DNA from: a virus
Lineage: Duplodnaviria; Caudoviricetes
Virus record (IMG/VR): IMGVR_UViG_3300020214_000017
Span: 1 to 54,570 of that record
Length of the DNA: 54,570 bases
Strand: one strand, 5' to 3'
Part shown: positions 1-54,570 of the stretch, piece by piece
Layout: each line of letters begins with the position of its first letter
Numbering within the stretch: the stretch's first letter is position 1
Notes under the pieces: model-generated
Databases searched by the model: none
Seen by the model: the letters and a program-made list of their open reading frames with translations, nothing else
What the model was told of the DNA's origin: nothing
Made by a program: the position numbers and the translations under genes

Positions 1-2
1 TG

Positions 3-155
3 AAAAGGTACTGTCTCGAGTACGCGCTGCAATATCCCCCGGCCGACATGCACGGGGTATGGGCAGGATTGACATCGAGGCAACTGGCGGCCGAGCAGAG
101 AAAAAGGGGAATCAAGCCGACCAAACCGACTTTGGCCCAAATGTGGAACGACTAG
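3..155 (+). CDS. whiB: WhiB-family transcription factor, C-terminal part (5' truncated by window)
   Basis: Frame 3 reads KRYCLEYALQYPPADMHGVWAGLTSRQL...; last Cys plus G[VI]W[GA]G turn; not in ORF track. Confidence 0.8.
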   Translation, partial: KRYCLEYALQYPPADMHGVWAGLTSRQLAAEQRKRGIKPTKPTLAQMWND

Positions 156-493
156 AGGATTCTGATGTCGCAGGTGTCGCAGAACTCCATGCCCTGAAAC
201 CGGACAATTTTTTGTTTGCAGGTGACCTTGCCGCATGGTTGCAACAGGGTCTCGCCAGTCAGATAACCGCGCAGAACATCCTCGGCGGTGGGTTTCTTGA
301 ACTGCGAAGGACCAGGACTGGGGATGCCCTTGTCGAGGCGGATGAATTCCCAGACGGCGTATTCGACCAACTGGGATACCGTCAACCCCTTGGACTGCGC
401 GTGGTCGATGATGTTGTTCTTTTGTTCGCCCGAAATCCTGATGGTCAGGTTGTGCAGCCTGTCCAAGTATTTGGCTCGTTGGGGTTTAGTCAT
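152..493 (-). CDS. Ribbon-helix-helix DNA-binding protein with C-terminal Cys cluster
   Basis: LTIRISGEQKNNIIDHAQSKGLTVSQLVEYAV RHH pattern; C-x3-4-C and CDTC. Confidence 0.55.
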   Translation of the reverse strand: MTKPQRAKYLDRLHNLTIRISGEQKNNIIDHAQSKGLTVSQLVEYAVWEFIRLDKGIPSPGPSQFKKPTAEDVLRGYLTGETLLQPCGKVTCKQKIVRFQGMEFCDTCDIRIL

Positions 494-650
494 GGCCCTC
501 AATCAGGGTAATCAGGTACTCGGTAATCGTCATGCCGACGGCATCGGAGTCGTCTATCAACTTCTTTTTGACCCCGGAAGGAATCTTCAGGGTCAGGGCG
601 ACCTTGTCGCCTGTTGGTTCTTTGGGGGGACGACCGACGTTTCGTTTCAT
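486..650 (-). CDS. Small ribbon-helix-helix protein (54 aa)
   Basis: MKRNVGRPPKEPTGDKVALTLKIPSGVKKKLIDDSDAVGMTITEYLITLIEGHD; TAGTTT 6 nt upstream of the ATG; overlaps next start. Confidence 0.65.
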   Translation of the reverse strand: MKRNVGRPPKEPTGDKVALTLKIPSGVKKKLIDDSDAVGMTITEYLITLIEGHD

Positions 651-720
651 AAGAGCAAACTAGTGCATAAAGTACTGCGCCCGCGTCAGTTTTTTATTTT
701 TCCCAAAGTTTTGTAGTTGT

Positions 721-1173
721 TCAGTCAACCCAGTACGTTTTCTTGAACCATTCCTTGCAAATATCCCCGTACAAAGACTCGAATCGCTTGGCGTCGAACT
801 GATTGTTGAAAGAAACAGGCCCCAAACTCCGCATTAATTCGCGCAATACCTCGTGTATTTGCACGATTACTGGGGTTCCGGCGTTGTTGGAAGCCAGTAT
901 TTCCTGGTATTGGGCCCATGCTTGCTGGGCAGGAGGGGGTTGGGTAATCGATTTGGTTTGATTAATTAGGCCTACTCTTATTTCCCACGGGCGAGGGGGG
1001 AATTCTTTACCCATACAAATATTGGGCAATATTTTTTGGGCTGTCGGATAATCGAACTCTTTTATGTACGGGCCCCATGCCACGACGTATTCCTTGACCT
1101 CCTTGGGTACGAGTATCCGGTCGAACGTGTAAAAAACGGTTTTTATGAAGGCGGCCAATTCTTCTTCGGTCAT
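721..1173 (-). CDS. Putative helicase loader/inhibitor-like replication protein (start uncertain)
   Basis: MTEEE...W...FPP..EI...A..AW pattern; lies downstream of the replication-protein-like gene. Confidence 0.4.
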   Translation of the reverse strand: MTEEELAAFIKTVFYTFDRILVPKEVKEYVVAWGPYIKEFDYPTAQKILPNICMGKEFPPRPWEIRVGLINQTKSITQPPPAQQAWAQYQEILASNNAGTPVIVQIHEVLRELMRSLGPVSFNNQFDAKRFESLYGDICKEWFKKTYWVD

Positions 1174-1237
1174 GGCTTGTCGCATATCCAGACGATGGCC
1201 ACCAAAAGTGCCAGTATTATCGCCAGAGCCCCGGTTC

Positions 1238-1591
1238 TCATTCGTTGTGCCCGATGAACTGCTCGATGTGCTGGGCATCCCTGAAAATCAGTTCGAGGGA
1301 ATTGTAGACTTTGCCCCGCTTGTTCTTGCCCATGTGGAAGTGGCTGTTGGCGCAACCGTCGATGGCCTCCTTGCAACCGTCGATGCCGTAGTCGTGAATC
1401 CCTATTGCCAGCAAATAGCGGCGCTTGGTGTCGAGCATTGGCTTGCGCTTCGAGTCGGCTTTGTGCACCTGCAAGTAATAATCGAAAACAGCGTCGATAT
1501 CGGCGGGTGAGACAGTTTCGAACTTTTGTCTATTGGTTATGGCCTGTACCTGTTTCTCCGCTTTGGTCATCCTGAAACGTTTCGTTGTCAT
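1238..1591 (-). CDS. Phage replication-initiator C-terminal-like protein
   Basis: VFDYY...YGIDGCKEAIDGC..S.FHMGKN...LELIFRD...EQF motif. Confidence 0.5.
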   Translation of the reverse strand: MTTKRFRMTKAEKQVQAITNRQKFETVSPADIDAVFDYYLQVHKADSKRKPMLDTKRRYLLAIGIHDYGIDGCKEAIDGCANSHFHMGKNKRGKVYNSLELIFRDAQHIEQFIGHNE

Positions 1592-2010
1592 AACCCCCCA
1601 TCGTCTTGTTATCCACCACCGTAGATGATAGAGACAAGATTCTTAGTTTTCTTTTACGTAAAAAGAAAAATCAAACATTTTCGCGGCCTTCATCCTTTGG
1701 AGGGGGTCCGGGGGAACCTTTGCCTAAAATTTGCGTTTTTGGGCAATACTTTACCGGCACCCCCTTTGGGGTGTTTCCGCGATTATTTCGGTAGTTTTCT
1801 TCTCAGCCTGAGTAAGTGTTTACCAGGATAGAAAAAAAAGCAATATTCGCTCGAAGCGTGTCAGCAAAAACGAATCTGCTATATCCTGGTAAACGGGGCT
1901 CACGCTAGCATATGGGTTAGAAGGAATTGGCACCTACGGGGGGTTTTTTGAAAAAAATTTAAAAAAGTTCCCATCAGACGAAGACACTTATGATACTTTC
2001 TCCTATCAGT

Positions 2011-2116
2011 GATGTTGGGGTGCTTCCCCCCTTCTTACCCCGGCATCGCCGCGCGGGAGCGACTACCCGGATTTTAAATTCTCGGTGGTTGGGTTTTCCG
2101 GGTAGCGCTCCCCCGC
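2011..2116 (+). ncRNA. Candidate two-hairpin small RNA with C-rich loop
   Basis: 2011-2021 pairs with 2037-2047 (loop GCTTCCCCCCTTCTT); 2055-2071 pairs with 2097-2112; TATGAT at 1989. Confidence 0.35.
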
Positions 2117-2133
2117 ATCTTCCACCACCGCTA

Positions 2134-2529
2134 TCAAATATCCAGCGGTTCCATCTCTCGAGCGCGTTCGAACATGGGTGGGAGAAAGCCGGCGATAAAG
2201 TTCGCCATTATTTCGTTTTTTTCTGCGGGCGCCGCATAAAAATTTTCAATTTCTATTTCATCAACTTTATTTTTTAAAATATCTTCGTTTAAACATACGA
2301 TAAATCTATTTGCTGTTGGCGTTCGCCATAGGTCGGGGCTCTCGGGGTCATTTAGGGCGGAGGCCGGCACAGCCATAACAAGCAGGTAAATATTGCATTC
2401 TGTATCTTGGCACGCCGCCAGGATGCGTCCCGAACTTGAGTCGTCTCGTATCAAGTTTAAATCGCTTTGAACGTCTTCCCTAAATTTATCCCAAACTTCT
2501 CTTCTAAACTCATCTTCTGATTTAGCCAT
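2134..2529 (-). CDS. Hypothetical protein
   Basis: ORF; TATTAT 6 nt upstream of the ATG. Confidence 0.6.
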   Translation of the reverse strand: MAKSEDEFRREVWDKFREDVQSDLNLIRDDSSSGRILAACQDTECNIYLLVMAVPASALNDPESPDLWRTPTANRFIVCLNEDILKNKVDEIEIENFYAAPAEKNEIMANFIAGFLPPMFERAREMEPLDI

Positions 2530-2658
2530 GACCAGATAATACACGACCCAGGTCGCTTTCCACCACCGTAAAGGTATGTCAAGATATGTCTAAAACTTTT
2601 TGATTAAGAAGTTATGTAAATCGGTTTTAGATTAAATGGTTTTGCTATTGTTGCGGCC

Positions 2659-3036
2659 ATGGACAACAACACTAGATTCAACATCACACTTACTGCCATT
2701 AATAATTTCAGAATTCGTGAGGGACATTGTTTTATCCCCGCGTCGCACATTGAAATCGTCGATGGTTTGGCCACGCCCCTCGGCGCATGGGTTGGTTACC
2801 TCCGACAGCGCCGGCGCAAGGGACAACTTTTGCGAGAAAAAATTGAAAAACTTGAAAATATTCCAGGATGGCAATGGGGCCCATTGCGCCCTGGCCCCGC
2901 TACAAACATCGACAGGAACTCGAGGATTATTGATTTGCATCACAGTGGCAAATCTCTTCGTTTTATTGCTGATGCATTTGATTTGTCGCGTCAACGCGTT
3001 CATCAAATTGTTCAAAAGCACGCTAAAGTATCGTGA
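2659..3036 (+). CDS. Helicase-associated (HA) domain plus C-terminal HTH protein
   Basis: EGHC.IP..H...LGAWV..LRQRRRKGQL...IEKLE.IPGWQW; SLRFIADAFDLSRQRVHQI. Confidence 0.7.
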   Translation: MDNNTRFNITLTAINNFRIREGHCFIPASHIEIVDGLATPLGAWVGYLRQRRRKGQLLREKIEKLENIPGWQWGPLRPGPATNIDRNSRIIDLHHSGKSLRFIADAFDLSRQRVHQIVQKHAKVS

Positions 3037-3275
3037 TGCGAGATAAAGAGTTAGAAAAGTTATTTGAAGAAACAGCGAAGACAAAAAAATTGATACGCGA
3101 CGGGTTTGTAAACTTCGTAATTTCATCTCTTCTTTATTCACTCGGTCTCTTTCTGGCTGTCAAGATGCTCAAAACCCAGGGCGCAATTACCTGGGAACTT
3201 AAATGGATTCAGTGCACGGCACTTATAACCGGTATCAACTTTTTCCGGATTTGGGACCGCACCTTCATGCGTTGA
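3036..3275 (+). CDS. Small membrane protein
   Basis: Two hydrophobic segments; TGATG coupling. Confidence 0.55.
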   Translation: MRDKELEKLFEETAKTKKLIRDGFVNFVISSLLYSLGLFLAVKMLKTQGAITWELKWIQCTALITGINFFRIWDRTFMR

Positions 3276-3490
3276 CGCTTTCCACCACCGTAGGGCGAAT
3301 TGACGTATCAGCAGCATTCCCAATATTAACTTACGAGCAGGTGCCACCGACGCCGCGCTCCGTCGTCGATGGACACCTCCCGTGCCCATACATGCAACCA
3401 ACCAAAGAAACATGTATCGGACATCTTTTGACCCATATGCCAGCAATGCTAGCATGAGTCCCGTTCAGTAAGTCTGCGCCCATTAGATAA

Positions 3491-3724
3491 TCACCCTCCA
3501 TCTTCACCCTCACCGTAAGTCAGCGTCGCCTCGGCTTTGAACGAGTCAAGGTTTATGTCGTAGTAATCCACAAGAAAGTTGCGCGCCAGGGTCTTGGCTT
3601 CTCGCTTACTATTGGCACGAATACTCGCCATGATTGCAGCGAAATCACCGGTAAAGACAACATCCCATGTGGGCAAGTCTTCTCTGTCCCTGTTGATGTC
3701 ATATTTCCATACAGGTAATTTCAT
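3491..3724 (-). CDS. Hypothetical protein
   Basis: ORF coupled (ATGA) to the VWA gene. Confidence 0.55.
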   Translation of the reverse strand: MKLPVWKYDINRDREDLPTWDVVFTGDFAAIMASIRANSKREAKTLARNFLVDYYDINLDSFKAEATLTYGEGEDGG

Positions 3725-5286
3725 GACGATACCACCTGCGTTTTTTCCATTCCACCAAGACTTCGAACCAAATTATTGAAATGTACTGGATAATCGGCAT
3801 GCACCGTCTGCCCCCGATGAATTTGTTTGATTGCTTTGATTGCTGAATCCACGTGGTCGACGCAAATCACTTTGTTTCTTTTGGCGGTCTTCATGCATTG
3901 AAGCACAATTGGCTGAGTATGCGAACCATGGACGGTGCAGACCCCGCCGTCGGTCACCCAAACGACTGGCTCTTTGCCCTTACGTTGCGAAATCGCCCAC
4001 TCGAGCGCAGGCAGGTCGACGCCGTTGCCCTTTCCGAAATCCGGCATGTTTTTTTCCTCAACGCACTTGCCGTTCTTGGCGAGAATGTGGATATTCGGAC
4101 TACCAGCACCCTCGTCCATGTCGGAATAAATGGCGACAGTGGCGCCAGGTGCAACCTTGAGTATCTCGATTACCTGTTCACGCTTGAGCGCCATGGAGCC
4201 CGAACCGTCAATAAGTACGATTCCACCCTTGTTACGACGTTCGTGGTCGAAAATTCGACGTTGTGGGTCCGAAAAAAGACGTGAAATACGTCGTGGATTA
4301 CGACCGTAGGTCATCGCGACGCGTTTTTTGCCAAGGTGCCCCTTTGATACGGCCGTCAAGATACTTTCGCCCCAAATAAGTTTGCCCCAATCTTGGTTTG
4401 CCTCGGTTCGTCCGTAATTTAAAGGTCTCAAATTACGCAAAGCGTCCTCTATTTTGGAGCCTTTGCTTGCGATGTCTTGAGACGATTCGTCGGTATATTC
4501 ACCAGTTTCATGCTCGCTATCGTCTGATTCACGATTCGTAGCATCTTCTCCGCCCTCTCCGGTCGTAACGGCCGACTTCCTCTTCTTTTTGACAGGTTTG
4601 TCCGCCTTTGATGGCGCCGGCATGGCACCCAATCTATCCAAATACTCGGCCCACTTCTCGGTCCATGCAAATCCTGCAGGTGGCAATCCAATGCTGGAAT
4701 GAATATCGGTTGACAACAATGGCTCCCTGGGAACGTATCGTCGACCTTGTTTGCCCCCGTCCGCACTTTCGGCTTGTTTCCAAAAATGTTTTTGAATTTT
4801 TTGTAAAGCGGTCGCCCAATGCTTTGATTGACGACGTACGCCAACCAAAAATCGTTTACCGCCACCCGTACCAGCGCTAGCGACAGCGAAACGCACGGCT
4901 GCTAGCCAATCATCCTGGATGACGCATAGTTCGCCGTCGGCGTCCTCGCAACCATCGGTCATACTCGACAAATCGAATCCGGCCTTATTCAACGCATAGT
5001 TGACTCGGACCTCTTCGACCGCTTGCAACGAATCGGGAGAAGCAATTTCACGCTTTATCCAATCGATGATTGATTCTGCAGGCGAAATTCGTGCATGCAT
5101 TAATTCATGCGCACGTACGACACGCTCCAGGTCGCTGAGACCAGCAGGTGCAAAGATTGCCCGGTCCGCAACGTTAGTCCTTGCGAGGCCTCGTCGAGGC
5201 GCCACTTCTTCTACCGACCACCTAAGTGTTGGTCGGTCACGACGTGTTAACGCATGTGGCTCGACTGTGGTTTTGACACGAGTCAT
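3721..5286 (-). CDS. Metallopeptidase-like (HExxH) plus VWA domain protein
   Basis: RAHELMH; acidic linker; MIDAS IDGSGSM and VTDG. Confidence 0.75.
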   Translation of the reverse strand: MTRVKTTVEPHALTRRDRPTLRWSVEEVAPRRGLARTNVADRAIFAPAGLSDLERVVRAHELMHARISPAESIIDWIKREIASPDSLQAVEEVRVNYALNKAGFDLSSMTDGCEDADGELCVIQDDWLAAVRFAVASAGTGGGKRFLVGVRRQSKHWATALQKIQKHFWKQAESADGGKQGRRYVPREPLLSTDIHSSIGLPPAGFAWTEKWAEYLDRLGAMPAPSKADKPVKKKRKSAVTTGEGGEDATNRESDDSEHETGEYTDESSQDIASKGSKIEDALRNLRPLNYGRTEANQDWGKLIWGESILTAVSKGHLGKKRVAMTYGRNPRRISRLFSDPQRRIFDHERRNKGGIVLIDGSGSMALKREQVIEILKVAPGATVAIYSDMDEGAGSPNIHILAKNGKCVEEKNMPDFGKGNGVDLPALEWAISQRKGKEPVVWVTDGGVCTVHGSHTQPIVLQCMKTAKRNKVICVDHVDSAIKAIKQIHRGQTVHADYPVHFNNLVRSLGGMEKTQVVSS

Positions 5287-6005
5287 GATGCAACCGTATT
5301 CAGTTTCAGAGCGTCAATGATTCCGTCGGCACGGTGCCCGAAAATAATTTGCCCAGCCTTTTGGTCACCCATGGTCTTGCGCAAATTATCGAACGCCATA
5401 AATGTGCGTAATGACAATCGTTGTTCGCCTGCATCGGCGTAATTAATGGCAACTTCTCGCAAATCTTTCGACAAGCGTTTTAAGGCATTCGGGTGCGGTT
5501 GATTGATACGAATCCTGACAGGAAATCGGTCGGCCAGGGCCTCGGGCAATTCCCTCATGTCTTCGATATTCGTGGTCATAACGGCTGAAAATCCGTTTAA
5601 TGGTCGAAATATTTCGCCAGTATCAGGATGCTCCCATGACGCCGACTCGGGTGTATCCAGGAAATTGAGAAGTGTTGCGAAAACGTCGCTACCTGCCTTG
5701 TCAATTTCGTCGATAACGAGACGACCGCCAGTTTGCCATGCTTTTAAAGCAGCACCCTCATACCAGCGAAAAGACTTGCCGTCGCTTGCTGGCATAAATG
5801 TGCCGTCAACTTGCAGGTTGGTCATGTCTTCGGTACACGTAATACGGAATGAGCCGTTTTCTACGGCGCCGAAATTCATGCCTGCATAGGTTTTGCCTGT
5901 GCCCGGCGGTCCAAAGAGGATGACACGGTCAATACCGCTGGACAGAACGTCGTCAAACGTTTGCCAGCATTCAGGCAGATTGGTTGTGTTGGTTGTTTTA
6001 GTCAT
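5283..6005 (-). CDS. MoxR/CobS-like AAA+ ATPase
   Basis: GPPGTGKT, LVIDEID, LPEALADRF; leaderless ATG behind the promoter repeat. Confidence 0.85.
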   Translation of the reverse strand: MTKTTNTTNLPECWQTFDDVLSSGIDRVILFGPPGTGKTYAGMNFGAVENGSFRITCTEDMTNLQVDGTFMPASDGKSFRWYEGAALKAWQTGGRLVIDEIDKAGSDVFATLLNFLDTPESASWEHPDTGEIFRPLNGFSAVMTTNIEDMRELPEALADRFPVRIRINQPHPNALKRLSKDLREVAINYADAGEQRLSLRTFMAFDNLRKTMGDQKAGQIIFGHRADGIIDALKLNTVAS

Positions 6006-6012
6006 GACCTGC

Positions 6013-6041
6013 ACCTTATCGGTACTAATGGTTTAAGACAA
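6013..6041 (-). promoter_or_regulatory. Cassette promoter repeat
   Basis: TTGTCT-17-TAAGGT; ATG 7 nt downstream. Confidence 0.8.
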
Positions 6042-6043
6042 CC

Positions 6044-6481
6044 TCATGCCAGTTTTCTATCTTGTTTCGGGTTGCGGGCTTCCCATAAGCCCCGACCAAT
6101 TGGTCGAAAGTAACCGGTGCTTTTCGCCCATTTAGTAATGGTTTGTGCACCAAGCCCTGCGTAATCAACGAGTTGTTGGGTCGTAAATTCATGGAATGTT
6201 TTTTCTAAAGCCAATTTTTCCAAACGTGCGTACTTGTACTTACGTTTTTCGATACTCGGCTTCTCAAGTTCTTCAACGCCAAGTAGTTTTGGCAGTAAAT
6301 TGGTTTCCAGCCAATTCAGGGCCTCGGCTCTGACCATATATGATGTCAACATTTTGCGGACATTGGTCGAGGGACAGTTCGTTTGCCAGGATTGAAGCAC
6401 GTACATTGCACGTTCGAGGTCGTCTACGTCCTTGAATACGGCACGATGTGTTTCAATAAATTCATCTGATAGAGTTGTCAT
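6044..6481 (-). CDS. Hypothetical protein, possible C-terminal winged HTH
   Basis: Leaderless ORF behind the promoter repeat. Confidence 0.65.
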   Translation of the reverse strand: MTTLSDEFIETHRAVFKDVDDLERAMYVLQSWQTNCPSTNVRKMLTSYMVRAEALNWLETNLLPKLLGVEELEKPSIEKRKYKYARLEKLALEKTFHEFTTQQLVDYAGLGAQTITKWAKSTGYFRPIGRGLWEARNPKQDRKLA

Positions 6482-6487
6482 ATGTAC

Positions 6488-6516
6488 AGTGTATCGGCAC
6501 TAATGGTATAAGACAA
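6488..6516 (-). promoter_or_regulatory. Cassette promoter repeat
   Basis: TTGTCT-17-TACACT; ATG 6 nt downstream. Confidence 0.8.
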
Positions 6517-6709
6517 CATGGGAACCAAAGAACACGGGGCCCTCGGCTCCAACCAGCCCCTTGAGCGAGTTCCACCACCGTCGGCCGCAAATGATGAAAA
6601 TATTGAAACTTTTGGTATGGGACCAGAAGAAAACGCGGAAGAACAAGAGGTTTTACCCGTTGCCTCCCAGAAGGTTCTGGGCGATGATGTTGTCTACCTT
6701 AGGGAAGAC

Positions 6710-7099
6710 CTAAGACCCCGTTAGCGATTTCTCGTTTTCGATGATTTGTTGGACGAGTTCCTTGATTGGCGCCGCCAAAAATGATGGCATTGTTATATTT
6801 TCGTTTTCTTCTGGGTAGGACAAACCCGGGTCCGCATAAATATCGATGTTTTTTCGTTCAATCCACATCCCGCCGGTCCCGGATATCGGCGTTACATGAA
6901 GGTCAAGGTGTCCGTAACGTATACGGGCGTCGTCGATTATCACATTTACGTTTAGGTTTTTGACCTTAATGGTGGCTTCAAGGCCTTTATAGGCATCTGT
7001 ATCCACCAGACCTTCTATGGTGCGTGCGTAATTTATGATTTTCCGTGATTTCCTGATACCTTCAGTCTGTATTACTGTCGGGGTTTTAATTTTGGTCAT
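6710..7099 (-). CDS. Hypothetical phage protein
   Basis: AGGAG Shine-Dalgarno upstream. Confidence 0.65.
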   Translation of the reverse strand: MTKIKTPTVIQTEGIRKSRKIINYARTIEGLVDTDAYKGLEATIKVKNLNVNVIIDDARIRYGHLDLHVTPISGTGGMWIERKNIDIYADPGLSYPEENENITMPSFLAAPIKELVQQIIENEKSLTGS

Positions 7100-7266
7100 T
7101 TTGGCCTGTCTCCTATTAGATATAATTCTCTTCCACCACCGTATAGGGTGGCCACGAACATAGCAACATGACCATTGTCACCATAATTCAGTTAAATTTA
7201 TCTCAAACCTGATGGCTCCTGGGTCCGGGGCCTCGAGATGTTTGCATTGTTAATATTTTTTGCGGG

Positions 7267-7295
7267 TTGTCTAATACCATTAGTACCGATAAGGT
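7267..7295 (+). promoter_or_regulatory. Cassette promoter repeat
   Basis: TTGTCT-17-TAAGGT-6-ATG. Confidence 0.8.
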
Positions 7296-7301
7296 GCAGG
7301 T

Positions 7302-7583
7302 ATGAATGAATTACCTGAGTTAAAAATTGCGAAACTACTCCATGAAGCCTTTCAAGCAAAGGTTTGGACGGACATTAATCGTGCTTTTGAAACTATGAAC
7401 GAAGACGAACAGACCAAAATTCTTGATGAATTTGAATATATCGTTGAACGCCATGGCGACAATTCAGATGAAATGTGCGAGTTTTTTCATAAGTGTTGCA
7501 TGAGATACAGCAAACTTTATTTTTTTGTAAACACCTACTCAGAAAACAATTGGGACGAGGCTTTCGAAAAGGAACTCCAATGA
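7302..7583 (+). CDS. Hypothetical protein
   Basis: Leaderless first gene of cassette. Confidence 0.7.
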   Translation: MNELPELKIAKLLHEAFQAKVWTDINRAFETMNEDEQTKILDEFEYIVERHGDNSDEMCEFFHKCCMRYSKLYFFVNTYSENNWDEAFEKELQ

Positions 7584-7822
7584 CCGACAAATTGACTTTG
7601 GACGCATGGCATGAGGTTTACCTCACCCCATTCACCGACGACAAACTCCTACAAAACCGTATCGATGATGACGGCGGTTTTGCGGGCTGGGTGCTTGACG
7701 GCATATTGGCTTTAAAGAATGTCGATGGTCAAGAAGCGACCGACCATGAGTGCTTGGAAATTATTGCGCTGTTGGTCAAGGAGTATCTTGATGCCGTTGA
7801 ACGGGGGGTAGATACCCAATGA
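7580..7822 (+). CDS. Hypothetical protein
   Basis: ATGA overlap; AAGGA SD. Confidence 0.65.
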   Translation: MTDKLTLDAWHEVYLTPFTDDKLLQNRIDDDGGFAGWVLDGILALKNVDGQEATDHECLEIIALLVKEYLDAVERGVDTQ

Positions 7823-8097
7823 AAACACCAATTGGCGCCACATGCACGGTCCATTATCACGACGACAATGATTCCGACTCGCATTCTATTTGGTTTATTT
7901 CTTTTGGCACCATAGAAGATGATGCGGTTTGTGATTCGTTTGGAACTCCCGATGATGACATTGCCTTCTATTGCCCTGGTGGCGAGGAAGAACTCAAGCA
8001 ATTGATGAATCGTAACAACAGGGAAGACTTTTGGGTTGAAGAATATGAAATTTGCTATTCCATGGACTTTGACCCGTATTTGGGGACTGACTTATGA
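7819..8097 (+). CDS. Hypothetical acidic protein
   Basis: ATGA overlap. Confidence 0.65.
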   Translation: MKTPIGATCTVHYHDDNDSDSHSIWFISFGTIEDDAVCDSFGTPDDDIAFYCPGGEEELKQLMNRNNREDFWVEEYEICYSMDFDPYLGTDL

Positions 8098-8270
8098 CGG
8101 ATATAACCAAAGAACGGGGCCATGCGGAGATTCGAATCCTGCTGAAAGACGGGGAAATAACCGTCTTTCACCACGAGGGCGATGTCGTCCTGTATTGTGC
8201 GCCAGTTCGCGAGGGTGCGTGGGACGCATTGTGGGAAGTTCTTGACGCCTACAAACTCGACCGTTCATGA
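8094..8270 (+). CDS. Hypothetical protein (58 aa)
   Basis: MTDITKERGHAEIRILLKDGEITVFH...; ATGA overlaps at both ends. Confidence 0.55.
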   Translation: MTDITKERGHAEIRILLKDGEITVFHHEGDVVLYCAPVREGAWDALWEVLDAYKLDRS

Positions 8271-8353
8271 ACAACTTTTGGTTGGTGGTGACCCTTCTGG
8301 GGGTGTTGGCGGTATTTCTTTTTATCGATAAAATTGATTGGTAAAATATAACC

Positions 8354-8551
8354 ATGGTTAATGACAATTCTTCCACCACCGTTGGCAATAGCGACAAGGC
8401 GAAACCAACTTCGGCTGTTCAGTTCGTTGATGCAAAAATTATCGAAGTCACTGGGCGGGACTCTGTGCCCATCTCGGAGGTCACCAATATGTTGCTTGAC
8501 ATTCGGCTTTTTTTAATGGGACATTTTGCCAAGGAGAAAGAAATAGTCTAG
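8354..8551 (+). CDS. Hypothetical protein
   Basis: ORF ending immediately before the next promoter repeat. Confidence 0.55.
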   Translation: MVNDNSSTTVGNSDKAKPTSAVQFVDAKIIEVTGRDSVPISEVTNMLLDIRLFLMGHFAKEKEIV

Positions 8552-8552
8552 G

Positions 8553-8581
8553 TTGCCTTATACCATTAGTACCACTAAGGT
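8553..8581 (+). promoter_or_regulatory. Cassette promoter repeat
   Basis: TTGCCT-17-TAAGGT-6-ATG. Confidence 0.8.
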
Positions 8582-8587
8582 AGGGGT

Positions 8588-8872
8588 ATGAGCGATAAAC
8601 CCTACCAATGCCTATTCGACAGTCGGTTCGTTATCAGCATGATGCCGTCCGACCTGAAGAATGAAGTTGCCGAAATCTTGGAACAGAACCCTGACCACGA
8701 GGAAGCCTTGTGGTGGTGGCGTGCGAGCGACGAAGAGTACGAACAACTCGCCTATTCCATGATGAACGACGATTACTTGTGGAATGTTTGGCGTGAGTGT
8801 TTCTGGCGTTCCCTAGTGGAAGAGATGCGTAATTGCCAAAAGCGTCGTGAGGCGGTCGAAAATGAGCAATAA
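8588..8872 (+). CDS. Hypothetical protein
   Basis: Leaderless first gene. Confidence 0.7.
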   Translation: MSDKPYQCLFDSRFVISMMPSDLKNEVAEILEQNPDHEEALWWWRASDEEYEQLAYSMMNDDYLWNVWRECFWRSLVEEMRNCQKRREAVENEQ

Positions 8873-9074
8873 GAAAAAAATAGTCGTCCAGCGAACTTTC
8901 ACTTATGATGTTGAGGAAATCAAGTCGGAGTGGGCGAAAATGAACGACGGGGAAGAGCCAGACGACGAGGATGTTTGGGATATGGTCCAAGAATGGGCAT
9001 ACGAAGATATGGCGTCGCCTGCTAGTCGGCACGATATGACATTCACTGACGAATACGGAGACCCACTGGAATGA
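8862..9074 (+). CDS. Hypothetical acidic protein
   Basis: Overlapping ORF in cassette. Confidence 0.6.
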   Translation: MSNKKKIVVQRTFTYDVEEIKSEWAKMNDGEEPDDEDVWDMVQEWAYEDMASPASRHDMTFTDEYGDPLE

Positions 9075-9313
9075 GTAAACCACGAAAACGGAAAAACAAG
9101 CGTCATACATTCCCGATACCACCAGCCATACTACGAAAAAGGTCGCCGTATCGAGGCTTTATTTCGTTCGCACGAAGCGCAAGAGAATTCGCCTGTTTTA
9201 AAGACAAAATCAACCGTTACTACAACTGGTGCGGGGCTCTCGGCATTGACCCCGCTGACGACGAAAACTACAACTCGTTTTGCGAAGCCGAGTCAGCCTA
9301 CGAAAACGGCTGA
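9071..9313 (+). CDS. Hypothetical protein
   Basis: ATGA overlap. Confidence 0.6.
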   Translation: MSKPRKRKNKRHTFPIPPAILRKRSPYRGFISFARSAREFACFKDKINRYYNWCGALGIDPADDENYNSFCEAESAYENG

Positions 9314-9317
9314 CAGG

Positions 9318-9346
9318 TTGTCTTATACCATTAGTACCGCTAACCT
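9318..9346 (+). promoter_or_regulatory. Cassette promoter repeat
   Basis: TTGTCT-17-TAACCT-6-ATG. Confidence 0.8.
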
Positions 9347-9352
9347 GTATAT

Positions 9353-9592
9353 ATGAAAAAATTTATTATTCGACAAACCGTCAATGTTGAAGTGCGATGG
9401 ATGTTGGACGCTGAAACCGAAAAAGAGGCTCTTGAAAAAGCCTATGGCAATTTTGACGACAGCCAAATTGTGTCTATTGACGCTCTTGAGTGGGACACAC
9501 CCTATGCGGCTGATGAGGTTGGGGACGAAGACATTCATTATTGGATAGATAAAGATTCCAAAATTCTTTGGCGGTCTGTGGGGGTCATCTGA
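9353..9592 (+). CDS. Hypothetical protein
   Basis: Leaderless first gene. Confidence 0.7.
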   Translation: MKKFIIRQTVNVEVRWMLDAETEKEALEKAYGNFDDSQIVSIDALEWDTPYAADEVGDEDIHYWIDKDSKILWRSVGVI

Positions 9593-10077
9593 TGGGTCTC
9601 GACCAATATCTTTACGCACGTCGCTACATGAGCAACAGCGATTTTGGTCGGGAACAAAAGTGGTCTGACCTTTACAACAAAGCAGCAGTCGCTACCGATA
9701 TCAAAGACATACTCAGTCCTGAGTTACAGGGCGACGATTTCAATTCGGGCTTTGTGATGTTCAAGGTGGGCTATTGGCGCAAGGAAAACGCCATTCACAA
9801 TTGGTTCGTCATTAATTGCCAAGACGGCAACGACGATTGCGGTGAGCATTGGGTCGGCAAGGAACAATTGGCGAAGTTGAAAGAGGCTTGCGACGAGGTG
9901 CTGGCAGACCCGACCAAAGCCGACGAGATACTTCCGACCGTCGACGGCTTCTTTTTCGGCACCACCGATTACGATGAGTGGTACTTTAAGGGACTGAAAA
10001 GAACCAGCGAACTAATCGGGCATTTACTTGAGAAGGCAGATGACAATTGGGACTTTGCCTATCATTCAAGTTGGTAA
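9592..10077 (+). CDS. Conserved phage hypothetical protein
   Basis: MGLDQYL...YWRKENAIHNWF...GFFFG.T.YDEWY...Y.SSW, a recurrent phage motif set. Confidence 0.75.
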   Translation: MGLDQYLYARRYMSNSDFGREQKWSDLYNKAAVATDIKDILSPELQGDDFNSGFVMFKVGYWRKENAIHNWFVINCQDGNDDCGEHWVGKEQLAKLKEACDEVLADPTKADEILPTVDGFFFGTTDYDEWYFKGLKRTSELIGHLLEKADDNWDFAYHSSW

Positions 10078-10079
10078 TT

Positions 10080-10421
10080 ATGGAAATATTTAGCCCTAAT
10101 ACCGAATTGTCGTTTGATGACTGGTGCCAACGGTTCAAGCCCGTAGCCAACCACATCGACCCGTTCAATTCGTCTTTCGCCAATTACGGAGCGGGTGGCA
10201 ACGAAGAGTACGGCATTATGTTTGAAACGTTTGGCGACGAACTAAAACATGTTGCGGAAACGGCTAGAGCCAAACCAGATACCGTGTGGACTTATGTCGA
10301 TGGCGACGGCGGAACCTACGTCATCAACGGCATGCATTTCGTGAATCGCATAGGGTATTTCATCACCAAACTGCCCGCCGACACTGACTACGAAATAATC
10401 GTCAGCAAAGACAACGACTGA
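10080..10421 (+). CDS. Conserved phage hypothetical protein
   Basis: FETFG.E...VWT.VDGD...G.HFVNRIGYFIT. Confidence 0.7.
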   Translation: MEIFSPNTELSFDDWCQRFKPVANHIDPFNSSFANYGAGGNEEYGIMFETFGDELKHVAETARAKPDTVWTYVDGDGGTYVINGMHFVNRIGYFITKLPADTDYEIIVSKDND

Positions 10422-10591
10422 ACTTGCTATCCACCACCGTAAGATATAGCCATATGTGGCTGGGGTCCCGGAGGTGACAAGAATAACTTTTTTACAGGTT
10501 GTGATATGCATTGGTACTTTTGGCTGCTTTTAAAAGAAAAGTTTCAACTTTTGGGTTTTCGGGGCTTTGTACAGGGCTTATGGTCACCATG

Positions 10592-10620
10592 TTGTCTTAT
10601 ACCATTAGTACCACTACAGT
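10592..10620 (+). promoter_or_regulatory. Cassette promoter repeat
   Basis: TTGTCT-17-TACAGT-6-ATG. Confidence 0.8.
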
Positions 10621-10626
10621 GAGCGT

Positions 10627-10830
10627 ATGACAAGTATTATTGTTTTGGCTCACGAGCCTATTGAACCGAATCACGAAGCGTTCACTGATGGCTATCTCAA
10701 CCATAGCGAATGGGTTGTTTATGATGGCGTATTTGCACTCGAGCAGGCAGAAGCGCGCGCAAGAGATTGGCGTGATTATTTCCAAGAGGTTCAAATACGT
10801 CGAGTTGGCAAAATAGGAGACGTCTACTGA
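10627..10830 (+). CDS. Hypothetical protein
   Basis: Leaderless first gene. Confidence 0.65.
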   Translation: MTSIIVLAHEPIEPNHEAFTDGYLNHSEWVVYDGVFALEQAEARARDWRDYFQEVQIRRVGKIGDVY

Positions 10831-10988
10831 TGGGTGTTTTGGGAACATTGTTTATTTATAAATTGGGCAAACGAAGCGAGCGACGCAAACGGGCCCGTCA
10901 AGAGCGTCGCGAGAAGTTTCGTGAGGAATGGGAAAACACAAAGACAATCGTTGATGACGAATACCGACCCCTTGACGGCTCCGAATAA
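10830..10988 (+). CDS. Hypothetical protein (52 aa)
   Basis: TGATG coupling, AGGAG SD; MGVLGTLFIYKLGKRSERRKR... Confidence 0.5.
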   Translation: MGVLGTLFIYKLGKRSERRKRARQERREKFREEWENTKTIVDDEYRPLDGSE

Positions 10989-11045
10989 TTGTCCGCCGGT
11001 GAACCGGGACTCTCGGCTGAGTGGGCATATTGTGGTGTTGTAAGG

Positions 11046-11074
11046 TTGTCTTATACCATTAGTACCGCTAAGGT
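11046..11074 (+). promoter_or_regulatory. Cassette promoter repeat
   Basis: TTGTCT-17-TAAGGT-6-ATG of a 12-aa uORF. Confidence 0.8.
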
Positions 11075-11111
11075 GAGAGTATGAAAAACAACCAACCAAG
11101 AAAGACTGATA

Positions 11112-11540
11112 ATGTCTAACAACTTATCAGTCAAAGTAAAAACCATAACGCTTGTAAAGGCGTTAGAGGAAGCCCTATCCACCCGCCAAAAGCGTTGGGA
11201 TACGGAAAACAAGCGCAGGGCGGAACACAAAAAGGCAGAGGAAGCATACCATCTCGCCTTATTGAAACTCTTGCGAACAAGCAAGGCAAAAATCACAGAC
11301 GCTAGCGAAAGATATAGTTATCGTCAAAATGATGAAAAAGAAAAAAACATCACCTTTAGTTGTGAAATTGTCTTGCCGAAAACCGCAGTACCAAAGAAGC
11401 CTAAGGACTTCTGCGAGTACCACGAACATCAGTACAAACGCGAAAAAGAGGACATAGAACAGGCTATTCGTATCCTGAAAATGACCGACCAAGAGTATGT
11501 CTCAGCGAGTACATACCGAAGCGTTGCCGAGTATCTGTAA
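11112..11540 (+). CDS. Hypothetical coiled-coil phage protein
   Basis: ORF followed by hairpin. Confidence 0.7.
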   Translation: MSNNLSVKVKTITLVKALEEALSTRQKRWDTENKRRAEHKKAEEAYHLALLKLLRTSKAKITDASERYSYRQNDEKEKNITFSCEIVLPKTAVPKKPKDFCEYHEHQYKREKEDIEQAIRILKMTDQEYVSASTYRSVAEYL

Positions 11541-11551
11541 AAACAGAGACT

Positions 11552-11594
11552 AACCCCCAACGGGGGTGGGGGAAACCCCACCCCTAGGGTGTTT
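11552..11594 (+). terminator. Hairpin, putative terminator
   Basis: GGGGTGGGG-GAAA-CCCCACCCC just after the stop. Confidence 0.55.
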
Positions 11595-11694
11595 CCACCA
11601 CCGTAAGACATAGCCACATGCTTTCGTAGTCCCGGCTGAAAGGTGGGGACAAGGATGGCCGACTCGGGGCTGATTGTCATTTCTTTTTCGCAGG

Positions 11695-11723
11695 TTGTCT
11701 TATGCCATTAGTGCCACTAAGGT
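11695..11723 (+). promoter_or_regulatory. Cassette promoter repeat
   Basis: TTGTCT-17-TAAGGT-7-ATG. Confidence 0.8.
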
Positions 11724-11730
11724 AGCAGGT

Positions 11731-12002
<272 letters not shown>

Positions 12003-12003
<1 letters not shown>

Positions 12004-12191
12004 TGACAAACAATCCTTTGAGTGAGAAAGAAAATGAACTCGCACTCATGACGAGAGCAGTCTGGGGCGATAATGCTGTGGAGTTTCTGGTCGGGGCTCT
12101 TGCGTCAATGGTAACCGAAAGCCGACTAGATGCTTTGATAGCCAAACTAAGGACAAAGGCAATTTTTGAGCCGATTATCCAAGAATGGTAA
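12003..12191 (+). CDS. Hypothetical protein, paralog of 14870-15034
   Basis: EKENELA...G.NAVEFLVGA...S.LDAL.AKLRT. Confidence 0.7.
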
Positions 12192-12199
12192 GCCAAAAG

Positions 12200-12228
12200 T
12201 TGTCTTATACCATTAGTGCCGATACACT
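12200..12228 (+). promoter_or_regulatory. Cassette promoter repeat
   Basis: TTGTCT-17-TACACT-6-ATG. Confidence 0.8.
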
Positions 12229-12234
12229 AGATGT

Positions 12235-12801
12235 ATGAAAAAGAAAAAGAAACCAGCAACAAAGAAACCAGCAACAAAGAAATTGGCTAGGTCGCTTGAG
12301 GTGGACCCGAATCCAAATAGCCACCGCAAAATCGGCAAAGTAGCAAAAGCAACAGAACAAAAAATTGACGAAATGCTTGGTGGGCGGTTTAGTGTGCCAC
12401 AGGCGGTTATTTATTCCGTTAAAGAAACCAAGGGTGGGGGACTACAAGTAGTGAAACGCCACCAAGGAGACGATATCTATGACCTGCTCGGCGATAGTTA
12501 CACGGCTGATATTGCTCGGACTAGCACCTATATCGCCGTGCTTACTTGTGGTTGGGCGTCACCCGTAGAGCCAGGAGATGACGACTCTGATGAGTTTATT
12601 CCACCGTCTGAACACCCAAACCGCAGGCGAGTGCGCCTAGTCATTACGGCTAGTCGTCACAAGGGCGTGGCTAGTGTGTTGCGATTCGCGGATAAGCCCA
12701 ATGAAATAATGCTTGACGAAGATAAAGCCAGGGGTTCTTTGGCAGACGCTATCCACGACTTGTTTTCTTGCCCACCCCTTACCACCTTTGTAACGGCATA
12801 A
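12235..12801 (+). CDS. Hypothetical protein with basic N-terminus
   Basis: Leaderless; KKPAT x2; PSEHPNRRRV motif. Confidence 0.7.
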   Translation: MKKKKKPATKKPATKKLARSLEVDPNPNSHRKIGKVAKATEQKIDEMLGGRFSVPQAVIYSVKETKGGGLQVVKRHQGDDIYDLLGDSYTADIARTSTYIAVLTCGWASPVEPGDDDSDEFIPPSEHPNRRRVRLVITASRHKGVASVLRFADKPNEIMLDEDKARGSLADAIHDLFSCPPLTTFVTA

Positions 12802-12938
12802 ATCCCGACTAGTTTTTGGGGGTTTCCACCACCGTAAGACATAGGCATACGGTCGGGTAGGGGTCCCGGAGTTTTGCGTTATGCCATTTTTCGTACCCAT
12901 CTATGTCGGGGCTTCTTTTGGCAGGGGCGAGGTTGAGG

Positions 12939-12967
12939 TTGTCTTGTACCATTAGTACCGCTAAGGT
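12939..12967 (+). promoter_or_regulatory. Cassette promoter repeat
   Basis: TTGTCT-17-TAAGGT-7-ATG. Confidence 0.8.
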
Positions 12968-12974
12968 AGGGGGT

Positions 12975-13208
12975 ATGTTCACACGAAAGACAATTAGACC
13001 GAAACACAGCAGGGCGATTGCTGAACTGCGATACGAGAGGCGTGAGCGAACACTTACGGTTCAGTATCTCAACGGGGGTCGCTATCTTTACGCAAGCGTA
13101 AACCCTGCGATATGGCAACTTATCCGCAAACAAGGCAAGAGTGAGGGCTACGGTCGAGCCGTAAACTCAATCGTAAAGCCCAACTTTAACTTCATAAAGG
13201 TTAGATAA
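12975..13208 (+). CDS. KTSC domain protein
   Basis: S.AI..L.Y.....TL.V.Y.NGG.Y.Y..V...W......S..G..VN..VK. Confidence 0.65.
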   Translation: MFTRKTIRPKHSRAIAELRYERRERTLTVQYLNGGRYLYASVNPAIWQLIRKQGKSEGYGRAVNSIVKPNFNFIKVR

Positions 13209-13495
13209 TGGGCAGATTTGGCGCAGAGAGTATGAAAGAAGTTGCCGACGACATGGGCATTAGCCTACGCCAGCAACTGTCATGGCACTTGACGGGCAAT
13301 CACTATCCACCTGTACCGACCAGCATGATTGAGCCGTGTATTCAGGCGATTGAGGCGGTGCGAGAGGGCGACAGCGAGCGTGAAATCGCACTACCAGAGG
13401 GCGTATCATGGCGGGGTCGCCAGACAGCACCAGCCCACGCAATCGTGGGAGCGCACCACCTACAAACTTGGTGCTATGACGAGGATTACGAATGA
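13208..13495 (+). CDS. Conserved phage hypothetical protein
   Basis: HL.GNHYPPVP..M...C..AI...HHL..W. Confidence 0.7.
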   Translation: MGRFGAESMKEVADDMGISLRQQLSWHLTGNHYPPVPTSMIEPCIQAIEAVREGDSEREIALPEGVSWRGRQTAPAHAIVGAHHLQTWCYDEDYE

Positions 13496-13728
13496 CGACT
13501 GTTGCCGAACTAATCGAACGCCTGAAAGAGATTAAGAACCCCAATCAGTCTGTGATATATCAGTATTACTTGGCTTCACACTTCGGGGCCGACGACCAAG
13601 TTTTTGAGAAGGTGGCGACAAGGTTGGATTCGGAGATTCCATCCTTATTTAACTCGCACGACATAATCTCGGAGTATCTATGCGACGAAGGGGCGACGGT
13701 GAATCGTCAGGGCAAATCTAATGAATAA
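13492..13728 (+). CDS. Hypothetical protein
   Basis: MTTVAELIERL; ATGA overlap. Confidence 0.65.
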   Translation: MTTVAELIERLKEIKNPNQSVIYQYYLASHFGADDQVFEKVATRLDSEIPSLFNSHDIISEYLCDEGATVNRQGKSNE

Positions 13729-13729
13729 G

Positions 13730-13758
13730 TTGTCTTGTACCATTAGTACCGCTAAGGT
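13730..13758 (+). promoter_or_regulatory. Cassette promoter repeat
   Basis: TTGTCT-17-TAAGGT-9-ATG. Confidence 0.8.
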
Positions 13759-13767
13759 GTAAGTATT

Positions 13768-14286
13768 ATGGGAATGGATGTATCGGGGAAAAACCCCACA
13801 AGCGACACAGGCTCTTACTTCAGGAATAATGTTTGGTGGTGGCGACCACTAGCCGAGTATTGTCTTAATAATCACTTTGAGATAGCAGGCAAGTGTGAGT
13901 GTTGGCATACCAACGACGGTGATGGGCTTAATGCCAGAGACAGCAAACGACTTGCTAGGGCGTTAAAAGAGGACTTGCGAAAAGGCATAGTTGCTGACTA
14001 TGAAAGAGAATATCACCGCCAAATGGGAGAATTGCCGAGAGAACAGTGCCGACTATGTGATGGCACGGGTATTCGTAAAGACAAAGTTGGCGAGGAAATG
14101 GGTATGCCCGAACAGGAACTCAAACCCGAAATCCAGATATTGACTGGGCGCACTTATGGATGGTGTAATGGGTGCGACGGCGTAGGCACTACCGAAAACT
14201 GGGCTATGTCTTATCCGTTCAGCGAGGAAAATGTAAAAGAGTTCGCCGACTTCCTTGAGGACTGCGGTGGCTTCCAAATTTGGTAA
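13768..14286 (+). CDS. Phage protein with DnaJ-type zinc finger
   Basis: YFRNNVWWWRPL; CRLCDGTG and CNGCDGVG. Confidence 0.75.
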   Translation: MGMDVSGKNPTSDTGSYFRNNVWWWRPLAEYCLNNHFEIAGKCECWHTNDGDGLNARDSKRLARALKEDLRKGIVADYEREYHRQMGELPREQCRLCDGTGIRKDKVGEEMGMPEQELKPEIQILTGRTYGWCNGCDGVGTTENWAMSYPFSEENVKEFADFLEDCGGFQIW

Positions 14287-14325
14287 ATCGCAGTTGCGCC
14301 ACCCCGGGACTTTCGGTAAGCGTAG

Positions 14326-14354
14326 TTGTCTTATACCATTAGTACCACTACACT
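14326..14354 (+). promoter_or_regulatory. Cassette promoter repeat
   Basis: TTGTCT-17-TACACT-6-ATG. Confidence 0.8.
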
Positions 14355-14360
14355 AAATAT

Positions 14361-14873
14361 ATGGGATACACACATTATTGGAAAAGACCACGAAACAACT
14401 ACGGCACGGCTGAGATGTTTGGGCGACTTGCGTTAGACGCAAAGAAAATAATCGCACAAGCGGAATTAGACGGTATCCGTATTCGAGATGGCTTTGGCGA
14501 AGGCGAGCCAAACTTTAACGAGGCATTTTTTGCCATTAACGGCGATACAAATGCCCACACGCCTGACGGTAGAGACTTGGCACACGAAACCTTCCTTTGG
14601 GAAGGCGTGCCGACAATAGATGAGTGGCGCAAAGACGAACCCCAAACCTTTGACTTCTGTAAGACCGCCTATAAGCCCTATGACGCCGTGATTACGGCGA
14701 TACTCATACGAGCCAAGAAAATCTACGGCGAGTGCGTCAAGGTATCGTCTGATGGAAACTGGAGTAAGTCTGAACGGTGGGGCGACTACGGCAACTGGCT
14801 CGCAGGTCGAAACCTTTATGAAAGAGTATTCGGCGAGGTCGCAGAGTCGCCGTTCGATATGGTTTGCCTATGA
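14361..14873 (+). CDS. Conserved phage hypothetical protein
   Basis: MGYTHYW...HETF...FCKTAYKPYD.V...VSSDG. Confidence 0.75.
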   Translation: MGYTHYWKRPRNNYGTAEMFGRLALDAKKIIAQAELDGIRIRDGFGEGEPNFNEAFFAINGDTNAHTPDGRDLAHETFLWEGVPTIDEWRKDEPQTFDFCKTAYKPYDAVITAILIRAKKIYGECVKVSSDGNWSKSERWGDYGNWLAGRNLYERVFGEVAESPFDMVCL

Positions 14874-15034
14874 TTACCAAAATCGAAAAAGAGAATGAAT
14901 TGGCTTCTTTAGCGAAAATTGTTTATGGCGAAAATGCCGTTGAGTTTTTGGTCGGGGCTATCTCGTCTGTAGTCAGCGAAAGCCAACTAGACGCTTTGCT
15001 TGCCAAACTCAGGACTATTGAAGCCAAGAAATAG
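14870..15034 (+). CDS. Hypothetical protein (54 aa), paralog of 12003-12191
   Basis: MITKIEKENELASLAKIVYGENAVEFLVGAISSVVSESQLDALLAKLRTIEAKK. Confidence 0.65.
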   Translation: MITKIEKENELASLAKIVYGENAVEFLVGAISSVVSESQLDALLAKLRTIEAKK

Positions 15035-15174
15035 TCGCTTTCCACCACCGTAAGGTATAGCCACAGGCATTGGCCCCGGCTGGGGCGTAGTGGGGCAAAG
15101 AAAAAATCAACTCGGGACTGCGACCTGCCTGCCTGTGGATAACTTGTGTGGTTGAATAAACGGTCTGGGTGAGG

Positions 15175-15203
15175 TTGTCTTATACCATTAGTGCCGATAA
15201 GGT
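15175..15203 (+). promoter_or_regulatory. Cassette promoter repeat
   Basis: TTGTCT-17-TAAGGT-7-ATG. Confidence 0.8.
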
Positions 15204-15210
15204 GACGGGT

Positions 15211-15573
15211 ATGACAACACTTATGGATACAGCAGACGCTTACAAGTCGGCTTATGAAGCCTTGAAGGTTGCCGAAACGGCACTTGCTAAGGCTCGTCAG
15301 ACGCTTGAAGCAGACTTCGCCTTAAACGGAGTCACCCGACACTCAACTAGCGACGGCTCTATGGTCTCTATTGAGGTCGTCAATAACCGCATCTTTGACA
15401 TTGACACTTTGCGCCTAGTTGCGCCAAATGCCTTTGACATCGTGACGGCGTTGAAGGTGGACACAAAAGCCTTTGACAAAGAAGTTGCTGACGGCAACAT
15501 TACGCCCGATGCGGTAGCAAAGGTCGTGACCTTGAAGCCCCATACAAGGGTGACGGTAGGTGTGGCGGTATGA
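15211..15573 (+). CDS. Hypothetical phage protein
   Basis: Leaderless first gene. Confidence 0.7.
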   Translation: MTTLMDTADAYKSAYEALKVAETALAKARQTLEADFALNGVTRHSTSDGSMVSIEVVNNRIFDIDTLRLVAPNAFDIVTALKVDTKAFDKEVADGNITPDAVAKVVTLKPHTRVTVGVAV

Positions 15574-15806
15574 CCGCCACCTACTATGTGTACCACGCAG
15601 GGACAGGGACACTCATTGACGCTGCCGACGGGACATTCGTCTTCAGCGACGAAGATTTCAGCGACGAAGAGCGTGAGGCACTTGAAAACGACGAAGTTCC
15701 TGAGGGCGTGGGCGTGCGACTCACGACGCTTATCCGCGTCTACGAGAGGCTTTGCGCCGAGGAGACCGCTCGGGCGAAGAGGACTAAGAAGAAGGGGAAG
15801 AAGTAA
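15570..15806 (+). CDS. Hypothetical protein
   Basis: ATGA overlap. Confidence 0.6.
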   Translation: MTATYYVYHAGTGTLIDAADGTFVFSDEDFSDEEREALENDEVPEGVGVRLTTLIRVYERLCAEETARAKRTKKKGKK

Positions 15807-15835
15807 TGGGTGAAGAAGGGGAAGAAGTAATGGGT
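15788..15835 (+). repeat. Perfect 24-bp tandem duplication
   Basis: GAAGAAGGGGAAGAAGTAATGGGT x2. Confidence 0.9.
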
Positions 15836-16153
15836 CTTATTGACTTTATGGAAACGATGCTTGCCGTTAAACCTGACAAAGACGGGTTCTTTGAGGTTCA
15901 GACTTATGATGCCTACCTACTGAGTCTTATTCTCAGGTGGGTGGCTGAGGAAGCCTTGTCTGTGGAAAACACCGTAGAAGCCCAAGGGACACTTGACGCC
16001 ATTAACGCCGACTTAGCCACTCTTAGTACAGACTTAACCGATGATGACCGGGGCCGTGCGGTGGCGCAACTCGGCGTATGGGCGCAAACTGATGGTTTCC
16101 TGAAAAGTTATGTTGAGAGGTTGTCTAATACCATTAGTGCCGCTAAGGTGTAG
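15806..16153 (+). CDS. Hypothetical protein
   Basis: TAATG coupling; C-terminus reads through the next promoter. Confidence 0.55.
   Translation: MGEEGEEVMGLIDFMETMLAVKPDKDGFFEVQTYDAYLLSLILRWVAEEALSVENTVEAQGTLDAINADLATLSTDLTDDDRGRAVAQLGVWAQTDGFLKSYVERLSNTISAAKV
16121..16149 (+). promoter_or_regulatory. Cassette promoter repeat
   Basis: TTGTCT-17-TAAGGT-7-ATG. Confidence 0.8.
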
Positions 16154-16156
16154 GGT

Positions 16157-16459
16157 ATGAAAACAACACACACCAAGACCTGTACACACATATCGCAATA
16201 TCGAGTCAAGGAGTTCGATGTTTCGGTGAACACCGAAATCAAGTTTGACCTAGAAAAGGATTACAACTGGATTACAACCTGTGTCACCGAACACGCAAAA
16301 GATGCGCCTGAGTGGCGTAAAGACACCGCTGAAATCAGCATTATCTACTTCCCAAACGCTGAGGTGCTCGAGAGTTATCTTGAGGATTTCGTAAGGAAAG
16401 CAATCGCCACCCTTGAGGTGATACGCCTTAATAAGCAGATGGCTGAGGTGAGTGCCTGA
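16157..16459 (+). CDS. Hypothetical protein
   Basis: Leaderless first gene. Confidence 0.7.
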   Translation: MKTTHTKTCTHISQYRVKEFDVSVNTEIKFDLEKDYNWITTCVTEHAKDAPEWRKDTAEISIIYFPNAEVLESYLEDFVRKAIATLEVIRLNKQMAEVSA

Positions 16460-16702
16460 AAACACACAAACCTAAGACCAAATCTCGTCGTGCCTATCAC
16501 AGAGCGTGGCGTAGAAAGAAACAAAACAACCCCGATAATGGGCCCCGGCATTGTGCCAGAGTTGGTTGTATAACGATACTCAGTCAATACAACCTTAATG
16601 ACTGTTGCCACGCCCATAACTTTGCTTATGTGAAACGAAATAAACTTCACCTTCGCTTGGAAGAGTTGGAAGGCTTCTAGCGGGGCCCCAAGCAGGGGGG
16701 AG

Positions 16703-16731
16703 TTGTCTTATACCATTAGTGCCGATATACT
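16703..16731 (+). promoter_or_regulatory. Cassette promoter repeat
   Basis: TTGTCT-17-TATACT-7-ATG. Confidence 0.8.
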
Positions 16732-16738
16732 GATGGAT

Positions 16739-17014
16739 ATGACAACACCGAGAGATAACTCAATAGATGAAATCCTTGCCGAAGAGTATCTTGGCGTAGG
16801 GGTAATAGGCAAAGTTGCTATTCACGCCCTTTGGGAAGACTTTGCGGAAGGTCGTATGAACGAGTGGCTGGAAGAGACCGAGACGACTCGAGTTGAACTT
16901 CTGGAAGCGATGTTGCGCCTTACCACAGATATCGTTGGTAGTGGCAAGGTTGATATGCTCAGGACGATGGACGGGTGGGAGACTTACACAGATGCGCAAA
17001 TCGAAGCCGTATAA
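16739..17014 (+). CDS. Hypothetical protein
   Basis: Leaderless first gene. Confidence 0.65.
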   Translation: MTTPRDNSIDEILAEEYLGVGVIGKVAIHALWEDFAEGRMNEWLEETETTRVELLEAMLRLTTDIVGSGKVDMLRTMDGWETYTDAQIEAV

Positions 17015-17089
17015 AAAGACCTTACAGTTTTCGGCGTTGTTGATATTCCTTGTCGGGGTCGGCTTGATAGCAAAAGCATTTCGGGGCCG

Positions 17090-17281
17090 ATGAGCGAGCC
17101 GAAAACTCCGAACGAACAGGCGTGGTGGGATAAAACGTGGCGACCTTTCAAATACCACATAACGTTATGGCCCCGTGAAGCCGAAGTCAAGCAAATTAGG
17201 TTGATTAAAGAACAAATAGAGCAGTTTATTGACATTGTCACAAAACGAGACGACTCGCCTTTCCACCACCGTAAGACATAG
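17090..17281 (+). CDS. Hypothetical protein
   Basis: ORF; its 3' end contains the CCACCACCGTA motif. Confidence 0.5.
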   Translation: MSEPKTPNEQAWWDKTWRPFKYHITLWPREAEVKQIRLIKEQIEQFIDIVTKRDDSPFHHRKT

Positions 17282-17363
17282 CCATATACGTTGGGCGTAG
17301 TCCCGGTTCTATTTTTCTTTAAGTTTTTTGTCGGGGCTCATTTATATTATTGTTTGTGGCAGG

Positions 17364-17392
17364 TTGTCTAATACCATTAGTGCCGCTACACT
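17364..17392 (+). promoter_or_regulatory. Cassette promoter repeat
   Basis: TTGTCT-17-TACACT-6-ATG. Confidence 0.8.
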
Positions 17393-17398
17393 GAGGGT

Positions 17399-17623
17399 AT
17401 GAGCAAAAACAATGAAAAGCCAACTTCACAACTCCTACTTCACTTGGTTGGGGGTGTGGACTATGAAATGGTCGCTGACCAAATCTGGGAAGATAATAAC
17501 GATAGGTGGGTCATAAATATCCGTGAAAAGAACAACCCCATTGGGCAGTTTGTCTCAATATTTTGTGACAAAAAACAGATGGAAACGCTGTTTTGTTCAC
17601 CCGAAATCGTGATGGTAAAGTAA
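17399..17623 (+). CDS. Hypothetical protein
   Basis: Leaderless first gene. Confidence 0.65.
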   Translation: MSKNNEKPTSQLLLHLVGGVDYEMVADQIWEDNNDRWVINIREKNNPIGQFVSIFCDKKQMETLFCSPEIVMVK

Positions 17624-17637
17624 AGCAAAGGACAAAT

Positions 17638-17931
17638 GTGGAAAAGTTGCCGAAACGATATTCGCTGAGGGCTGAAGGTAATCCTTCCATACCTGAGTTC
17701 ACCTGTGAACAGACCTACACGGTTGATACTTGGCAAATCATATTCGCTGACGGGACTGAACTTGTCGCCCAAGTTGGGTGCGCTGAACCCCCAAGCACGG
17801 GAGACGGGCTTCATATTGAAGTTGAGTGGCAGTCTGAAACCCCTGAGTGGGCAAACGACCTTACCGACGAGCAACTTATTAAACTTGTGGCGTTGCGGGG
17901 CGCCTACCACCCCATTTTTGAGGAGTTGTAA
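17638..17931 (+). CDS. Hypothetical protein
   Basis: GTG start with AAGGA SD. Confidence 0.55.
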   Translation: MEKLPKRYSLRAEGNPSIPEFTCEQTYTVDTWQIIFADGTELVAQVGCAEPPSTGDGLHIEVEWQSETPEWANDLTDEQLIKLVALRGAYHPIFEEL

Positions 17932-17938
17932 TCAAAGG

Positions 17939-17967
17939 TTGTCTTATACCATTAGTGCCACTATACT
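17939..17967 (+). promoter_or_regulatory. Cassette promoter repeat
   Basis: TTGTCT-17-TATACT-7-ATG. Confidence 0.8.
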
Positions 17968-17974
17968 GAGTGTT

Positions 17975-18121
17975 ATGAAACGAAAACAATGGAACTCAAT
18001 AGATGCTCAAGCCTTCGCTGATGGCGCACGGACAAAGGCTCAAACCTTTGCCGATAGGCGCAAGCGTGACAATAAACACGCTTGTCGCAAGTGGAAATGG
18101 GGCAGGTTGCGAAATGAGTAA
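17975..18121 (+). CDS. Small basic protein (48 aa)
   Basis: MKRKQWNSIDAQAFADG...DRRKRDNKHACRK. Confidence 0.6.
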   Translation: MKRKQWNSIDAQAFADGARTKAQTFADRRKRDNKHACRKWKWGRLRNE

Positions 18122-18170
18122 TGTGCCGTGTACTATCAATGACCACAACAACAAGCAGAAAGAAAGCGAT

Positions 18171-18392
18171 ATGAAAAAAGCAGAACTAGTTAAAGCAGAG
18201 CAAAAGTTGGCAGACAAACTTCGGGACTGCCGACTCAAGCAGGGGCTAACTCAAGACGCACTTGCCGATAAGTCGGGTCTTGACCGAAAAACCGTGAACC
18301 GCATTGAGCGCAACCATTTTTCGCCAAGCCTTCGTACCTTGTTAATCTTGTGCGACAGCCTTGATGTCAAAGTATCTGAGGTTGTCAAATAG
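18171..18392 (+). CDS. XRE/Cro-C1 HTH transcriptional regulator
   Basis: LRDCRLKQGLTQDALADKSGLDRKTVNRIERNHFSPSLRTL. Confidence 0.9.
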   Translation: MKKAELVKAEQKLADKLRDCRLKQGLTQDALADKSGLDRKTVNRIERNHFSPSLRTLLILCDSLDVKVSEVVK

Positions 18393-18676
18393 TGTCTATC
18401 ACCCGCCCCGCAATTCAGAAAGCCTTGGAGAACCAAGATATGACTTTGTTGCTTATGGACGGGTTTGATGAAGCCTTTATGGGTTATACGACCCGTATAA
18501 ACGAACCTGATGTCGCTATTTATGATTACGATACGATGGTGGCTGTTTGTATGAAACGAGACGGTATGACCTATGATGACGCAGTTGAATATATTGAGTT
18601 CAACTGTCAAGGTGCGTGGGTCGGTGAGCGAACACCCCATATTTTGAGGCGACTGGATTCGCTTGATGGAGTATGA
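18392..18676 (+). CDS. Conserved phage hypothetical protein
   Basis: DGFDEAF.G...YDYD.M....DGMT..DA.EYIEFN..GAWVGE.TP. Confidence 0.75.
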   Translation: MSITRPAIQKALENQDMTLLLMDGFDEAFMGYTTRINEPDVAIYDYDTMVAVCMKRDGMTYDDAVEYIEFNCQGAWVGERTPHILRRLDSLDGV

Positions 18677-18956
18677 GTTTAAGACGGGGCCAATAGGCTC
18701 ATATACCGAGTTCTTGGCTGACACATCCATTCGATATGACAAGCATTTGAGGGCGACCATCCCCTCAAAGCAACTTCGTTATGGTCAGTATTATTACGCC
18801 CGACTTATGACGTGCCGTCCCGATATTGCAAATGCGCTGATAAATACTGATTACGACCCGTACTATCAGTATCAACTTTCTGAGGAACAACACAAAGTCA
18901 TCGAGAAACTGTGGGAAAACAGTATTTGTAAGTTCGATGGTTTTTGGTTCGAATAA
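18666..18956 (+). CDS. Hypothetical phage protein
   Basis: LRYGQ...RPDIA...DPYY. Confidence 0.65.
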   Translation: MEYEFKTGPIGSYTEFLADTSIRYDKHLRATIPSKQLRYGQYYYARLMTCRPDIANALINTDYDPYYQYQLSEEQHKVIEKLWENSICKFDGFWFE

Positions 18957-18958
18957 CT

Positions 18959-19159
18959 ATGGCGGTTCCGCCGTTATATAAATGCCAAGTATGCGAGTTC
19001 CCATTAGACCCAAAAGGACAGGGTGTTCTCAGGTTAGCCAATGTTTGGGTGCGCGGGGCCAGTAAAACGCTGTATTCCATTGACCACGAACTTTATGTAT
19101 ATAGACACGAAGCGTGCGTGGATAGGAAACTTCGCCAAGAACAAGAGACTCTATTCTAA
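18959..19159 (+). CDS. Small putative zinc-binding protein
   Basis: CQVC...HEAC. Confidence 0.55.
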   Translation: MAVPPLYKCQVCEFPLDPKGQGVLRLANVWVRGASKTLYSIDHELYVYRHEACVDRKLRQEQETLF

Positions 19160-19247
19160 AAGCACGGTTAAGGCCCCGAGCGACACACCTGTTTGTGTTT
19201 GTTGGTTAAAAAATTCCGGGGCTCCGCCGTCTTTGTTTAAGGGCGGG

Positions 19248-19276
19248 TTGTCTTGTACCATTAGTGCCTGTAAGGT
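19248..19276 (+). promoter_or_regulatory. Cassette promoter repeat
   Basis: TTGTCT-17-TAAGGT-7-ATG. Confidence 0.8.
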
Positions 19277-19283
19277 GTGGGGT

Positions 19284-19514
19284 ATGGAAACACACACTAC
19301 TCCCGCTATGTCCATCAACGAAATCAACGCTCGCGTGCTTACGGCGCGCGCGCTCCTGCGCAAAGCCGCCAACGAGTTGATTACTGTCGCTCGCGCGATG
19401 GGCGACGAGCGCGACTTCAGCATGCCTGCCGATGATGCCGTGTCGCTTATCCGCGAGGCTCATGACTTGGCGCGCGTTCAGGGTGACCGATGGGAAGCAC
19501 GGGCGCAAGCCTGA
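19284..19514 (+). CDS. Hypothetical protein
   Basis: Leaderless single-gene cassette, GC-richer than neighbours. Confidence 0.65.
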   Translation: METHTTPAMSINEINARVLTARALLRKAANELITVARAMGDERDFSMPADDAVSLIREAHDLARVQGDRWEARAQA

Positions 19515-19678
19515 GAGCGGTCAGCCCGCACGGAACTAGCCCCTTTCCACCACCGTAAGGTATAGCCATAAGAAGGGCAATAGGCCCCGGTTTGCCCAGA
19601 CTTGCGACACGCATTATCGGGACTCTGTTCTTGCGACACGCATCATCGGGACTCCGTTATTTTTATTGTGGGGTGAGG

Positions 19679-19707
19679 TTGTCTTATACCATTAGTGCCG
19701 CTACACT
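19679..19707 (+). promoter_or_regulatory. Cassette promoter repeat
   Basis: TTGTCT-17-TACACT-6-GTCGGGC leader. Confidence 0.8.
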
Positions 19708-19713
19708 TGATAT

Positions 19714-19790
19714 GTCGGGCAACATCATCAACCAACCTCCCCACCCTCCCTCCGCCCGACGGGGGGGGTGGGGGGGAGTATAGGGAGGTC
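19714..19790 (+). ncRNA. Candidate structured leader RNA (pseudoknot), copy 1
   Basis: 5' GTCGGGC is complementary to GCCCGAC (19754-19760) in the loop of a C-rich/G-rich stem. Confidence 0.55.
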
Positions 19791-19801
19791 GGGGGGTGAA
19801 T

Positions 19802-19933
19802 ATGAATCCGTTTGGTTTGACTGACGAGGAAGTGGCACAGGCACTCGAACTGTGTGCGAGCATCTTAAAACAATGCGACGAGTTGCGTAAGACTCTTGCC
19901 GAAGTGCCTGCCGATATTGACGGCAAGGCGTAA
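19802..19933 (+). CDS. Small protein (43 aa)
   Basis: MNPFGLTDEEVAQALELCASILKQCDELRK...; GGGGTG SD; followed by hairpin and T-run. Confidence 0.55.
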   Translation: MNPFGLTDEEVAQALELCASILKQCDELRKTLAEVPADIDGKA

Positions 19934-19941
19934 ATCACCTG

Positions 19942-19980
19942 TAGCGGGTGTCGGTTTGACAGACCGACCCCGCTGTTTTT
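19942..19980 (+). terminator. Intrinsic terminator
   Basis: TAGCGGGTGTCGGTTT...AGACCGACCCCGCTG followed by TTTTT. Confidence 0.65.
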
Positions 19981-20189
19981 CGGCCCCGCTTATTTACAAG
20001 TCTTGCGAAATAACAAGTTCTGAAGATTACCTAACGGGGCAACAAGACGACCTGCGTGGCTGTGGTTCAATAAAACGAGGTATTAGAGGCTTTGTGATTA
20101 TTATTACGGTTTCATTTGACTGTTGTTTTTGCGTCTCTTGCTTGTCTGAGGGTCCCGATGATGTCGGCGATGGGGATTCGTTCATTTAG

Positions 20190-20456
20190 TCAGCCTTGCC
20201 ATATCAAAAAACGGTTATTTTCAACATCTTGTTGCGACCGTATTGTGCCTGCGATAGCCCCGATTGTGCCGGCGGTGAAAGGAGGAATATCGTGAAGTCC
20301 TTTCTCAATTTTGTCGGTGCGCAACTCTCGTTCCAAGCGGGATATGGCTTGTTCAAGTTCTTTGACCCTTCTTTCCAATACGACTTCGCGTGTGGGGGCT
20401 TCAAATCGCCAGTCCCGTAGTTCTTCTAGGTAGGGAATCTCGTCATTTTTGTCCAT
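20190..20456 (-). CDS. Hypothetical coiled-coil protein
   Basis: TATGCT 7 nt upstream of the ATG; divergent from the next cassette. Confidence 0.5.
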   Translation of the reverse strand: MDKNDEIPYLEELRDWRFEAPTREVVLERRVKELEQAISRLERELRTDKIEKGLHDIPPFTAGTIGAIAGTIRSQQDVENNRFLIWQG

Positions 20457-20484
20457 AATACAAAGCATAGCCTATTGGAGGGGG

Positions 20485-20513
20485 TTGTCATATACCATTA
20501 ATACCTGTAAAGT
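20485..20513 (+). promoter_or_regulatory. Cassette promoter repeat (variant)
   Basis: TTGTCA-17-TAAAGT-6-ATG. Confidence 0.75.
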
Positions 20514-20519
20514 AGAAAT

Positions 20520-20720
20520 ATGAATATATTGAATCCAAATTGTTTACTATCTCAGCCCAAACAAATTGTTAGTACTTGGTACAAAACTGCCGTGAAAGAA
20601 TTAGTGGAAACGGGACGGATTCCTGATTCGGATGAGGTGTGGGTAAACCAAAATTATTTAGAGAAAATTATGTTTTTTGCCCAAAAGTTATTTGAAGATA
20701 GTCTACAAATAAAGGCGTAA
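20520..20720 (+). CDS. Hypothetical protein
   Basis: Leaderless first gene. Confidence 0.6.
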   Translation: MNILNPNCLLSQPKQIVSTWYKTAVKELVETGRIPDSDEVWVNQNYLEKIMFFAQKLFEDSLQIKA

Positions 20721-20723
20721 TAA

Positions 20724-21287
20724 GTGAAAAGTTTACCATCGTTGGATGTGTTCAATTTTACAATAATTGAATTGTCGCGCCTAGGTAAGCGAGTGATTTG
20801 CGAGCGAGACCGGGGCCCATCAGATAGTTCGCCGTTTATGATTTGGCAGGGTGCGGGTGAAGATGATGTTCATATTTTTCCTTTGAAATACAATAAAAAT
20901 TCAAGCACAATGCTTAAAAACACATTTTCTGAAGCCTTAACTGAGTTCGGGATGCCCTGTTATATTGCGGTGATAGGTGAGGCATATGTGAAATCCACGA
21001 AGGATATTGAAGAAGTCAAAAACATACAACATGGCGAGTTGCAGGAAAATTTCTTGAATAACTACGATGCCTCTATAAAAGAAGTTATATCCGTTATTTG
21101 CTTTGACCTTGAGGGTCATATTCTTGTAAATATCGTTGGCTATAAATACAACGATACGGGACTCCCCGAGTTTGAGGAAGTGGAAACAACGGTTGTTGAT
21201 TTCAACCTAGAGAGAGATTTGCATAGTCATCAAGGACTTACAATGAATGCTATTAAAGAGTTCATCGCATCGGTTAAAGGGTCATGA
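20724..21287 (+). CDS. Hypothetical protein
   Basis: 187-aa ORF; resembles 49876-50499. Confidence 0.65.
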   Translation: MKSLPSLDVFNFTIIELSRLGKRVICERDRGPSDSSPFMIWQGAGEDDVHIFPLKYNKNSSTMLKNTFSEALTEFGMPCYIAVIGEAYVKSTKDIEEVKNIQHGELQENFLNNYDASIKEVISVICFDLEGHILVNIVGYKYNDTGLPEFEEVETTVVDFNLERDLHSHQGLTMNAIKEFIASVKGS

Positions 21288-21334
21288 GCGGTCATGCTAC
21301 GGGCGGGGGTCCCGGCGATGTCGGCGACGATGGG

Positions 21335-21363
21335 TTGTTTTATACCATTAGTACCGCTAACCT
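21335..21363 (+). promoter_or_regulatory. Cassette promoter repeat
   Basis: TTGTTT-17-TAACCT-7-ATG. Confidence 0.8.
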
Positions 21364-21370
21364 GACAGAT

Positions 21371-21547
21371 ATGGGAAGAAAAGTAAATTTAGACGGGCTA
21401 AATGAGTTTCAAGCCCAAGAAGTTCTTGACCGCTATGAAGATTGGATGCAGGCAAGAATTGAAGATTACCTGAGTGGTCAGTTGACTGATGAGATAACTG
21501 ATGAACAGGCCGAAGCGATTGAAGCATTGCTTGACACCGAGGAGTAA
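21371..21547 (+). CDS. Small acidic protein
   Basis: Leaderless first gene. Confidence 0.6.
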   Translation: MGRKVNLDGLNEFQAQEVLDRYEDWMQARIEDYLSGQLTDEITDEQAEAIEALLDTEE

Positions 21548-21802
21548 ATGAGGCTGTATCACGGAACACCCGTGGCGTTTCCGAAGCGCACGCGCAAAGT
21601 TCACCCTACGCCGACAACACAAGACACGGGCGGTTATTCGTTGGGTTGGCGCATCGCGCATGCGACCAGCGACATAACCGAGGCACAACGATACGGTGCG
21701 GTCGTCTATGAAGTTGCGTTTGACAAGCATACGCAAGAGGGATACAGCGACACCTGCTACTTTAGTGAACATGGATTTCGCATTATCAAGCGAGTACTTT
21801 AG
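21548..21802 (+). CDS. Hypothetical protein with ADP-ribosyltransferase-like YHGT motif
   Basis: MRLYHGT...HATSDITEAQRYG.VVYEV. Confidence 0.45.
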   Translation: MRLYHGTPVAFPKRTRKVHPTPTTQDTGGYSLGWRIAHATSDITEAQRYGAVVYEVAFDKHTQEGYSDTCYFSEHGFRIIKRVL

Positions 21803-21811
21803 GTCGGGGCC

Positions 21812-22102
21812 ATGGCAAGAGACGAACAAATGGACAAAGAAATTAAATACGCCAACATAGAACGCTTAGACGAAGCACAAATGCTCGAATTAAAGAACCT
21901 CTTGCTTGCCATTAAGAATCACTTCGTTGCGTATTACGACGAGGCGTTTGAGGCTGATACTGCGCCCGTGGATGCGTTTGTGTTTTGGGAAGTTACCTTA
22001 ATCCAAGAAGACCTTGCCGAAATGATGCAAAGGTTGGAAGATATTAAGAATATGGCGCCTTGGCATGCCGAGTTGTCGGGCAAGTCACCCCACAATGACT
22101 GA
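21812..22102 (+). CDS. Hypothetical protein
   Basis: ORF in cassette. Confidence 0.6.
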   Translation: MARDEQMDKEIKYANIERLDEAQMLELKNLLLAIKNHFVAYYDEAFEADTAPVDAFVFWEVTLIQEDLAEMMQRLEDIKNMAPWHAELSGKSPHND

Positions 22103-22274
22103 CGCAGAACAATTGTTCGTAGATTATTGGGGTCTGGTAATAGACCAATTAGGTGGCTCGCCGTCTTACGAAGACCTCACTGAACTCACGCACGAAACAC
22201 AGGTGGCTTTATTTGGTTGGTGTCCGTGTGAGGACAACGAAGGCAACGAAAACCCGTATGACGACTGCTCATAA
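22095..22274 (+). CDS. Hypothetical protein
   Basis: HETQV..FGWC.CED...PY.DC. Confidence 0.55.
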   Translation: MTDAEQLFVDYWGLVIDQLGGSPSYEDLTELTHETQVALFGWCPCEDNEGNENPYDDCS

Positions 22275-22283
22275 CACGACCTA

Positions 22284-22559
22284 ATGCGGAAAGAACTGAA
22301 GGCGGTCAATCTCGGGGTATCCGCGGAGTCCCGGCACGCAGGGTGGTCGGTGAAGGTGGAAAGGGGCGACCTAGAACAAGACGGAATTATTTACACGGGT
22401 ATGGTGCGTCGTATAACCCTCATTAACGAAGAAAGCAAGGAAAAATTCGTGGAATCGTTTAGGGGGTCGGGCTGTGCGAACAAAGCCGAGATTTGGTTTA
22501 CGACAAAGACAAACGGGGCGTTTGGTTCTCCACAGGAAACACGATGGATGTGGTCTTAA
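22284..22559 (+). CDS. Hypothetical protein
   Basis: ORF in cassette. Confidence 0.55.
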   Translation: MRKELKAVNLGVSAESRHAGWSVKVERGDLEQDGIIYTGMVRRITLINEESKEKFVESFRGSGCANKAEIWFTTKTNGAFGSPQETRWMWS

Positions 22560-22680
22560 AAACCCGTTTCCACCACCGTAAGATATAGGGGTAAAGCGCG
22601 GATGCCCCTCTTGTTGTGTTAATGGCTTCATTTCTCGCCGGCGTCATTCGGGGCTGCCGCCGAGTGTTTGCGGGCGGGGG

Positions 22681-22709
22681 TTGTGTTATACCATTAGTGC
22701 CACTATACT
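22681..22709 (+). promoter_or_regulatory. Cassette promoter repeat
   Basis: TTGTGT-17-TATACT-6-GTCGGGC leader. Confidence 0.8.
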
Positions 22710-22715
22710 GAAAGA

Positions 22716-22776
22716 GTCGGGCAAACTCAAACCAACCTTCCAGCCCCCCTAAGCCCGACAGGGGGGCGGGAAGGAG
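22716..22776 (+). ncRNA. Candidate structured leader RNA (pseudoknot), copy 2
   Basis: 5' GTCGGGC pairs with loop GCCCGAC (22753-22759); the 3' stem arm overlaps the GGAAGGAG SD. Confidence 0.55.
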
Positions 22777-22781
22777 TGATA

Positions 22782-23075
22782 ATGCGTAGAAAACTAGTGC
22801 TAGTTGCCGTAATGGTCGGCATAGTGTCGGTTGTCGGGTTTATTACACGCTCGGCAAGCCAATTCACTTGCGAAGCCGACCCATATACCGTGACGCAGGG
22901 CGATACGCTCTGGGCTATTGCTGAAACCAAATGCGACGGCAATATCCAAATGGTCGTAGATAACCTAATTAGCACCTATGGCGACCCAATTCATAGCGGA
23001 GATGTTATTTGGTTGCCGACAGAAAGCAAATGCCTGCTAGAAAATCGGGACGGTCACATCTATGATGAGTGTTAA
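22782..23075 (+). CDS. Membrane-anchored LysM domain protein
   Basis: N-terminal TM; YTVTQGDTLWAIA...IHSGDVIWLP. Confidence 0.8.
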   Translation: MRRKLVLVAVMVGIVSVVGFITRSASQFTCEADPYTVTQGDTLWAIAETKCDGNIQMVVDNLISTYGDPIHSGDVIWLPTESKCLLENRDGHIYDEC

Positions 23076-25000
23076 TGAGCCGATTATTTCTTGATAATGA
23101 CACGCTCGCCCTAGATTTCCCCTATGACGCAAGTCAGGTAGCCGAAGTCAAGCAGATTAAGGACTGTAAATGGGATAAGGTCAGGCGGTTATGGCGTTGC
23201 CCCGTTTCAAGCGTTAATGAGGCGCGTGAGTTCGCAACCAAACACGGGTTTGTCATTGATAATGAAGTTCTTGTATTCACCTTGCCACGCAGGTTGAGCG
23301 CACAAGATATAGGCGTATATGAAAAGAACGGGGATATTTACATATCGTTTCCTTACGACCCCGTGATGGTCAGGTCGGTCAAACAGATACCTTCAGTCAC
23401 TTGGGATAAGCGCACGGGGGCGTGGCGAGCCCCGATAACGGCAATTAATGAGGCAATTCAATGGGCTAGCAGGTTTAACAGGACTGTTTCACCCGAAATC
23501 CTTGTGAAAGCAAAGGAAATCAACGCACGACTATCCGAATTGAGCGAAGCAAGTCGTGCGGTGGAAGCAGAAATCGTGATAGGCGATACGGGACTCGAAA
23601 AGTCCTTGTTGCCGTATCAAAAAGCAGGCGTAGCCTACGCAAAACAAGCCAAACGCTGTTTTATTGCCGATGAAATGGGGTTGGGAAAGACCTTGCAAGC
23701 AATTGCGACCCTAGAAATTATTGGTCAATATCCAGCCCTTGTTATGTGTCCACCTAATCTTGTGCTGAATTGGAAAGCCGAGTACGCGAAATGGTTGCCT
23801 CAACGCAAAATAGCGACAGTTTTGGCTGGGAAGGGGCAAAAAGAGTTTCCGGAACGCGGGACCTATGACACGCTTGTAATCGGGTACTCGAACATTTCGT
23901 ATTGGGAATCATTTTTGACTTCCCATTCCGCTTATGTATTAGACGAAAGCCATTATTGCAAGACTTTGACAGCCAAACGAACAAAATCGGCGCGCAAAAT
24001 TGTCGCTTCATCGCCTTCTGGAACGCCCGTGTTGTGCCTGACGGGTACGCCCGTGACGAGTCGTCCCGCTGAATATGTGGCGCAGTTGGATATTTTGGGC
24101 AAAATCAAGGACTTTGGTGGCACTTGGGGCTTCTACCGCAGGTATTGCAACGCATTTCAAGATAAGTATGGTCAGTGGCATTTGGAAGGTGCAAGCAATC
24201 TGGAGGAACTTAACGAAAAATTAAGGTCGGTTTGTTATATCAGACGAACAAAAGAGCAAGTATTGGCTGAATTACCGCCCGTATTTCATCAGGAACTCAC
24301 TCTTGTTGGGGCCCCGGCGGCGATGGTTGAGTATGCCAAAGCCGAGAACGACATTGTTCATTACTTGGTCGAGCGTGCGAAAGAAATTGCCTTGGAACTT
24401 GGGACAAATACTCGTTCAGCAATCGTCATCGCACGGATTAAAGCCGAACACGCACAAAATCTTGTACGACTTTCGGTGCTTCGTCGTCTTGCAGCCAAAG
24501 CAAAAATGGAAAGCATAATTGAGTGGGTTCAACAGCGAACTGCCAACGGGGCCAAAGTTGTGATTGCGGCGCATCATAGAGACATAGTTGACGAACTAGC
24601 AAATCGTTTTGGTGGTTTGAAAATACAGGGCGGTATGTCGGTTGCGGAAGTTGAAAATGTCAAACATAAGTTTCAAACAGACCCGCAACAGCAGGTTATA
24701 ACACTTTCTATTCAGGCAGCCAAAACGGGACACACACTCACTGCGGCGCAAGACATAATTTTTGTTGAGTTGCCTTGGACTCCAGCCGATGTTGACCAAA
24801 CATATTCACGACTACACAGAATGGGGCAAAAAGGGTCGGTTACGGCGACTTACGCATTGTGTGGAGGCACAATAGACGAGAAAATCTATTCCCTGATTGC
24901 CTCAAAACGGACAGTTGTGAACACCGCCGTTGACGGCGGCCCCGGTGCCGATGGCGAGGAAGTGGGTATTCAGTTGATTTTAAGCCTTTTGGACAAATAG
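23075..25000 (+). CDS. SNF2-family helicase with two HARP-like N-terminal repeats
   Basis: ADEMGLGKT, DESH, LTGTP, QTYSRLHRMGQ; FPYD..VKQI..WDK...WR.P twice. Confidence 0.9.
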   Translation: MSRLFLDNDTLALDFPYDASQVAEVKQIKDCKWDKVRRLWRCPVSSVNEAREFATKHGFVIDNEVLVFTLPRRLSAQDIGVYEKNGDIYISFPYDPVMVRSVKQIPSVTWDKRTGAWRAPITAINEAIQWASRFNRTVSPEILVKAKEINARLSELSEASRAVEAEIVIGDTGLEKSLLPYQKAGVAYAKQAKRCFIADEMGLGKTLQAIATLEIIGQYPALVMCPPNLVLNWKAEYAKWLPQRKIATVLAGKGQKEFPERGTYDTLVIGYSNISYWESFLTSHSAYVLDESHYCKTLTAKRTKSARKIVASSPSGTPVLCLTGTPVTSRPAEYVAQLDILGKIKDFGGTWGFYRRYCNAFQDKYGQWHLEGASNLEELNEKLRSVCYIRRTKEQVLAELPPVFHQELTLVGAPAAMVEYAKAENDIVHYLVERAKEIALELGTNTRSAIVIARIKAEHAQNLVRLSVLRRLAAKAKMESIIEWVQQRTANGAKVVIAAHHRDIVDELANRFGGLKIQGGMSVAEVENVKHKFQTDPQQQVITLSIQAAKTGHTLTAAQDIIFVELPWTPADVDQTYSRLHRMGQKGSVTATYALCGGTIDEKIYSLIASKRTVVNTAVDGGPGADGEEVGIQLILSLLDK

Positions 25001-25010
25001 CAGGGGGGGG

Positions 25011-25039
25011 TTGTCTAGTACCATTAGTACCGCTAAAGT
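25011..25039 (+). promoter_or_regulatory. Cassette promoter repeat
   Basis: TTGTCT-17-TAAAGT-7-ATG. Confidence 0.8.
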
Positions 25040-25046
25040 AGAAGGT

Positions 25047-25331
25047 ATGGAAAAAACTACATATCGCCATAAAGGGGCGTTGGCTGGTGCGCAAGTCGTG
25101 TATTCGCCAACCACCGAATATGGTGTCAAAACAGAATGGGCAGTTCAACTGTTCTTTCAAAGCCCAACGGGAGACATGAGCGATTTTATTAGTCGTACAA
25201 TACCATGTCTATCCGAAGAGCAAGCAAAGCAAATAGTGGAATATTGGGAGACTCTAGTAGTTCCCTATGCCACGATTGAAAACTTGGACACAATGGCACC
25301 TACCGAATGTTGGTCTACCGCATGGAACTAA
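25047..25331 (+). CDS. Hypothetical protein
   Basis: Leaderless first gene. Confidence 0.65.
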   Translation: MEKTTYRHKGALAGAQVVYSPTTEYGVKTEWAVQLFFQSPTGDMSDFISRTIPCLSEEQAKQIVEYWETLVVPYATIENLDTMAPTECWSTAWN

Positions 25332-25429
25332 CACTTAACTTAAGTGAATATGTTTCCTATTCGCTTATCGTAGCAACTGTCCTAATTGTGGTGTTGGTCA
25401 CCAGATTGGGCAAAAAGCAATAAAGCAAT

Positions 25430-25468
25430 TTCCATGCACGCTTTCGCCCCCCCGAAGCGTGTATGGGA
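25430..25468 (+). terminator. Hairpin, putative terminator
   Basis: TTCCATGCACGCTTT...GAAGCGTGTATGGGA. Confidence 0.5.
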
Positions 25469-25505
25469 TTGTTCTTTTGAATACCTTACGGTAGATTAAA
25501 TTATT

Positions 25506-26477
25506 ATGACGAATATGAATGTTTATTGGAACGAAGATTACTGCGGGACCAAGATTGATTTTGCGACATTCAAAAAGTCCAAATACATTGCTTTTGTATT
25601 GAATAATTATGCGCCCATGGCGAAATGCTTAAATAATTATGGCGTTTCTGTCAAAGACCCAGCCGATAGGGTTGGGATGCTTGCGGAAGCGCAACTTGTC
25701 CTACAGCAAGGCTTAGACCCCAAGTATTTGCAAGCCGTGATGACGGGTCGGCCCCGAGAATTAGCAGAAAGCAATGGTTTCTCTTGGGATATGGGGGTTT
25801 ATCAGACGGTACTCAATTCAACTGCGGGTATCTTGTGCGCAATCCGAGATGTGGCGAGAGGTGGGTTTCATTATGCCTGTTCGTTGTCAAGCGGACTTCA
25901 TCATGCCCGTCGTTCGAGGGGCGCAGGTTTTTGTACGGTGAACTCGCTTGCCCTCGGGGCCATGTACGCAAGAAAAATGTTTGAAAAGGTTTTGATTCTT
26001 GACTTGGACGCACATTGTGGTGGTGGGACAAACGAATATTTACAAAACACGGATATCGTGCAAGTCGATTATTCGACCTCGGATTTTGATTCTTATGCCC
26101 CGAATGGCAATAGCAACTTATTGATTTGTAAAAACAAAGACGAATATCTTGATTTTGGTTTAGCAGAAACTCTCAGTCTTGTTGAAAAAATCGAGCCCGA
26201 TGTGGTTATTTATAACGCTGGGGTGGATATCTATCCATTTGTGGCGCCCGAAACTGTCGTTAAACGGGAGATAATAGTGGCTGATTTCCTTCGAAATCTT
26301 GGTACGCCGACCGTTATTGTCATAGCGGGGGGCTATGGAGATTATGGGGTTCTTACCCAATTGCATTTGGCAACGATTATGGCTTTTGCAACGCCTGATT
26401 TGTTGACCGAATCGCCACGTGTGTCCGCGGGACGCCCGTCTGCTGGGCAATTTGCCCCTTTTGTGGGGTTGCTTTAA
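25506..26477 (+). CDS. Histone deacetylase (Zn-dependent HDAC/AcuC) family protein
   Basis: GLHHA, GFC.VN, DLDAHCGGGT, YNAGVD, GGY. Confidence 0.9.
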   Translation: MTNMNVYWNEDYCGTKIDFATFKKSKYIAFVLNNYAPMAKCLNNYGVSVKDPADRVGMLAEAQLVLQQGLDPKYLQAVMTGRPRELAESNGFSWDMGVYQTVLNSTAGILCAIRDVARGGFHYACSLSSGLHHARRSRGAGFCTVNSLALGAMYARKMFEKVLILDLDAHCGGGTNEYLQNTDIVQVDYSTSDFDSYAPNGNSNLLICKNKDEYLDFGLAETLSLVEKIEPDVVIYNAGVDIYPFVAPETVVKREIIVADFLRNLGTPTVIVIAGGYGDYGVLTQLHLATIMAFATPDLLTESPRVSAGRPSAGQFAPFVGLL

Positions 26478-26497
26478 ATCATTAGTACCTGTAGACT
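26469..26497 (+). promoter_or_regulatory. Cassette promoter repeat (degenerate)
   Basis: TTGCTT-taaatCATTAGTACCtg-TAGACT-6-ATG. Confidence 0.65.
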
Positions 26498-26503
26498 GTG
26501 GTA

Positions 26504-26782
26504 ATGGCTATGAAAGAACTGTCGCCAGAGGAAATAAGGCTTAGTGTTTTGGAACATTTTGCCGAATTTATTGGCAAATTAACAAACGAACCCGATAATG
26601 ACGCATGTTTGGATTTTGCCTCCACAATGCTTGAAGCGATATCTCTTGATGTCATTAAGGCAGACCAAGATGGGCTTATTACAGCCACAATGAAATTGAA
26701 ACCAATTGATGAATTGCTTGCTGATTTTGACGATACAGCCAATTTTGACGATACATTTGACGAAGACCCTATAAACGAGTAG
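26504..26782 (+). CDS. Hypothetical acidic protein
   Basis: Leaderless first gene. Confidence 0.6.
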   Translation: MAMKELSPEEIRLSVLEHFAEFIGKLTNEPDNDACLDFASTMLEAISLDVIKADQDGLITATMKLKPIDELLADFDDTANFDDTFDEDPINE

Positions 26783-26894
26783 GATAATAAGACAAATGGA
26801 CCCAGCATTGGCAGATGCAATATGCCTTCGCTATAAGCAACTAAGATATCGGCGAGGGCAACATGCTTTCGCTACAAACAACAAGGAGACGAAA

Positions 26895-27368
26895 ATGGCA
26901 ACAGCAACACTAACTATTTCGGGGAATATCACAAATGACCCCGAACTCACCTACACGAATGCCGGGGCTGCTCGCCTTGCATTTGGAGTCGCAGTTAATT
27001 ACGGGTATACAGATGCACAAGGCGAGAAACAAGAGAAAACCTCGTACTTCAATGTAACTGCTTGGCGTTATTTGGCAGAAAATTCATCACGAACCCTCGA
27101 AAAGGGCATTGGAGTTGTAGTGACAGGGCGATTGGAACAACGCTCGTATGAAGACAAAGAAGGCGTCAAGCGCTCGGTGGTTGATTTGGTTGCGGAAGAA
27201 ATTGGAATCGCAACTCGTTCGCTTGAAAGCATCCAGCGTCGTGTAAGGCAAGACAATGCAGGCGGTGGAAGTGCTCCAAGTCGCCCGACCAATTCTGCGC
27301 CACGCACACGACCATCAACAACTAAAGTTCCGGTTGCTGCCGGGACCGACGACGGAGAACCGTTTTAA
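26895..27368 (+). CDS. ssb: Single-stranded DNA-binding protein
   Basis: GNITNDPEL..., VTAWRYLAEN, VVVTGRLEQRSY, acidic DDGEPF tail; AAGGAG SD. Confidence 0.95.
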   Translation: MATATLTISGNITNDPELTYTNAGAARLAFGVAVNYGYTDAQGEKQEKTSYFNVTAWRYLAENSSRTLEKGIGVVVTGRLEQRSYEDKEGVKRSVVDLVAEEIGIATRSLESIQRRVRQDNAGGGSAPSRPTNSAPRTRPSTTKVPVAAGTDDGEPF

Positions 27369-27381
27369 GTTTCAAAAGGTG

Positions 27382-27420
27382 TAGTTCGGCGCGGTCTGGG
27401 AGGGCTGCGCTGAACTATTT
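27382..27420. terminator. Hairpin between convergent genes
   Basis: TAGTTCGGCGCGGTCT...GGGCTGCGCTGAACTA. Confidence 0.6.
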
Positions 27421-27460
27421 AAGGCTTTGTTAAATCAGTACGGGATTCTGGAACAAAGCC

Positions 27461-27955
27461 TTATAGTTTTTGGTGTTTTTTTGTAATCTCTCCAACGGTT
27501 TCCATATTGCGAATGAACTGTTTGTTCTTCTTGTCGCCTTGTAATTTCTTTTTATTTGTGGCGGACCGTTGTGATGGGGTTAGTCGTTTCCATATTGCAT
27601 CTGGCAGATAACGCCTCATTTCCTCGTTGCGCCCCGCTTTTTTGCCATCGGATATGCGCCAACGTTGTTTGGTCCATTTGCGAAGTGTGCGTTGTTTACG
27701 AGAAGGGCGACCCGTGCGATAGCCACCACCTGCCTGTCGGTATGTTTGGGCAACTATTTGTGCTTTTTTAGCCGACCATTGACCAGGCTTGCCACCTTTT
27801 GAGCCAGCCGTAATACGACGTTTGATGTCCTCGCGTAATGCGGGTTTTGTGTAATCGCCATTTTTGTATTCCAATGGGGCGTTGAGAATGAATTTTTTGA
27901 CAGAAACATCAACCCATTGAAGGGTTGTTTGGCTGTTTCTTTGAGTTCTGTACAT
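27461..27955 (-). CDS. Basic phage protein
   Basis: YTKPALRE...GGKPGQWSAKKAQ...GGGY...W..Q.W, a recurrent phage motif. Confidence 0.7.
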   Translation of the reverse strand: MYRTQRNSQTTLQWVDVSVKKFILNAPLEYKNGDYTKPALREDIKRRITAGSKGGKPGQWSAKKAQIVAQTYRQAGGGYRTGRPSRKQRTLRKWTKQRWRISDGKKAGRNEEMRRYLPDAIWKRLTPSQRSATNKKKLQGDKKNKQFIRNMETVGEITKKHQKL

Positions 27956-28094
27956 TTTTTCTTCTTCTTCTTTTCTCTCTAATTTCTAGCACATCCAGGA
28001 AGTCATCATCTGCTTCAATCAGGTCTGCTTTTTCCTGGTCGCTGAAACTATTCATGAATTGTTGGACTATTGCTGAAACGGATTTTTCTCTCAT
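27909..28094 (-). CDS. Hypothetical protein
   Basis: ATGA overlap with the giant ORF. Confidence 0.55.
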   Translation of the reverse strand: MREKSVSAIVQQFMNSFSDQEKADLIEADDDFLDVLEIREKRRRRKNVQNSKKQPNNPSMG

Positions 28095-31000
28095 TTAAGT
28101 TTCCCCAATTCATCGGCAAATTCTTTGCCAAGTTCGGGGTATTTTTTGGCAAGTTGATTTACCGTCTCTATCATTTTAGCAAACTTCTTTTTTGCCCTGT
28201 TCTTCTTTTCTTTTGCTTCTTTTTCGGCAAGAGCCATTTGTTCTGGCGTTTCGTCGCCGATGAATGCGGGGCCCCTGCCGAGAAGTTCCAGAAGAACATT
28301 GGCTAGATATTGGAATTCTTGACGTCTATTCACAGCCTGAATCTCTGGTGATAAACCTGATGGTTTGTCGTCGGGCATTCCGTTCTCCCTTATCCATCCG
28401 AAGACCCGAGCGGGAAGGGGAATTGTCGGGTCGAGCAATTCGTTGGTTCGGATGACGGCTTCGGATGTTGCATGAAACGCGAATTGCAATGCTTCAGGGT
28501 CGACGCCCGCTTCCTCGGCAAGGCGCCTGGTTTCGTCAGTTACCTCATATTCGTCAAATTTGATAAAAAAATGTTCGTTAATTTCTTTTTTGATTTGTGT
28601 TTTTTCTGCATCGTTAAGATTCGGGTCGTTGTCGATTCGCTCGAAGACAGAATCTTTAATTTGCTGTCTGTCGCTGATTGTCAAGCCGAGATAACGACGG
28701 TCGCCCCCGATGGCAACTTTGACGAACGCAACGTTTAATATTTGTTCGGGTGTCAATTTGTGACCAAATTTTTCCTGGATTGTAAATCTGTCGAATCGTT
28801 CCTGCCCTGCCTGCATTTGTGCAAAAACGGGCCAGAAAGCGGGGCCGTAAAGCGCGAACGCCCAGAAATTGGCAGTAAATTCTCCATGTCTTGTGAACCC
28901 TTGTCCGAGGAACGAATGTCCTGTCTCGTGGAGCCCGAGTTCCTCGATTGTGGAATCCGTGATTTGCGGTAGGTTCAAACTTCGCATGTTTTTCATCAAA
29001 AAACCTTCGAGTGCGGTTTGTATTACCGAACCATGCAGGCCGGGGTTGTTGTAGGTGCCGTTGCGGAAAGGACCGCCAGGGTTTTGTTGACGCAATAAAG
29101 CGAACATGTCCTTGATTTCCGAATCCGTGATACCTCGGCTTCGGAGCAGGTGGACATATCGTTGCCCCAATCTTTCTGTGAGGTCGTTCAATATTCTGAA
29201 TTTTTCAACACTTTGTTCGAAGAGTTGCTTGACATGGCGTCCGGCGGGCGACGGGGCGAACGTCATGCTGCCGACAATTTCCTGGACTGCCGCGTATTCG
29301 TCTCTGAGGGTTTTGAGGTCTTTGCTTTCGTAATCTGAGCCGATTATTTCATTCATGACACCAAAAATTACGTCATTGGTTCGTGCATCCGATGATTCCA
29401 TTCTCGACAACAAAGTCAAAAGGCTTATTGGCTCTCCGTAGCGGCTGGGGAAACGCGCCTCAATTTCTTTCAGGCGCTGCGGGTCAATCACTCCAATTGT
29501 GGCGACAACGGTTTTATCGTCACCCAGGGTGAAAGTGATTGGTTTGACACCGATGTCCCGTTTATCTCCCCCGCCCCCCTCGATGGCGCCTGGCTTCCTG
29601 AGAACATGATGAAACGCACCGGCGCCCGGGTATTGGTCGGTAAAATTGTCCACCGGGGTACCAAATGCTCGATTAAGCCGGGCTCTTTCGGTGTAGAAAG
29701 CCGCAGCAATATTAACTATTTTTTCGTAGGTCGGGCTACCCATGACCCGAAGCATCGCCACGTCGAGTTCGTCGCCAAGAATGTCGGCAACTTCCGTATC
29801 CAGCGGCGCCAAAATCTTTTTGACACTGTGCCCTTCAATCTTGATGATTGCCATATTTTCACGCGCCAAAGCCGTCGCCTGTTGTACAAGTGCCGCAAGA
29901 AGCGGGTCACTGAAATCAAAATCGCGTCCCTCAAGATTTTCGAATTTATCGACTAGTTTGAACATTCTGCCGTATTTGCCCGTGGGCATCAGGTCAGCGA
30001 TTTCAATGTCGTATCCGAGACTTCGCATTCGGTCGATAAGCCGTGCACCGAATTGGTTTTCTAGATTAACAAGTGGAGATTCAGGGTCCAAACCACGCAT
30101 CGTTGTTTTTTGTGAAAAATTGGGGCGCATGACATCGGTTGGTTGTGTAATCGTTGACGACCTGATACCCCGTACAAATTTTTCGTTAGCCAAGTCGGGT
30201 CGGTATTTTTCCAGCAATCGCATAGCCGCTTCTTCTGCGGCAATTCTTTCGCCTTCATATTTGGTTGACCTAGACCGACTCATCGCGGCACGAACTTTGC
30301 GCCAAGTCGGAGTTGGTACTTCACGTGGCGCGGTTGAAAAAGTGGTCGGAGTAGATTCGATTTGGTAATCTAGGTAATCAGCATTGATGCCCAACACATC
30401 GAGTGGGTCGTTATCAAGTTTTAAATCTAGTTTTTCTCGCCATTTTGCCCGTTCGCCAGGAGGAACGTCTCGGAATATCTCATCTAGGCGCACTCTCACG
30501 TTTTTGGGGTCAGCGGTGCCCCCAAAAAATGCATTCTGTAGGGCATTAATTTCCGTTCGTATAGCATCCATTTCCATTCGCATAGCATCAATGGGCCGTT
30601 TTTTATCGCTAAACATCATGTTGAATATCAGAAGCGAAATATCTTCTACTCGGATTTTTACGTCGCTATCGATAAAGTTGGCTAATTCAATGCTTTCTTC
30701 GCCTTCCAATGTCTTACGAACCTCATATGCAATGTGGAAATCACTTAAGAGTTCTCTGATGGATGTCTGGCGTTGGTAAAGCCTCTTTAAATTTATGTTA
30801 TGAAGCCTTGTTTCTTGTTCAAGTTCATCCGCCAAACGTTCTAATCTTTCAATGTATCGAGGCGGGATAACGGTCTGCCAAGTCTTTTGTTCACGCAATA
30901 TCTCAATGGCCTGCCTCGTCGCCTCGTGGTCAATGGCTTCTTCAAGTGCATTGTTTGAAGAGTTAATCAGGTGAACCACCTTGTCGGCGAGGAGGTTTAA

Positions 31001-34000
31001 CTCTTCTTGAATTTGTCTACGACCTACTACGTCTACTGGTTCGTCAGGGCCCTTGGCCAAGTCAATAGCATCCCATTTTTCTTGCGCCCTAAGAAGAGCA
31101 TCAAAATCTTTTTTAAGAGCGTCTATATGGGATTGAAACATTTCGGGCGTTGCAGCCATAAAATCCAGCCATGACTGTCCGGCTTTTCGCGCCTTAAGAC
31201 GGTTTTCTGTCGTTCTGGGGGCAAATTGCCCAGATGAAAAACCCCTATCTCGGTTCAAATCAACATTGAAGTCTTGGCGAACCTGATTGATGTAAGAAAA
31301 AGACTGCATTGCTCGTGGGGGCATTTCGATGGCGTCATCAGGCAGTAGACGTGCGTCATCTCCGAGATACCATGTTTCTCTTTGCCCTATTGATAATTGA
31401 CCATTGATACGTTCAAGAATTTCTTCTGTTTCCTGGGTGAAAGACTTTTGGTGAGGGATTACCCTGAAGTTCGGGTCATCTATCATCTGCGCCGCTTGTG
31501 CAAATGAAACCTTTTCATCGAGAATTTGGATTACCCTATTGTTCAAAATTTCATACGTTCTGTTGCCATGTTTAATGGCATCAGTTCCCAGCAATATTGG
31601 AATTAACGTAGTCCTGAGGACAGTAGTTGAATTTATGAATTCTGCTAATAGGTCGTTGCGAAGTTTGACAAGTGAAGGAGGGTTGTTTTGTAATCGCCTT
31701 TGATTCTCGATTGCAAAAAATGCTTTAGCCAATCTGAATGCGTGTAATTGAATGTCGCTTGCGGAGCCGGTGGTTATGGATGTTTTGGGGACGATTAGTT
31801 TAAGTGTCCCAGTGTCAACTTCGACACCATACGTTTTAATCATGTCGTTTATCAAACTGTCATAATTTCCGTCAATCCATGCACCCAATGGGAAATTTAT
31901 GTTTGGGAATAGTTTCAGAACAATTTGTTCCACCTGGTTGTTAGTCAACACTCTCGCTTTCGGGTCAAGTAAAATAATCAACCCATTTTTGTTTTGTGCT
32001 GGGTCCTGGTCAGGGCGTTGTTTGTCGACCATTTTGTCGAGGTATCGGAATGGTTCACTGGTTACCTTTGTCAGGTGTTTTTTCACGCCTTCAAGAGCCA
32101 CGGGAACTTCGTCATTCGACCAATTGTCTCCATTGTTGCTTATTCCGTAAAGAACTTTTTCGCCAGCATTTATGCGCTCTTCTAATTCTGTCCGTGTGAT
32201 AAGTCGAGGGGGTGAGTTGAATGCTGCGCTTTCTCGTGCGTATTTTTCGCGTTCTGCGTGTTTGAATAGGTTGACTTCTTCATGGTCGCCAGCCCTTATG
32301 ATGGCTGCCAGCCGCCCTGCCTGTTGTTGATTAAGTCCTTCTGGCGAGTCGAGCGGTCCAATAAACAGGTCAAATTCTTCCATTTTGTTATCGGAAAGCG
32401 ACCCAATAAGTTCTGCCCGTTGGCGGTTTTCATGTGTTGGCCCAAAATTACTGAGTTCGGGGTCGTCGGGTTGGTCGGGTATTGCAAAGGCTGGGAGCCA
32501 ATCGTTATCTTGTCTGTCGACGATTATGGAAAGATTTGACAGATTCAAATTCGAATCATCGAATAGTTGTTTCCAAGCGAATTTTTGTTCTCCGGTAAGT
32601 TCGCGAGGCTCGATGATGTTTGCAAGAATTGTTATGAGGCCCGTGTCGTTATTGTTTGTCGATTCATGCATGCGCGCAAGTGCAAGCCATCCGATGAGTC
32701 GCTGACGGAAATCGTTGTTGGTTTTTAACCCGTAATCTATATCAGCGGCGATAGAGGGCGCAGCCGAAATGCCCTCTTCGTCCTCGTCTATGTTCGGGTC
32801 TTCGAAGAGAGCAGCACGAAGTATGTTTCGTATCTCGACAATTAATTTGTGCCGAAATTCCTTGAAACCGCCCGTGTCATTATCGGCCAAGTTATATTGA
32901 TAATTCATGCGAGGCCATACAATTACCCCGTCCAAAACTGCACTGGGGATGAATATTTCTGTTCCTGCGTGTTGTCTCCACCACAGCGCGGCGTGTTGTT
33001 GTAAAAGTGTTCCTATTCCTCTACCTTTTCCTGTTGCCCCCTCTCCGGCTTCTCTAATCATGAAATTACTGTGTTTAATTTTGATATTGCCTTGTTCGTT
33101 AAGGTAAATCTCACGTTCAAAATATTGGTCTGAACGGTGTTTTTGTCCGGAAGTTGTGAATGATGCTTGTATTTTGAATGAAATAGGGCTGTTATTGGAG
33201 TAGTTCCAAAGTCTCTGACCGCTTTCGTAGCCCTGCAAAACCACGTAAGCACCCTTACTGCCAATTGTTGACTTAAGTGGTTCTACTTCTATTGCCGTAT
33301 CATCGATTGCGATAACTCCGCCTTTGCCAGATTTCGAAGAACCATCAAGCAAATATGCCCGTTGAACTGATTTGAGGGCATCCAGGGTTGTTTGTAAGAC
33401 TTGGCGCAATTCTTTGGTTGCTTCTGTTTGGGGATTGATGATTTCGGGGATGCTAATAAACCCTTCTCGTATTTCTTCGTCAGTCAAATAGTGCCCTGTT
33501 TGTCTTTTGCCAAATTCACCCGTGGCCAATAGGCGCTCAAGGTCGGCCCTAGACATAGTGCCGTCGAATCCAATCCGACTTAGCAAATACGAAAATTTGT
33601 ATAATGGCGAGTATTCGTCAAAGGAGATTTCTTCTTTGTCGTCGCCTATTCGAGAATTTTTTATGAGTAAGTCACGTAATGTGTCAATTGCTCGTCTGGT
33701 GGTTTCAGTATCAAGTGTTCGCCATTTTCGGATTGAATCGACATCATCTTTCCATGGAGTTGTTCTTCCGTATTTATTTTTAATTGCCTTTATGGATTGA
33801 GTCAATCGGCGTTGAACTGATGTTTGGATGTGGTCGGAAACTATTTTGCGTGCCCGTTCGATAAATGGGGCCATGCGTTGTTGGTATTCTTCGCGATTCG
33901 TGGCGACTCGTTCATAGTCCAAAAAGTCCTTCATTTCAGGCGGTGTGATTTCCGTTGTAGATGAAGCCAAGCCACGATTTTGTAAGACGTCTGTGTGGTC

Positions 34001-37000
34001 TTTGCGTTTCTGCATTTCAATGTTCATTTTTTCTTGCTCTTCAGGTGTATAACGAGCAAGTGATGCACCCATTTTGCGCATTTTCTTTGGGACATCAGAG
34101 GACTTGTCAACTGGTCGCATTGCGTCATGTCTTGGGTCGAAAACTTCTTTGTGGGAAAGAGTTACGATGACATTGGTGCCGTTATCTTGTATTTTTGTGA
34201 CTTCGAAATTACCCTGAGTCAAAAATTGACCGTTACCAACATCGATTGCTTTTGCGCCTTTCTCCACACGAATAATTACGGTATTGTCTTTGTGGGGCAT
34301 CGTCGAAGAAACTGCGGTTATCGGCATTGGTATGCTGTCGCCAATATTGAATCCTTCCAAAAAGGTTTCCCTATCAATATTGATGATTCGGAAGAGTTCG
34401 CGTTTGTTTGGTTCTGACGCCTGTACCGCCAGATGAATATCTGCTGCGTCCTTTAATGCTGCTTCAATCGGGGAGCGTTTTGAGATTGGAAGTTTGGCAA
34501 TTTTGCCCGTGACCAAACTGCGCAACATGTCTTTGTTACCTTCGGTTGTGGTGTCATAGATGGGCATATCGTCAACGAATAAACCAAATTGAATTGAGGA
34601 GATGGCGCGTACCATATCTCCGTGATGAGGTCGATTTCTATTGATATAACGTTGCCCTGCTGATTCGCCGAATGATTGTCGCGTTCTTTGGTCCAAGAAC
34701 GAGGCAAATGGCACGCGGTTGTCATAGAAATGATGGTCGCCGATGTGCAATAAACGCGCCCGTGAGCCATAATCAGTTAAGAGTGTTGGGGTTGGATTTG
34801 CGTAGAGTCGTTCGTCTGTATCAATATTTAGGTTGGTGCGAAGTGTCAAACGGCTACGTTCGTTTGGGTCAAAACGTAAATTATCATCTGATGTCGATGA
34901 ATTAAAGCCAGGGCGATGACCGTCTGCTGTTCTTTCAAGTTGCGGTGCCACTATTTTTATATTTGACAAAATTCTGTCAGAAATGTCGTCCACTTCATCT
35001 GAAAACGTCCCCCTAGAGGTTTTCCTGCGTCTCCACATTGATGTGACTGTTTGTGGCTCCGTATTAAGACCCAAAATACGCGCAACAAGTTTTACCGCCG
35101 CATTATTTACTAAAAATGGGTGCTTTTGTCCAAGGCGGGTTGTTACGGAGGCAAAAATCTCAGCGAATCTTTCGGTTGTGTCTGTTTGCCCGTAAGGGGT
35201 TACTACATATGGTTCGGATGAGTTGATGCTGTCTTTGCTGATATCTTTATGACGTCTGCGGTTTGGTTCGTTGCGTCGTCGCTGAGATAATGTGTCGGTC
35301 GCGTGCATTTCTTGTAATTGACCTTCAAGTTCTGTAATAGCGGCTTGAAGTTCGCTATCGGTCATGTTGTCGACGTCAAACAGCCTTTGACCTGTCGGGA
35401 TATTGTCGAAGTTGGGATAGTTACCCCACAGTGCGGGGTCTGCGAACATCGGTTGAGTTCTTCTGTTTTTAAGCATTCTTCTTTGCCCGTTTACGACGTC
35501 ATAACCGTTGTGTCTTCGACCGAAACCCAGGTCTTCACGGCGCACTAATGCATCACGAAAACGTTTATAATGTGGTACTCCACCAGGATAAGTTGTTCCT
35601 ACAGGAGGTTTAAAAAATATGTTTGAAATGCCCCAGTTTTTGGGGTCTCGTTTAAATTGTTCCCATGCCAGCAAGGCATAATTGCGTCGAAGCATATAGT
35701 CCAAATAATGTCCATATTCGTGAATCACGACCGCGGCCTCGCCGATGGTTTCTGATATTGCGTTCGAATTTTCAATATTGAATATTTCTCGTGATGCTTC
35801 GGATGGGTTAAGCATGTATAACAAAAGTTGCCCGTATTGTAAAACCATTTCATTGGTGTGAGGCTGAAAGTAACCACCAAGGGGTGCGTTCATAGGGAAA
35901 TGCCCTGATGCGCCGTTTTCATAGTCGGAGAAAACTTGAGTTCGACCCCGGTTAAGGGGTTCTGTAAAATGCTTTCCTCGCATGGCGCGGCGCGACCATT
36001 CAACACGCAGCAATCGTTCATGTTTTCGTAGTAATTTTTTCCCTATTTCTATTCGTTTGGCAAGCAATGATTTTGATATATGTTGTGGGGATGCGGTGAG
36101 CATTTCAAGGGTTAGGTCTTTATCTTGTCCGACAAAACTGAAAACGCGATGCGGTAGAACTATGACAGGCAATCCATATTCGCGAACAGCGTGAAGAAAT
36201 TCTGGATTTTCTTTTAGGGTTCGTCTAACAAACGCCCGCAGCATGACGCGGTCTTGTCTGACTTCTGATGGAACAGCGTTAGCAATGCCATTCATAAAAA
36301 AATCGTTCATTTCTATGCGATTTGGAAATATTGTTCCTATAAATCCAAAGAGAGACCCTGATTGCTGTGCAAAATCAAGTCTATTTTTTATTTGGTCGTT
36401 AGTAATAACGTTTTGGACACGAATTAAGCGTGGTGGTCCAATAGTCGAATCTTGCGCGTTTTGCACGAAATGCCATTGCCTAGCAACCTCTCGTAGCGCG
36501 ACGGACATCGGGTCACGTGGGTATGAGGCCTTTTGTGAAGCAAAATTAAAATAGAGTTCTAGGATGCTCTGTACGAGGTCAAGGGCTGGGGATTTGTTGG
36601 GTGCCATTATTTCTTGCATATTCATGAAACTTATGGATTGTCCCCCTACTATTAACCGAGCAAGTATGTATTCCATCATGCCTATGGCATCAGGAACAGG
36701 TTTTTCCAAGCCATCGGATGGGTCGATATGCCTCTTAGAAAAAAGTCCATGGTAAAGAAAGCCATTGTTGGCTGCCTGCATTCTTTTGGCTTCGAGGATT
36801 AAATCTTTTATTATTTGCGGAGTGTTGGGGGTTGCCAAAAGTGTGTCAAAAAATTCTTCCTGCCACGCCACAATGTCGTGATGAACATAGGACATCAGGT
36901 TGCCAAAGTCTTCCTGAGCACCAAACAGTTTATTCACCCGTGAGGTGAATAAAGAATAGTTGTTTTCGATGTCTTTATTGAATGCACCAGTTCCGAATTC

Positions 37001-37624
37001 ATAGTCGTACATGGATTCCAATGCGTTAATTTTCATTTGGGGCAAAAGTCGGTATGCTTTGATTGCCTGTTGGTGTAGGTTGAGTGCGTGTTGATAATCT
37101 TCTTCTGTTTTGTATGATTCCCTTGGGACCGTAATGCGTTCATTCAATTCATCTATTTCTTTTGTCGTTAGGGGAACGAATACCCTCGCCAATTCGTCTT
37201 CTGTCGCCTGGCGGCGCCAATCTCTGTCAAGAGGGTCGGGTTTTTTGGCAGGGCGGTCTATGGCGGGCGGTTCTGTGGATGACGCGAGGCCGCGCTGGCG
37301 CCGTGTTTCCTTGGCGACTTGTGTTGGCGTGGTGTCGTCTTTTTCTATGGGCGTTTTGGGGGTGGGTTTACTCAGGTTCATTTGACCCCTGAGAACAACA
37401 GGGCGCATAAATATGGTGCCGTCCTGGACAAAGCCATCGTTGTCGCCATCGAAAGCATTGGGGTCAAATGGCTCTTGGGCGAGTGCTCTCCCTATACCCC
37501 TTCCCACTCCGGCCCCCCCTGCTGCGAGTTTGAGTGTTCGACCGAGGCGGCGGCTGAGACGATTGCCGTCTTTTACATTAATCACAAATTCGATTAATTC
37601 ATTGTTGGGATTCAAATTATCCAC
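28091..37624 (-). CDS. Giant multi-domain (polyvalent) protein: two zincin HExxH, ART-like, GNAT-like, DUF2786-like
   Basis: 3177-aa uninterrupted ORF; DGDNDGFVQDGT, HEYGH..ERFAE, GKGRGIG..DG..VWPR, RKVRAAMSRSRST..GER.AAEEAAMRLLEKY, HETGH. Confidence 0.8.
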   Translation of the reverse strand: MDNLNPNNELIEFVINVKDGNRLSRRLGRTLKLAAGGAGVGRGIGRALAQEPFDPNAFDGDNDGFVQDGTIFMRPVVLRGQMNLSKPTPKTPIEKDDTTPTQVAKETRRQRGLASSTEPPAIDRPAKKPDPLDRDWRRQATEDELARVFVPLTTKEIDELNERITVPRESYKTEEDYQHALNLHQQAIKAYRLLPQMKINALESMYDYEFGTGAFNKDIENNYSLFTSRVNKLFGAQEDFGNLMSYVHHDIVAWQEEFFDTLLATPNTPQIIKDLILEAKRMQAANNGFLYHGLFSKRHIDPSDGLEKPVPDAIGMMEYILARLIVGGQSISFMNMQEIMAPNKSPALDLVQSILELYFNFASQKASYPRDPMSVALREVARQWHFVQNAQDSTIGPPRLIRVQNVITNDQIKNRLDFAQQSGSLFGFIGTIFPNRIEMNDFFMNGIANAVPSEVRQDRVMLRAFVRRTLKENPEFLHAVREYGLPVIVLPHRVFSFVGQDKDLTLEMLTASPQHISKSLLAKRIEIGKKLLRKHERLLRVEWSRRAMRGKHFTEPLNRGRTQVFSDYENGASGHFPMNAPLGGYFQPHTNEMVLQYGQLLLYMLNPSEASREIFNIENSNAISETIGEAAVVIHEYGHYLDYMLRRNYALLAWEQFKRDPKNWGISNIFFKPPVGTTYPGGVPHYKRFRDALVRREDLGFGRRHNGYDVVNGQRRMLKNRRTQPMFADPALWGNYPNFDNIPTGQRLFDVDNMTDSELQAAITELEGQLQEMHATDTLSQRRRNEPNRRRHKDISKDSINSSEPYVVTPYGQTDTTERFAEIFASVTTRLGQKHPFLVNNAAVKLVARILGLNTEPQTVTSMWRRRKTSRGTFSDEVDDISDRILSNIKIVAPQLERTADGHRPGFNSSTSDDNLRFDPNERSRLTLRTNLNIDTDERLYANPTPTLLTDYGSRARLLHIGDHHFYDNRVPFASFLDQRTRQSFGESAGQRYINRNRPHHGDMVRAISSIQFGLFVDDMPIYDTTTEGNKDMLRSLVTGKIAKLPISKRSPIEAALKDAADIHLAVQASEPNKRELFRIINIDRETFLEGFNIGDSIPMPITAVSSTMPHKDNTVIIRVEKGAKAIDVGNGQFLTQGNFEVTKIQDNGTNVIVTLSHKEVFDPRHDAMRPVDKSSDVPKKMRKMGASLARYTPEEQEKMNIEMQKRKDHTDVLQNRGLASSTTEITPPEMKDFLDYERVATNREEYQQRMAPFIERARKIVSDHIQTSVQRRLTQSIKAIKNKYGRTTPWKDDVDSIRKWRTLDTETTRRAIDTLRDLLIKNSRIGDDKEEISFDEYSPLYKFSYLLSRIGFDGTMSRADLERLLATGEFGKRQTGHYLTDEEIREGFISIPEIINPQTEATKELRQVLQTTLDALKSVQRAYLLDGSSKSGKGGVIAIDDTAIEVEPLKSTIGSKGAYVVLQGYESGQRLWNYSNNSPISFKIQASFTTSGQKHRSDQYFEREIYLNEQGNIKIKHSNFMIREAGEGATGKGRGIGTLLQQHAALWWRQHAGTEIFIPSAVLDGVIVWPRMNYQYNLADNDTGGFKEFRHKLIVEIRNILRAALFEDPNIDEDEEGISAAPSIAADIDYGLKTNNDFRQRLIGWLALARMHESTNNNDTGLITILANIIEPRELTGEQKFAWKQLFDDSNLNLSNLSIIVDRQDNDWLPAFAIPDQPDDPELSNFGPTHENRQRAELIGSLSDNKMEEFDLFIGPLDSPEGLNQQQAGRLAAIIRAGDHEEVNLFKHAEREKYARESAAFNSPPRLITRTELEERINAGEKVLYGISNNGDNWSNDEVPVALEGVKKHLTKVTSEPFRYLDKMVDKQRPDQDPAQNKNGLIILLDPKARVLTNNQVEQIVLKLFPNINFPLGAWIDGNYDSLINDMIKTYGVEVDTGTLKLIVPKTSITTGSASDIQLHAFRLAKAFFAIENQRRLQNNPPSLVKLRNDLLAEFINSTTVLRTTLIPILLGTDAIKHGNRTYEILNNRVIQILDEKVSFAQAAQMIDDPNFRVIPHQKSFTQETEEILERINGQLSIGQRETWYLGDDARLLPDDAIEMPPRAMQSFSYINQVRQDFNVDLNRDRGFSSGQFAPRTTENRLKARKAGQSWLDFMAATPEMFQSHIDALKKDFDALLRAQEKWDAIDLAKGPDEPVDVVGRRQIQEELNLLADKVVHLINSSNNALEEAIDHEATRQAIEILREQKTWQTVIPPRYIERLERLADELEQETRLHNINLKRLYQRQTSIRELLSDFHIAYEVRKTLEGEESIELANFIDSDVKIRVEDISLLIFNMMFSDKKRPIDAMRMEMDAIRTEINALQNAFFGGTADPKNVRVRLDEIFRDVPPGERAKWREKLDLKLDNDPLDVLGINADYLDYQIESTPTTFSTAPREVPTPTWRKVRAAMSRSRSTKYEGERIAAEEAAMRLLEKYRPDLANEKFVRGIRSSTITQPTDVMRPNFSQKTTMRGLDPESPLVNLENQFGARLIDRMRSLGYDIEIADLMPTGKYGRMFKLVDKFENLEGRDFDFSDPLLAALVQQATALARENMAIIKIEGHSVKKILAPLDTEVADILGDELDVAMLRVMGSPTYEKIVNIAAAFYTERARLNRAFGTPVDNFTDQYPGAGAFHHVLRKPGAIEGGGGDKRDIGVKPITFTLGDDKTVVATIGVIDPQRLKEIEARFPSRYGEPISLLTLLSRMESSDARTNDVIFGVMNEIIGSDYESKDLKTLRDEYAAVQEIVGSMTFAPSPAGRHVKQLFEQSVEKFRILNDLTERLGQRYVHLLRSRGITDSEIKDMFALLRQQNPGGPFRNGTYNNPGLHGSVIQTALEGFLMKNMRSLNLPQITDSTIEELGLHETGHSFLGQGFTRHGEFTANFWAFALYGPAFWPVFAQMQAGQERFDRFTIQEKFGHKLTPEQILNVAFVKVAIGGDRRYLGLTISDRQQIKDSVFERIDNDPNLNDAEKTQIKKEINEHFFIKFDEYEVTDETRRLAEEAGVDPEALQFAFHATSEAVIRTNELLDPTIPLPARVFGWIRENGMPDDKPSGLSPEIQAVNRRQEFQYLANVLLELLGRGPAFIGDETPEQMALAEKEAKEKKNRAKKKFAKMIETVNQLAKKYPELGKEFADELGKLK

Positions 37625-37848
37625 TAACCAAGTCCTCTTTGGGCGTATTGGGGTCGCTCCAATTATGGCATGAGGGCTATACGGGCTGGCTCAACATTTG
37701 TTAAATAACAATGGGTGGGAATTGACGTGGTGGGGTACATCGTCGCTTATACGGGCTTACAACGTGTGTGGCGGCCATCAGGACGCCTACAACGCAAATG
37801 GGGTATGCGGCCCGTAGGTCACCCGTGACACGGCGCGAATTTCGATGA

Positions 37849-37960
37849 CCCTCCCCTAGAGGGGGGGGTAGGGGTAGGGGTCACCCCCTGGTGTGGTGAG
37901 GGGGGTAGGGGTAGGGGTAAGGGGCTACCCCCCTAGTGGGGGGCAAGAGTGGGGGTCACC
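37849..37960 (+). repeat. G-tract repeat region (G-quadruplex potential)
   Basis: GGGGGTAGGGGTAGGGGT twice plus further G4-G8 runs, within a non-coding gap. Confidence 0.65.
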
Positions 37961-38253
37961 TTACGTGGTGTGCGATGTGTGTATACAACCACGTATGTGT
38001 TCATACATGACATATAACATTGCGTGAGGAATCGAGCGAACCATGGGAGCAAGGGGTAAACGAAACGCGATGACAAAGGCATCAGTCCACACACGATGCT
38101 ATGCGATGCGAACGCGACGGTTGTGTGTTATTCGTAATATCAAAACCTTGCGACGAAGGAACGACACGACGACAAGAGGGGGGGTGATGTGTGTCTAAAG
38201 AGTCATCATCTACCTCACGGCTTCGTATGCAAGGTTTCGAAGTTGCCCGGGGA

Positions 38254-38277
38254 TATGCCCGTATGCCCGTATGCCCG
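38254..38277 (+). repeat. 8-bp tandem repeat x3
   Basis: TATGCCCG x3. Confidence 0.8.
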
Positions 38278-38510
38278 TGTCGCCTTATTTCATCAATGTC
38301 ATTGGGCTGTAGGGGGTCAGGCAAACCCCCTTCTTCATGGGGCCTATAACACACCAAATCCCCCGCCCAATGGGGGTGGGAAAAGGGGGGATTTTGATGA
38401 CGATAAACGATTGCTGTCGTATAACGAAAGTTGCGGGACTTTTTCGACGCACTGCGTGACACTGGGCACCCCTGCGTCAAATTTTTGGATTCACTAACTT
38501 TTAGTTAGAT

Positions 38511-38981
38511 TTATCCGGTGCCATAAGCAGGGTCGTAGGCAGGATTGGTCATCAAATCCTGGATGTGTTCTGGGTACAGCAGGAACCCACGCACCGGGTT
38601 GCTGGCACCGCCGAAATCGCGTTTCGTCGATTCGTTGAATTTGTCTTTGTTTTGTCGCAAGAAGTTCTTCAGGCGTTGTACGGACACGACCACGAAGGCG
38701 CCGTCAGGGGAGAAGATGTAAACCCACCAGGCGGAGGTGGTTACATTCAACCCGCTCAATTCCCATACCTTTTCCCCGTTTACATCGACCTTCCCCCGGG
38801 GGTTCTGGTTGGTTTCCACAACCATCCGACCGTTCCTATACCTGTCGCTTTTTACCTCGAAGTCGCCATGGGACACCTGCTCCAAGAAAGAAGCAATAAG
38901 GTCTTCGCCTTTCTCTCCATATGCCAAATCATTAATGAAGTTGAATCGTAAAGAAGAAATATCAAAGCCGCGATTTGCCAT
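38511..38981 (-). CDS. PD-(D/E)xK nuclease-fold phage protein
   Basis: GEKGE...FEVKSD...N..V.VE...SGL..T.SAWW. Confidence 0.6.
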   Translation of the reverse strand: MANRGFDISSLRFNFINDLAYGEKGEDLIASFLEQVSHGDFEVKSDRYRNGRMVVETNQNPRGKVDVNGEKVWELSGLNVTTSAWWVYIFSPDGAFVVVSVQRLKNFLRQNKDKFNESTKRDFGGASNPVRGFLLYPEHIQDLMTNPAYDPAYGTG

Positions 38982-39189
38982 CGTCGTCGCCGTTTTCGCT
39001 TGTTTCTGGCAATTTGGCTTGCACGTAACTAACCGGCATCAAGTTGGTCGAGGCGTTGTGGAACAGGCACGGCTCCGATATCACCATCGCTTTGACCAGG
39101 TCGTTGGGCTGTATGTTCAGGTTGTCCGATTTTTTCAAAAGTTTGCTCATGTCGACAATCGACATCAAAGCGTGAACGTCCAAACTCAT
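38962..39189 (-). CDS. Hypothetical protein
   Basis: ORF in operon. Confidence 0.5.
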   Translation of the reverse strand: MSLDVHALMSIVDMSKLLKKSDNLNIQPNDLVKAMVISEPCLFHNASTNLMPVSYVQAKLPETSENGDDDGKSRL

Positions 39190-39190
39190 G

Positions 39191-39778
39191 TTATCTACCC
39201 CCTGAATCCACAATGGCGTTGATGATTTTTTTGAGACGAATAATTTCTTTTTTCAATCGGTCCACCTCGTCGGACGGGTCGTCTGCCGCCTTCTTGCACG
39301 GCCACAGTTTGTCGGCCGAATTCCGCGGGAAAAAATACTTCAAGGTCTGATGTCTTTTTATCCTGTAGACGCCCTCGATTTGTCCGTTGTGAATCGCGCG
39401 CCTGATGGTATCCGTCGACACGTCATATTCCGTAGCCGCTTGGATGATTGAGATGTCGGTCGTGTCCCTTGGTTCGAGAAGGACCTCGTAGTCGACCTCG
39501 ACTCTCAGCATAAGCGCCCCTTCCTTGTGCTCGTCGTGCACGGTTCCATCAGCATACAGAGAACCGTATTGGGGCATTACCCCCAATTTGTCTTTTTTTG
39601 AAAGATTGCATCTCGCGCACGATTTGACCAGATTGAACGGGTCTTTGTTACTCCCGGCGTACCTGGACCGGGGTATGACGTGGTCGATGTGCCAATTATT
39701 GCCGTCCGGGTCGTTGCGGCCCGAGCCCGTCCTCAGGCAGTAGGCGCAAACCTCGACCGACTTCAGCCCGCCCTTCAA
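39191..39778 (-). CDS. HNH endonuclease with excisionase-type HTH
   Basis: CAYC..HIDHVIPRS..NLVKSCARCNLSK; QAATEYDVSTDTIRRAIHNG. Confidence 0.85.
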   Translation of the reverse strand: MKGGLKSVEVCAYCLRTGSGRNDPDGNNWHIDHVIPRSRYAGSNKDPFNLVKSCARCNLSKKDKLGVMPQYGSLYADGTVHDEHKEGALMLRVEVDYEVLLEPRDTTDISIIQAATEYDVSTDTIRRAIHNGQIEGVYRIKRHQTLKYFFPRNSADKLWPCKKAADDPSDEVDRLKKEIIRLKKIINAIVDSGGR

Positions 39779-39987
39779 AGTTTGCCCTCGAACTCGTCGC
39801 CAATCCTGACCCGCACCAGCCTGTACATATGCCGCTCGAGCCAGCCGATTCTGTCCCTGAGGGGTTTGTCGTTTTTTTCCAGCCGCTCAATCCTGTTTTT
39901 CAAATCACGCGTCATAAAAAGCACTAGGAAAAAGTCGGCGGCCAGACCCACAAAGAGGCCGATAGCAAACCAGATTACGGTTTCCAT
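39775..39987 (-). CDS. Small membrane protein
   Basis: N-terminal TM plus coiled coil. Confidence 0.55.
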   Translation of the reverse strand: METVIWFAIGLFVGLAADFFLVLFMTRDLKNRIERLEKNDKPLRDRIGWLERHMYRLVRVRIGDEFEGKL

Positions 39988-40149
39988 TGCATCCCCGTTC
40001 TTAATTGCTTAATTTTATAAGTATCCAAACCTGAAGACATAAAACAATTATCGGAACAACTGTTCTAACAAATTCCATCGTATGGTTGTATTCGTCCATT
40101 TTTTGCTCGAACCGATTTCGATTTTTAAGGCGGTCGTTGTACGCAGGCA

Positions 40150-40413
40150 TCAATTTAATTGCCTCACTTTCAATACGTTTGCATCTTCTTCAATCAAATC
40201 AGTGAGCAAGGCAACGGCCCAATCGCAAAATTCTTTCACCGACATGTCGGTCGAACAGGAAACAGTGAAAAGGTGCTGTAAATTTATCCTGTTGTTAATA
40301 AAATCGCCACGAAATATCTGGGCTTTGTCCATTCCGGACCATTTACAAGTCCAAATATCCCGGCCATGACCAACTGTGTCAATCGAAACTTCGTGGCTAT
40401 CTATAATGCGCAT
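40150..40413 (-). CDS. Hypothetical protein
   Basis: AAGGGA SD. Confidence 0.5.
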   Translation of the reverse strand: MRIIDSHEVSIDTVGHGRDIWTCKWSGMDKAQIFRGDFINNRINLQHLFTVSCSTDMSVKEFCDWAVALLTDLIEEDANVLKVRQLN

Positions 40414-40440
40414 AACAATCCCTTTTTTAATTAAATTTAT

Positions 40441-41013
40441 CTAAACTCGTTTCCACCACCGCAAACGTTCCTCTAATAAGGGCCAGTCTAGTATCTTCAA
40501 TTGGTTCCTATGTACCAACCTGGTGTCGTCCGGTGAATAATGGGCGGGTTCGCCGATGGCCCAGCCCTTGTCGTAGTCGATTTGGCCCCATATCTCCACC
40601 TGCCTTAATTCGGGCATGATTGCTTTGGCCACAAAAAGAATCAGCCCCTTACCTAAATCCCGTTTGCGAACAGCCGCCGTTTCTCCGGTCCTGACCCGCC
40701 GCACCTCTATATTTTCGCCCACGTCGCTTATCTTGTTTTTGTAGACGTTGTGCAGGTCCGCTGCCCAAACGTGGCCGGACCAATAGTTGTTGGTTGCCTT
40801 CGCCACAGCCAGTTCGCAGACAGCGGCGGCGACTTGCGCCGTCCGGTCGTCTTCCATCAGTTCTTTTTTGTAATACGGAGCGTCTTTTTTGCGCCAATTT
40901 TCGATGTATCGGCGGGTGCCAACATGGGAGGCCCACTCGTATTCGAACGGCTCTAGTTGAACATTAAACGAGTCTACGTGGTCATTTTTTGCTAGATGTT
41001 TTGCGTACGTCAT
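40441..41013 (-). CDS. Phage protein, possible PD-(D/E)xK-like fold
   Basis: CELAVAK...DVG.NIEVRR. Confidence 0.6.
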   Translation of the reverse strand: MTYAKHLAKNDHVDSFNVQLEPFEYEWASHVGTRRYIENWRKKDAPYYKKELMEDDRTAQVAAAVCELAVAKATNNYWSGHVWAADLHNVYKNKISDVGENIEVRRVRTGETAAVRKRDLGKGLILFVAKAIMPELRQVEIWGQIDYDKGWAIGEPAHYSPDDTRLVHRNQLKILDWPLLEERLRWWKRV

Positions 41014-41321
41014 TACCTCAGTCTAGTGTTGCACTTCAAACAAAACTCGGACCAGGGGTAATACCGACGCTGGTTAACCGGGTGACTGCATTCAAGTAAT
41101 TCTTTGGCTCGAGAATTTAAAGTATCCCGAATAAACTGAGATAGATTTATCCCTTCTTTTTCGGCGGCAAGTTTCCACTTACTGCGCTCTGTATCCGTAG
41201 TTCTTATCAAAACCTGTTTATCGGCAGGGCCATCGTCGTCTTTGGAAATTGTCTTAACCGTCGGATTTAGGTTCTCCGTCACCTTGTCTATCGCCGACTT
41301 CAAGTTGTCTTGTTCGTCCAT
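41013..41321 (-). CDS. RHH DNA-binding protein with C-terminal zinc ribbon
   Basis: VLIRTT..ERSKWKLAAEKEGINLSQFIRDTLN; CSH...CLKC. Confidence 0.6.
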   Translation of the reverse strand: MDEQDNLKSAIDKVTENLNPTVKTISKDDDGPADKQVLIRTTDTERSKWKLAAEKEGINLSQFIRDTLNSRAKELLECSHPVNQRRYYPWSEFCLKCNTRLR

Positions 41322-41919
41322 CATCAACCACCTCAGCATCGATAATAGTTGAACGACCGAGCATCTGGTTGACAGTTTCCTCCGGCAAAACCCCAGAAGT
41401 AGCCATTATTTCAAGCAATTTTTTGGCTTCAGACTCCGGGTCGAATTTATAAATTTCTTTCTTGATACCCGCCTGTCCAGCAAGCGTAGCCCTGATTGGC
41501 GACGCCACGGCACCGCTGGATATCTCGGCTTGAATATTGACCCTAGTTTGGTCCATACCAAGCAGTTTTGAGCGTCTATCGCTTATTGCCAATACCTGTT
41601 GCACTGCCTTCATATCAGGCTCGATTTGAACCTCGGTGCCGTCGTCCATAGTCACCTTTCTATGTTGCGTAAGTGGCCATAGCGCCGCCTGTAATGAATC
41701 CAAACGCTCCAATTCCATTCGTAAAACATCTAAATAAACCAGCCCGTCTTCTTTGTTGAGTTTTTCCAACTGTCGATTAACCGCGTTGGAAACAACCTTC
41801 GTGGAAACACCAAACCTTTTTGCAATTTCGCTTATCGCCACGCCGGCCTGACGCATTTTAAAAATACGAGAGTCACGCTCCGCTAAAAATTCTTTGGTCA
41901 TTGGTGTGTTGTTGCTCAT
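41254..41919 (-). CDS. HTH protein, terminase small subunit-like
   Basis: MRQAG..ISEIAKRFGVS; ELERLD.LQ..LW; VL.I..RRSKLLG.D. Confidence 0.5.
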   Translation of the reverse strand: MSNNTPMTKEFLAERDSRIFKMRQAGVAISEIAKRFGVSTKVVSNAVNRQLEKLNKEDGLVYLDVLRMELERLDSLQAALWPLTQHRKVTMDDGTEVQIEPDMKAVQQVLAISDRRSKLLGMDQTRVNIQAEISSGAVASPIRATLAGQAGIKKEIYKFDPESEAKKLLEIMATSGVLPEETVNQMLGRSTIIDAEVVDDGRTRQLEVGDRQGDGEPKSDG

Positions 41920-41923
41920 ATTT

Positions 41924-43639
41924 TTATGTGTGTATTATTGGCGCCCAGTCCACAACCTCAAATGGAAAACGTTTTCCTCTTCTAATTCTAGTTGGCCATT
42001 GACGTTCCTCGCGGGCACCCCTGAAATGTCTAATGTCATAATGAAAAGCCATACCCGTTGCATCGGGCTGTAGCGAAATACCAAACTCCGGCCAACGTGA
42101 CCACACAGCGGAACCAAAAGGTCGAAGTTCTCGGGTTGTCATCGAATTGCCCAATGGTGCGTGGTGTTCTAGCCACATTGCACACTGAAAAGTATCTCGC
42201 ACTACATCCAAATATCTTGCGACCTCGATTGCAACGGCTTCGCTTGTTCGGCCACCCGGGTCGATAAAAGATTTGTAAAGCGGACCCATAATCAAAATTG
42301 TGGGCTGGATACGTTCCATCATCTCCTCAAGGACGGCCCTATCCTCGACTCGCAATAAATTTAGGCCCTGTGGCTTTATTAAAAGATGTGCCTGTGGATT
42401 TTTGTTTCCAGAGACAGAAAATGCCGCATTGTAAATCGAACGCGACGTTCGTCTTATGATTCTTTCGGGATTTTCCAAATCAACAGACAGAGTTATCTGT
42501 GGTTTAATTTTTTGAAAAGAAAATGGATGAAGGCCCATGCTGACACAAATAGCCACCTGTCTGGAAAGCATTGTTTTCCCCACACCCTCAGCGGCAACAA
42601 CAATTACTCGCTCAGTTCTTTCAAGAAGGCCGGGTATCAGCCAATCGAACGCATCATCCTGACTTTCGTTGACAAAATCACGCCAAGACACAAGGCGACC
42701 AGAATCAACCAATTTTGTACTTGAATTACGGGCAATGAGCAGTTGTGTTCTCGACAATTTTTGGCTTTCGGACATGTCGTTACGCTCGAGAATTTCATAA
42801 ATTTCGCTTATCGTGCGCGTTTCCGTCGATTCAATTGTTGGGGTGCTTTTCTCCGGCTGATTTTCGATAGTTCCCAAGTCGACCTGGTTAAGTTCTTCAA
42901 TTGAGCCACCGTTTTGTATATGGTCGGTGATGTCTTTGCCTTTGGCACAAATCCATACCTGGGCATCACAACCGGCATCGGTCAATTCTTCGTAAACATT
43001 TTTCGCATGCCTCAAACCCGCGTCATCATTATCCGCAATTATTTCGACGACCGCGCCAGCAAGCGACTCGGTATGAATAGGCAGCCACGTGCCGGCACCA
43101 TTTGGCATGGTGGTTGCACAAATGCCCATTTTGGTCAGGGTGTCTACGTCTTTCTCGCCTTCAACCACCCAAATGGGGGCACCTTCTTTTTTTGCCTGCA
43201 AAACTTTCGGCAGATTATAAAGCACCCGGGGGGTGTCGCCCAGTCTGTATTCCCAGCCACCATTTTGATTGGGTTTTCTTTGCCTGAATTCTTTTTTATT
43301 AGTCTCATAATCGATATATCGAAGTTTTTCGAAAAGCAATGTGCCCTTTTCGTCAAAATACTGATATTTCGCTACTAAGTTAAGTTTTTTCTGCGTTTTA
43401 GGTGGATAAAGGTCAGACATTTGAATTCCCATTGCTTCGCATGCCTGTTTTGTGTCACATCTTCCGGCATGGCAGTAAACGACGACTTTACCACCTTCGC
43501 CCTGAGATACCGAAAACGATGGATTGTGGTCGTCGTTTCGACAGGGACATTTTGCTTGGAATCCACCCGAAACCCTTACAACGCCCTGCAGTCGGTTTAA
43601 AACGTTTTGTAATTGGGGTGAAATCGATATTTCAGCCAT
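41924..43639 (-). CDS. Primase-helicase (Zn finger, TOPRIM, RecA-like AAA_25)
   Basis: CPC..D.NPS..CHAG.C; VVEGEKD, ADNDDAG, KDITD; AAEGVGKT. Confidence 0.9.
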   Translation of the reverse strand: MAEISISPQLQNVLNRLQGVVRVSGGFQAKCPCRNDDHNPSFSVSQGEGGKVVVYCHAGRCDTKQACEAMGIQMSDLYPPKTQKKLNLVAKYQYFDEKGTLLFEKLRYIDYETNKKEFRQRKPNQNGGWEYRLGDTPRVLYNLPKVLQAKKEGAPIWVVEGEKDVDTLTKMGICATTMPNGAGTWLPIHTESLAGAVVEIIADNDDAGLRHAKNVYEELTDAGCDAQVWICAKGKDITDHIQNGGSIEELNQVDLGTIENQPEKSTPTIESTETRTISEIYEILERNDMSESQKLSRTQLLIARNSSTKLVDSGRLVSWRDFVNESQDDAFDWLIPGLLERTERVIVVAAEGVGKTMLSRQVAICVSMGLHPFSFQKIKPQITLSVDLENPERIIRRTSRSIYNAAFSVSGNKNPQAHLLIKPQGLNLLRVEDRAVLEEMMERIQPTILIMGPLYKSFIDPGGRTSEAVAIEVARYLDVVRDTFQCAMWLEHHAPLGNSMTTRELRPFGSAVWSRWPEFGISLQPDATGMAFHYDIRHFRGAREERQWPTRIRRGKRFPFEVVDWAPIIHT

Positions 43640-44252
43640 TTTTAATTAGGCGTTTGGCAACCGCTTTACTTTTTTGATAATACTCGTCTTGGTGCGGCGC
43701 CATGCTCGGCGTCATAAAATTAAGTCTGGTTTTGCGAGCAAACCGATTCATTTGCACTTCGCGCAAGCACTCTATATTCAATTTGTAACGCAAATAGACA
43801 CGTTCGATTTCGGTGGTTCCACCCCAAATTCCGAAAGGTTCAGCCTTCAGGGCGTATTCCAAACAGGTTTCTTGAATTTTACATCCCATGCAGATGTCAA
43901 TGGCCTCACGAATAGTGCTCTCATGTTTTATTTTTGCCAAACGCGAATAGTTTTCAAGTTCTGGAAAAAATTGCTTTTTGGGAAAGGACTTGCATGCCGC
44001 ATCGGAAAAATCAGGAAAATCAACGTCGATTATTTTGGTTTCAAAATCGACCGGGCTTTTTGGGATGCGACTAGGTTTTTGGGTATTAAGGAGTTGTTTA
44101 TCTTTTAAATGTCGCCGAACCCGTTCCTGGCCAACCATTAGTATTGAGGCGATACTGTGAACTGAGTGATTTTCTCGATGTAGTTTTTCGATTAGAAATT
44201 TTTGGTCTTCATCGAAGATTTTGCGAAGTCCCTTTTTGCTATTCATAAACAC
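43632..44252 (-). CDS. whiB: WhiB-family regulator with N-terminal HTH extension
   Basis: AAC...FFP...ICMGC.I..TCLEYAL..EPFGIWGGTTE.ER. Confidence 0.85.
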   Translation of the reverse strand: MFMNSKKGLRKIFDEDQKFLIEKLHRENHSVHSIASILMVGQERVRRHLKDKQLLNTQKPSRIPKSPVDFETKIIDVDFPDFSDAACKSFPKKQFFPELENYSRLAKIKHESTIREAIDICMGCKIQETCLEYALKAEPFGIWGGTTEIERVYLRYKLNIECLREVQMNRFARKTRLNFMTPSMAPHQDEYYQKSKAVAKRLIKNG

Positions 44253-44267
44253 CCCTCCTTTTGAAAA

Positions 44268-44666
44268 TTATCTTATGAGTCTATTTATATTCGGTTCCGA
44301 AAGAAACACCACGGCACCGGAAATTTTTTGCTCCCCAAATTTATCGACCACGGAAATTTCGATTTGCTCCAAAGATACACCAAGGGTGTGTGCTAGTTGC
44401 GCTTTAATTTTTGCGATTTCTACTTCGGTATGTTGCAGGTCGGGTTCTATTGTCTTTGCCGGTGACGCCAACGCCCTAATTTCTAATTCTTTTGCCCTTG
44501 AACGCAAACACCACGCACATGCAAGAGAATTCGAGGTAGCGGCCCGCGACCGCCTTTCAACGTGCCCGCATTCTAAAAAATGCTCGTATACGACATTGCC
44601 CCAACTACCCACACGACGTATCTCCGTTATTTTACGACGTGGTGCGCGGCGATGTTCTGTTGTCAT
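44268..44666 (-). CDS. Hypothetical protein with putative Zn-binding residues
   Basis: LECGH...CAWC. Confidence 0.65.
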   Translation of the reverse strand: MTTEHRRAPRRKITEIRRVGSWGNVVYEHFLECGHVERRSRAATSNSLACAWCLRSRAKELEIRALASPAKTIEPDLQHTEVEIAKIKAQLAHTLGVSLEQIEISVVDKFGEQKISGAVVFLSEPNINRLIR

Positions 44667-44670
44667 TTAA

Positions 44671-45096
44671 TTATGTTGCCTCCTTGGGGGAACCATAAAG
44701 ATTTTCATAAATTATTTTTTGTTGTGGCAACCAGCCATCATTTTCAAACTCACTAGCCAGCGTTTTATAACGCCCTTGTTTGAACATCCGCGTTCCCGGT
44801 TTCCCCGTTTTCTCACAAATTGTCTGGGAAAGCAATTCATATTTTGATACAATTTGGAAAATTTCATATTCGGCCATATCGCCGAGTTTGGTGTCAAAAT
44901 AATAACGAAGACTGCCAAATTTTTCTTTAATTTCATAAATCTTATAATTTGGGTCAATTTTGAGTATTTCCAGGTGGCATTCAGCCACCAAATTGTGCCA
45001 CCCCTCTTCGCAGGCTATGGTTTTGGCGTACAAAGGGTCAATTTTTTTCTTAATCTCTTCGAAAATTTCGGGGATATTTGGGAGCCCTTTGTCCAT
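44671..45096 (-). CDS. Conserved phage hypothetical protein
   Basis: C.EGW..L...IKEKFGSLRYY...S..ICE..GKPG. Confidence 0.7.
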   Translation of the reverse strand: MDKGLPNIPEIFEEIKKKIDPLYAKTIACEEGWHNLVAECHLEILKIDPNYKIYEIKEKFGSLRYYFDTKLGDMAEYEIFQIVSKYELLSQTICEKTGKPGTRMFKQGRYKTLASEFENDGWLPQQKIIYENLYGSPKEAT

Positions 45097-45101
45097 ATTG
45101 G

Positions 45102-45416
45102 CTAAACCTCCTTGCTTTCACGGGCTTCACATTCCCAGCCCAGCGCCGCATAGCCCACGGCGTCTTTCCAATGGTCTTTTTCGTTTGACGTCCATGTCAA
45201 TCGAGCGGTTTTTAGCAACATCATCATGGCTGCTACGTCGTGGGGAAAAATTTTAAGGCTGCCGCGGCGCGCCAAAATCCGTAAAAGATAGGTCTGCCAA
45301 AAAGCAGCAGTTGTTGTAAAATCTTCTAAGGGGTCGCCGTAATCAAGGTTTCTTTTGCCATTGATGATGGCTTCTGTTTCCGCCAAAATTTCGCCACGGA
45401 TATTCTTGTTTGCCAT
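45102..45416 (-). CDS. DUF6378-like phage protein
   Basis: I.G.R..DYGDP..DF...A.FW..YL...DVA.MM.LLK.AR...D.W.D..GYAA. Confidence 0.75.
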   Translation of the reverse strand: MANKNIRGEILAETEAIINGKRNLDYGDPLEDFTTTAAFWQTYLLRILARRGSLKIFPHDVAAMMMLLKTARLTWTSNEKDHWKDAVGYAALGWECEARESKEV

Positions 45417-45451
45417 GGCGCCATGCTAGCCGTAAAAGGTATTTTTGATTG

Positions 45452-46060
45452 TTAGGGTTTGTTCTTGTCGCACCGATGTGCGTATTGTGGGCCCCACTGG
45501 CATGGGTCCCAGGGGGCCCATCCCGAATTTTCGTATAAAAGGTATCCGACCCGAAGATTGACGAGTGGGTCGAGCAGTGGCTTTTGGGTGCAAATATTCA
45601 TTTTCAAGCAAGCAAGGGCCCACTTATTGCGCTTCGTGTCGTAGTTGACTCCATTGATTTGAAGTAGGCCCGAATCAGAGCGGTGGTTCCATTCGGACAC
45701 CCCTATAATGACGCAATTCTTGTTGACCACGTCGCCGCCGCGGCGGTTCGGGCAGCCACCCGACTCGCGCAAGATAATTTGGGCCAACTCGTCGTGGGTA
45801 TGGGTTGGCCAGTTGGCCAAAGTGGCAAGTTGCGGAAGCCACGAAACGTCACCCCATGAAAATATTATGTTTTTGTAAGTGGGCGCCCCTTCTTCAGCCC
45901 TCAATAAACTGCGTGTTGCGATTGTTGTTTTGGTCGTCGGTTGAGAAACGTTCGACATTGCCGGGTTTGGGTCTTTGGGCACTATCTGGGCGCTGGCAGG
46001 TATTTGGATACCCAACACCAGAAGTAAACTAGATAAAATCCAACCGTAAAAAACTTTCAA
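45452..46060 (-). CDS. Secreted lytic transglycosylase (SLT/lysozyme-like)
   Basis: Signal peptide; RESGG, SGLLQIN, L.DP..N, GWAPW. Confidence 0.75.
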   Translation of the reverse strand: MKVFYGWILSSLLLVLGIQIPASAQIVPKDPNPAMSNVSQPTTKTTIATRSLLRAEEGAPTYKNIIFSWGDVSWLPQLATLANWPTHTHDELAQIILRESGGCPNRRGGDVVNKNCVIIGVSEWNHRSDSGLLQINGVNYDTKRNKWALACLKMNICTQKPLLDPLVNLRVGYLLYENSGWAPWDPCQWGPQYAHRCDKNKP

Positions 46061-46450
46061 TGTTTCAATCCTTTGTTCGGTGGGTCAAAGATACGACAAG
46101 TAATAGGGCAAGCCGTTTTAGATATGGTTCTATGTTACTTCGTTACGGTTCTATTTTACCAGAATTGCGGCGTTTTCGATGTTTAAGGTGAAAATGTTTA
46201 GTTATTTCATCTCCATCAATAATAATTTCAGGTATTAAATCGCTTATTTCATAAAGAACATCTATAACATCTAAAACATTAACTTTTTCTTCATTTTCTA
46301 AATTTAAAACTAATAAATCTGCAATTAGTTCATCTATAAAATCATAAACATTTAAAGTTTTATTATTGTTTGTCATAAGACTAGACTACCTTCAAATATG
46401 CTGAGTTGCTACCGTCTTTTGGTTAAATTTATCCGATATAGTGGGTGCAT

Positions 46451-47470
46451 ATGCCACATGGAATAGAAATTAATAAAGACGGGCAAGCCCGAATGGCTTT
46501 TGCAAATAGGCAAGCGCCTTGGCACCGACTTGGTATTGCCATGTCTGGTCTACAAACCGCTGCAGATATGTTAAAGGCCGCCCAAGCCGATTTCGATGTT
46601 GTGCTGGCTGAAGTGGCGGCGGTTGATTCTAATGGCGAAATTTTAAGAAACCCTGATGGTTCTTTAGTAAAAATTACCGATTCACGAGCAACACTTCGAG
46701 TAAATGACGACGGTACTTTTGATGGCCTATCCACTGTTGGTACCCGCTTTACGATTCAACAAAATTGCGAAGTCATGGATAGAGCGATGGATGTTGTTGG
46801 CGTCGCTGACGGAGACGCTGTCGTTGATACTTGTGGCGTTCTTGACGGGGGTAGGGAGTTTTTTGCGTGTATTGATTTAGGTTCATTGATTATTGACCCG
46901 CTTGGTGTTAATGATTCAATCCAGCGTTATTTGTTGGTTCGCAACGGACATAATGGCAAGACTCCGGTCACATTCGCCAATACGGGCATTAGGGCTGTAT
47001 GTAAAAATACAGTGGTTGCCGGTCTTTCTACAGCAAAAAGTATTTTTACCGCTCGCCACACGCGCAACGCTGATAACGCAATGGAGGAGGCACGCGCCAT
47101 TTTGGGTATGTCAGTTGAGTGGGCAAAAGCATTTACCGCTGCTGCTGAAGATTTGTTAAAAATTGAAGTAAATCAAGTTAAAATTGACCGTACGTTACAA
47201 AATTTGTTTCCCATTAAGACCAACGAGACCGAACGTCAAAAAAAGAATCGCGAAGAAACGTGGTCAATGGTCAAGGGTTTATATATTAATTTCAATAATG
47301 CTGGTAGTTTTGGCAACAATGGATGGTCTTTGCTTAATTCAGTCGGCGAATATCTTGACCATTACAGAGATGCGAATTCTATAGATAAGGCAAATGCGTC
47401 AATGAGTACTTACTCGTGGGTTACCAAAACAAAAAAACAAGCCGAATCATTTATCCTGTCACTTGTTTAA
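46451..47470 (+). CDS. DUF932 family phage/plasmid protein
   Basis: PWHRLG...QN...G.L.GG...YLL..N.H.G...R.VC.NT...RHT. Confidence 0.85.
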   Translation: MPHGIEINKDGQARMAFANRQAPWHRLGIAMSGLQTAADMLKAAQADFDVVLAEVAAVDSNGEILRNPDGSLVKITDSRATLRVNDDGTFDGLSTVGTRFTIQQNCEVMDRAMDVVGVADGDAVVDTCGVLDGGREFFACIDLGSLIIDPLGVNDSIQRYLLVRNGHNGKTPVTFANTGIRAVCKNTVVAGLSTAKSIFTARHTRNADNAMEEARAILGMSVEWAKAFTAAAEDLLKIEVNQVKIDRTLQNLFPIKTNETERQKKNREETWSMVKGLYINFNNAGSFGNNGWSLLNSVGEYLDHYRDANSIDKANASMSTYSWVTKTKKQAESFILSLV

Positions 47471-47520
47471 TCCTATTTGGTGCCATAATGTTCCTGGGGA
47501 AACCCAGATGAGGAAACATT

Positions 47521-47949
47521 ATGTCGGATACGTCAAATGAAAATGAAGATTTTCGTGACAAAGAATCTTTTAATGAGCATTATGACAAAGGTGAAATAAT
47601 GGGGTTTTTGGCTGAGTTTGTAAAAGATGGTCGCCATGCCGAAAAAATGTTCCGTGAAAATTTTTGTGAACTCGTTGTTAACAAGGTGTTTTATGATTTT
47701 GGTTATGAAGGCCTTTGCAATTTAATGATTCATATCGATACCCGAGCAAAATGGATTTCTGATATTTTGATTGAAAACTCTGACTTTGATGACATTCTTT
47801 TCAAAAAATACGGCATATATGATTCCGATGTGTGCGATAAGGCGCGTGATACGGAAGCCATGATGGAGATGAATAGCAAAATATGGCGCCTTAGAAAGAA
47901 ATATGCTCCAGTGATTGTTGATGAAATTATGCTGAAATCAGGCGAATAA
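47521..47949 (+). CDS. Hypothetical protein
   Basis: GAGGA SD. Confidence 0.65.
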   Translation: MSDTSNENEDFRDKESFNEHYDKGEIMGFLAEFVKDGRHAEKMFRENFCELVVNKVFYDFGYEGLCNLMIHIDTRAKWISDILIENSDFDDILFKKYGIYDSDVCDKARDTEAMMEMNSKIWRLRKKYAPVIVDEIMLKSGE

Positions 47950-47953
47950 TTAC

Positions 47954-48208
47954 ATGTCTTATTCACAAAACGCAGAAACCATTGAATCAATGGAGGCGTT
48001 GTTGAAACACGTGGCTGAATTAAACAGCAAATTACGCGAAAACGGGGTCCTTAACGGGCGCGGTAAACAGTGGCTCGACGCCAATATTCCCAATTGGAAG
48101 TCCTCGGTCGATGGCCGGGTGGAGGTTAGCGATACGAGATTTGGCTTCCCCAAGGTTTTCCCGAGATTTAGGCAGGACCCCGAACTCTTTAATCGCCCCC
48201 AAAATTAG
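47954..48208 (+). CDS. Hypothetical protein
   Basis: ORF in operon. Confidence 0.55.
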   Translation: MSYSQNAETIESMEALLKHVAELNSKLRENGVLNGRGKQWLDANIPNWKSSVDGRVEVSDTRFGFPKVFPRFRQDPELFNRPQN

Positions 48209-48317
48209 GCCAGCGGGACATTAAAACCTCGTACCACAAATACCTTATTTGCCAGGTTGTTTTTTGGCGGTTTCAAAGATAGGGTGTTTTGCCTAATTAT
48301 TAAAGGATTAATTATTT

Positions 48318-48518
48318 ATGACAAATTTTAGCGATTTAAAACGCGACGGCGTAATATCTCGGGGTCGAAAGGCTCAAAATAAGCCAAAATCAAACACCGA
48401 TAAGTACCGGATTCGGGCTGAGGCTCGACGCAGGGCATCGTTGGTTTTACAACATAACCACCGGGAAGAGTTTGAGTTGCTTGTCCAGCAAGAACTAAAT
48501 GGGCTGATTTCGGCCTAA
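48318..48518 (+). CDS. Small basic protein
   Basis: AAGGA SD; EARRRA..VL.H.H.EEF. Confidence 0.6.
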   Translation: MTNFSDLKRDGVISRGRKAQNKPKSNTDKYRIRAEARRRASLVLQHNHREEFELLVQQELNGLISA

Positions 48519-48597
48519 ATGGGCTAGTTTTGGCGGCTAAAAAAAATATTCTAAATAGGTTGTTTTCTACAACTAGCGACAGTAGAGTATAAGAACT

Positions 48598-49437
48598 ATG
48601 AAAAATAAAACCTCAATATCACCAGAAATAACGGCTTCAGTAGAACTTATTACTCCAGCCGTAGCAAAAAAAATGCTCGATGGGAACATGAACAATCGCA
48701 AGTTGCGCAAGTTCCGTGTCGCTCAATATGCCGATGCCATGAGGCGAGGTATGTGGGACATCCAAAACGACGCAATCACCATCTCCCAGTCAGGCAAATT
48801 GTTGAACGGTCAACACCGTTTGACAGCCATTGTCGAAGCAGACCAAGCATGCCAATGCCTCGTTTTGCGCGGAGTAGATGAAAGCGCTTACGCAGTTATT
48901 GACTCCGGCCTTGCCCGTACGGTCAATGATTCGTTGCACGCGGCTGGGCTGGGTCTCAATTCCACCCACATGTCGCCGATGGCCAAAACCTTGATTGCCA
49001 TGGATGCTGGTTTGAGCATTTATGACACCAACGCTCTTGCCTTGGTACAACGCCGAGATGTTGTTGAGTATGTAGAAGCCAACAACGAAATGTTGACTTG
49101 GGCTTTGCATCTTGCGCGAAGAGTAGACCTCGCAGTTGGCGGAATTCGTCATGCATGGGGCGTATTCGCAATGCTCGCGGCTCAAAAACATAGCAGAGAA
49201 AAAGTTGAAGAATTCGTGACCCTGGTTATCGATGGCGTCGGCCTCAAGCCAGGCGACTCACCGCTTGCTTTGCGGAATTGGATTTCCCGTCAAAGGGGTT
49301 CTTGGCACCGCGCCGCTAGCAAAAACAACATCGCCATTTATATCACATCATTCAACAGGTGGCTAACGGGTGAAAAGGTTTCGGTTGTACGCCCATCCGG
49401 CGAAACCTGGGATACTTTCCCCCAAATTGTTGACTAA
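48598..49437 (+). CDS. ParB/Srx-like N-terminal domain protein
   Basis: ITP..AK.ML..N.NNR...YA.AM..G.W...LLNGQHRL.AIV...IDSG..R; TTGTTT-17-TAGAGT upstream. Confidence 0.75.
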   Translation: MKNKTSISPEITASVELITPAVAKKMLDGNMNNRKLRKFRVAQYADAMRRGMWDIQNDAITISQSGKLLNGQHRLTAIVEADQACQCLVLRGVDESAYAVIDSGLARTVNDSLHAAGLGLNSTHMSPMAKTLIAMDAGLSIYDTNALALVQRRDVVEYVEANNEMLTWALHLARRVDLAVGGIRHAWGVFAMLAAQKHSREKVEEFVTLVIDGVGLKPGDSPLALRNWISRQRGSWHRAASKNNIAIYITSFNRWLTGEKVSVVRPSGETWDTFPQIVD

Positions 49438-49515
49438 GACTGACTTCGTTTCACTCGATGAAACGAGTTGGGGTCAAGAGTAATTGAATTGACAAGTTCG
49501 GTCACGTCGGGTTGT

Positions 49516-49563
49516 TGCATGCGACGAGCCAGTTTTTCACCAACTAGGTTCGTTGCAAGCAAA
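49516..49563. terminator. Long hairpin between convergent genes
   Basis: TTGCATGCGACGAGCCAGTT...AACTAGGTTCGTTGCAAGCAA. Confidence 0.55.
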
Positions 49564-49588
49564 TTTACAGGACTTTTACTTTTCTTCT

Positions 49589-49816
49589 TCAACTGATTTT
49601 AAACCAATTCTTCGTTTTTGCCCAAAAACTTTTTTTGGCTTGAACTTCGTTCGGTGTTTCAGCAAGCAAGGTCTTTACTTCGTCCGGTTCGGGAATATCG
49701 ATTTCGATTTTCTCGATTTTTGGACGTGGCTTTTTTGAACGTGGCTTTTTTGGGGCCGATGCCGATTTTGATTTCGGCGCCGTTTTCTTTTTTACAGATT
49801 TTTTGTTTTTGCTCAT
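49589..49816 (-). CDS. Lys-rich small protein
   Basis: MSKNKKSVKKKTAPKSKSASAPKKPRSKKPRPK. Confidence 0.5.
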   Translation of the reverse strand: MSKNKKSVKKKTAPKSKSASAPKKPRSKKPRPKIEKIEIDIPEPDEVKTLLAETPNEVQAKKSFWAKTKNWFKIS

Positions 49817-49875
49817 AACAGGAGACCCTAGTACATTATCCCTCACCCATCTTGCAACTATTGTAATGTGCCTAC

Positions 49876-50499
49876 ATGGATACGTACGACAACCCTTTTT
49901 CAAAGATTGCCTTGACACTCACGGCAACTCAAGTCGCCAAAAATATGATTACCAAGGCCGAAGGGGTGGGCGAAGACCTTTCTTTTAACTTTTTTGCTTG
50001 GCGGGGAGATATCCCCATTTTGTGTGTTCAACTCGAATCAAAATACATGAAAGAACCTCACGAAAAAAGATTTTATAGATGTAAAGATTTGATAGATATT
50101 TTGAGATTCAAAGTAAACGTAACGTCTTTGACGTTTATATGCGAAGGATATGTGGCTCCAATTCCCCAGCAGAAAGAACTTTCTATTGCTTTTATCGAAC
50201 CATACTCAGGGGTAAAGGAGTGTCTGACCGTAATTCATTGTGAAGAAAATTCTTATGGGCCGGCTGATATGTATTTGTTTTCTATGCCTTATTCCTATGG
50301 TCTGGGTAAGCACGTTATTTGGGGTAATTTGATGGAATTTTCGCAAAACGCTATTGATACCATCAAAAATTATAAATATCCAATGATGATGCGAAATGCC
50401 TTTAGCCACAAAATTGATAAAAACAATACCGACCCAGGGGTTGACGATTTGGTCTTGGGCAAAATTGTAGATTGCGGATTTTTAATACAGCAGTTTTAG
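49876..50499 (+). CDS. Hypothetical protein
   Basis: 207-aa ORF. Confidence 0.65.
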   Translation: MDTYDNPFSKIALTLTATQVAKNMITKAEGVGEDLSFNFFAWRGDIPILCVQLESKYMKEPHEKRFYRCKDLIDILRFKVNVTSLTFICEGYVAPIPQQKELSIAFIEPYSGVKECLTVIHCEENSYGPADMYLFSMPYSYGLGKHVIWGNLMEFSQNAIDTIKNYKYPMMMRNAFSHKIDKNNTDPGVDDLVLGKIVDCGFLIQQF

Positions 50500-50547
50500 A
50501 ACCCCAAGTCATCCTTTGGTTTTTTAAAAAGGGACATATAATTGTTT

Positions 50548-50859
50548 ATGGTTTTCTATAAGAATGATTTCCTTCGGTCTTATACAATTGGTGATAACAT
50601 AAAAGTATCGCCAGCCGATAGACAGCCCTGCCCGGTCTGCGGTCACCCTACCGGTGATTGTATTGGCGACTCAGGTAAACCAAATCATATCATTGGGTTT
50701 GGTACTGACCAACCCAATCCCGAGGCACAACAATTTTTGGTTGAAGAAGATGTGTTTGTCGAGCGGCAATTAACCCCAACCGTAAAAACCAAGATTCTTG
50801 TCGTGCCTGCGGGTAAAATAATTTCTGTGGCAGAAGCCCAAAAATTAGGATTAATTTAG
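50548..50859 (+). CDS. Hypothetical protein
   Basis: CPVCGHPTGDC; TATAAT 5 nt upstream. Confidence 0.6.
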   Translation: MVFYKNDFLRSYTIGDNIKVSPADRQPCPVCGHPTGDCIGDSGKPNHIIGFGTDQPNPEAQQFLVEEDVFVERQLTPTVKTKILVVPAGKIISVAEAQKLGLI

Positions 50860-50919
50860 ACTCTTTCTGTATTTTGGGCTGTGCTACCCTAGAAAACCTT
50901 CAATATTTTTACGGGGGAA

Positions 50920-52842
50920 ATGATGCTAGAACAATCTTTTGTCGACTCTTATGCAACAAAGCAACCACCCTGGGGTTTTGGCGGTCTCGGCGAGATAGTT
51001 TTCTTGCGCACCTATAGCCGCAAAAAAGAAAATGGCAACAACGAAACGTGGCCAGAGACCCTACAAAGGGTTATTAACGGCGCCATTGATGTCGGCGTAC
51101 CTTTGACAAAAAGGGAAGCAGAAACGCTTTTTGACCACTGCTTTAATCTGCGATGCTCGTTTTCGGGTCGCTCTTTGTGGCAGATGGGCACCCCTCTTGT
51201 AAAAAATTTTAATGCCACATCTTTGAATAATTGTTATTTTACCAATATCGAAAAAATTAAAGATTTTGAGATGCTCTTTGAATATTTAATGCTTGGTGGC
51301 GGCGTAGGTTTTTCGGTCGAGCGAGCGAAGATTCACGATTTGCCCAAAGTAAAAGGCGGTGTAAAAATTTCTCACGAACGTAGCAACGATGCTGACATTA
51401 TTGTTCCTGATTCGCGCCATGGCTGGAAACGCCTACTTCACGCCGTTCTTAAATCATATTTTGATACCGGAGCCTCTTTTACGTATTCAACAATTTTAGT
51501 CCGTGAATACGGTGCACCGCTAAAGACATTTGGCGGCACCGCGAGTGGACCCGGTGCGCTCATAGAGGGTGTTGTAGATATTTGCAAAGTGATGGATAAT
51601 CGAGTCGGTAAAAAATTGCGTTCAGTAGATGTGCTTGACATTTGCAATATTATTGGGCGGATTGTTATTTCTGGGTCATCGCGTCGCTCTGCGCAAATTG
51701 CGATAGGCGACCCAGACGATGTGTTGTTTATTCGCGCCAAGAACTGGTCATCAGGGTCTATCCCTGGATGGCGGGCGAACAGCAATAATAGTATTTACGC
51801 AGACTCTTACGATGAGATTATGCCCGAACTATGGAAAGGTTATGATGGTTCTGGTGAGCCGTATGGTTTCGTAAATCGAAAATTGGCACGTAAATATGGT
51901 CGCCTGGGGGAGTCAAAAACCGATTCGTCAATTGAGGGTTTCAATCCGTGCGCTGAAATAGGTCTTGCCGACGGGGAATCGTGCAACCTGGCGACAATTT
52001 TTTTACCAAACGTTGAATCCAAAAAACAACTAAACGAAATTTCCATTCTTTTGTACAAAGTGCAAAAACATATCACGACGATGTCATACCCGTATGAAAA
52101 AACAACGGACATTGTGCAAAAAAATTCCCGTCTCGGTCAGTCGATTACGGGCATTTTGCAATGTTCAGATGAACAAATATCTTGGCTGGACCATACCTAC
52201 AAGCACCTTGAAGATTTTGATATCCAATGGAGCAAGGAACATGGTTTGCCAAAATCGGTGCGACTTACTACTGTTCAGCCCTCGGGAACGCTGAGTCTTT
52301 TGCCCGGCGTAACACCAGGAATCCACCCTGCATATGCGCGCTTCTATATACGCCGCGTTCGTTTTGGTTCGTCCGACCCGCTTGTTGATGCTTGTCGTAA
52401 ACGCGGGTACAGGGTGCAATGGGATATTGGTCTTGATGGGCGGGAAGACCATACACGATATGTGGTCGATTTCCCCTGTGGGTCGCCCAATAACGCTATT
52501 TTGGCCAACGAAATGACTGCAGTTCAACAATTGGAGTGGGTAAAGAAAATGCAAGCAACATGGGCCGATAACGCCGTATCGGTGACCGTTTACTACAAAT
52601 TGGAAGAATTACAAGAAATCAAGGATTGGCTATCAAAAAATTACGACTCATCCGTTAAGTCTGTCTCGTTTCTTCTGCATACGAACCATAATTTCCCCCT
52701 TCCTCCGTACGAGGAAATTTCCGAGGATGACTATTGCAAGGCAATAGCCAAAATTGACCTTTCATATCCACTAGTCCATGCGTCATTTGACGGCGAGTTG
52801 CCTTTAGATGATTGTGCGGCTGGGGTTTGCCCTGTTAAATAA
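50920..52842 (+). CDS. nrdJ: Class II (B12-dependent) ribonucleotide reductase
   Basis: RTYSR, LNNC, GGGVG, RRSA, NPCAE, TTVQPSGT, C-terminal CAAGVCP; no small subunit nearby. Confidence 0.9.
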   Translation: MMLEQSFVDSYATKQPPWGFGGLGEIVFLRTYSRKKENGNNETWPETLQRVINGAIDVGVPLTKREAETLFDHCFNLRCSFSGRSLWQMGTPLVKNFNATSLNNCYFTNIEKIKDFEMLFEYLMLGGGVGFSVERAKIHDLPKVKGGVKISHERSNDADIIVPDSRHGWKRLLHAVLKSYFDTGASFTYSTILVREYGAPLKTFGGTASGPGALIEGVVDICKVMDNRVGKKLRSVDVLDICNIIGRIVISGSSRRSAQIAIGDPDDVLFIRAKNWSSGSIPGWRANSNNSIYADSYDEIMPELWKGYDGSGEPYGFVNRKLARKYGRLGESKTDSSIEGFNPCAEIGLADGESCNLATIFLPNVESKKQLNEISILLYKVQKHITTMSYPYEKTTDIVQKNSRLGQSITGILQCSDEQISWLDHTYKHLEDFDIQWSKEHGLPKSVRLTTVQPSGTLSLLPGVTPGIHPAYARFYIRRVRFGSSDPLVDACRKRGYRVQWDIGLDGREDHTRYVVDFPCGSPNNAILANEMTAVQQLEWVKKMQATWADNAVSVTVYYKLEELQEIKDWLSKNYDSSVKSVSFLLHTNHNFPLPPYEEISEDDYCKAIAKIDLSYPLVHASFDGELPLDDCAAGVCPVK

Positions 52843-52874
52843 AAGTTTTATGGCCCGCAGTAAAGTGATTGCCC

Positions 52875-53678
52875 ATGAACCGACAAATAACCCTTACAAA
52901 AAATATTGATATTGGTTATATACCGCCGACCCCGATAACAAAATATTTCAATTGTTCCTACTTGGCAGAAGTGGGTCAGAAACTAATTGCGCAAGCAAGC
53001 AGATACGGGTTTCCAATTAGTTATGCCCAGGAGCAAGATGGAAAATTAATTCAAAATATTTTCCCAATAAAAAAAACTGAAACATTACAAATATCAACGT
53101 CATCAAAAATCGAATTAGGCCTACATACAGAGGCGGCGTTTCATCCATACAAGCCATCGGCGGTTCTTCTGTTGTGCCTTCGCGGCGACACAAATGCCAT
53201 AACTACCTATGCTTATGTTGATGAAATTATCAAGCATTTAACCCAGTCAACAATTAAAACCCTAAGTCAACCGTGGTATCTTACTTCTATTGACGAAAGT
53301 TTCCGCCAAAACGGTGAGCCAGATTTTGAAATCCCATGTTCTATTTTAAGAACGATACTTGTTTATCAACGGCCGGTTTATGAATTGACATACGACGAAG
53401 TTGCAATGAAGGCCATAAATAATCAAGCGGGGGATGCATTAGAAGAATTTAAAAATGCTGTCAAAAAATCAGTACATGAAATTATTTTAGAGCCTGGTGA
53501 CTTATTGGTTTTTAATAATAAGACGACAGTTCATGGTCGACGTTTATTCGAAGCCAAATACGACGGAACAGATAGGTGGCTTCAAAGAATTTTGGCGATT
53601 GATTCTGCTGTTCCAAGACAGCATAAAGTGGGTCATACAATCGTGACAAAATTCGGCACAAAAATTACGGCTCGATGA
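52875..53678 (+). CDS. TauD/TfdA (clavaminate synthase-like) Fe(II)/2OG dioxygenase
   Basis: LHTEAAFH..KP..LLLCLR; L.PGDLL..NN..TVHGR..F..YDGTDRWLQR. Confidence 0.85.
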   Translation: MNRQITLTKNIDIGYIPPTPITKYFNCSYLAEVGQKLIAQASRYGFPISYAQEQDGKLIQNIFPIKKTETLQISTSSKIELGLHTEAAFHPYKPSAVLLLCLRGDTNAITTYAYVDEIIKHLTQSTIKTLSQPWYLTSIDESFRQNGEPDFEIPCSILRTILVYQRPVYELTYDEVAMKAINNQAGDALEEFKNAVKKSVHEIILEPGDLLVFNNKTTVHGRRLFEAKYDGTDRWLQRILAIDSAVPRQHKVGHTIVTKFGTKITAR

Positions 53679-53910
53679 ATATGCACTCGCCCGGACATTC
53701 CTCCGCGGCTTCTATTACGTCATCCAGCCTGTCGTCGGCGAAAGAAGCGGTGCCAGCGGCGCCTTCTGGGTTGCCGCGCGCTTTCGAAAATATCTTGCCA
53801 TTCTCCTGAACGTACGCCAATCCATCCTCCAGCATGATGAACACATCGGGGGCGATTTCCACGCATAGTCCATCGCCAGTACATAAATCTTGGTCAATCC
53901 AGACTTTCAT
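53665..53910 (-). CDS. Single-cluster ferredoxin
   Basis: DQDLCTGDGLC.EIAPDVF...EECPGECI. Confidence 0.9.
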   Translation of the reverse strand: MKVWIDQDLCTGDGLCVEIAPDVFIMLEDGLAYVQENGKIFSKARGNPEGAAGTASFADDRLDDVIEAAEECPGECIFIEP

Positions 53911-54032
53911 CTTCCCAGTACCATCTGTTTGTAATTTCTGGGTCGTATACGTATTCCTGTAGGTTTTCTGGGTCGTATGCGTTCGGCTCAGTCATTGCCT
54001 GAGCCTCGCCATGCATTCTGCCTTCATGATGT

Positions 54033-54359
54033 TCAAATCACTGATGCAGACTCGTTTTGCATTGTAAATTGTTTTATTTCTGCCCACCTAATGTCGTATT
54101 TTGATGCAAACAAATCAAACTCTGACGAAAGTTTATTACCTAAACCTTTGCCGCAAAGTTCAGAAATAAATTCACGAAATGATTCAGAGTTTGTTTTAAA
54201 TACGGAAGATAAACCAGTAACTGGATTTTTAATCCGAACATACTCTGCATTTATCATTGGCTGCATCAACGTATAGTTTGAGTTACAGGCACCTTGAAGA
54301 AGCAACTCTTCAGTTGTTTTTGTTTCTTCGCGTTTCTTTTTTTTAGATAATCCAGGCAT
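54033..54359 (-). CDS. Hypothetical protein
   Basis: ORF in operon. Confidence 0.5.
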   Translation of the reverse strand: MPGLSKKKKREETKTTEELLLQGACNSNYTLMQPMINAEYVRIKNPVTGLSSVFKTNSESFREFISELCGKGLGNKLSSEFDLFASKYDIRWAEIKQFTMQNESASVI

Positions 54360-54361
54360 AT

Positions 54362-54568
54362 TTATTCTTCGTCATCTGGGTCATCATCCAATAAGTCCAA
54401 GTCGGTCGGTTCGTCCTTATGGTTACGACCCGTCGAAATCATAATCCCGGCGAGCGTGCCCGTGATGAAGGTCGCGACGCTGGACAGCACGCTGAAGAAC
54501 ATCTTGTCGTTCTCCGCCTGCGCGCCTATCGGTTGGGTCACGAAGACCAGCGCGTAGAGGACGCCCAC
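54362..54568 (-). CDS. Membrane protein, 5' truncated by window
   Basis: Two TM segments; ATFITGTLAG. Confidence 0.6.
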   Translation of the reverse strand: MGVLYALVFVTQPIGAQAENDKMFFSVLSSVATFITGTLAGIMISTGRNHKDEPTDLDLLDDDPDDEE

Positions 54569-54570
54569 GG

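Follow-up and report, generated by a model that had tools for sequence, protein, structure and literature searches.

A covarying pseudoknot leader at the inferred transcript start of freshwater phage mRNAs

In the mRNA leaders of two early genes of an uncultured freshwater phage (Duplodnaviria; Caudoviricetes) the very first nucleotides of the predicted transcript are exactly complementary to the loop of a downstream hairpin. In related phages this fold is kept and its sequence changed, and it is therefore a real RNA element. On these comparative grounds we hold the leader structure to be solid, with high confidence. A literature search for an earlier description of such a leader found no paper, and the leader is, as judged from the sequences compared here, a previously undescribed RNA element, which probably sets message lifetime or translation level. 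The window analysed is the whole 54,570-nt stretch of the IMG/VR virus record IMGVR_UViG_3300020214_000017, and all coordinates refer to it.

Results

The window carries a sigma-70-like promoter array of 24 copies between positions 6021 and 26489 (22 on the plus and two on the minus strand), each consisting of GGTTGTC, a conserved 16-nt spacer and TAnnnT; 0.32 matches to this core would be expected in the window when up to three mismatches are allowed. The copies are near-identical in sequence. In 22 of the 24 an ATG stands at the transcript start, i.e. the ORFs are leaderless, and the spacing between the -10 element and the ATG is 6-7 nt in 21 copies and 9 nt in one. Two leader copies, at 19714 and 22716, begin in the same register as the ATG of the other promoter copies. 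Their promoters lie on the plus strand at 19677..19707 (GGTTGTC at 19677-19683, -10 TACACT at 19702-19707) and at 22679..22709 (-10 TATACT at 22704-22709). In both cases GTCGGGC is found exactly 6 nt past the -10, as a preliminary description of this DNA had stated. Taking +1 from the position of the leaderless ATG, we infer that the leader begins at +1.

Both leaders show the same order of GTCGGGC, an A/C-rich linker, a GC-rich hairpin with GCCCGAC in its loop, a Shine-Dalgarno (SD) sequence and a small ORF, all on the plus strand. In copy 1 the 5' strand of the first helix (S1; GUCGGGC, 19714..19720), whose first base is the inferred +1, is followed by a 15-nt linker ending in AACCAA (19721..19735), the C-rich 5' arm of the hairpin stem S2 (19736..19753), the S1 3' strand GCCCGAC within the loop (19754..19760) and, flush with it, the G-rich S2 3' arm (19761..19778). 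The SD-like purine tracts of this copy (19783..19796; GGGAGG at 19783-19788 and six G at 19791-19796) both lie 3' of the hairpin and upstream of the ATG. The 43-aa ORF served (19802..19933) gave no Pfam match and no homologue among the fetched loci, and a hairpin followed by a U-run (19942..19981, -23.6 kcal/mol) is the likely terminator of a transcription unit of about 270 nt. In copy 2 the S1 5' strand GUCGGGC, again at the inferred +1 (22716..22722), is followed by a 13-nt linker (22723..22735), the S2 5' arm (22736..22750), two A and the loop strand GCCCGAC (22753..22759), which directly adjoins the S2 3' arm (22760..22774). This arm holds six of the eight nucleotides of the SD GGAAGGAG (22769-22776). 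The gene served encodes a 97-aa LysM-domain protein (22782..23075, ATG at 22782; LysM E = 3.4e-05) with a hydrophobic N-terminus, and an SNF2 helicase gene (23069-25000) comes next. The folding energies of the two hairpins are -36 kcal/mol (copy 1, z-score -1.9) and -29 kcal/mol (copy 2, z-score -2.7). The anatomy given in the preliminary description was thus reproduced in both copies, i.e. a linker followed by a long stem, a loop (19754, 22753) exactly complementary to the 5' end, and stems which differ in sequence and keep their pairing; its placement of the copy 2 arm over the SD of the LysM gene and of copy 1 upstream of the 43-aa ORF also proved correct.

Several other features of these regions were considered and set aside. 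An ATG at 19712-19714, two bases before the usual register, opens a 23-codon frame in copy 1; a leaderless ORF at this position was rejected, the frame being missing in copy 2 and in every relative. A third GTCGGGCAA, at 22075, lies inside an ORF without promoter or hairpin and is attributed to chance, and three GTCGGGCAA matches were also attained by 3 of 100 shuffles. S2 does not resemble a terminator or attenuator, its 3' sequence being AGUAUAGGG in copy 1 and AGUGAUA in copy 2 with no U-run, and a terminator scan flagged neither leader hairpin. A G-quadruplex in the G-rich arm was likewise rejected, as the G003 type has its G-run in the opposite arm and does not contain four such runs.

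Thirteen further distinct copies were found in phages whose helicases are 75-93% identical, giving 15 copies from about ten contig groups. S1 starts 6, 7 or 8 nt past the -10 in all 15, at the ATG position of the leaderless promoter copies of the same phage, or one base later where S1 begins with C, so that a purine then comes first. Relative to the inferred start, 0-1 unpaired nucleotides precede S1 (15/15). The S1 loop strand runs into the S2 3' arm with 0 nt between them in 14 of the 15 copies, and 1-3 nt lie on its other side. The linker measures 11-16 nt and S2 is a GC-rich hairpin of 10-17 bp with a stability of -19 to -40 kcal/mol; the linker and stem lengths of the copies show no clear trend with one another. 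The leader always lies 3' of +1 on the transcribed strand and is followed by an SD and an ATG, with 0-12 nt from S2 to the SD and 7-25 purine-rich nt from the end of S2 to the start codon. S2 overlaps the SD in copy 2, in G006b and in the G003 type, and about half of the copies (copy 1, G006a, L210, L207a, L207b and G002) have their SD entirely clear of it; SD occlusion, on the lines of the translational switch considered in the preliminary description, holds for copy 2 and is not conserved across the family. In one lineage, the G003 type, the G-run and the C-run exchange arms, and S1 occurs in two different sequences within the L207 genome. Behind the same kind of promoter, the relatives G004, G005 and G010 (about 60% helicase identity) have short, unstructured, A/C-rich SD leaders. 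WhiB genes are present in five of five records searched, and the host is probably actinobacterial; a host search of genome contigs gave only four distant matches (34-39% identity). The carriers form a clade of freshwater WhiB-encoding phages, probably actinophages.

The 15 copies carry eight different S1 5' sequences, and each of these is the exact complement of its own loop; non-cognate S1 matches amount to 2 of 162, both in stem arms and none in loops. S1 is paired in 35 of 35 cells of the first alignment, with three of its seven pairs changed on both sides, and in 49 of 49 cells with four of seven double-changed pairs in another, a result reached by none of 500 shuffles; since some copies were found with a descriptor demanding S1 complementarity, this 100% pairing is partly ascertainment, offset by S1-blind checks. 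In the alignment with 49 cells S2 is 80% paired (5 of 13 pairs double-changed), and slid controls give 49-59% pairing for the whole structure; in a second alignment S2 is 98.8% paired (6 of 17). MAFFT failed to align all 14 sequences structurally, so that separate or scripted analyses were used for the CGCCCGC and GUCACC types. With regard to the S1-blind checks, a covariance model without S1 found an extra copy with a new S1, AUCAGGC/GCCUGAU. Moreover, an S1-blind scan covered 611 promoter-like sites in 1.99 Mb; at 27 distinct ones of these a hairpin of at least 10 bp follows closely. Here, a 5'-to-loop complementarity of at least 6 nt is present in 14 of the 17 hairpin sites without an ATG at +1 and in none of the 10 leaderless hairpin sites. 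These data from relatives indicate that the arrangement is beyond chance. S2 repeatedly contains G-U pairs, which on the opposite strand would read as A-C mismatches, and thus it is the sense-strand RNA that folds. In keeping with an H-type pseudoknot, the hairpin loop pairs with an outside strand and both helices are supported by covariation; the outside strand is the 5' tail, which makes the fold a mirror of the classical H-type. Hence, the earlier proposal of a conserved leader RNA with its 5' end paired to a hairpin loop, for which a covariance model had been suggested as a check, is supported by homologs as well as by covariation of both helices.

No known family could be assigned in the preliminary description, and the Rfam search it suggested agrees with this: Rfam 15 gave no match for the whole window at gathering thresholds and, for 19600-22900 at E-values up to 10, only hairpin-like noise, e.g. 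miRNA precursors; a noise match to Flavi_TBFV_SL6 reached 21.5 bits against a threshold of 38.3. Near-identical DNA was sought in isolated phages and none was found. Exact-pattern scans of IMG/VR with the promoter core and the first leader pattern returned no match. The looser pattern GTCGGGC..ACCAA..GCCCGAC returned 84 stretches, two of which have the hairpin (the G006/G007 copy); the other 82, without it, look like chance. An 18-mer of the G003 type was found in four IMG/VR stretches, namely G003 itself and three unrelated coding or other sequences. Generic descriptor scans without the promoter anchor stayed at control level (571 vs 578 and 103 vs 87, reversed) and were not used as evidence. 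A covariance model built from the two window copies alone (R1) was too specific; its one additional window match, a terminator-like hairpin, follows a small ORF (25405-25475, E = 0.056). The matches of a further model, R2, in relatives whose helicases are about 60% identical (L024, L028, L029, L252, L253 and L255) were weak (13.6-15.7 bits) and were rejected as members; those inspected are hairpins beside a start codon without 5'-to-loop complementarity.

Discussion

The genes downstream of the leader are unrelated and comprise the LysM protein, peptides of 43-45 aa, Cys-rich small proteins, an 83-aa ORF and a helicase. An ORF of 44-45 aa of the MKSQRIALALALLA type with a hydrophobic N-terminus follows the leader in four lineages; in L225 the leader precedes the helicase gene, and elsewhere soluble-looking, Zn-finger-like ORFs. 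A gene which is leaderless in the window carries the pseudoknot leader in G006. The LysM orthologues show four expression modes, i.e. this leader, leaderless, a short plain SD leader and coupling to an upstream ORF, which argues for an interchangeable leader module and against a riboswitch. In addition, apart from the A/C composition of the linker and its ACCAA-like run, the alignments show no block of unpaired nucleotides that is conserved. With neither a conserved ligand-binding core nor a link to genes of a single pathway, the riboswitch-like function considered in the preliminary description was not upheld.

A further function considered there, protection of the 5' end by the pseudoknot, fits the anatomy best. 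The leader is a conserved cis-acting module that follows a standard early promoter and precedes an SD-led ORF, and it would act as an interchangeable setting of expression level and not as a sensor for one gene. The first 6-7 nt of the transcript would pair with the 3' part of the S2 loop, and S1 and S2 can stack, because the S1 loop strand runs directly into the S2 3' arm. Both helices would coexist in this fold, and by this geometry the triphosphate-bearing first nucleotide would lie at the helical junction of the stack. As no 5' nucleotide would be left single-stranded, the message would be shielded from pyrophosphate removal, RNase J and RNase E; for RppH of B. subtilis a requirement for at least two unpaired 5' nucleotides is described in PMC3997798. 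Most of the phage's other transcripts would begin with the start codon itself, which the ribosome would occupy. Lying 0-12 nt from the SD, the bulky structure would also set the initiation rate. That the leader both shields SD-led mRNAs from 5'-end-dependent decay and sets their initiation rate, as an interchangeable expression module, is put forward tentatively, at somewhat less than an even chance. Protection of the 5' end is not a general need of leadered mRNAs in this group, since G004, G005 and G010 use unstructured SD leaders. Three further points count against the protective function: S2 abuts the SD, which fits a translational role equally well; the start at +1 could merely reflect an economical leader; and for both helices to coexist, a linker of 11-16 nt would have to span the whole of the stacked S1 and S2. 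We consider it rather unlikely that the leader is a structural cap substitute, in which a modular, promoter-coupled pseudoknot buries the triphosphate at the coaxial junction and blocks pyrophosphate removal as well as entry of RNase J or E.

The translational role might itself be the whole function. The hairpin next to the SD, held closed by S1, would then lower or delay ribosome loading for proteins needed in small amounts, e.g. small membrane or LysM proteins, whose dosage would need post-transcriptional setting because all promoters are near-identical. The short distance from S2 to the start codon in all 15 copies, the overlap with the SD in copy 2 (six of eight nucleotides), G006b and the G003 type, the high stability of S2 and the small downstream ORFs with hydrophobic N-termini (the MKSQRIALALALLA type in four lineages and LysM) are consistent with such a throttle. 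Nevertheless, we regard it as doubtful, since about half of the copies leave the SD clear of S2 and one copy stands before a helicase gene (L225), others before soluble-looking Zn-finger-like ORFs; moreover, an occluding hairpin alone needs no S1, yet S1 is the most strictly kept part (49/49 cells).

Recognition of the pseudoknot by a phage or host RNA-binding protein or a small ligand would be in line with known protein operators among 5'-leader pseudoknots, T4 gene 32 and rpsO being described in PMC3014915. It would also suit the retention of GUC at the 5' end and GAC at the loop end in 10 of the 15 copies and the ACCAA-like run in every linker. It appears improbable, however, given that the S1 and S2 sequences vary freely between and within genomes (two S1 in L207), that a block of conserved unpaired nucleotides and a match to an Rfam riboswitch or operator family are lacking, and that the served genes are unrelated, the same gene doing without the leader in relatives. 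Finally, the two heptamers form an inverted repeat beside the promoter and could be operator half-sites or a cruciform, with the RNA fold incidental; half-sites of a co-evolving dimeric protein would covary too. Such a DNA-level feature is very improbable in view of the variable half-site spacing (23-33 nt), the two different heptamer pairs in one genome (L207), the S2 G-U pairs, which function solely in sense-strand RNA, and the invariable position on the transcribed strand between +1 and the SD and ATG.

Among known systems, the 5'-terminal stem-loops of the E. coli ompA and papA leaders protect mRNA from 5'-end-dependent decay, and the T7 phi10 leader is a 5'-terminal stem-loop mRNA stabiliser. 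As in ompA and papA, pairing in the phage leader would start at or within about 2 nt of the 5' end, and an SD-led gene follows; those are simple hairpins, whereas here the 5' end would reach across the 11-16-nt linker to the loop of another, far longer hairpin, and the stabilising effect is a prediction. In flavivirus xrRNAs a three-way junction rings the 5' end and acts within a longer RNA against Xrn1. The phage leader would likewise hold the 5' end of the element in a pseudoknot which a 5'-to-3' exonuclease could not engage; it differs in having no junction, in lying at the inferred transcript start and in the enzyme to be withstood, which would be RNase J or RppH. The T4/T2 gene 32 leader is alike as a phage mRNA leader with a pseudoknot on its 5' side, beyond which come an unstructured tract and the ribosome binding site; no other T4 mRNA is as stable as those of gene 32 (PMC3014915). 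From its place 67 nt upstream of the AUG, the T4 pseudoknot nucleates cooperative binding of gp32 on an A+U-rich tract. In contrast, it is here the 5' tail that pairs with the loop, the A/C-only tract lies inside the pseudoknot and the AUG is 7-25 nt away. An operator of the gene 32 type, which is tied to one autoregulated gene, was therefore not assigned to the phage leader: only 7-25 purine-rich nt separate S2 from the start codon, the genes served are varied and no gene for an ssDNA-binding protein follows the leader copies. In E. coli rpsO (S15) a pseudoknot is part of the translational operator at the ribosome binding site, as described in PMC3014915; this is the autoregulatory protein site of one ribosomal protein gene, with SD and AUG within the pseudoknot, and thus differs from a leader serving unrelated genes.

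Conclusion

The leader is a compact (about 65 nt), strongly covarying RNA motif outside Rfam from uncultured freshwater phages, with the unusual topology that the very first nucleotides of the transcript pair with a hairpin loop. If the cap substitute were true, it would be the bacterial-virus counterpart of exoribonuclease-resistant RNAs and would give long life to chosen SD-led messages in an otherwise leaderless transcriptome. Leaderless starts, plain SD leaders and pseudoknot leaders behind the same promoter form a natural series, which would allow a direct comparison of leader type with mRNA stability and translation in leaderless-rich bacteria. If the 5' ends are indeed protected, the leader may provide a portable mRNA stabiliser for actinobacterial expression systems and a handle on 5'-end-dependent decay in Actinobacteria.

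Promoter array and leader RNAs

The window (54,570 bp, G+C 46.5%, completeness 37% according to CheckV) contains a promoter-like sequence 24 times between 6021 and 26489, with 0.32 occurrences expected by chance. The copies follow the plan GGTTGTC, conserved 16-nt spacer, TAnnnT; they are near-identical, mostly one per small gene, and nearly all have an ATG at the inferred transcript start (+1). The distance between the -10 box and the ATG is 6-7 nt in 21 of the 24 copies and 9 nt in one. Thus, with an ATG 6-9 nt past the -10 box in 22 copies, the ORFs located there are leaderless.

At two promoters the ATG is replaced by GTCGGGC, which follows TACACT by 6 nt in copy 1 (19714) and TATACT by 6 nt in copy 2 (22716). 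A linker of A and C only, ending in AACCAA (15 nt in copy 1, 13 nt in copy 2), leads into a GC-rich hairpin with predicted folding energies of -36 and -29 kcal/mol, respectively, whose loop carries GCCCGAC (19754 and 22753) flush with the 3' arm. Apart from small corrections, the sequence features listed for both copies in the preliminary description are thereby confirmed. Its remark that the copy-2 hairpin covers the Shine-Dalgarno site (SD) can now be made more precise: 6 of the 8 SD nucleotides of the following gene, which encodes a LysM protein of 97 aa (Pfam E = 3.4e-05), fall within the 3' arm of copy 2, while in copy 1 the SD tracts are located outside the hairpin, on its 3' side. Copy 1 serves a 43-aa ORF, and a likely terminator hairpin with a U-run closes the unit; judged from the sequence, leader, ORF and terminator are a self-contained unit of ~270 nt. 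Just upstream of the copy-1 promoter, past the preceding ORF, a tandem pair of 29-nt direct repeats (19600-19660, cttgcgacacgcatYatcgggactcYgtt) folds no better than shuffled sequence. Elsewhere in the window, a 12-codon mini-ORF (11051-11130) stands behind one of the promoter copies, and its stop overlaps the next ATG (TGATAATG), an arrangement resembling translational coupling in which the upstream mini-cistron is leaderless. A 3177-aa ORF (28091-37624, minus strand) has no Pfam match at E <= 0.001.

Further copies in related phages

No isolated phage is close to the window. Using the SNF2 helicase adjoining copy 2 as query, we collected 80 IMG/VR loci and 80 metagenome loci. Relatives with a 75-93% identical helicase also carry promoter arrays in versions of their own, with the same plan (GGTTG, 20 nt, TAnnnT), another spacer and again leaderless ATGs. 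The 16-nt spacer between -35 and -10 is conserved within each phage and different among related phages, which suggests that the copies evolve in concert or that the spacer is recognised by a factor specific to the phage.

Promoter copies without a following ATG were listed, and homologous leaders in the contigs G003 and G006 were recognised by eye. A promoter-anchored descriptor, then run on 187 loci (1.99 Mb, partly overlapping) with 607 promoter-like sites, gave 21 matches at a score of at least 17. Control descriptors yielded one match (reversed 5' word), none (same 5' word) and six ('complement' control, contaminated by a word that is identical when reversed). A five-sequence covariance model, in which only the hairpin was modelled and the 5'-to-loop pairing was left out, recovered the known copies plus a new one in G006, whose promoter has a deviant -35 box. 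This brings the total to 15 distinct elements in about 10 contig groups; contigs G001, G004, G005 and G010 yielded none, and relatives at ~60% helicase identity no convincing one.

The same type of promoter also precedes a structured RNA of ~130 nt without ORF, conserved between G003 (locus L092, 17921-18100) and G004 (about 19352) and beginning UAGGUAGGGAGACUGAAGAGUGUCCC; the G003 version ends with a terminator-like hairpin and a U-run. This RNA, for which Rfam returned only noise and of which the window has no copy, is a candidate small RNA of the phages. A second repeated motif, (C)TTTCCRCCACCGT with an A-rich tail, is intergenic in loci L017 (1735-5329) and L022 (968-5155), occurs once in the window (about 2550-2590) and may represent another class of regulatory site.

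Covariation and geometry of the pseudoknot

Covariation in relatives, proposed as a check when the twin leaders were first described, is present both in the helix between the transcript 5' end and the hairpin loop (S1) and in the GC-rich hairpin itself (S2). Eight different 5' words occur (GUCGGGC, GUCAGGC, AUCAGGC, GUCGCGC, GUCGCAC, GUCACC, CGCCCGC and CGCCAGC), and every loop contains the exact reverse complement of its own word, while only 2 of 162 non-cognate word/loop combinations match, both in stem arms. For S1, a MAFFT alignment of five sequences has 35 of 35 cells paired with three of seven pairs changed on both sides; the model-made alignment of seven distinct sequences, which is not fitted to S1 because S1 is no part of the model, has 49 of 49 cells paired and four of seven double-changed pairs. 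None of 500 shuffles reached the pairing and covariation of the whole structure, and slid controls were 49-59% paired. S2 shows five of 13 double-changed pairs in the latter alignment and six of 17 in the G003 group (98.8% of cells paired), a lineage in which the arms are swapped relative to the window: the 5' arm carries the G-run, the 3' arm the C-run. The recurrent G-U pairs imply that the fold exists only in sense-strand RNA.

Since complementarity had been required in finding some of the copies, we additionally carried out a scan blind to S1, in which 611 promoter-like sites were searched for hairpins with 10 bp or more that start 14-34 nt past the -10 box. Such a hairpin is present at 27 distinct sites, 17 without an ATG at +1 and 10 leaderless. 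Complementarity of at least 6 nt between 5' end and loop was found at 14 of the 17 former sites, which are the elements, and at none of the 10 leaderless ones. On these comparisons the leader structure is very probably correct, and we consider it well supported.

S1 comprises 6-7 bp (duplex energy -8 to -14 kcal/mol) and starts 6, 7 or 8 nt past the -10 box, in the register of the leaderless ATG of the same genome. Words with an initial C start one base later and have an A ahead of them, which fits the preference of RNA polymerase for a purine at +1 as described in PMC11532794. The linker (11-16 nt) consists of A and C with few exceptions and contains a run resembling ACCAA, and S2 has 10-17 bp (-19 to -40 kcal/mol). 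Between the S2 5' arm and the S1 loop strand 1-3 nt are left, between the loop strand and the 3' arm 0 nt in 14 of 15 copies. Downstream of S2, the start codon follows after 7-25 nt, and the SD either immediately adjoins the base of S2 or lies partly within it. In pseudoknots, 1-2 nt are enough to cross the deep groove over 6-7 bp. This geometry would thus permit stacking of S1 on S2, with the first transcript nucleotide at the junction, in which case the linker would have to run along both helices.

Among known systems, the T4 gene 32 leader pseudoknot (as described in PMC3014915) and 5'-terminal stem-loop stabilisers come closest, whereas viral exoribonuclease-resistant RNAs are similar by analogy only. 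Unlike all of these, the present element pairs its 5' tail with the loop, starts at +1, is coupled to a repeated promoter and is used as a swappable module. A literature search that left supplementary files aside found no published description of it.

Host

WhiB-like proteins scored above the Pfam cut-off in all five records tested, the window (43797-44003, minus strand) and four relatives; a second, weak match at 6-83 (plus strand) is cut by the window end. PMC13013590 describes this family as confined to Actinobacteria and their phages. By helicase, the closest isolated phages are Arthrobacter phages (31-35% identity), and a search of genome contigs for a host returned only distant matches. 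The TAnnnT -10 boxes and frequent leaderless mRNAs fit Actinobacteria, with PMC11532794 giving a leaderless share of ~25% for mycobacterial transcripts. Judged by the WhiB genes, the host is probably an actinobacterium.

Possible function and genes served

We tentatively favour the reading, drawn from sequence, that the leader sequesters the mRNA 5' terminus. Most 5' ends in the phage transcriptome would be start codons; on the small number of SD-led mRNAs the 5' end would lie free, open to pyrophosphate removal and to attack by RNase J or RNase E. Base pairing at the 5' terminus is a known stabiliser, and the strict conservation of S1 together with its start at +1 or +2 agrees with such sequestration. 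B. subtilis RppH, as reported in PMC3997798, requires at least two unpaired 5' nucleotides. Against protection, however, relatives such as G004 and G005 use short, unstructured A/C-rich SD leaders. We consider the main rival, a translational throttle, somewhat less likely. In its favour, S2 always abuts and in some copies partly occludes the SD, several products are small membrane-type proteins, and the promoters are identical, so that dosage would be left to post-transcriptional setting. Sequestration and throttling are not mutually exclusive.

Other readings were rejected. A terminator is contradicted by the absence of a U-run after S2, and a DNA operator by two different heptamer pairs in one genome, variable spacing and strand-specific G-U pairs. 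Rfam yielded no match to the element, in line with the earlier failure to assign it to a family. The riboswitch-like role initially suggested is not supported either, as a conserved unpaired core is lacking, the leaders stand in front of unrelated genes (LysM, peptides of 43-45 aa, small Cys-rich proteins, an ORF of 83 aa and the helicase) and LysM expression modes vary. The LysM gene has a pseudoknot leader in the window and in locus L204, is leaderless behind its own promoter in G006, follows a short plain SD leader in L227 and is coupled to an upstream ORF in L207, L209, G002 and L020-L022. Conversely, one of the window's leaderless genes (promoter at 17944) bears a pseudoknot leader in G006. 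In locus L225 (5391-5420), the pseudoknot leader is followed by an ORF of 4 codons, its stop overlapping the start of the helicase (UAAUG), so that ribosomes would get to the helicase by re-initiation. Judged from this distribution, the element behaves as an interchangeable leader module of these phages.

Follow-up and report, generated by a model that had tools for sequence, protein, structure and literature searches.

Proposed giant effector proteins in phage heads

Polyvalent proteins were described in 2017 by Iyer, Burroughs, Anand, de Souza and Aravind as giant chains of 2–15 effector domains, with zincin-like MPTases as hubs and frequent ART, GNAT, zeta-kinase and HTH modules, that are predicted to be processed and delivered together with the DNA (PMC5512222). 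The main text of that paper names zincins as the processing enzymes, and the words ‘linker’ and ‘DGDG’ do not occur in it; the locus described here differs in offering a defined candidate site and a proposed link to an S78 prohead protease. The N4 virion RNA polymerase (vRNAP) and the P1 proteins DarB and DdrB are likewise very large virion-carried proteins with zincin-like domains, and DdrB undergoes processing ahead of its packaging (PMC5512222). Unlike what we propose for the giant protein below, N4 vRNAP enters the particle uncut. We found no sequence similarity between the giant and any of these proteins, none of which is known to carry a repeated site.

A closer parallel for the loading of effectors is provided by phage T4, where effector proteins, namely the ADP-ribosyltransferase Alt and the internal proteins IPI-III, are brought into the procapsid by a targeting propeptide that the head protease gp21 removes at a short motif, and where the genes encoding them are located apart from those of the head (PMC7411985). 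These T4 proteins are small and single-domain and receive one N-terminal cut, whereas at least five internal cuts are predicted in the 3177 aa of the giant. The T4 gp21 consensus is L/I-x-E, with Glu at the position that is Ser in the giant's motif. The giant's putative targeting module, unlike that of T4, is about 70 aa long and can be internal.

Cleavage by the prohead protease of SPN3US follows A-X-E (P3-P2-P1), Ser being favoured at P1', and in the giant phages phiKZ and SPN3US one short P3-x-P1 motif (A-X-E or S/A/G-X-E) recurs across head and ejection proteins and the protease propeptide (PMC10052503), much as we describe here. The differences are that phiKZ and SPN3US infect Proteobacteria, that most of their cuts remove N-terminal propeptides (13 of 14 sites) with no dicing between domains, and that their protease is of the T4 gp21 type, as against an S78 protease fused to an extension of more than 1000 aa. 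By analogy, the giant may also be compared with the polyproteins of RNA viruses, in which the parts of one ORF are split at a repeated short site that co-evolves with its protease; here the setting is a tailed dsDNA phage, and the protease would be a capsid-maturation enzyme in a separate polypeptide.

A giant protein with a repeated linker motif

The window, by which we mean the whole analysed stretch of 54,570 nt, contains on its minus strand an uninterrupted ORF (28091–37624) of 3177 aa that begins with GTG. It encodes a multi-domain ‘polyvalent’ protein of an uncultured actinobacterial phage, in which two HExxH blocks and an ART-like fold place at least two unrelated effector-type domains in one polypeptide. 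Its parts are as follows.

28091..37624, minus strand: ORF of the giant ‘polyvalent’ protein, 3177 aa; ten homologs of 3116–4303 aa, 27–57% identity
37349..37561, minus strand: leader module, aa 22–92, an Arg-rich stretch and then FDPNAFDGDNDGFVQDGTxxxRP (DxDxDG-type loop); from alignment A4
37274..37291, minus strand: site 1, GLASST, aa 112–117 (RGLASST from aa 111); motif search
34910..37273, minus strand: segment A, aa 118–905, zincin-like block 1 with HEYGH at aa 635–639 (nt 35708–35722)
34892..34909, minus strand: site 2, GFNSST, aa 906–911 (RPGFNSST from aa 904); motif search
33974..34891, minus strand: segment B, aa 912–1217, ART-like fold and most conserved block; densest run of invariant columns, Foldseek
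33956..33973, minus strand: site 3, GLASST, aa 1218–1223 (RGLASST from aa 1217); motif search
31244..33955, minus strand: segment C, aa 1224–2127, unassigned, originally labelled ‘GNAT-like’; conserved residues
31226..31243, minus strand: site 4, GFSSGQ, aa 2128–2133 (RGFSSGQ from aa 2127), a divergent copy; motif search
30170..31225, minus strand: segment D, aa 2134–2485, long helices with a weak DUF2786-like end; AF2 secondary structure
30152..30169, minus strand: site 5, GIRSST, aa 2486–2491 (RGIRSST from aa 2485); motif search
28094..30151, minus strand: segment E, aa 2492–3177, zincin-like block 2 with HETGH at aa 2899–2903 (nt 28916–28930) and a helical tail
28343..28360, minus strand: degenerate sixth site, SGLSPE, aa 3089, within segment E

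The original prediction had singled out this protein as a candidate processed polyprotein punctuated by a recurring G-[LFI]-x-S linker, and all five of the motif copies it listed are present at the residues and nucleotides it gave for them. Their number far exceeds what composition would yield: G[LFI]xSS occurs four times against 0.11 expected, and RG[LFI]xSS three times against 0.009. Among the 259 ORFs of at least 60 aa in the window, all four matches to G[LIF]xS[ST]T fall in the giant (shuffle mean 0.2, maximum 2 in 200 shuffles), and over 300 shuffles of the giant itself the mean was 0.00 and the highest count 1; these patterns were set after the sites had been seen, so that the independent tests are the homologs and a related genome. 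Chance does not explain the motif copies. Site 4 (GFSSGQ) departs from the consensus, and the loose form G-[LFI]-x-S has seven matches against 2.1 expected, two of which, at aa 293 and 1388, do not look like linkers. The homologs also keep a sixth site, GLRS, after the second zincin-like block, and it is degenerate in the giant (SGLSPE). No cultured member emerged when 50,697 phage records were searched for the giant by megablast and tblastn, neither of which gave a match, and a scan of genome contigs found no prophage copies. A literature search for the motif peptides returned, among the matches listed, only chance ‘glasst’ words and none of the other five strings.

The motif is conserved at the same inter-domain places in the homologs, each of which carries one to eight strict copies. 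At site 1, P0004 and P0005 have GGLR[AS]TT in the aligned position and the closest homolog (P0003) is gapped. Site 2 reads PG[LMF]xSST in the five closest sequences and is of the [GS][IL]RS type in four of the six distant ones (P0007, P0008, P0010 and P0011), being offset in P0009 and absent from P0012. Conservation is complete for G1218 in site 3 and S2489 in site 5, and reaches 90% or more for L1219 and S1221 in site 3 and for R2488 in site 5. The place of site 4 is occupied in homologs by GL[GRS]S[SR]T or SLRS[GS]G, and by FLASGR in P0012. The site codons vary synonymously, and on this evidence the motif is under selection at the protein level. A DNA-level repeat was considered as the source of the motif and ruled out, since the codons differ.

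Nor are the motifs buried: all five lie in coil or low-confidence stretches of two AF2 models, m16f62faf71b3 (the better one) and m1d433185787e (poor, mean pLDDT 54), low confidence being no proof of disorder. Site 1 (index 52 of m1d433185787e) and site 4 (index 27–38 of m16f62faf71b3) are in coil with pLDDT below 50, site 3 opens a coil right after the helix 1194–1217, and site 5 stands at the start of the model coil 387–425, with pLDDT below 50 from index 390. Around site 2 confidence is low throughout, and the model says little there. Hydrophobicity of the flanks is below the 25th percentile at 20 of the 33 sites in the window and a related record, G001 (median 0.17), and at the 1st percentile for site 1. 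Taken together, conservation, synonymous codons and linker setting show that the motif is functional.

The domain labels attached to the intervening segments fared unevenly. Both HExxH blocks of the putative zincins are invariant in 11 of 11 sequences (H635, E636 and H639 in block 1; H2899, E2900, H2903, H2913, G2914 and E2915 in block 2, where HGE stands 10 residues past the HExxH), which implies selection for some activity; no Pfam or NCBIfam peptidase family was detected for these zincin-like blocks. Foldseek with the better model (aa 2100–3177), which includes the best-modelled segment E (pLDDT about 70–90), gave no match at E≤0.001 in PDB or BFVD. BFVD rows named ‘large polyvalent protein associated domain’ were discounted as weak (TM 0.06–0.10). 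The ART-like label has moderate Foldseek support: segment B matches Vis, Certhrax, C3 and Tre1-type ADP-ribosyltransferases in PDB with E 5e-4 to 4e-3, probability 1.00 and TMt 0.38–0.48, but with rmsd 14–21 Å and a model of mean pLDDT 54. The triad of C3/VIP2-type (R-S-E) ADP-ribosyltransferases is canonically R / S-T-S / (Q/E)-x-E. Segment B has invariant R1079, T1103 and E1141 as candidate triad residues only, with no (Q/E)-x-E and no PF03496 or PF18760 match, and no Pfam ART family matches elsewhere in the giant. PF03496 in the homologs is a different, C-terminal domain, and as a stand-alone shorter protein the ART-like block was found only once, in a partial protein from a 2.4-kb contig.

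For the ‘GNAT-like’ label of segment C we found nothing beyond a lead in the ESM Atlas (aa 1222–2125) that scores 0.76–0.77, below the useful threshold, with Acetyltransf_1 on 20% of one cluster; the segment keeps conserved Q1543, H1544, W1548, D1565, G1566, W1570 and R1572. The ‘DUF2786-like’ label is weak, PF10979 reaching E 0.89 in the giant and at best 7e-4 in two of 11 homologs. Pfam, PHROGs and NCBIfam searches of the giant returned nothing significant, a whole-family profile found only two chance coiled-coil matches among PDB sequences (E 0.19–0.28), and the PolyVal/LPD families of Pfam gave no match at E≤1 in the giant (P0001) or at E≤0.01 in the 11 sequences. Past the last conserved block, the homologs carry GLRS after ‘GWQR’ and then variable cargo, such as the PF03496 ART or an HTH/sigma-70 region 4.

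Motif, leader module and S78 protease in related phages

The related phage record G001 (136 kb, 91% complete) contains 22 motif matches, where 0.87 would be expected and 200 shuffles never gave more than 4. Five proteins with no other relation to one another account for 20 of the 22: an S78 prohead-protease fusion (PF04586 at 21–165), proteins of 3039, 2206 and 877 aa encoded between the portal and the major capsid protein (MCP), and the homolog of the giant, 36% identical to that of the window. The motif is common here to head proteins and to the protease's own chain, as is the case for prohead-protease substrates. Paralogy was considered as the cause of the shared motif and rejected; BLASTP of the giant against the 3039-aa protein found homology only in HExxH and the motif. 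The sites flank recognised domains and none lies inside one: RNase_T (2371–2561) lies between sites 2320 and 2616, Sigma70_r4 (414–456) precedes site 466, Zeta_toxin (649–795) follows site 625, and the PF03496 ART of P0012 (3426–3565) lies between sites 3263 and 3600. An insertion in L024 brings its own motif copy on both sides.

The gene for the giant sits among replication genes in both records and not in the head module, in G001 some 23 kb from the MCP gene. The window record, a 37%-complete fragment, has no PF04586 match, no S78 protease and no capsid gene or head module, so that the link to the protease comes from the relative, whose giant is 36% identical. Among cultured phages, those of Gordonia come closest in their MCP (44% identity), and the annotated genes of their 41-kb structural region contain no motif, the three matches all being in antisense ORFs.

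The leader is also shared beyond the giant. An HMM built from alignment A4 matches the G001 S78 fusion (412–468, E 1e-19) and the 2206-aa protein (230–296, E 7.5e-20), neither of which was in its training set, and in both a motif site follows within about 60 aa. This N-terminal DGDGDG module is common to the protease fusion and two other motif-bearing proteins, and the HMM search did not find it in the motif-bearing 3039-aa protein. At E≤1e-3, the HMM finds 410 representative proteins, portal fusions included; PF18760 is matched by other leader-bearing proteins (P0019 and P0025).

Across lineages the motif occurs in three dialects, GLxS[ST]T, xLRSSG and LxSGR, with L-x-S as their common core. 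Representative counts against shuffles are 4 versus 0.00 for GLxS[ST]T in the giant, 5 versus 0.00 for [GS]LRS[ST]G in P0009 and 8 versus 0.37 for LxSGR in P0012. We examined 80 loci around S78-fusion genes, 20 of which were informative in that both the fusion and a neighbouring ORF had matches; the dominant dialect of the fusion agreed with that of its neighbours in 18 of the 20, with one tie and one disagreement, a concordance that includes near-duplicate loci and common ancestry and corresponds to about three independent lineages. Some fusions carry 7–10 sites in the protease's own chain (L102 and L105), and 43 of the 80 S78 ORFs match none of the three patterns. The S78 domains are 69–87% identical across lineages with different dialects; there is therefore no obvious co-variation between protease and prime side, and something else may read the prime side. 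In the related MCPs, S-L-R-S-E-T stands where a delta domain of HK97-like length would end in four of eight, E-T-R-S-I-G occupies the same junction in the other four, and F-L-x-S follows a few residues past it in all eight; lacking Leu, E-T-R-S-I-G makes the capsid-maturation site match the motif only loosely.

What may read the motif sites

What could be the role of these sites? We hypothesize, with a probability of roughly 0.6, that the giant is a polyvalent protein which is packaged and then cut in trans, with an S78 protease as the most likely enzyme. The chain would combine several effector-type modules, namely the zincin-like pair, the ART-like fold and the blocks left unassigned, and G-[LIF]-x-S-[ST]-T in the flexible inter-domain linkers would be recognised by a phage protease, of which the best candidate is the Peptidase_S78 prohead protease of the relatives, fused to and then neighboured by giant proteins with the same motif. 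By analogy, we would place the cut behind the invariant Ser (L-x-S|S/T); other prohead proteases have a small or hydrophobic P3, any P2 and a fixed P1. The Arg-rich/DGDGDG N-terminal module, present in the protease fusion as well, would bring the giant into the procapsid, where cutting may yield about six pieces of 12, 91, 35, 103, 42 and 77 kDa; these would be retained in the head and might pass into the host together with the DNA. The earlier proposal of a capsid-loaded, protease-cut polyprotein had left the choice between the prohead protease and the protein's own zincins; the comparative data favour cutting by the phage protease and argue against cutting by the zincins in cis only. Two of the conditions named as refuting that proposal, burial of the motifs in folded domains and lack of conservation in homologs, were not borne out.

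That the sites are indeed cut, with the zincin-like blocks of the giants as the protease, acting in cis and in trans in the head or after injection, strikes us as unlikely. Such a role would agree with the invariance of both HExxH blocks, with the pairing of two HExxH and 4–6 sites in the 3039-aa protein of G001, and with the proposal that zincin-like MPTases process polyvalent proteins such as P1 DdrB (PMC5512222), and it would explain why the S78 domains have stayed alike across dialects. Three of the motif-bearing proteins (the protease fusion and the 2206- and 877-aa proteins) have no HExxH, however, which excludes purely cis cleavage for that part of the set and means that cis cleavage cannot be general. 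The motif within the protease fusion's own chain, in up to 10 copies, and next to the MCP maturation junction points to the head protease instead; the zincins, whose activity is itself putative as no peptidase family was detected, could equally act on host proteins.

We also consider it improbable that the motif is left uncut and serves to dock the chains to a co-evolving partner, be it the capsid interior, scaffold, portal or a chaperone, tethering them at several points in the procapsid. Encapsulin cargo peptides are short Gly/Ser/Leu-rich motifs that bind an HK97-fold shell, and genome-wide dialects in a disordered setting would be equally expected of a docking motif, as would prime-side residues changing in concert beside a nearly constant S78 domain. 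The arrangement of the sites nevertheless resembles punctuation, since they flank recognisable domains and stand on both sides of the L024 insertion; L-R-S or L-x-S is found where the MCP propeptide should end, and the P3-x-P1 layout fits known prohead-protease sites. A role in Ser/Thr phosphorylation or ADP-ribosylation (R-x-x-L-x-S-S-T context), or as a plain flexible linker without a specific reader, is very improbable: Ser and Thr are indeed abundant in the motif, an Arg can precede it (at -1 in 11 of 33 sites), and the protein set also includes kinase-like (Zeta_toxin) and ART-like domains, but within the giant's clade A, S, N, Q, K or M takes the place of the motif-internal Arg, G, L, S and T are kept at 29–33 of the 33 sites (S being fixed by the search pattern), and the dialects switch in concert across unrelated proteins of one genome.

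Returning to processing in trans by the S78 protease, a broader reading can be offered tentatively, which we hold to be possible rather than probable: the DGDGDG docking module and the S78-cut G-L-x-S site may form a two-part grammar in actinophages of about 140 kb, the module loading both cargo and the protease itself and the site serving to dice the cargo, with DGDGDG as a general loading or punctuation tag of polyvalent proteins. If so, the DGDGDG module would be a so far undescribed tag of these proteins, well over 10,000 residues of effector polyprotein would be packed and diced per genome, and a polyprotein strategy would exist in a tailed dsDNA phage.

Polyvalent proteins have been viewed since 2017 as multi-effector weapons delivered with the DNA, their loading and cutting so far only predicted. 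The lineage described here offers candidates for the cleavage site, with the core L-x-S, for the protease, which is joined to its putative substrates in one chain, and for the loading module. Confirmation would mean that a head-maturation protease has been recruited to process effector polyproteins, would supply a predictive rule for the mature proteins that arise from thousands of unannotated phage-protein residues, and would provide a portable pair of tag and site with which to load cargo into HK97-fold capsids and release it. The lineage also bears on the abundant actinophages of freshwater type, for which metagenomes are the only source of biological knowledge.

Linker sites of the giant protein

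The ORF at 28091-37624 (-) is a single open frame of 3177 aa with a GTG start, and all five linker motifs that the original prediction read in it are present exactly where it placed them:

aa 111, RGLASST (site 1)
aa 904, RPGFNSST (site 2)
aa 1217, RGLASST (site 3)
aa 2127, RGFSSGQ (site 4)
aa 2485, RGIRSST (site 5)

From composition, 0.11 occurrences of G[LFI]xSS are expected in this giant protein, against 4 seen. The form G[LIF]xS[ST]T has 4 matches among the 259 window ORFs of at least 60 aa, all 4 of them in the giant (mean 0.2 and maximum 2 in 200 shuffles). Because the pattern was picked after inspection of the sites, the real tests come from independent sequences, and the comparative data from homologs and from a related virus strengthen the case much beyond what was known to the original prediction. 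Two further window ORFs deserve mention. At 25008-25331 (+), the frame just past the helicase gene reads SRGGLSSTIST; the motif in it begins 3 nt ahead of the first TTG codon in a 106-aa ORF, which may be either chance or a hint of an unrecognised start. At 48598-49437 (+), a 279-aa protein of unknown function (phrog_5931) includes GLGLNSTH, which nearly matches the motif.

Ten metagenomic homologs of the giant were found (3116-4303 aa, 27-57% identity). Neither 50,697 records of cultured phages nor a scan of 185,579 prokaryote genomes yielded a match. The sites occupy the same inter-domain places in the homolog alignment, beside indel-rich stretches, and G1218 and S2489 are invariant. Codons at the sites vary synonymously, which indicates selection on the peptide and rules out a DNA-level repeat as the source of the motif.

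Two AlphaFold2 models, built with the 11-sequence alignment, place the sites in coil. In the better one (aa 2100-3177, mean pLDDT 70.8) site 4 lies in low-confidence coil (index 27-38) and site 5 starts a 39-residue coil following a helix; in the poorer one (aa 61-1250, mean pLDDT 54.4) sites 1, 2 and 3 are in coil, the entire surroundings of site 2 being of such low confidence that the model says little there. Site flanks are hydrophilic, with a median hydrophobicity percentile of 0.17 over 33 sites pooled from the giant and five proteins of the related virus G001; 20 of the 33 fall below the 25th percentile and the others do not, site 5 of the window being at the 54th.

The domain labels proposed for the giant fared unevenly. 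Both zincin-like blocks keep an invariant HExxH, with no supporting family or fold match. The ART-like label of aa 912-1217 has moderate support from Foldseek matches to Vis, Certhrax, C3 and Tre1-type toxins (E 5e-4 to 4e-3, TMt 0.38-0.48), obtained with poor rmsd from a weak model; the block has no Pfam match, and the PF03496 matches in homologs belong to a separate C-terminal add-on. The GNAT-like label is unverified and the DUF2786-like label weak.

The window is 37% complete (CheckV) and contains no capsid or protease gene. Genes around the giant are of replication and regulatory type (primase/helicase, helicase, SSB, WhiB-like, sigma-like, HNH endonuclease, ribonucleotide reductase), and include, upstream of it:

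41013-41919, 43632-44252 and 39191-39778 (-), two sigma-factor-like or HTH proteins, a WhiB-like regulator and an HNH endonuclease

In other phages, the giant's homologs have sigma-70 r4 or HTH domains fused to their C-terminus. The best cultured matches are Gordonia and Arthrobacter phages (31-44% identity, MCP and primase), which together with the WhiB-like gene points to an actinobacterial host.

Motif-bearing proteins around the head genes of a relative

The related record G001 (136,198 bp, rated 91% complete) has 22 motif matches in its 632 ORFs against 0.87 expected (maximum 4 in 200 shuffles). Five proteins hold 20 of the 22: one is the homolog of the giant (3355 aa), again among replication genes, and the other four sit in the gene row from portal to major capsid protein (MCP):

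1, portal
2, 1225-aa protein with a Peptidase_S78 prohead protease (S78) in residues 1-165; motif-bearing
3, 451-aa protein without the motif
4, 3039-aa protein, motif-bearing
5, ORFs of 153, 219 and 688 aa, all three without the motif
6, 2206-aa protein, motif-bearing
7, 136-aa ORF, no motif
8, 877-aa protein, motif-bearing
9, MCP

This stretch (27306-58023, loci L015 and L016) holds ~7,300 aa of motif-bearing protein, and the S78 protease, whose domain lies in the region of 29412-29960, carries a fused extension of 1,050 aa. The very acidic 451-aa protein directly after the protease may be a scaffold. Two HExxH motifs and an RNase_T exonuclease are present in the 3039-aa protein, whose only resemblance to the window giant lies in HExxH and the motif; the 877-aa protein combines two DUF3721 stretches, sigma-70 region 4 and a Zeta-toxin-like kinase.

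Domains recognised by Pfam in the G001 proteins and in P0012, a homolog of the giant, are always flanked by sites:

RNase_T 2371-2561, between sites 2320 and 2616 (G001)
Sigma70_r4 414-456, just ahead of site 466 (G001)
Zeta_toxin 649-795, just past site 625 (G001)
PF03496 ART 3426-3565, between sites 3263 and 3600 (P0012)

In homologs of the 877-aa protein from other contigs, LRS-type motifs are retained at corresponding positions. In one of them (L024, 9992-13048) an extra block of ~130 aa has NTLRS[ES]G on both sides and so looks like a module inserted along with its own punctuation. In another (L026, 3309-5931) two overlapping ORFs of 411 and 466 aa take the place of the single gene, owing to a frameshift, sequencing error or true gene split.

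Dialects of the motif and its candidate reader

The motif exists in three lineage-specific forms, each far above shuffled expectation and all sharing L-x-S.

Dialects of the motif (seen vs shuffled)
G-L-x-S-[ST]-T: window, P0003-P0006, G001; 4 vs 0.00 in the window giant
[GS]-L-R-S-[ST]-G: P0007-P0011; 5 vs 0.00 in P0009
L-[ASP]-S-G-R: P0012; 8 vs 0.37

We surveyed the dialects around S78 by searching IMG/VR with an S78 fusion and taking the best 80 of 309 relatives as loci. In 37 of the 80, one or more matches to the three patterns occur in the S78 ORF, and in 20 a neighbouring ORF matches as well. The dominant dialect of the two ORFs is the same in 18 of these 20, tied in one (L028) and different in one (L044, a single match); the 18 include near-duplicates and shared ancestry and amount to about three independent lineages. 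Examples are:

L029, R-L-A-S-G-R in the S78 fusion and five times in a 2690-aa neighbour
L031, x-L-R-S-S-G three times in the fusion and five times in the neighbour
L050, R-G-L-x-S-S-T two times in the fusion and four times in the neighbour
L102, 4206-13391, S78 as the N-terminus of a 3061-aa chain with 10 [LF]-x-S-G-R sites
L105, 2156-13264, S78 as the N-terminus of a 3702-aa chain with 7 [LF]-x-S-G-R sites

In the last two the prohead protease is thus fused directly to an entire polyprotein. Sites that switch in concert across unrelated proteins of one genome are what a common trans-acting reader predicts.

What could this reader be? The T4 site is L/I-x-E and the herpesvirus site V/L-x-A|S. 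The layout of the motif (hydrophobic, any, fixed residue) is that of known prohead-protease sites, such as the site given for SPN3US, A-X-E with Ser at P1' (PMC10052503). The motif is present in the S78 protease's own chain. Among eight related MCPs, none of them from a locus shown to use LxSGR, four have S-L-R-S-E-T at the expected end of the propeptide, which we place by assuming an HK97-like length, and the other four read E-T-R-S-I-G there; F-L-x-S follows eight residues later in all eight. All eight also have LQ[GSD]ALR[SA]KM ~10 residues from the N-terminus (L016, 10704-10780, and homologs), which puts a second LRS-like element within the putative propeptide.

We favour, at a probability of roughly 0.6, a capsid-loaded polyprotein that the S78 prohead protease would cut at the motif; cleavage, packaging and ejection are alike inferred. 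Between dialects, the S78 domains share 69-87% identity. As a reader, S78 would thus probably recognise chiefly G/x-L-x-S, which does not explain why the prime-side residues change in concert. The original prediction had also allowed the giant's own zincins to cut. Three motif-bearing proteins lack HExxH, which excludes zincin cutting in cis as a general mechanism; zincin blocks acting in trans on a capsid-loaded polyprotein, in line with what PMC5512222 proposes for polyvalent proteins in general, are a live though clearly less likely alternative. An uncut docking element is a reading of similarly low probability.

The companion module and the place of these proteins

The 'DGDNDGFVQDGT leader', which was predicted to target the giant to the capsid, is part of a ~70-aa module with an Arg-rich stretch followed by [FL]DPxxxDxDGDG[FILM][IV]xDGTxxE[RM]P:

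37349-37561 (-), leader module of the giant

Its core resembles a DxDxDG calcium-binding loop, and no Pfam family matched it. A module HMM, trained on the giants and the 877-aa family, matches two G001 proteins outside the training set, the S78 fusion at 412-468 (E 1e-19) and the 2206-aa protein at 230-296 (E 7.5e-20), in both of which a site lies within ~60 residues after the module; it found no module in the 3039-aa protein. Occurrence in both the giant and the protease, given that the latter too has to get into the procapsid, fits a role in loading, for which the T4 capsid-targeting sequence and the C-terminus of the SPN3US protease are reported precedents (PMC7411985).

The module is widespread: 410 representative proteins match it at E<=1e-3, of which 72 reach E<=1e-10, and 98 of 144 newly listed module proteins are outside all four G001 families. 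Eight scanned from this list (P0014-P0157) include clear polyvalent proteins: P0025 joins portal, GNAT, ART-PolyVal and M90 peptidase with modules between the domains, and P0019 has ART-PolyVal. The Arg-rich/DGDGDG unit spans ~25-70 aa in 1-5 copies per protein, often between classical polyvalent-protein domains, as in P0025 and in P0017 with its HipA- and PI3K-like kinases, and many copies have Asp-Pro just upstream of the core. One of the three motif patterns follows the module in only 15 of 235 cases, against 2% at random positions; capsid targeting is a candidate function of the module.

In limited literature searches we found no description of the inter-domain site or of the companion module, and neither 'linker' nor 'DGDG' occurs in the main text of PMC5512222. 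Prohead-protease substrates of T4 and phiKZ-like phages, and polyvalent proteins, are the known kinds here; the novelty lies in a defined site between domains, which a protease-fused polyprotein and other proteins share across the genome, and in the previously undescribed module that accompanies it.
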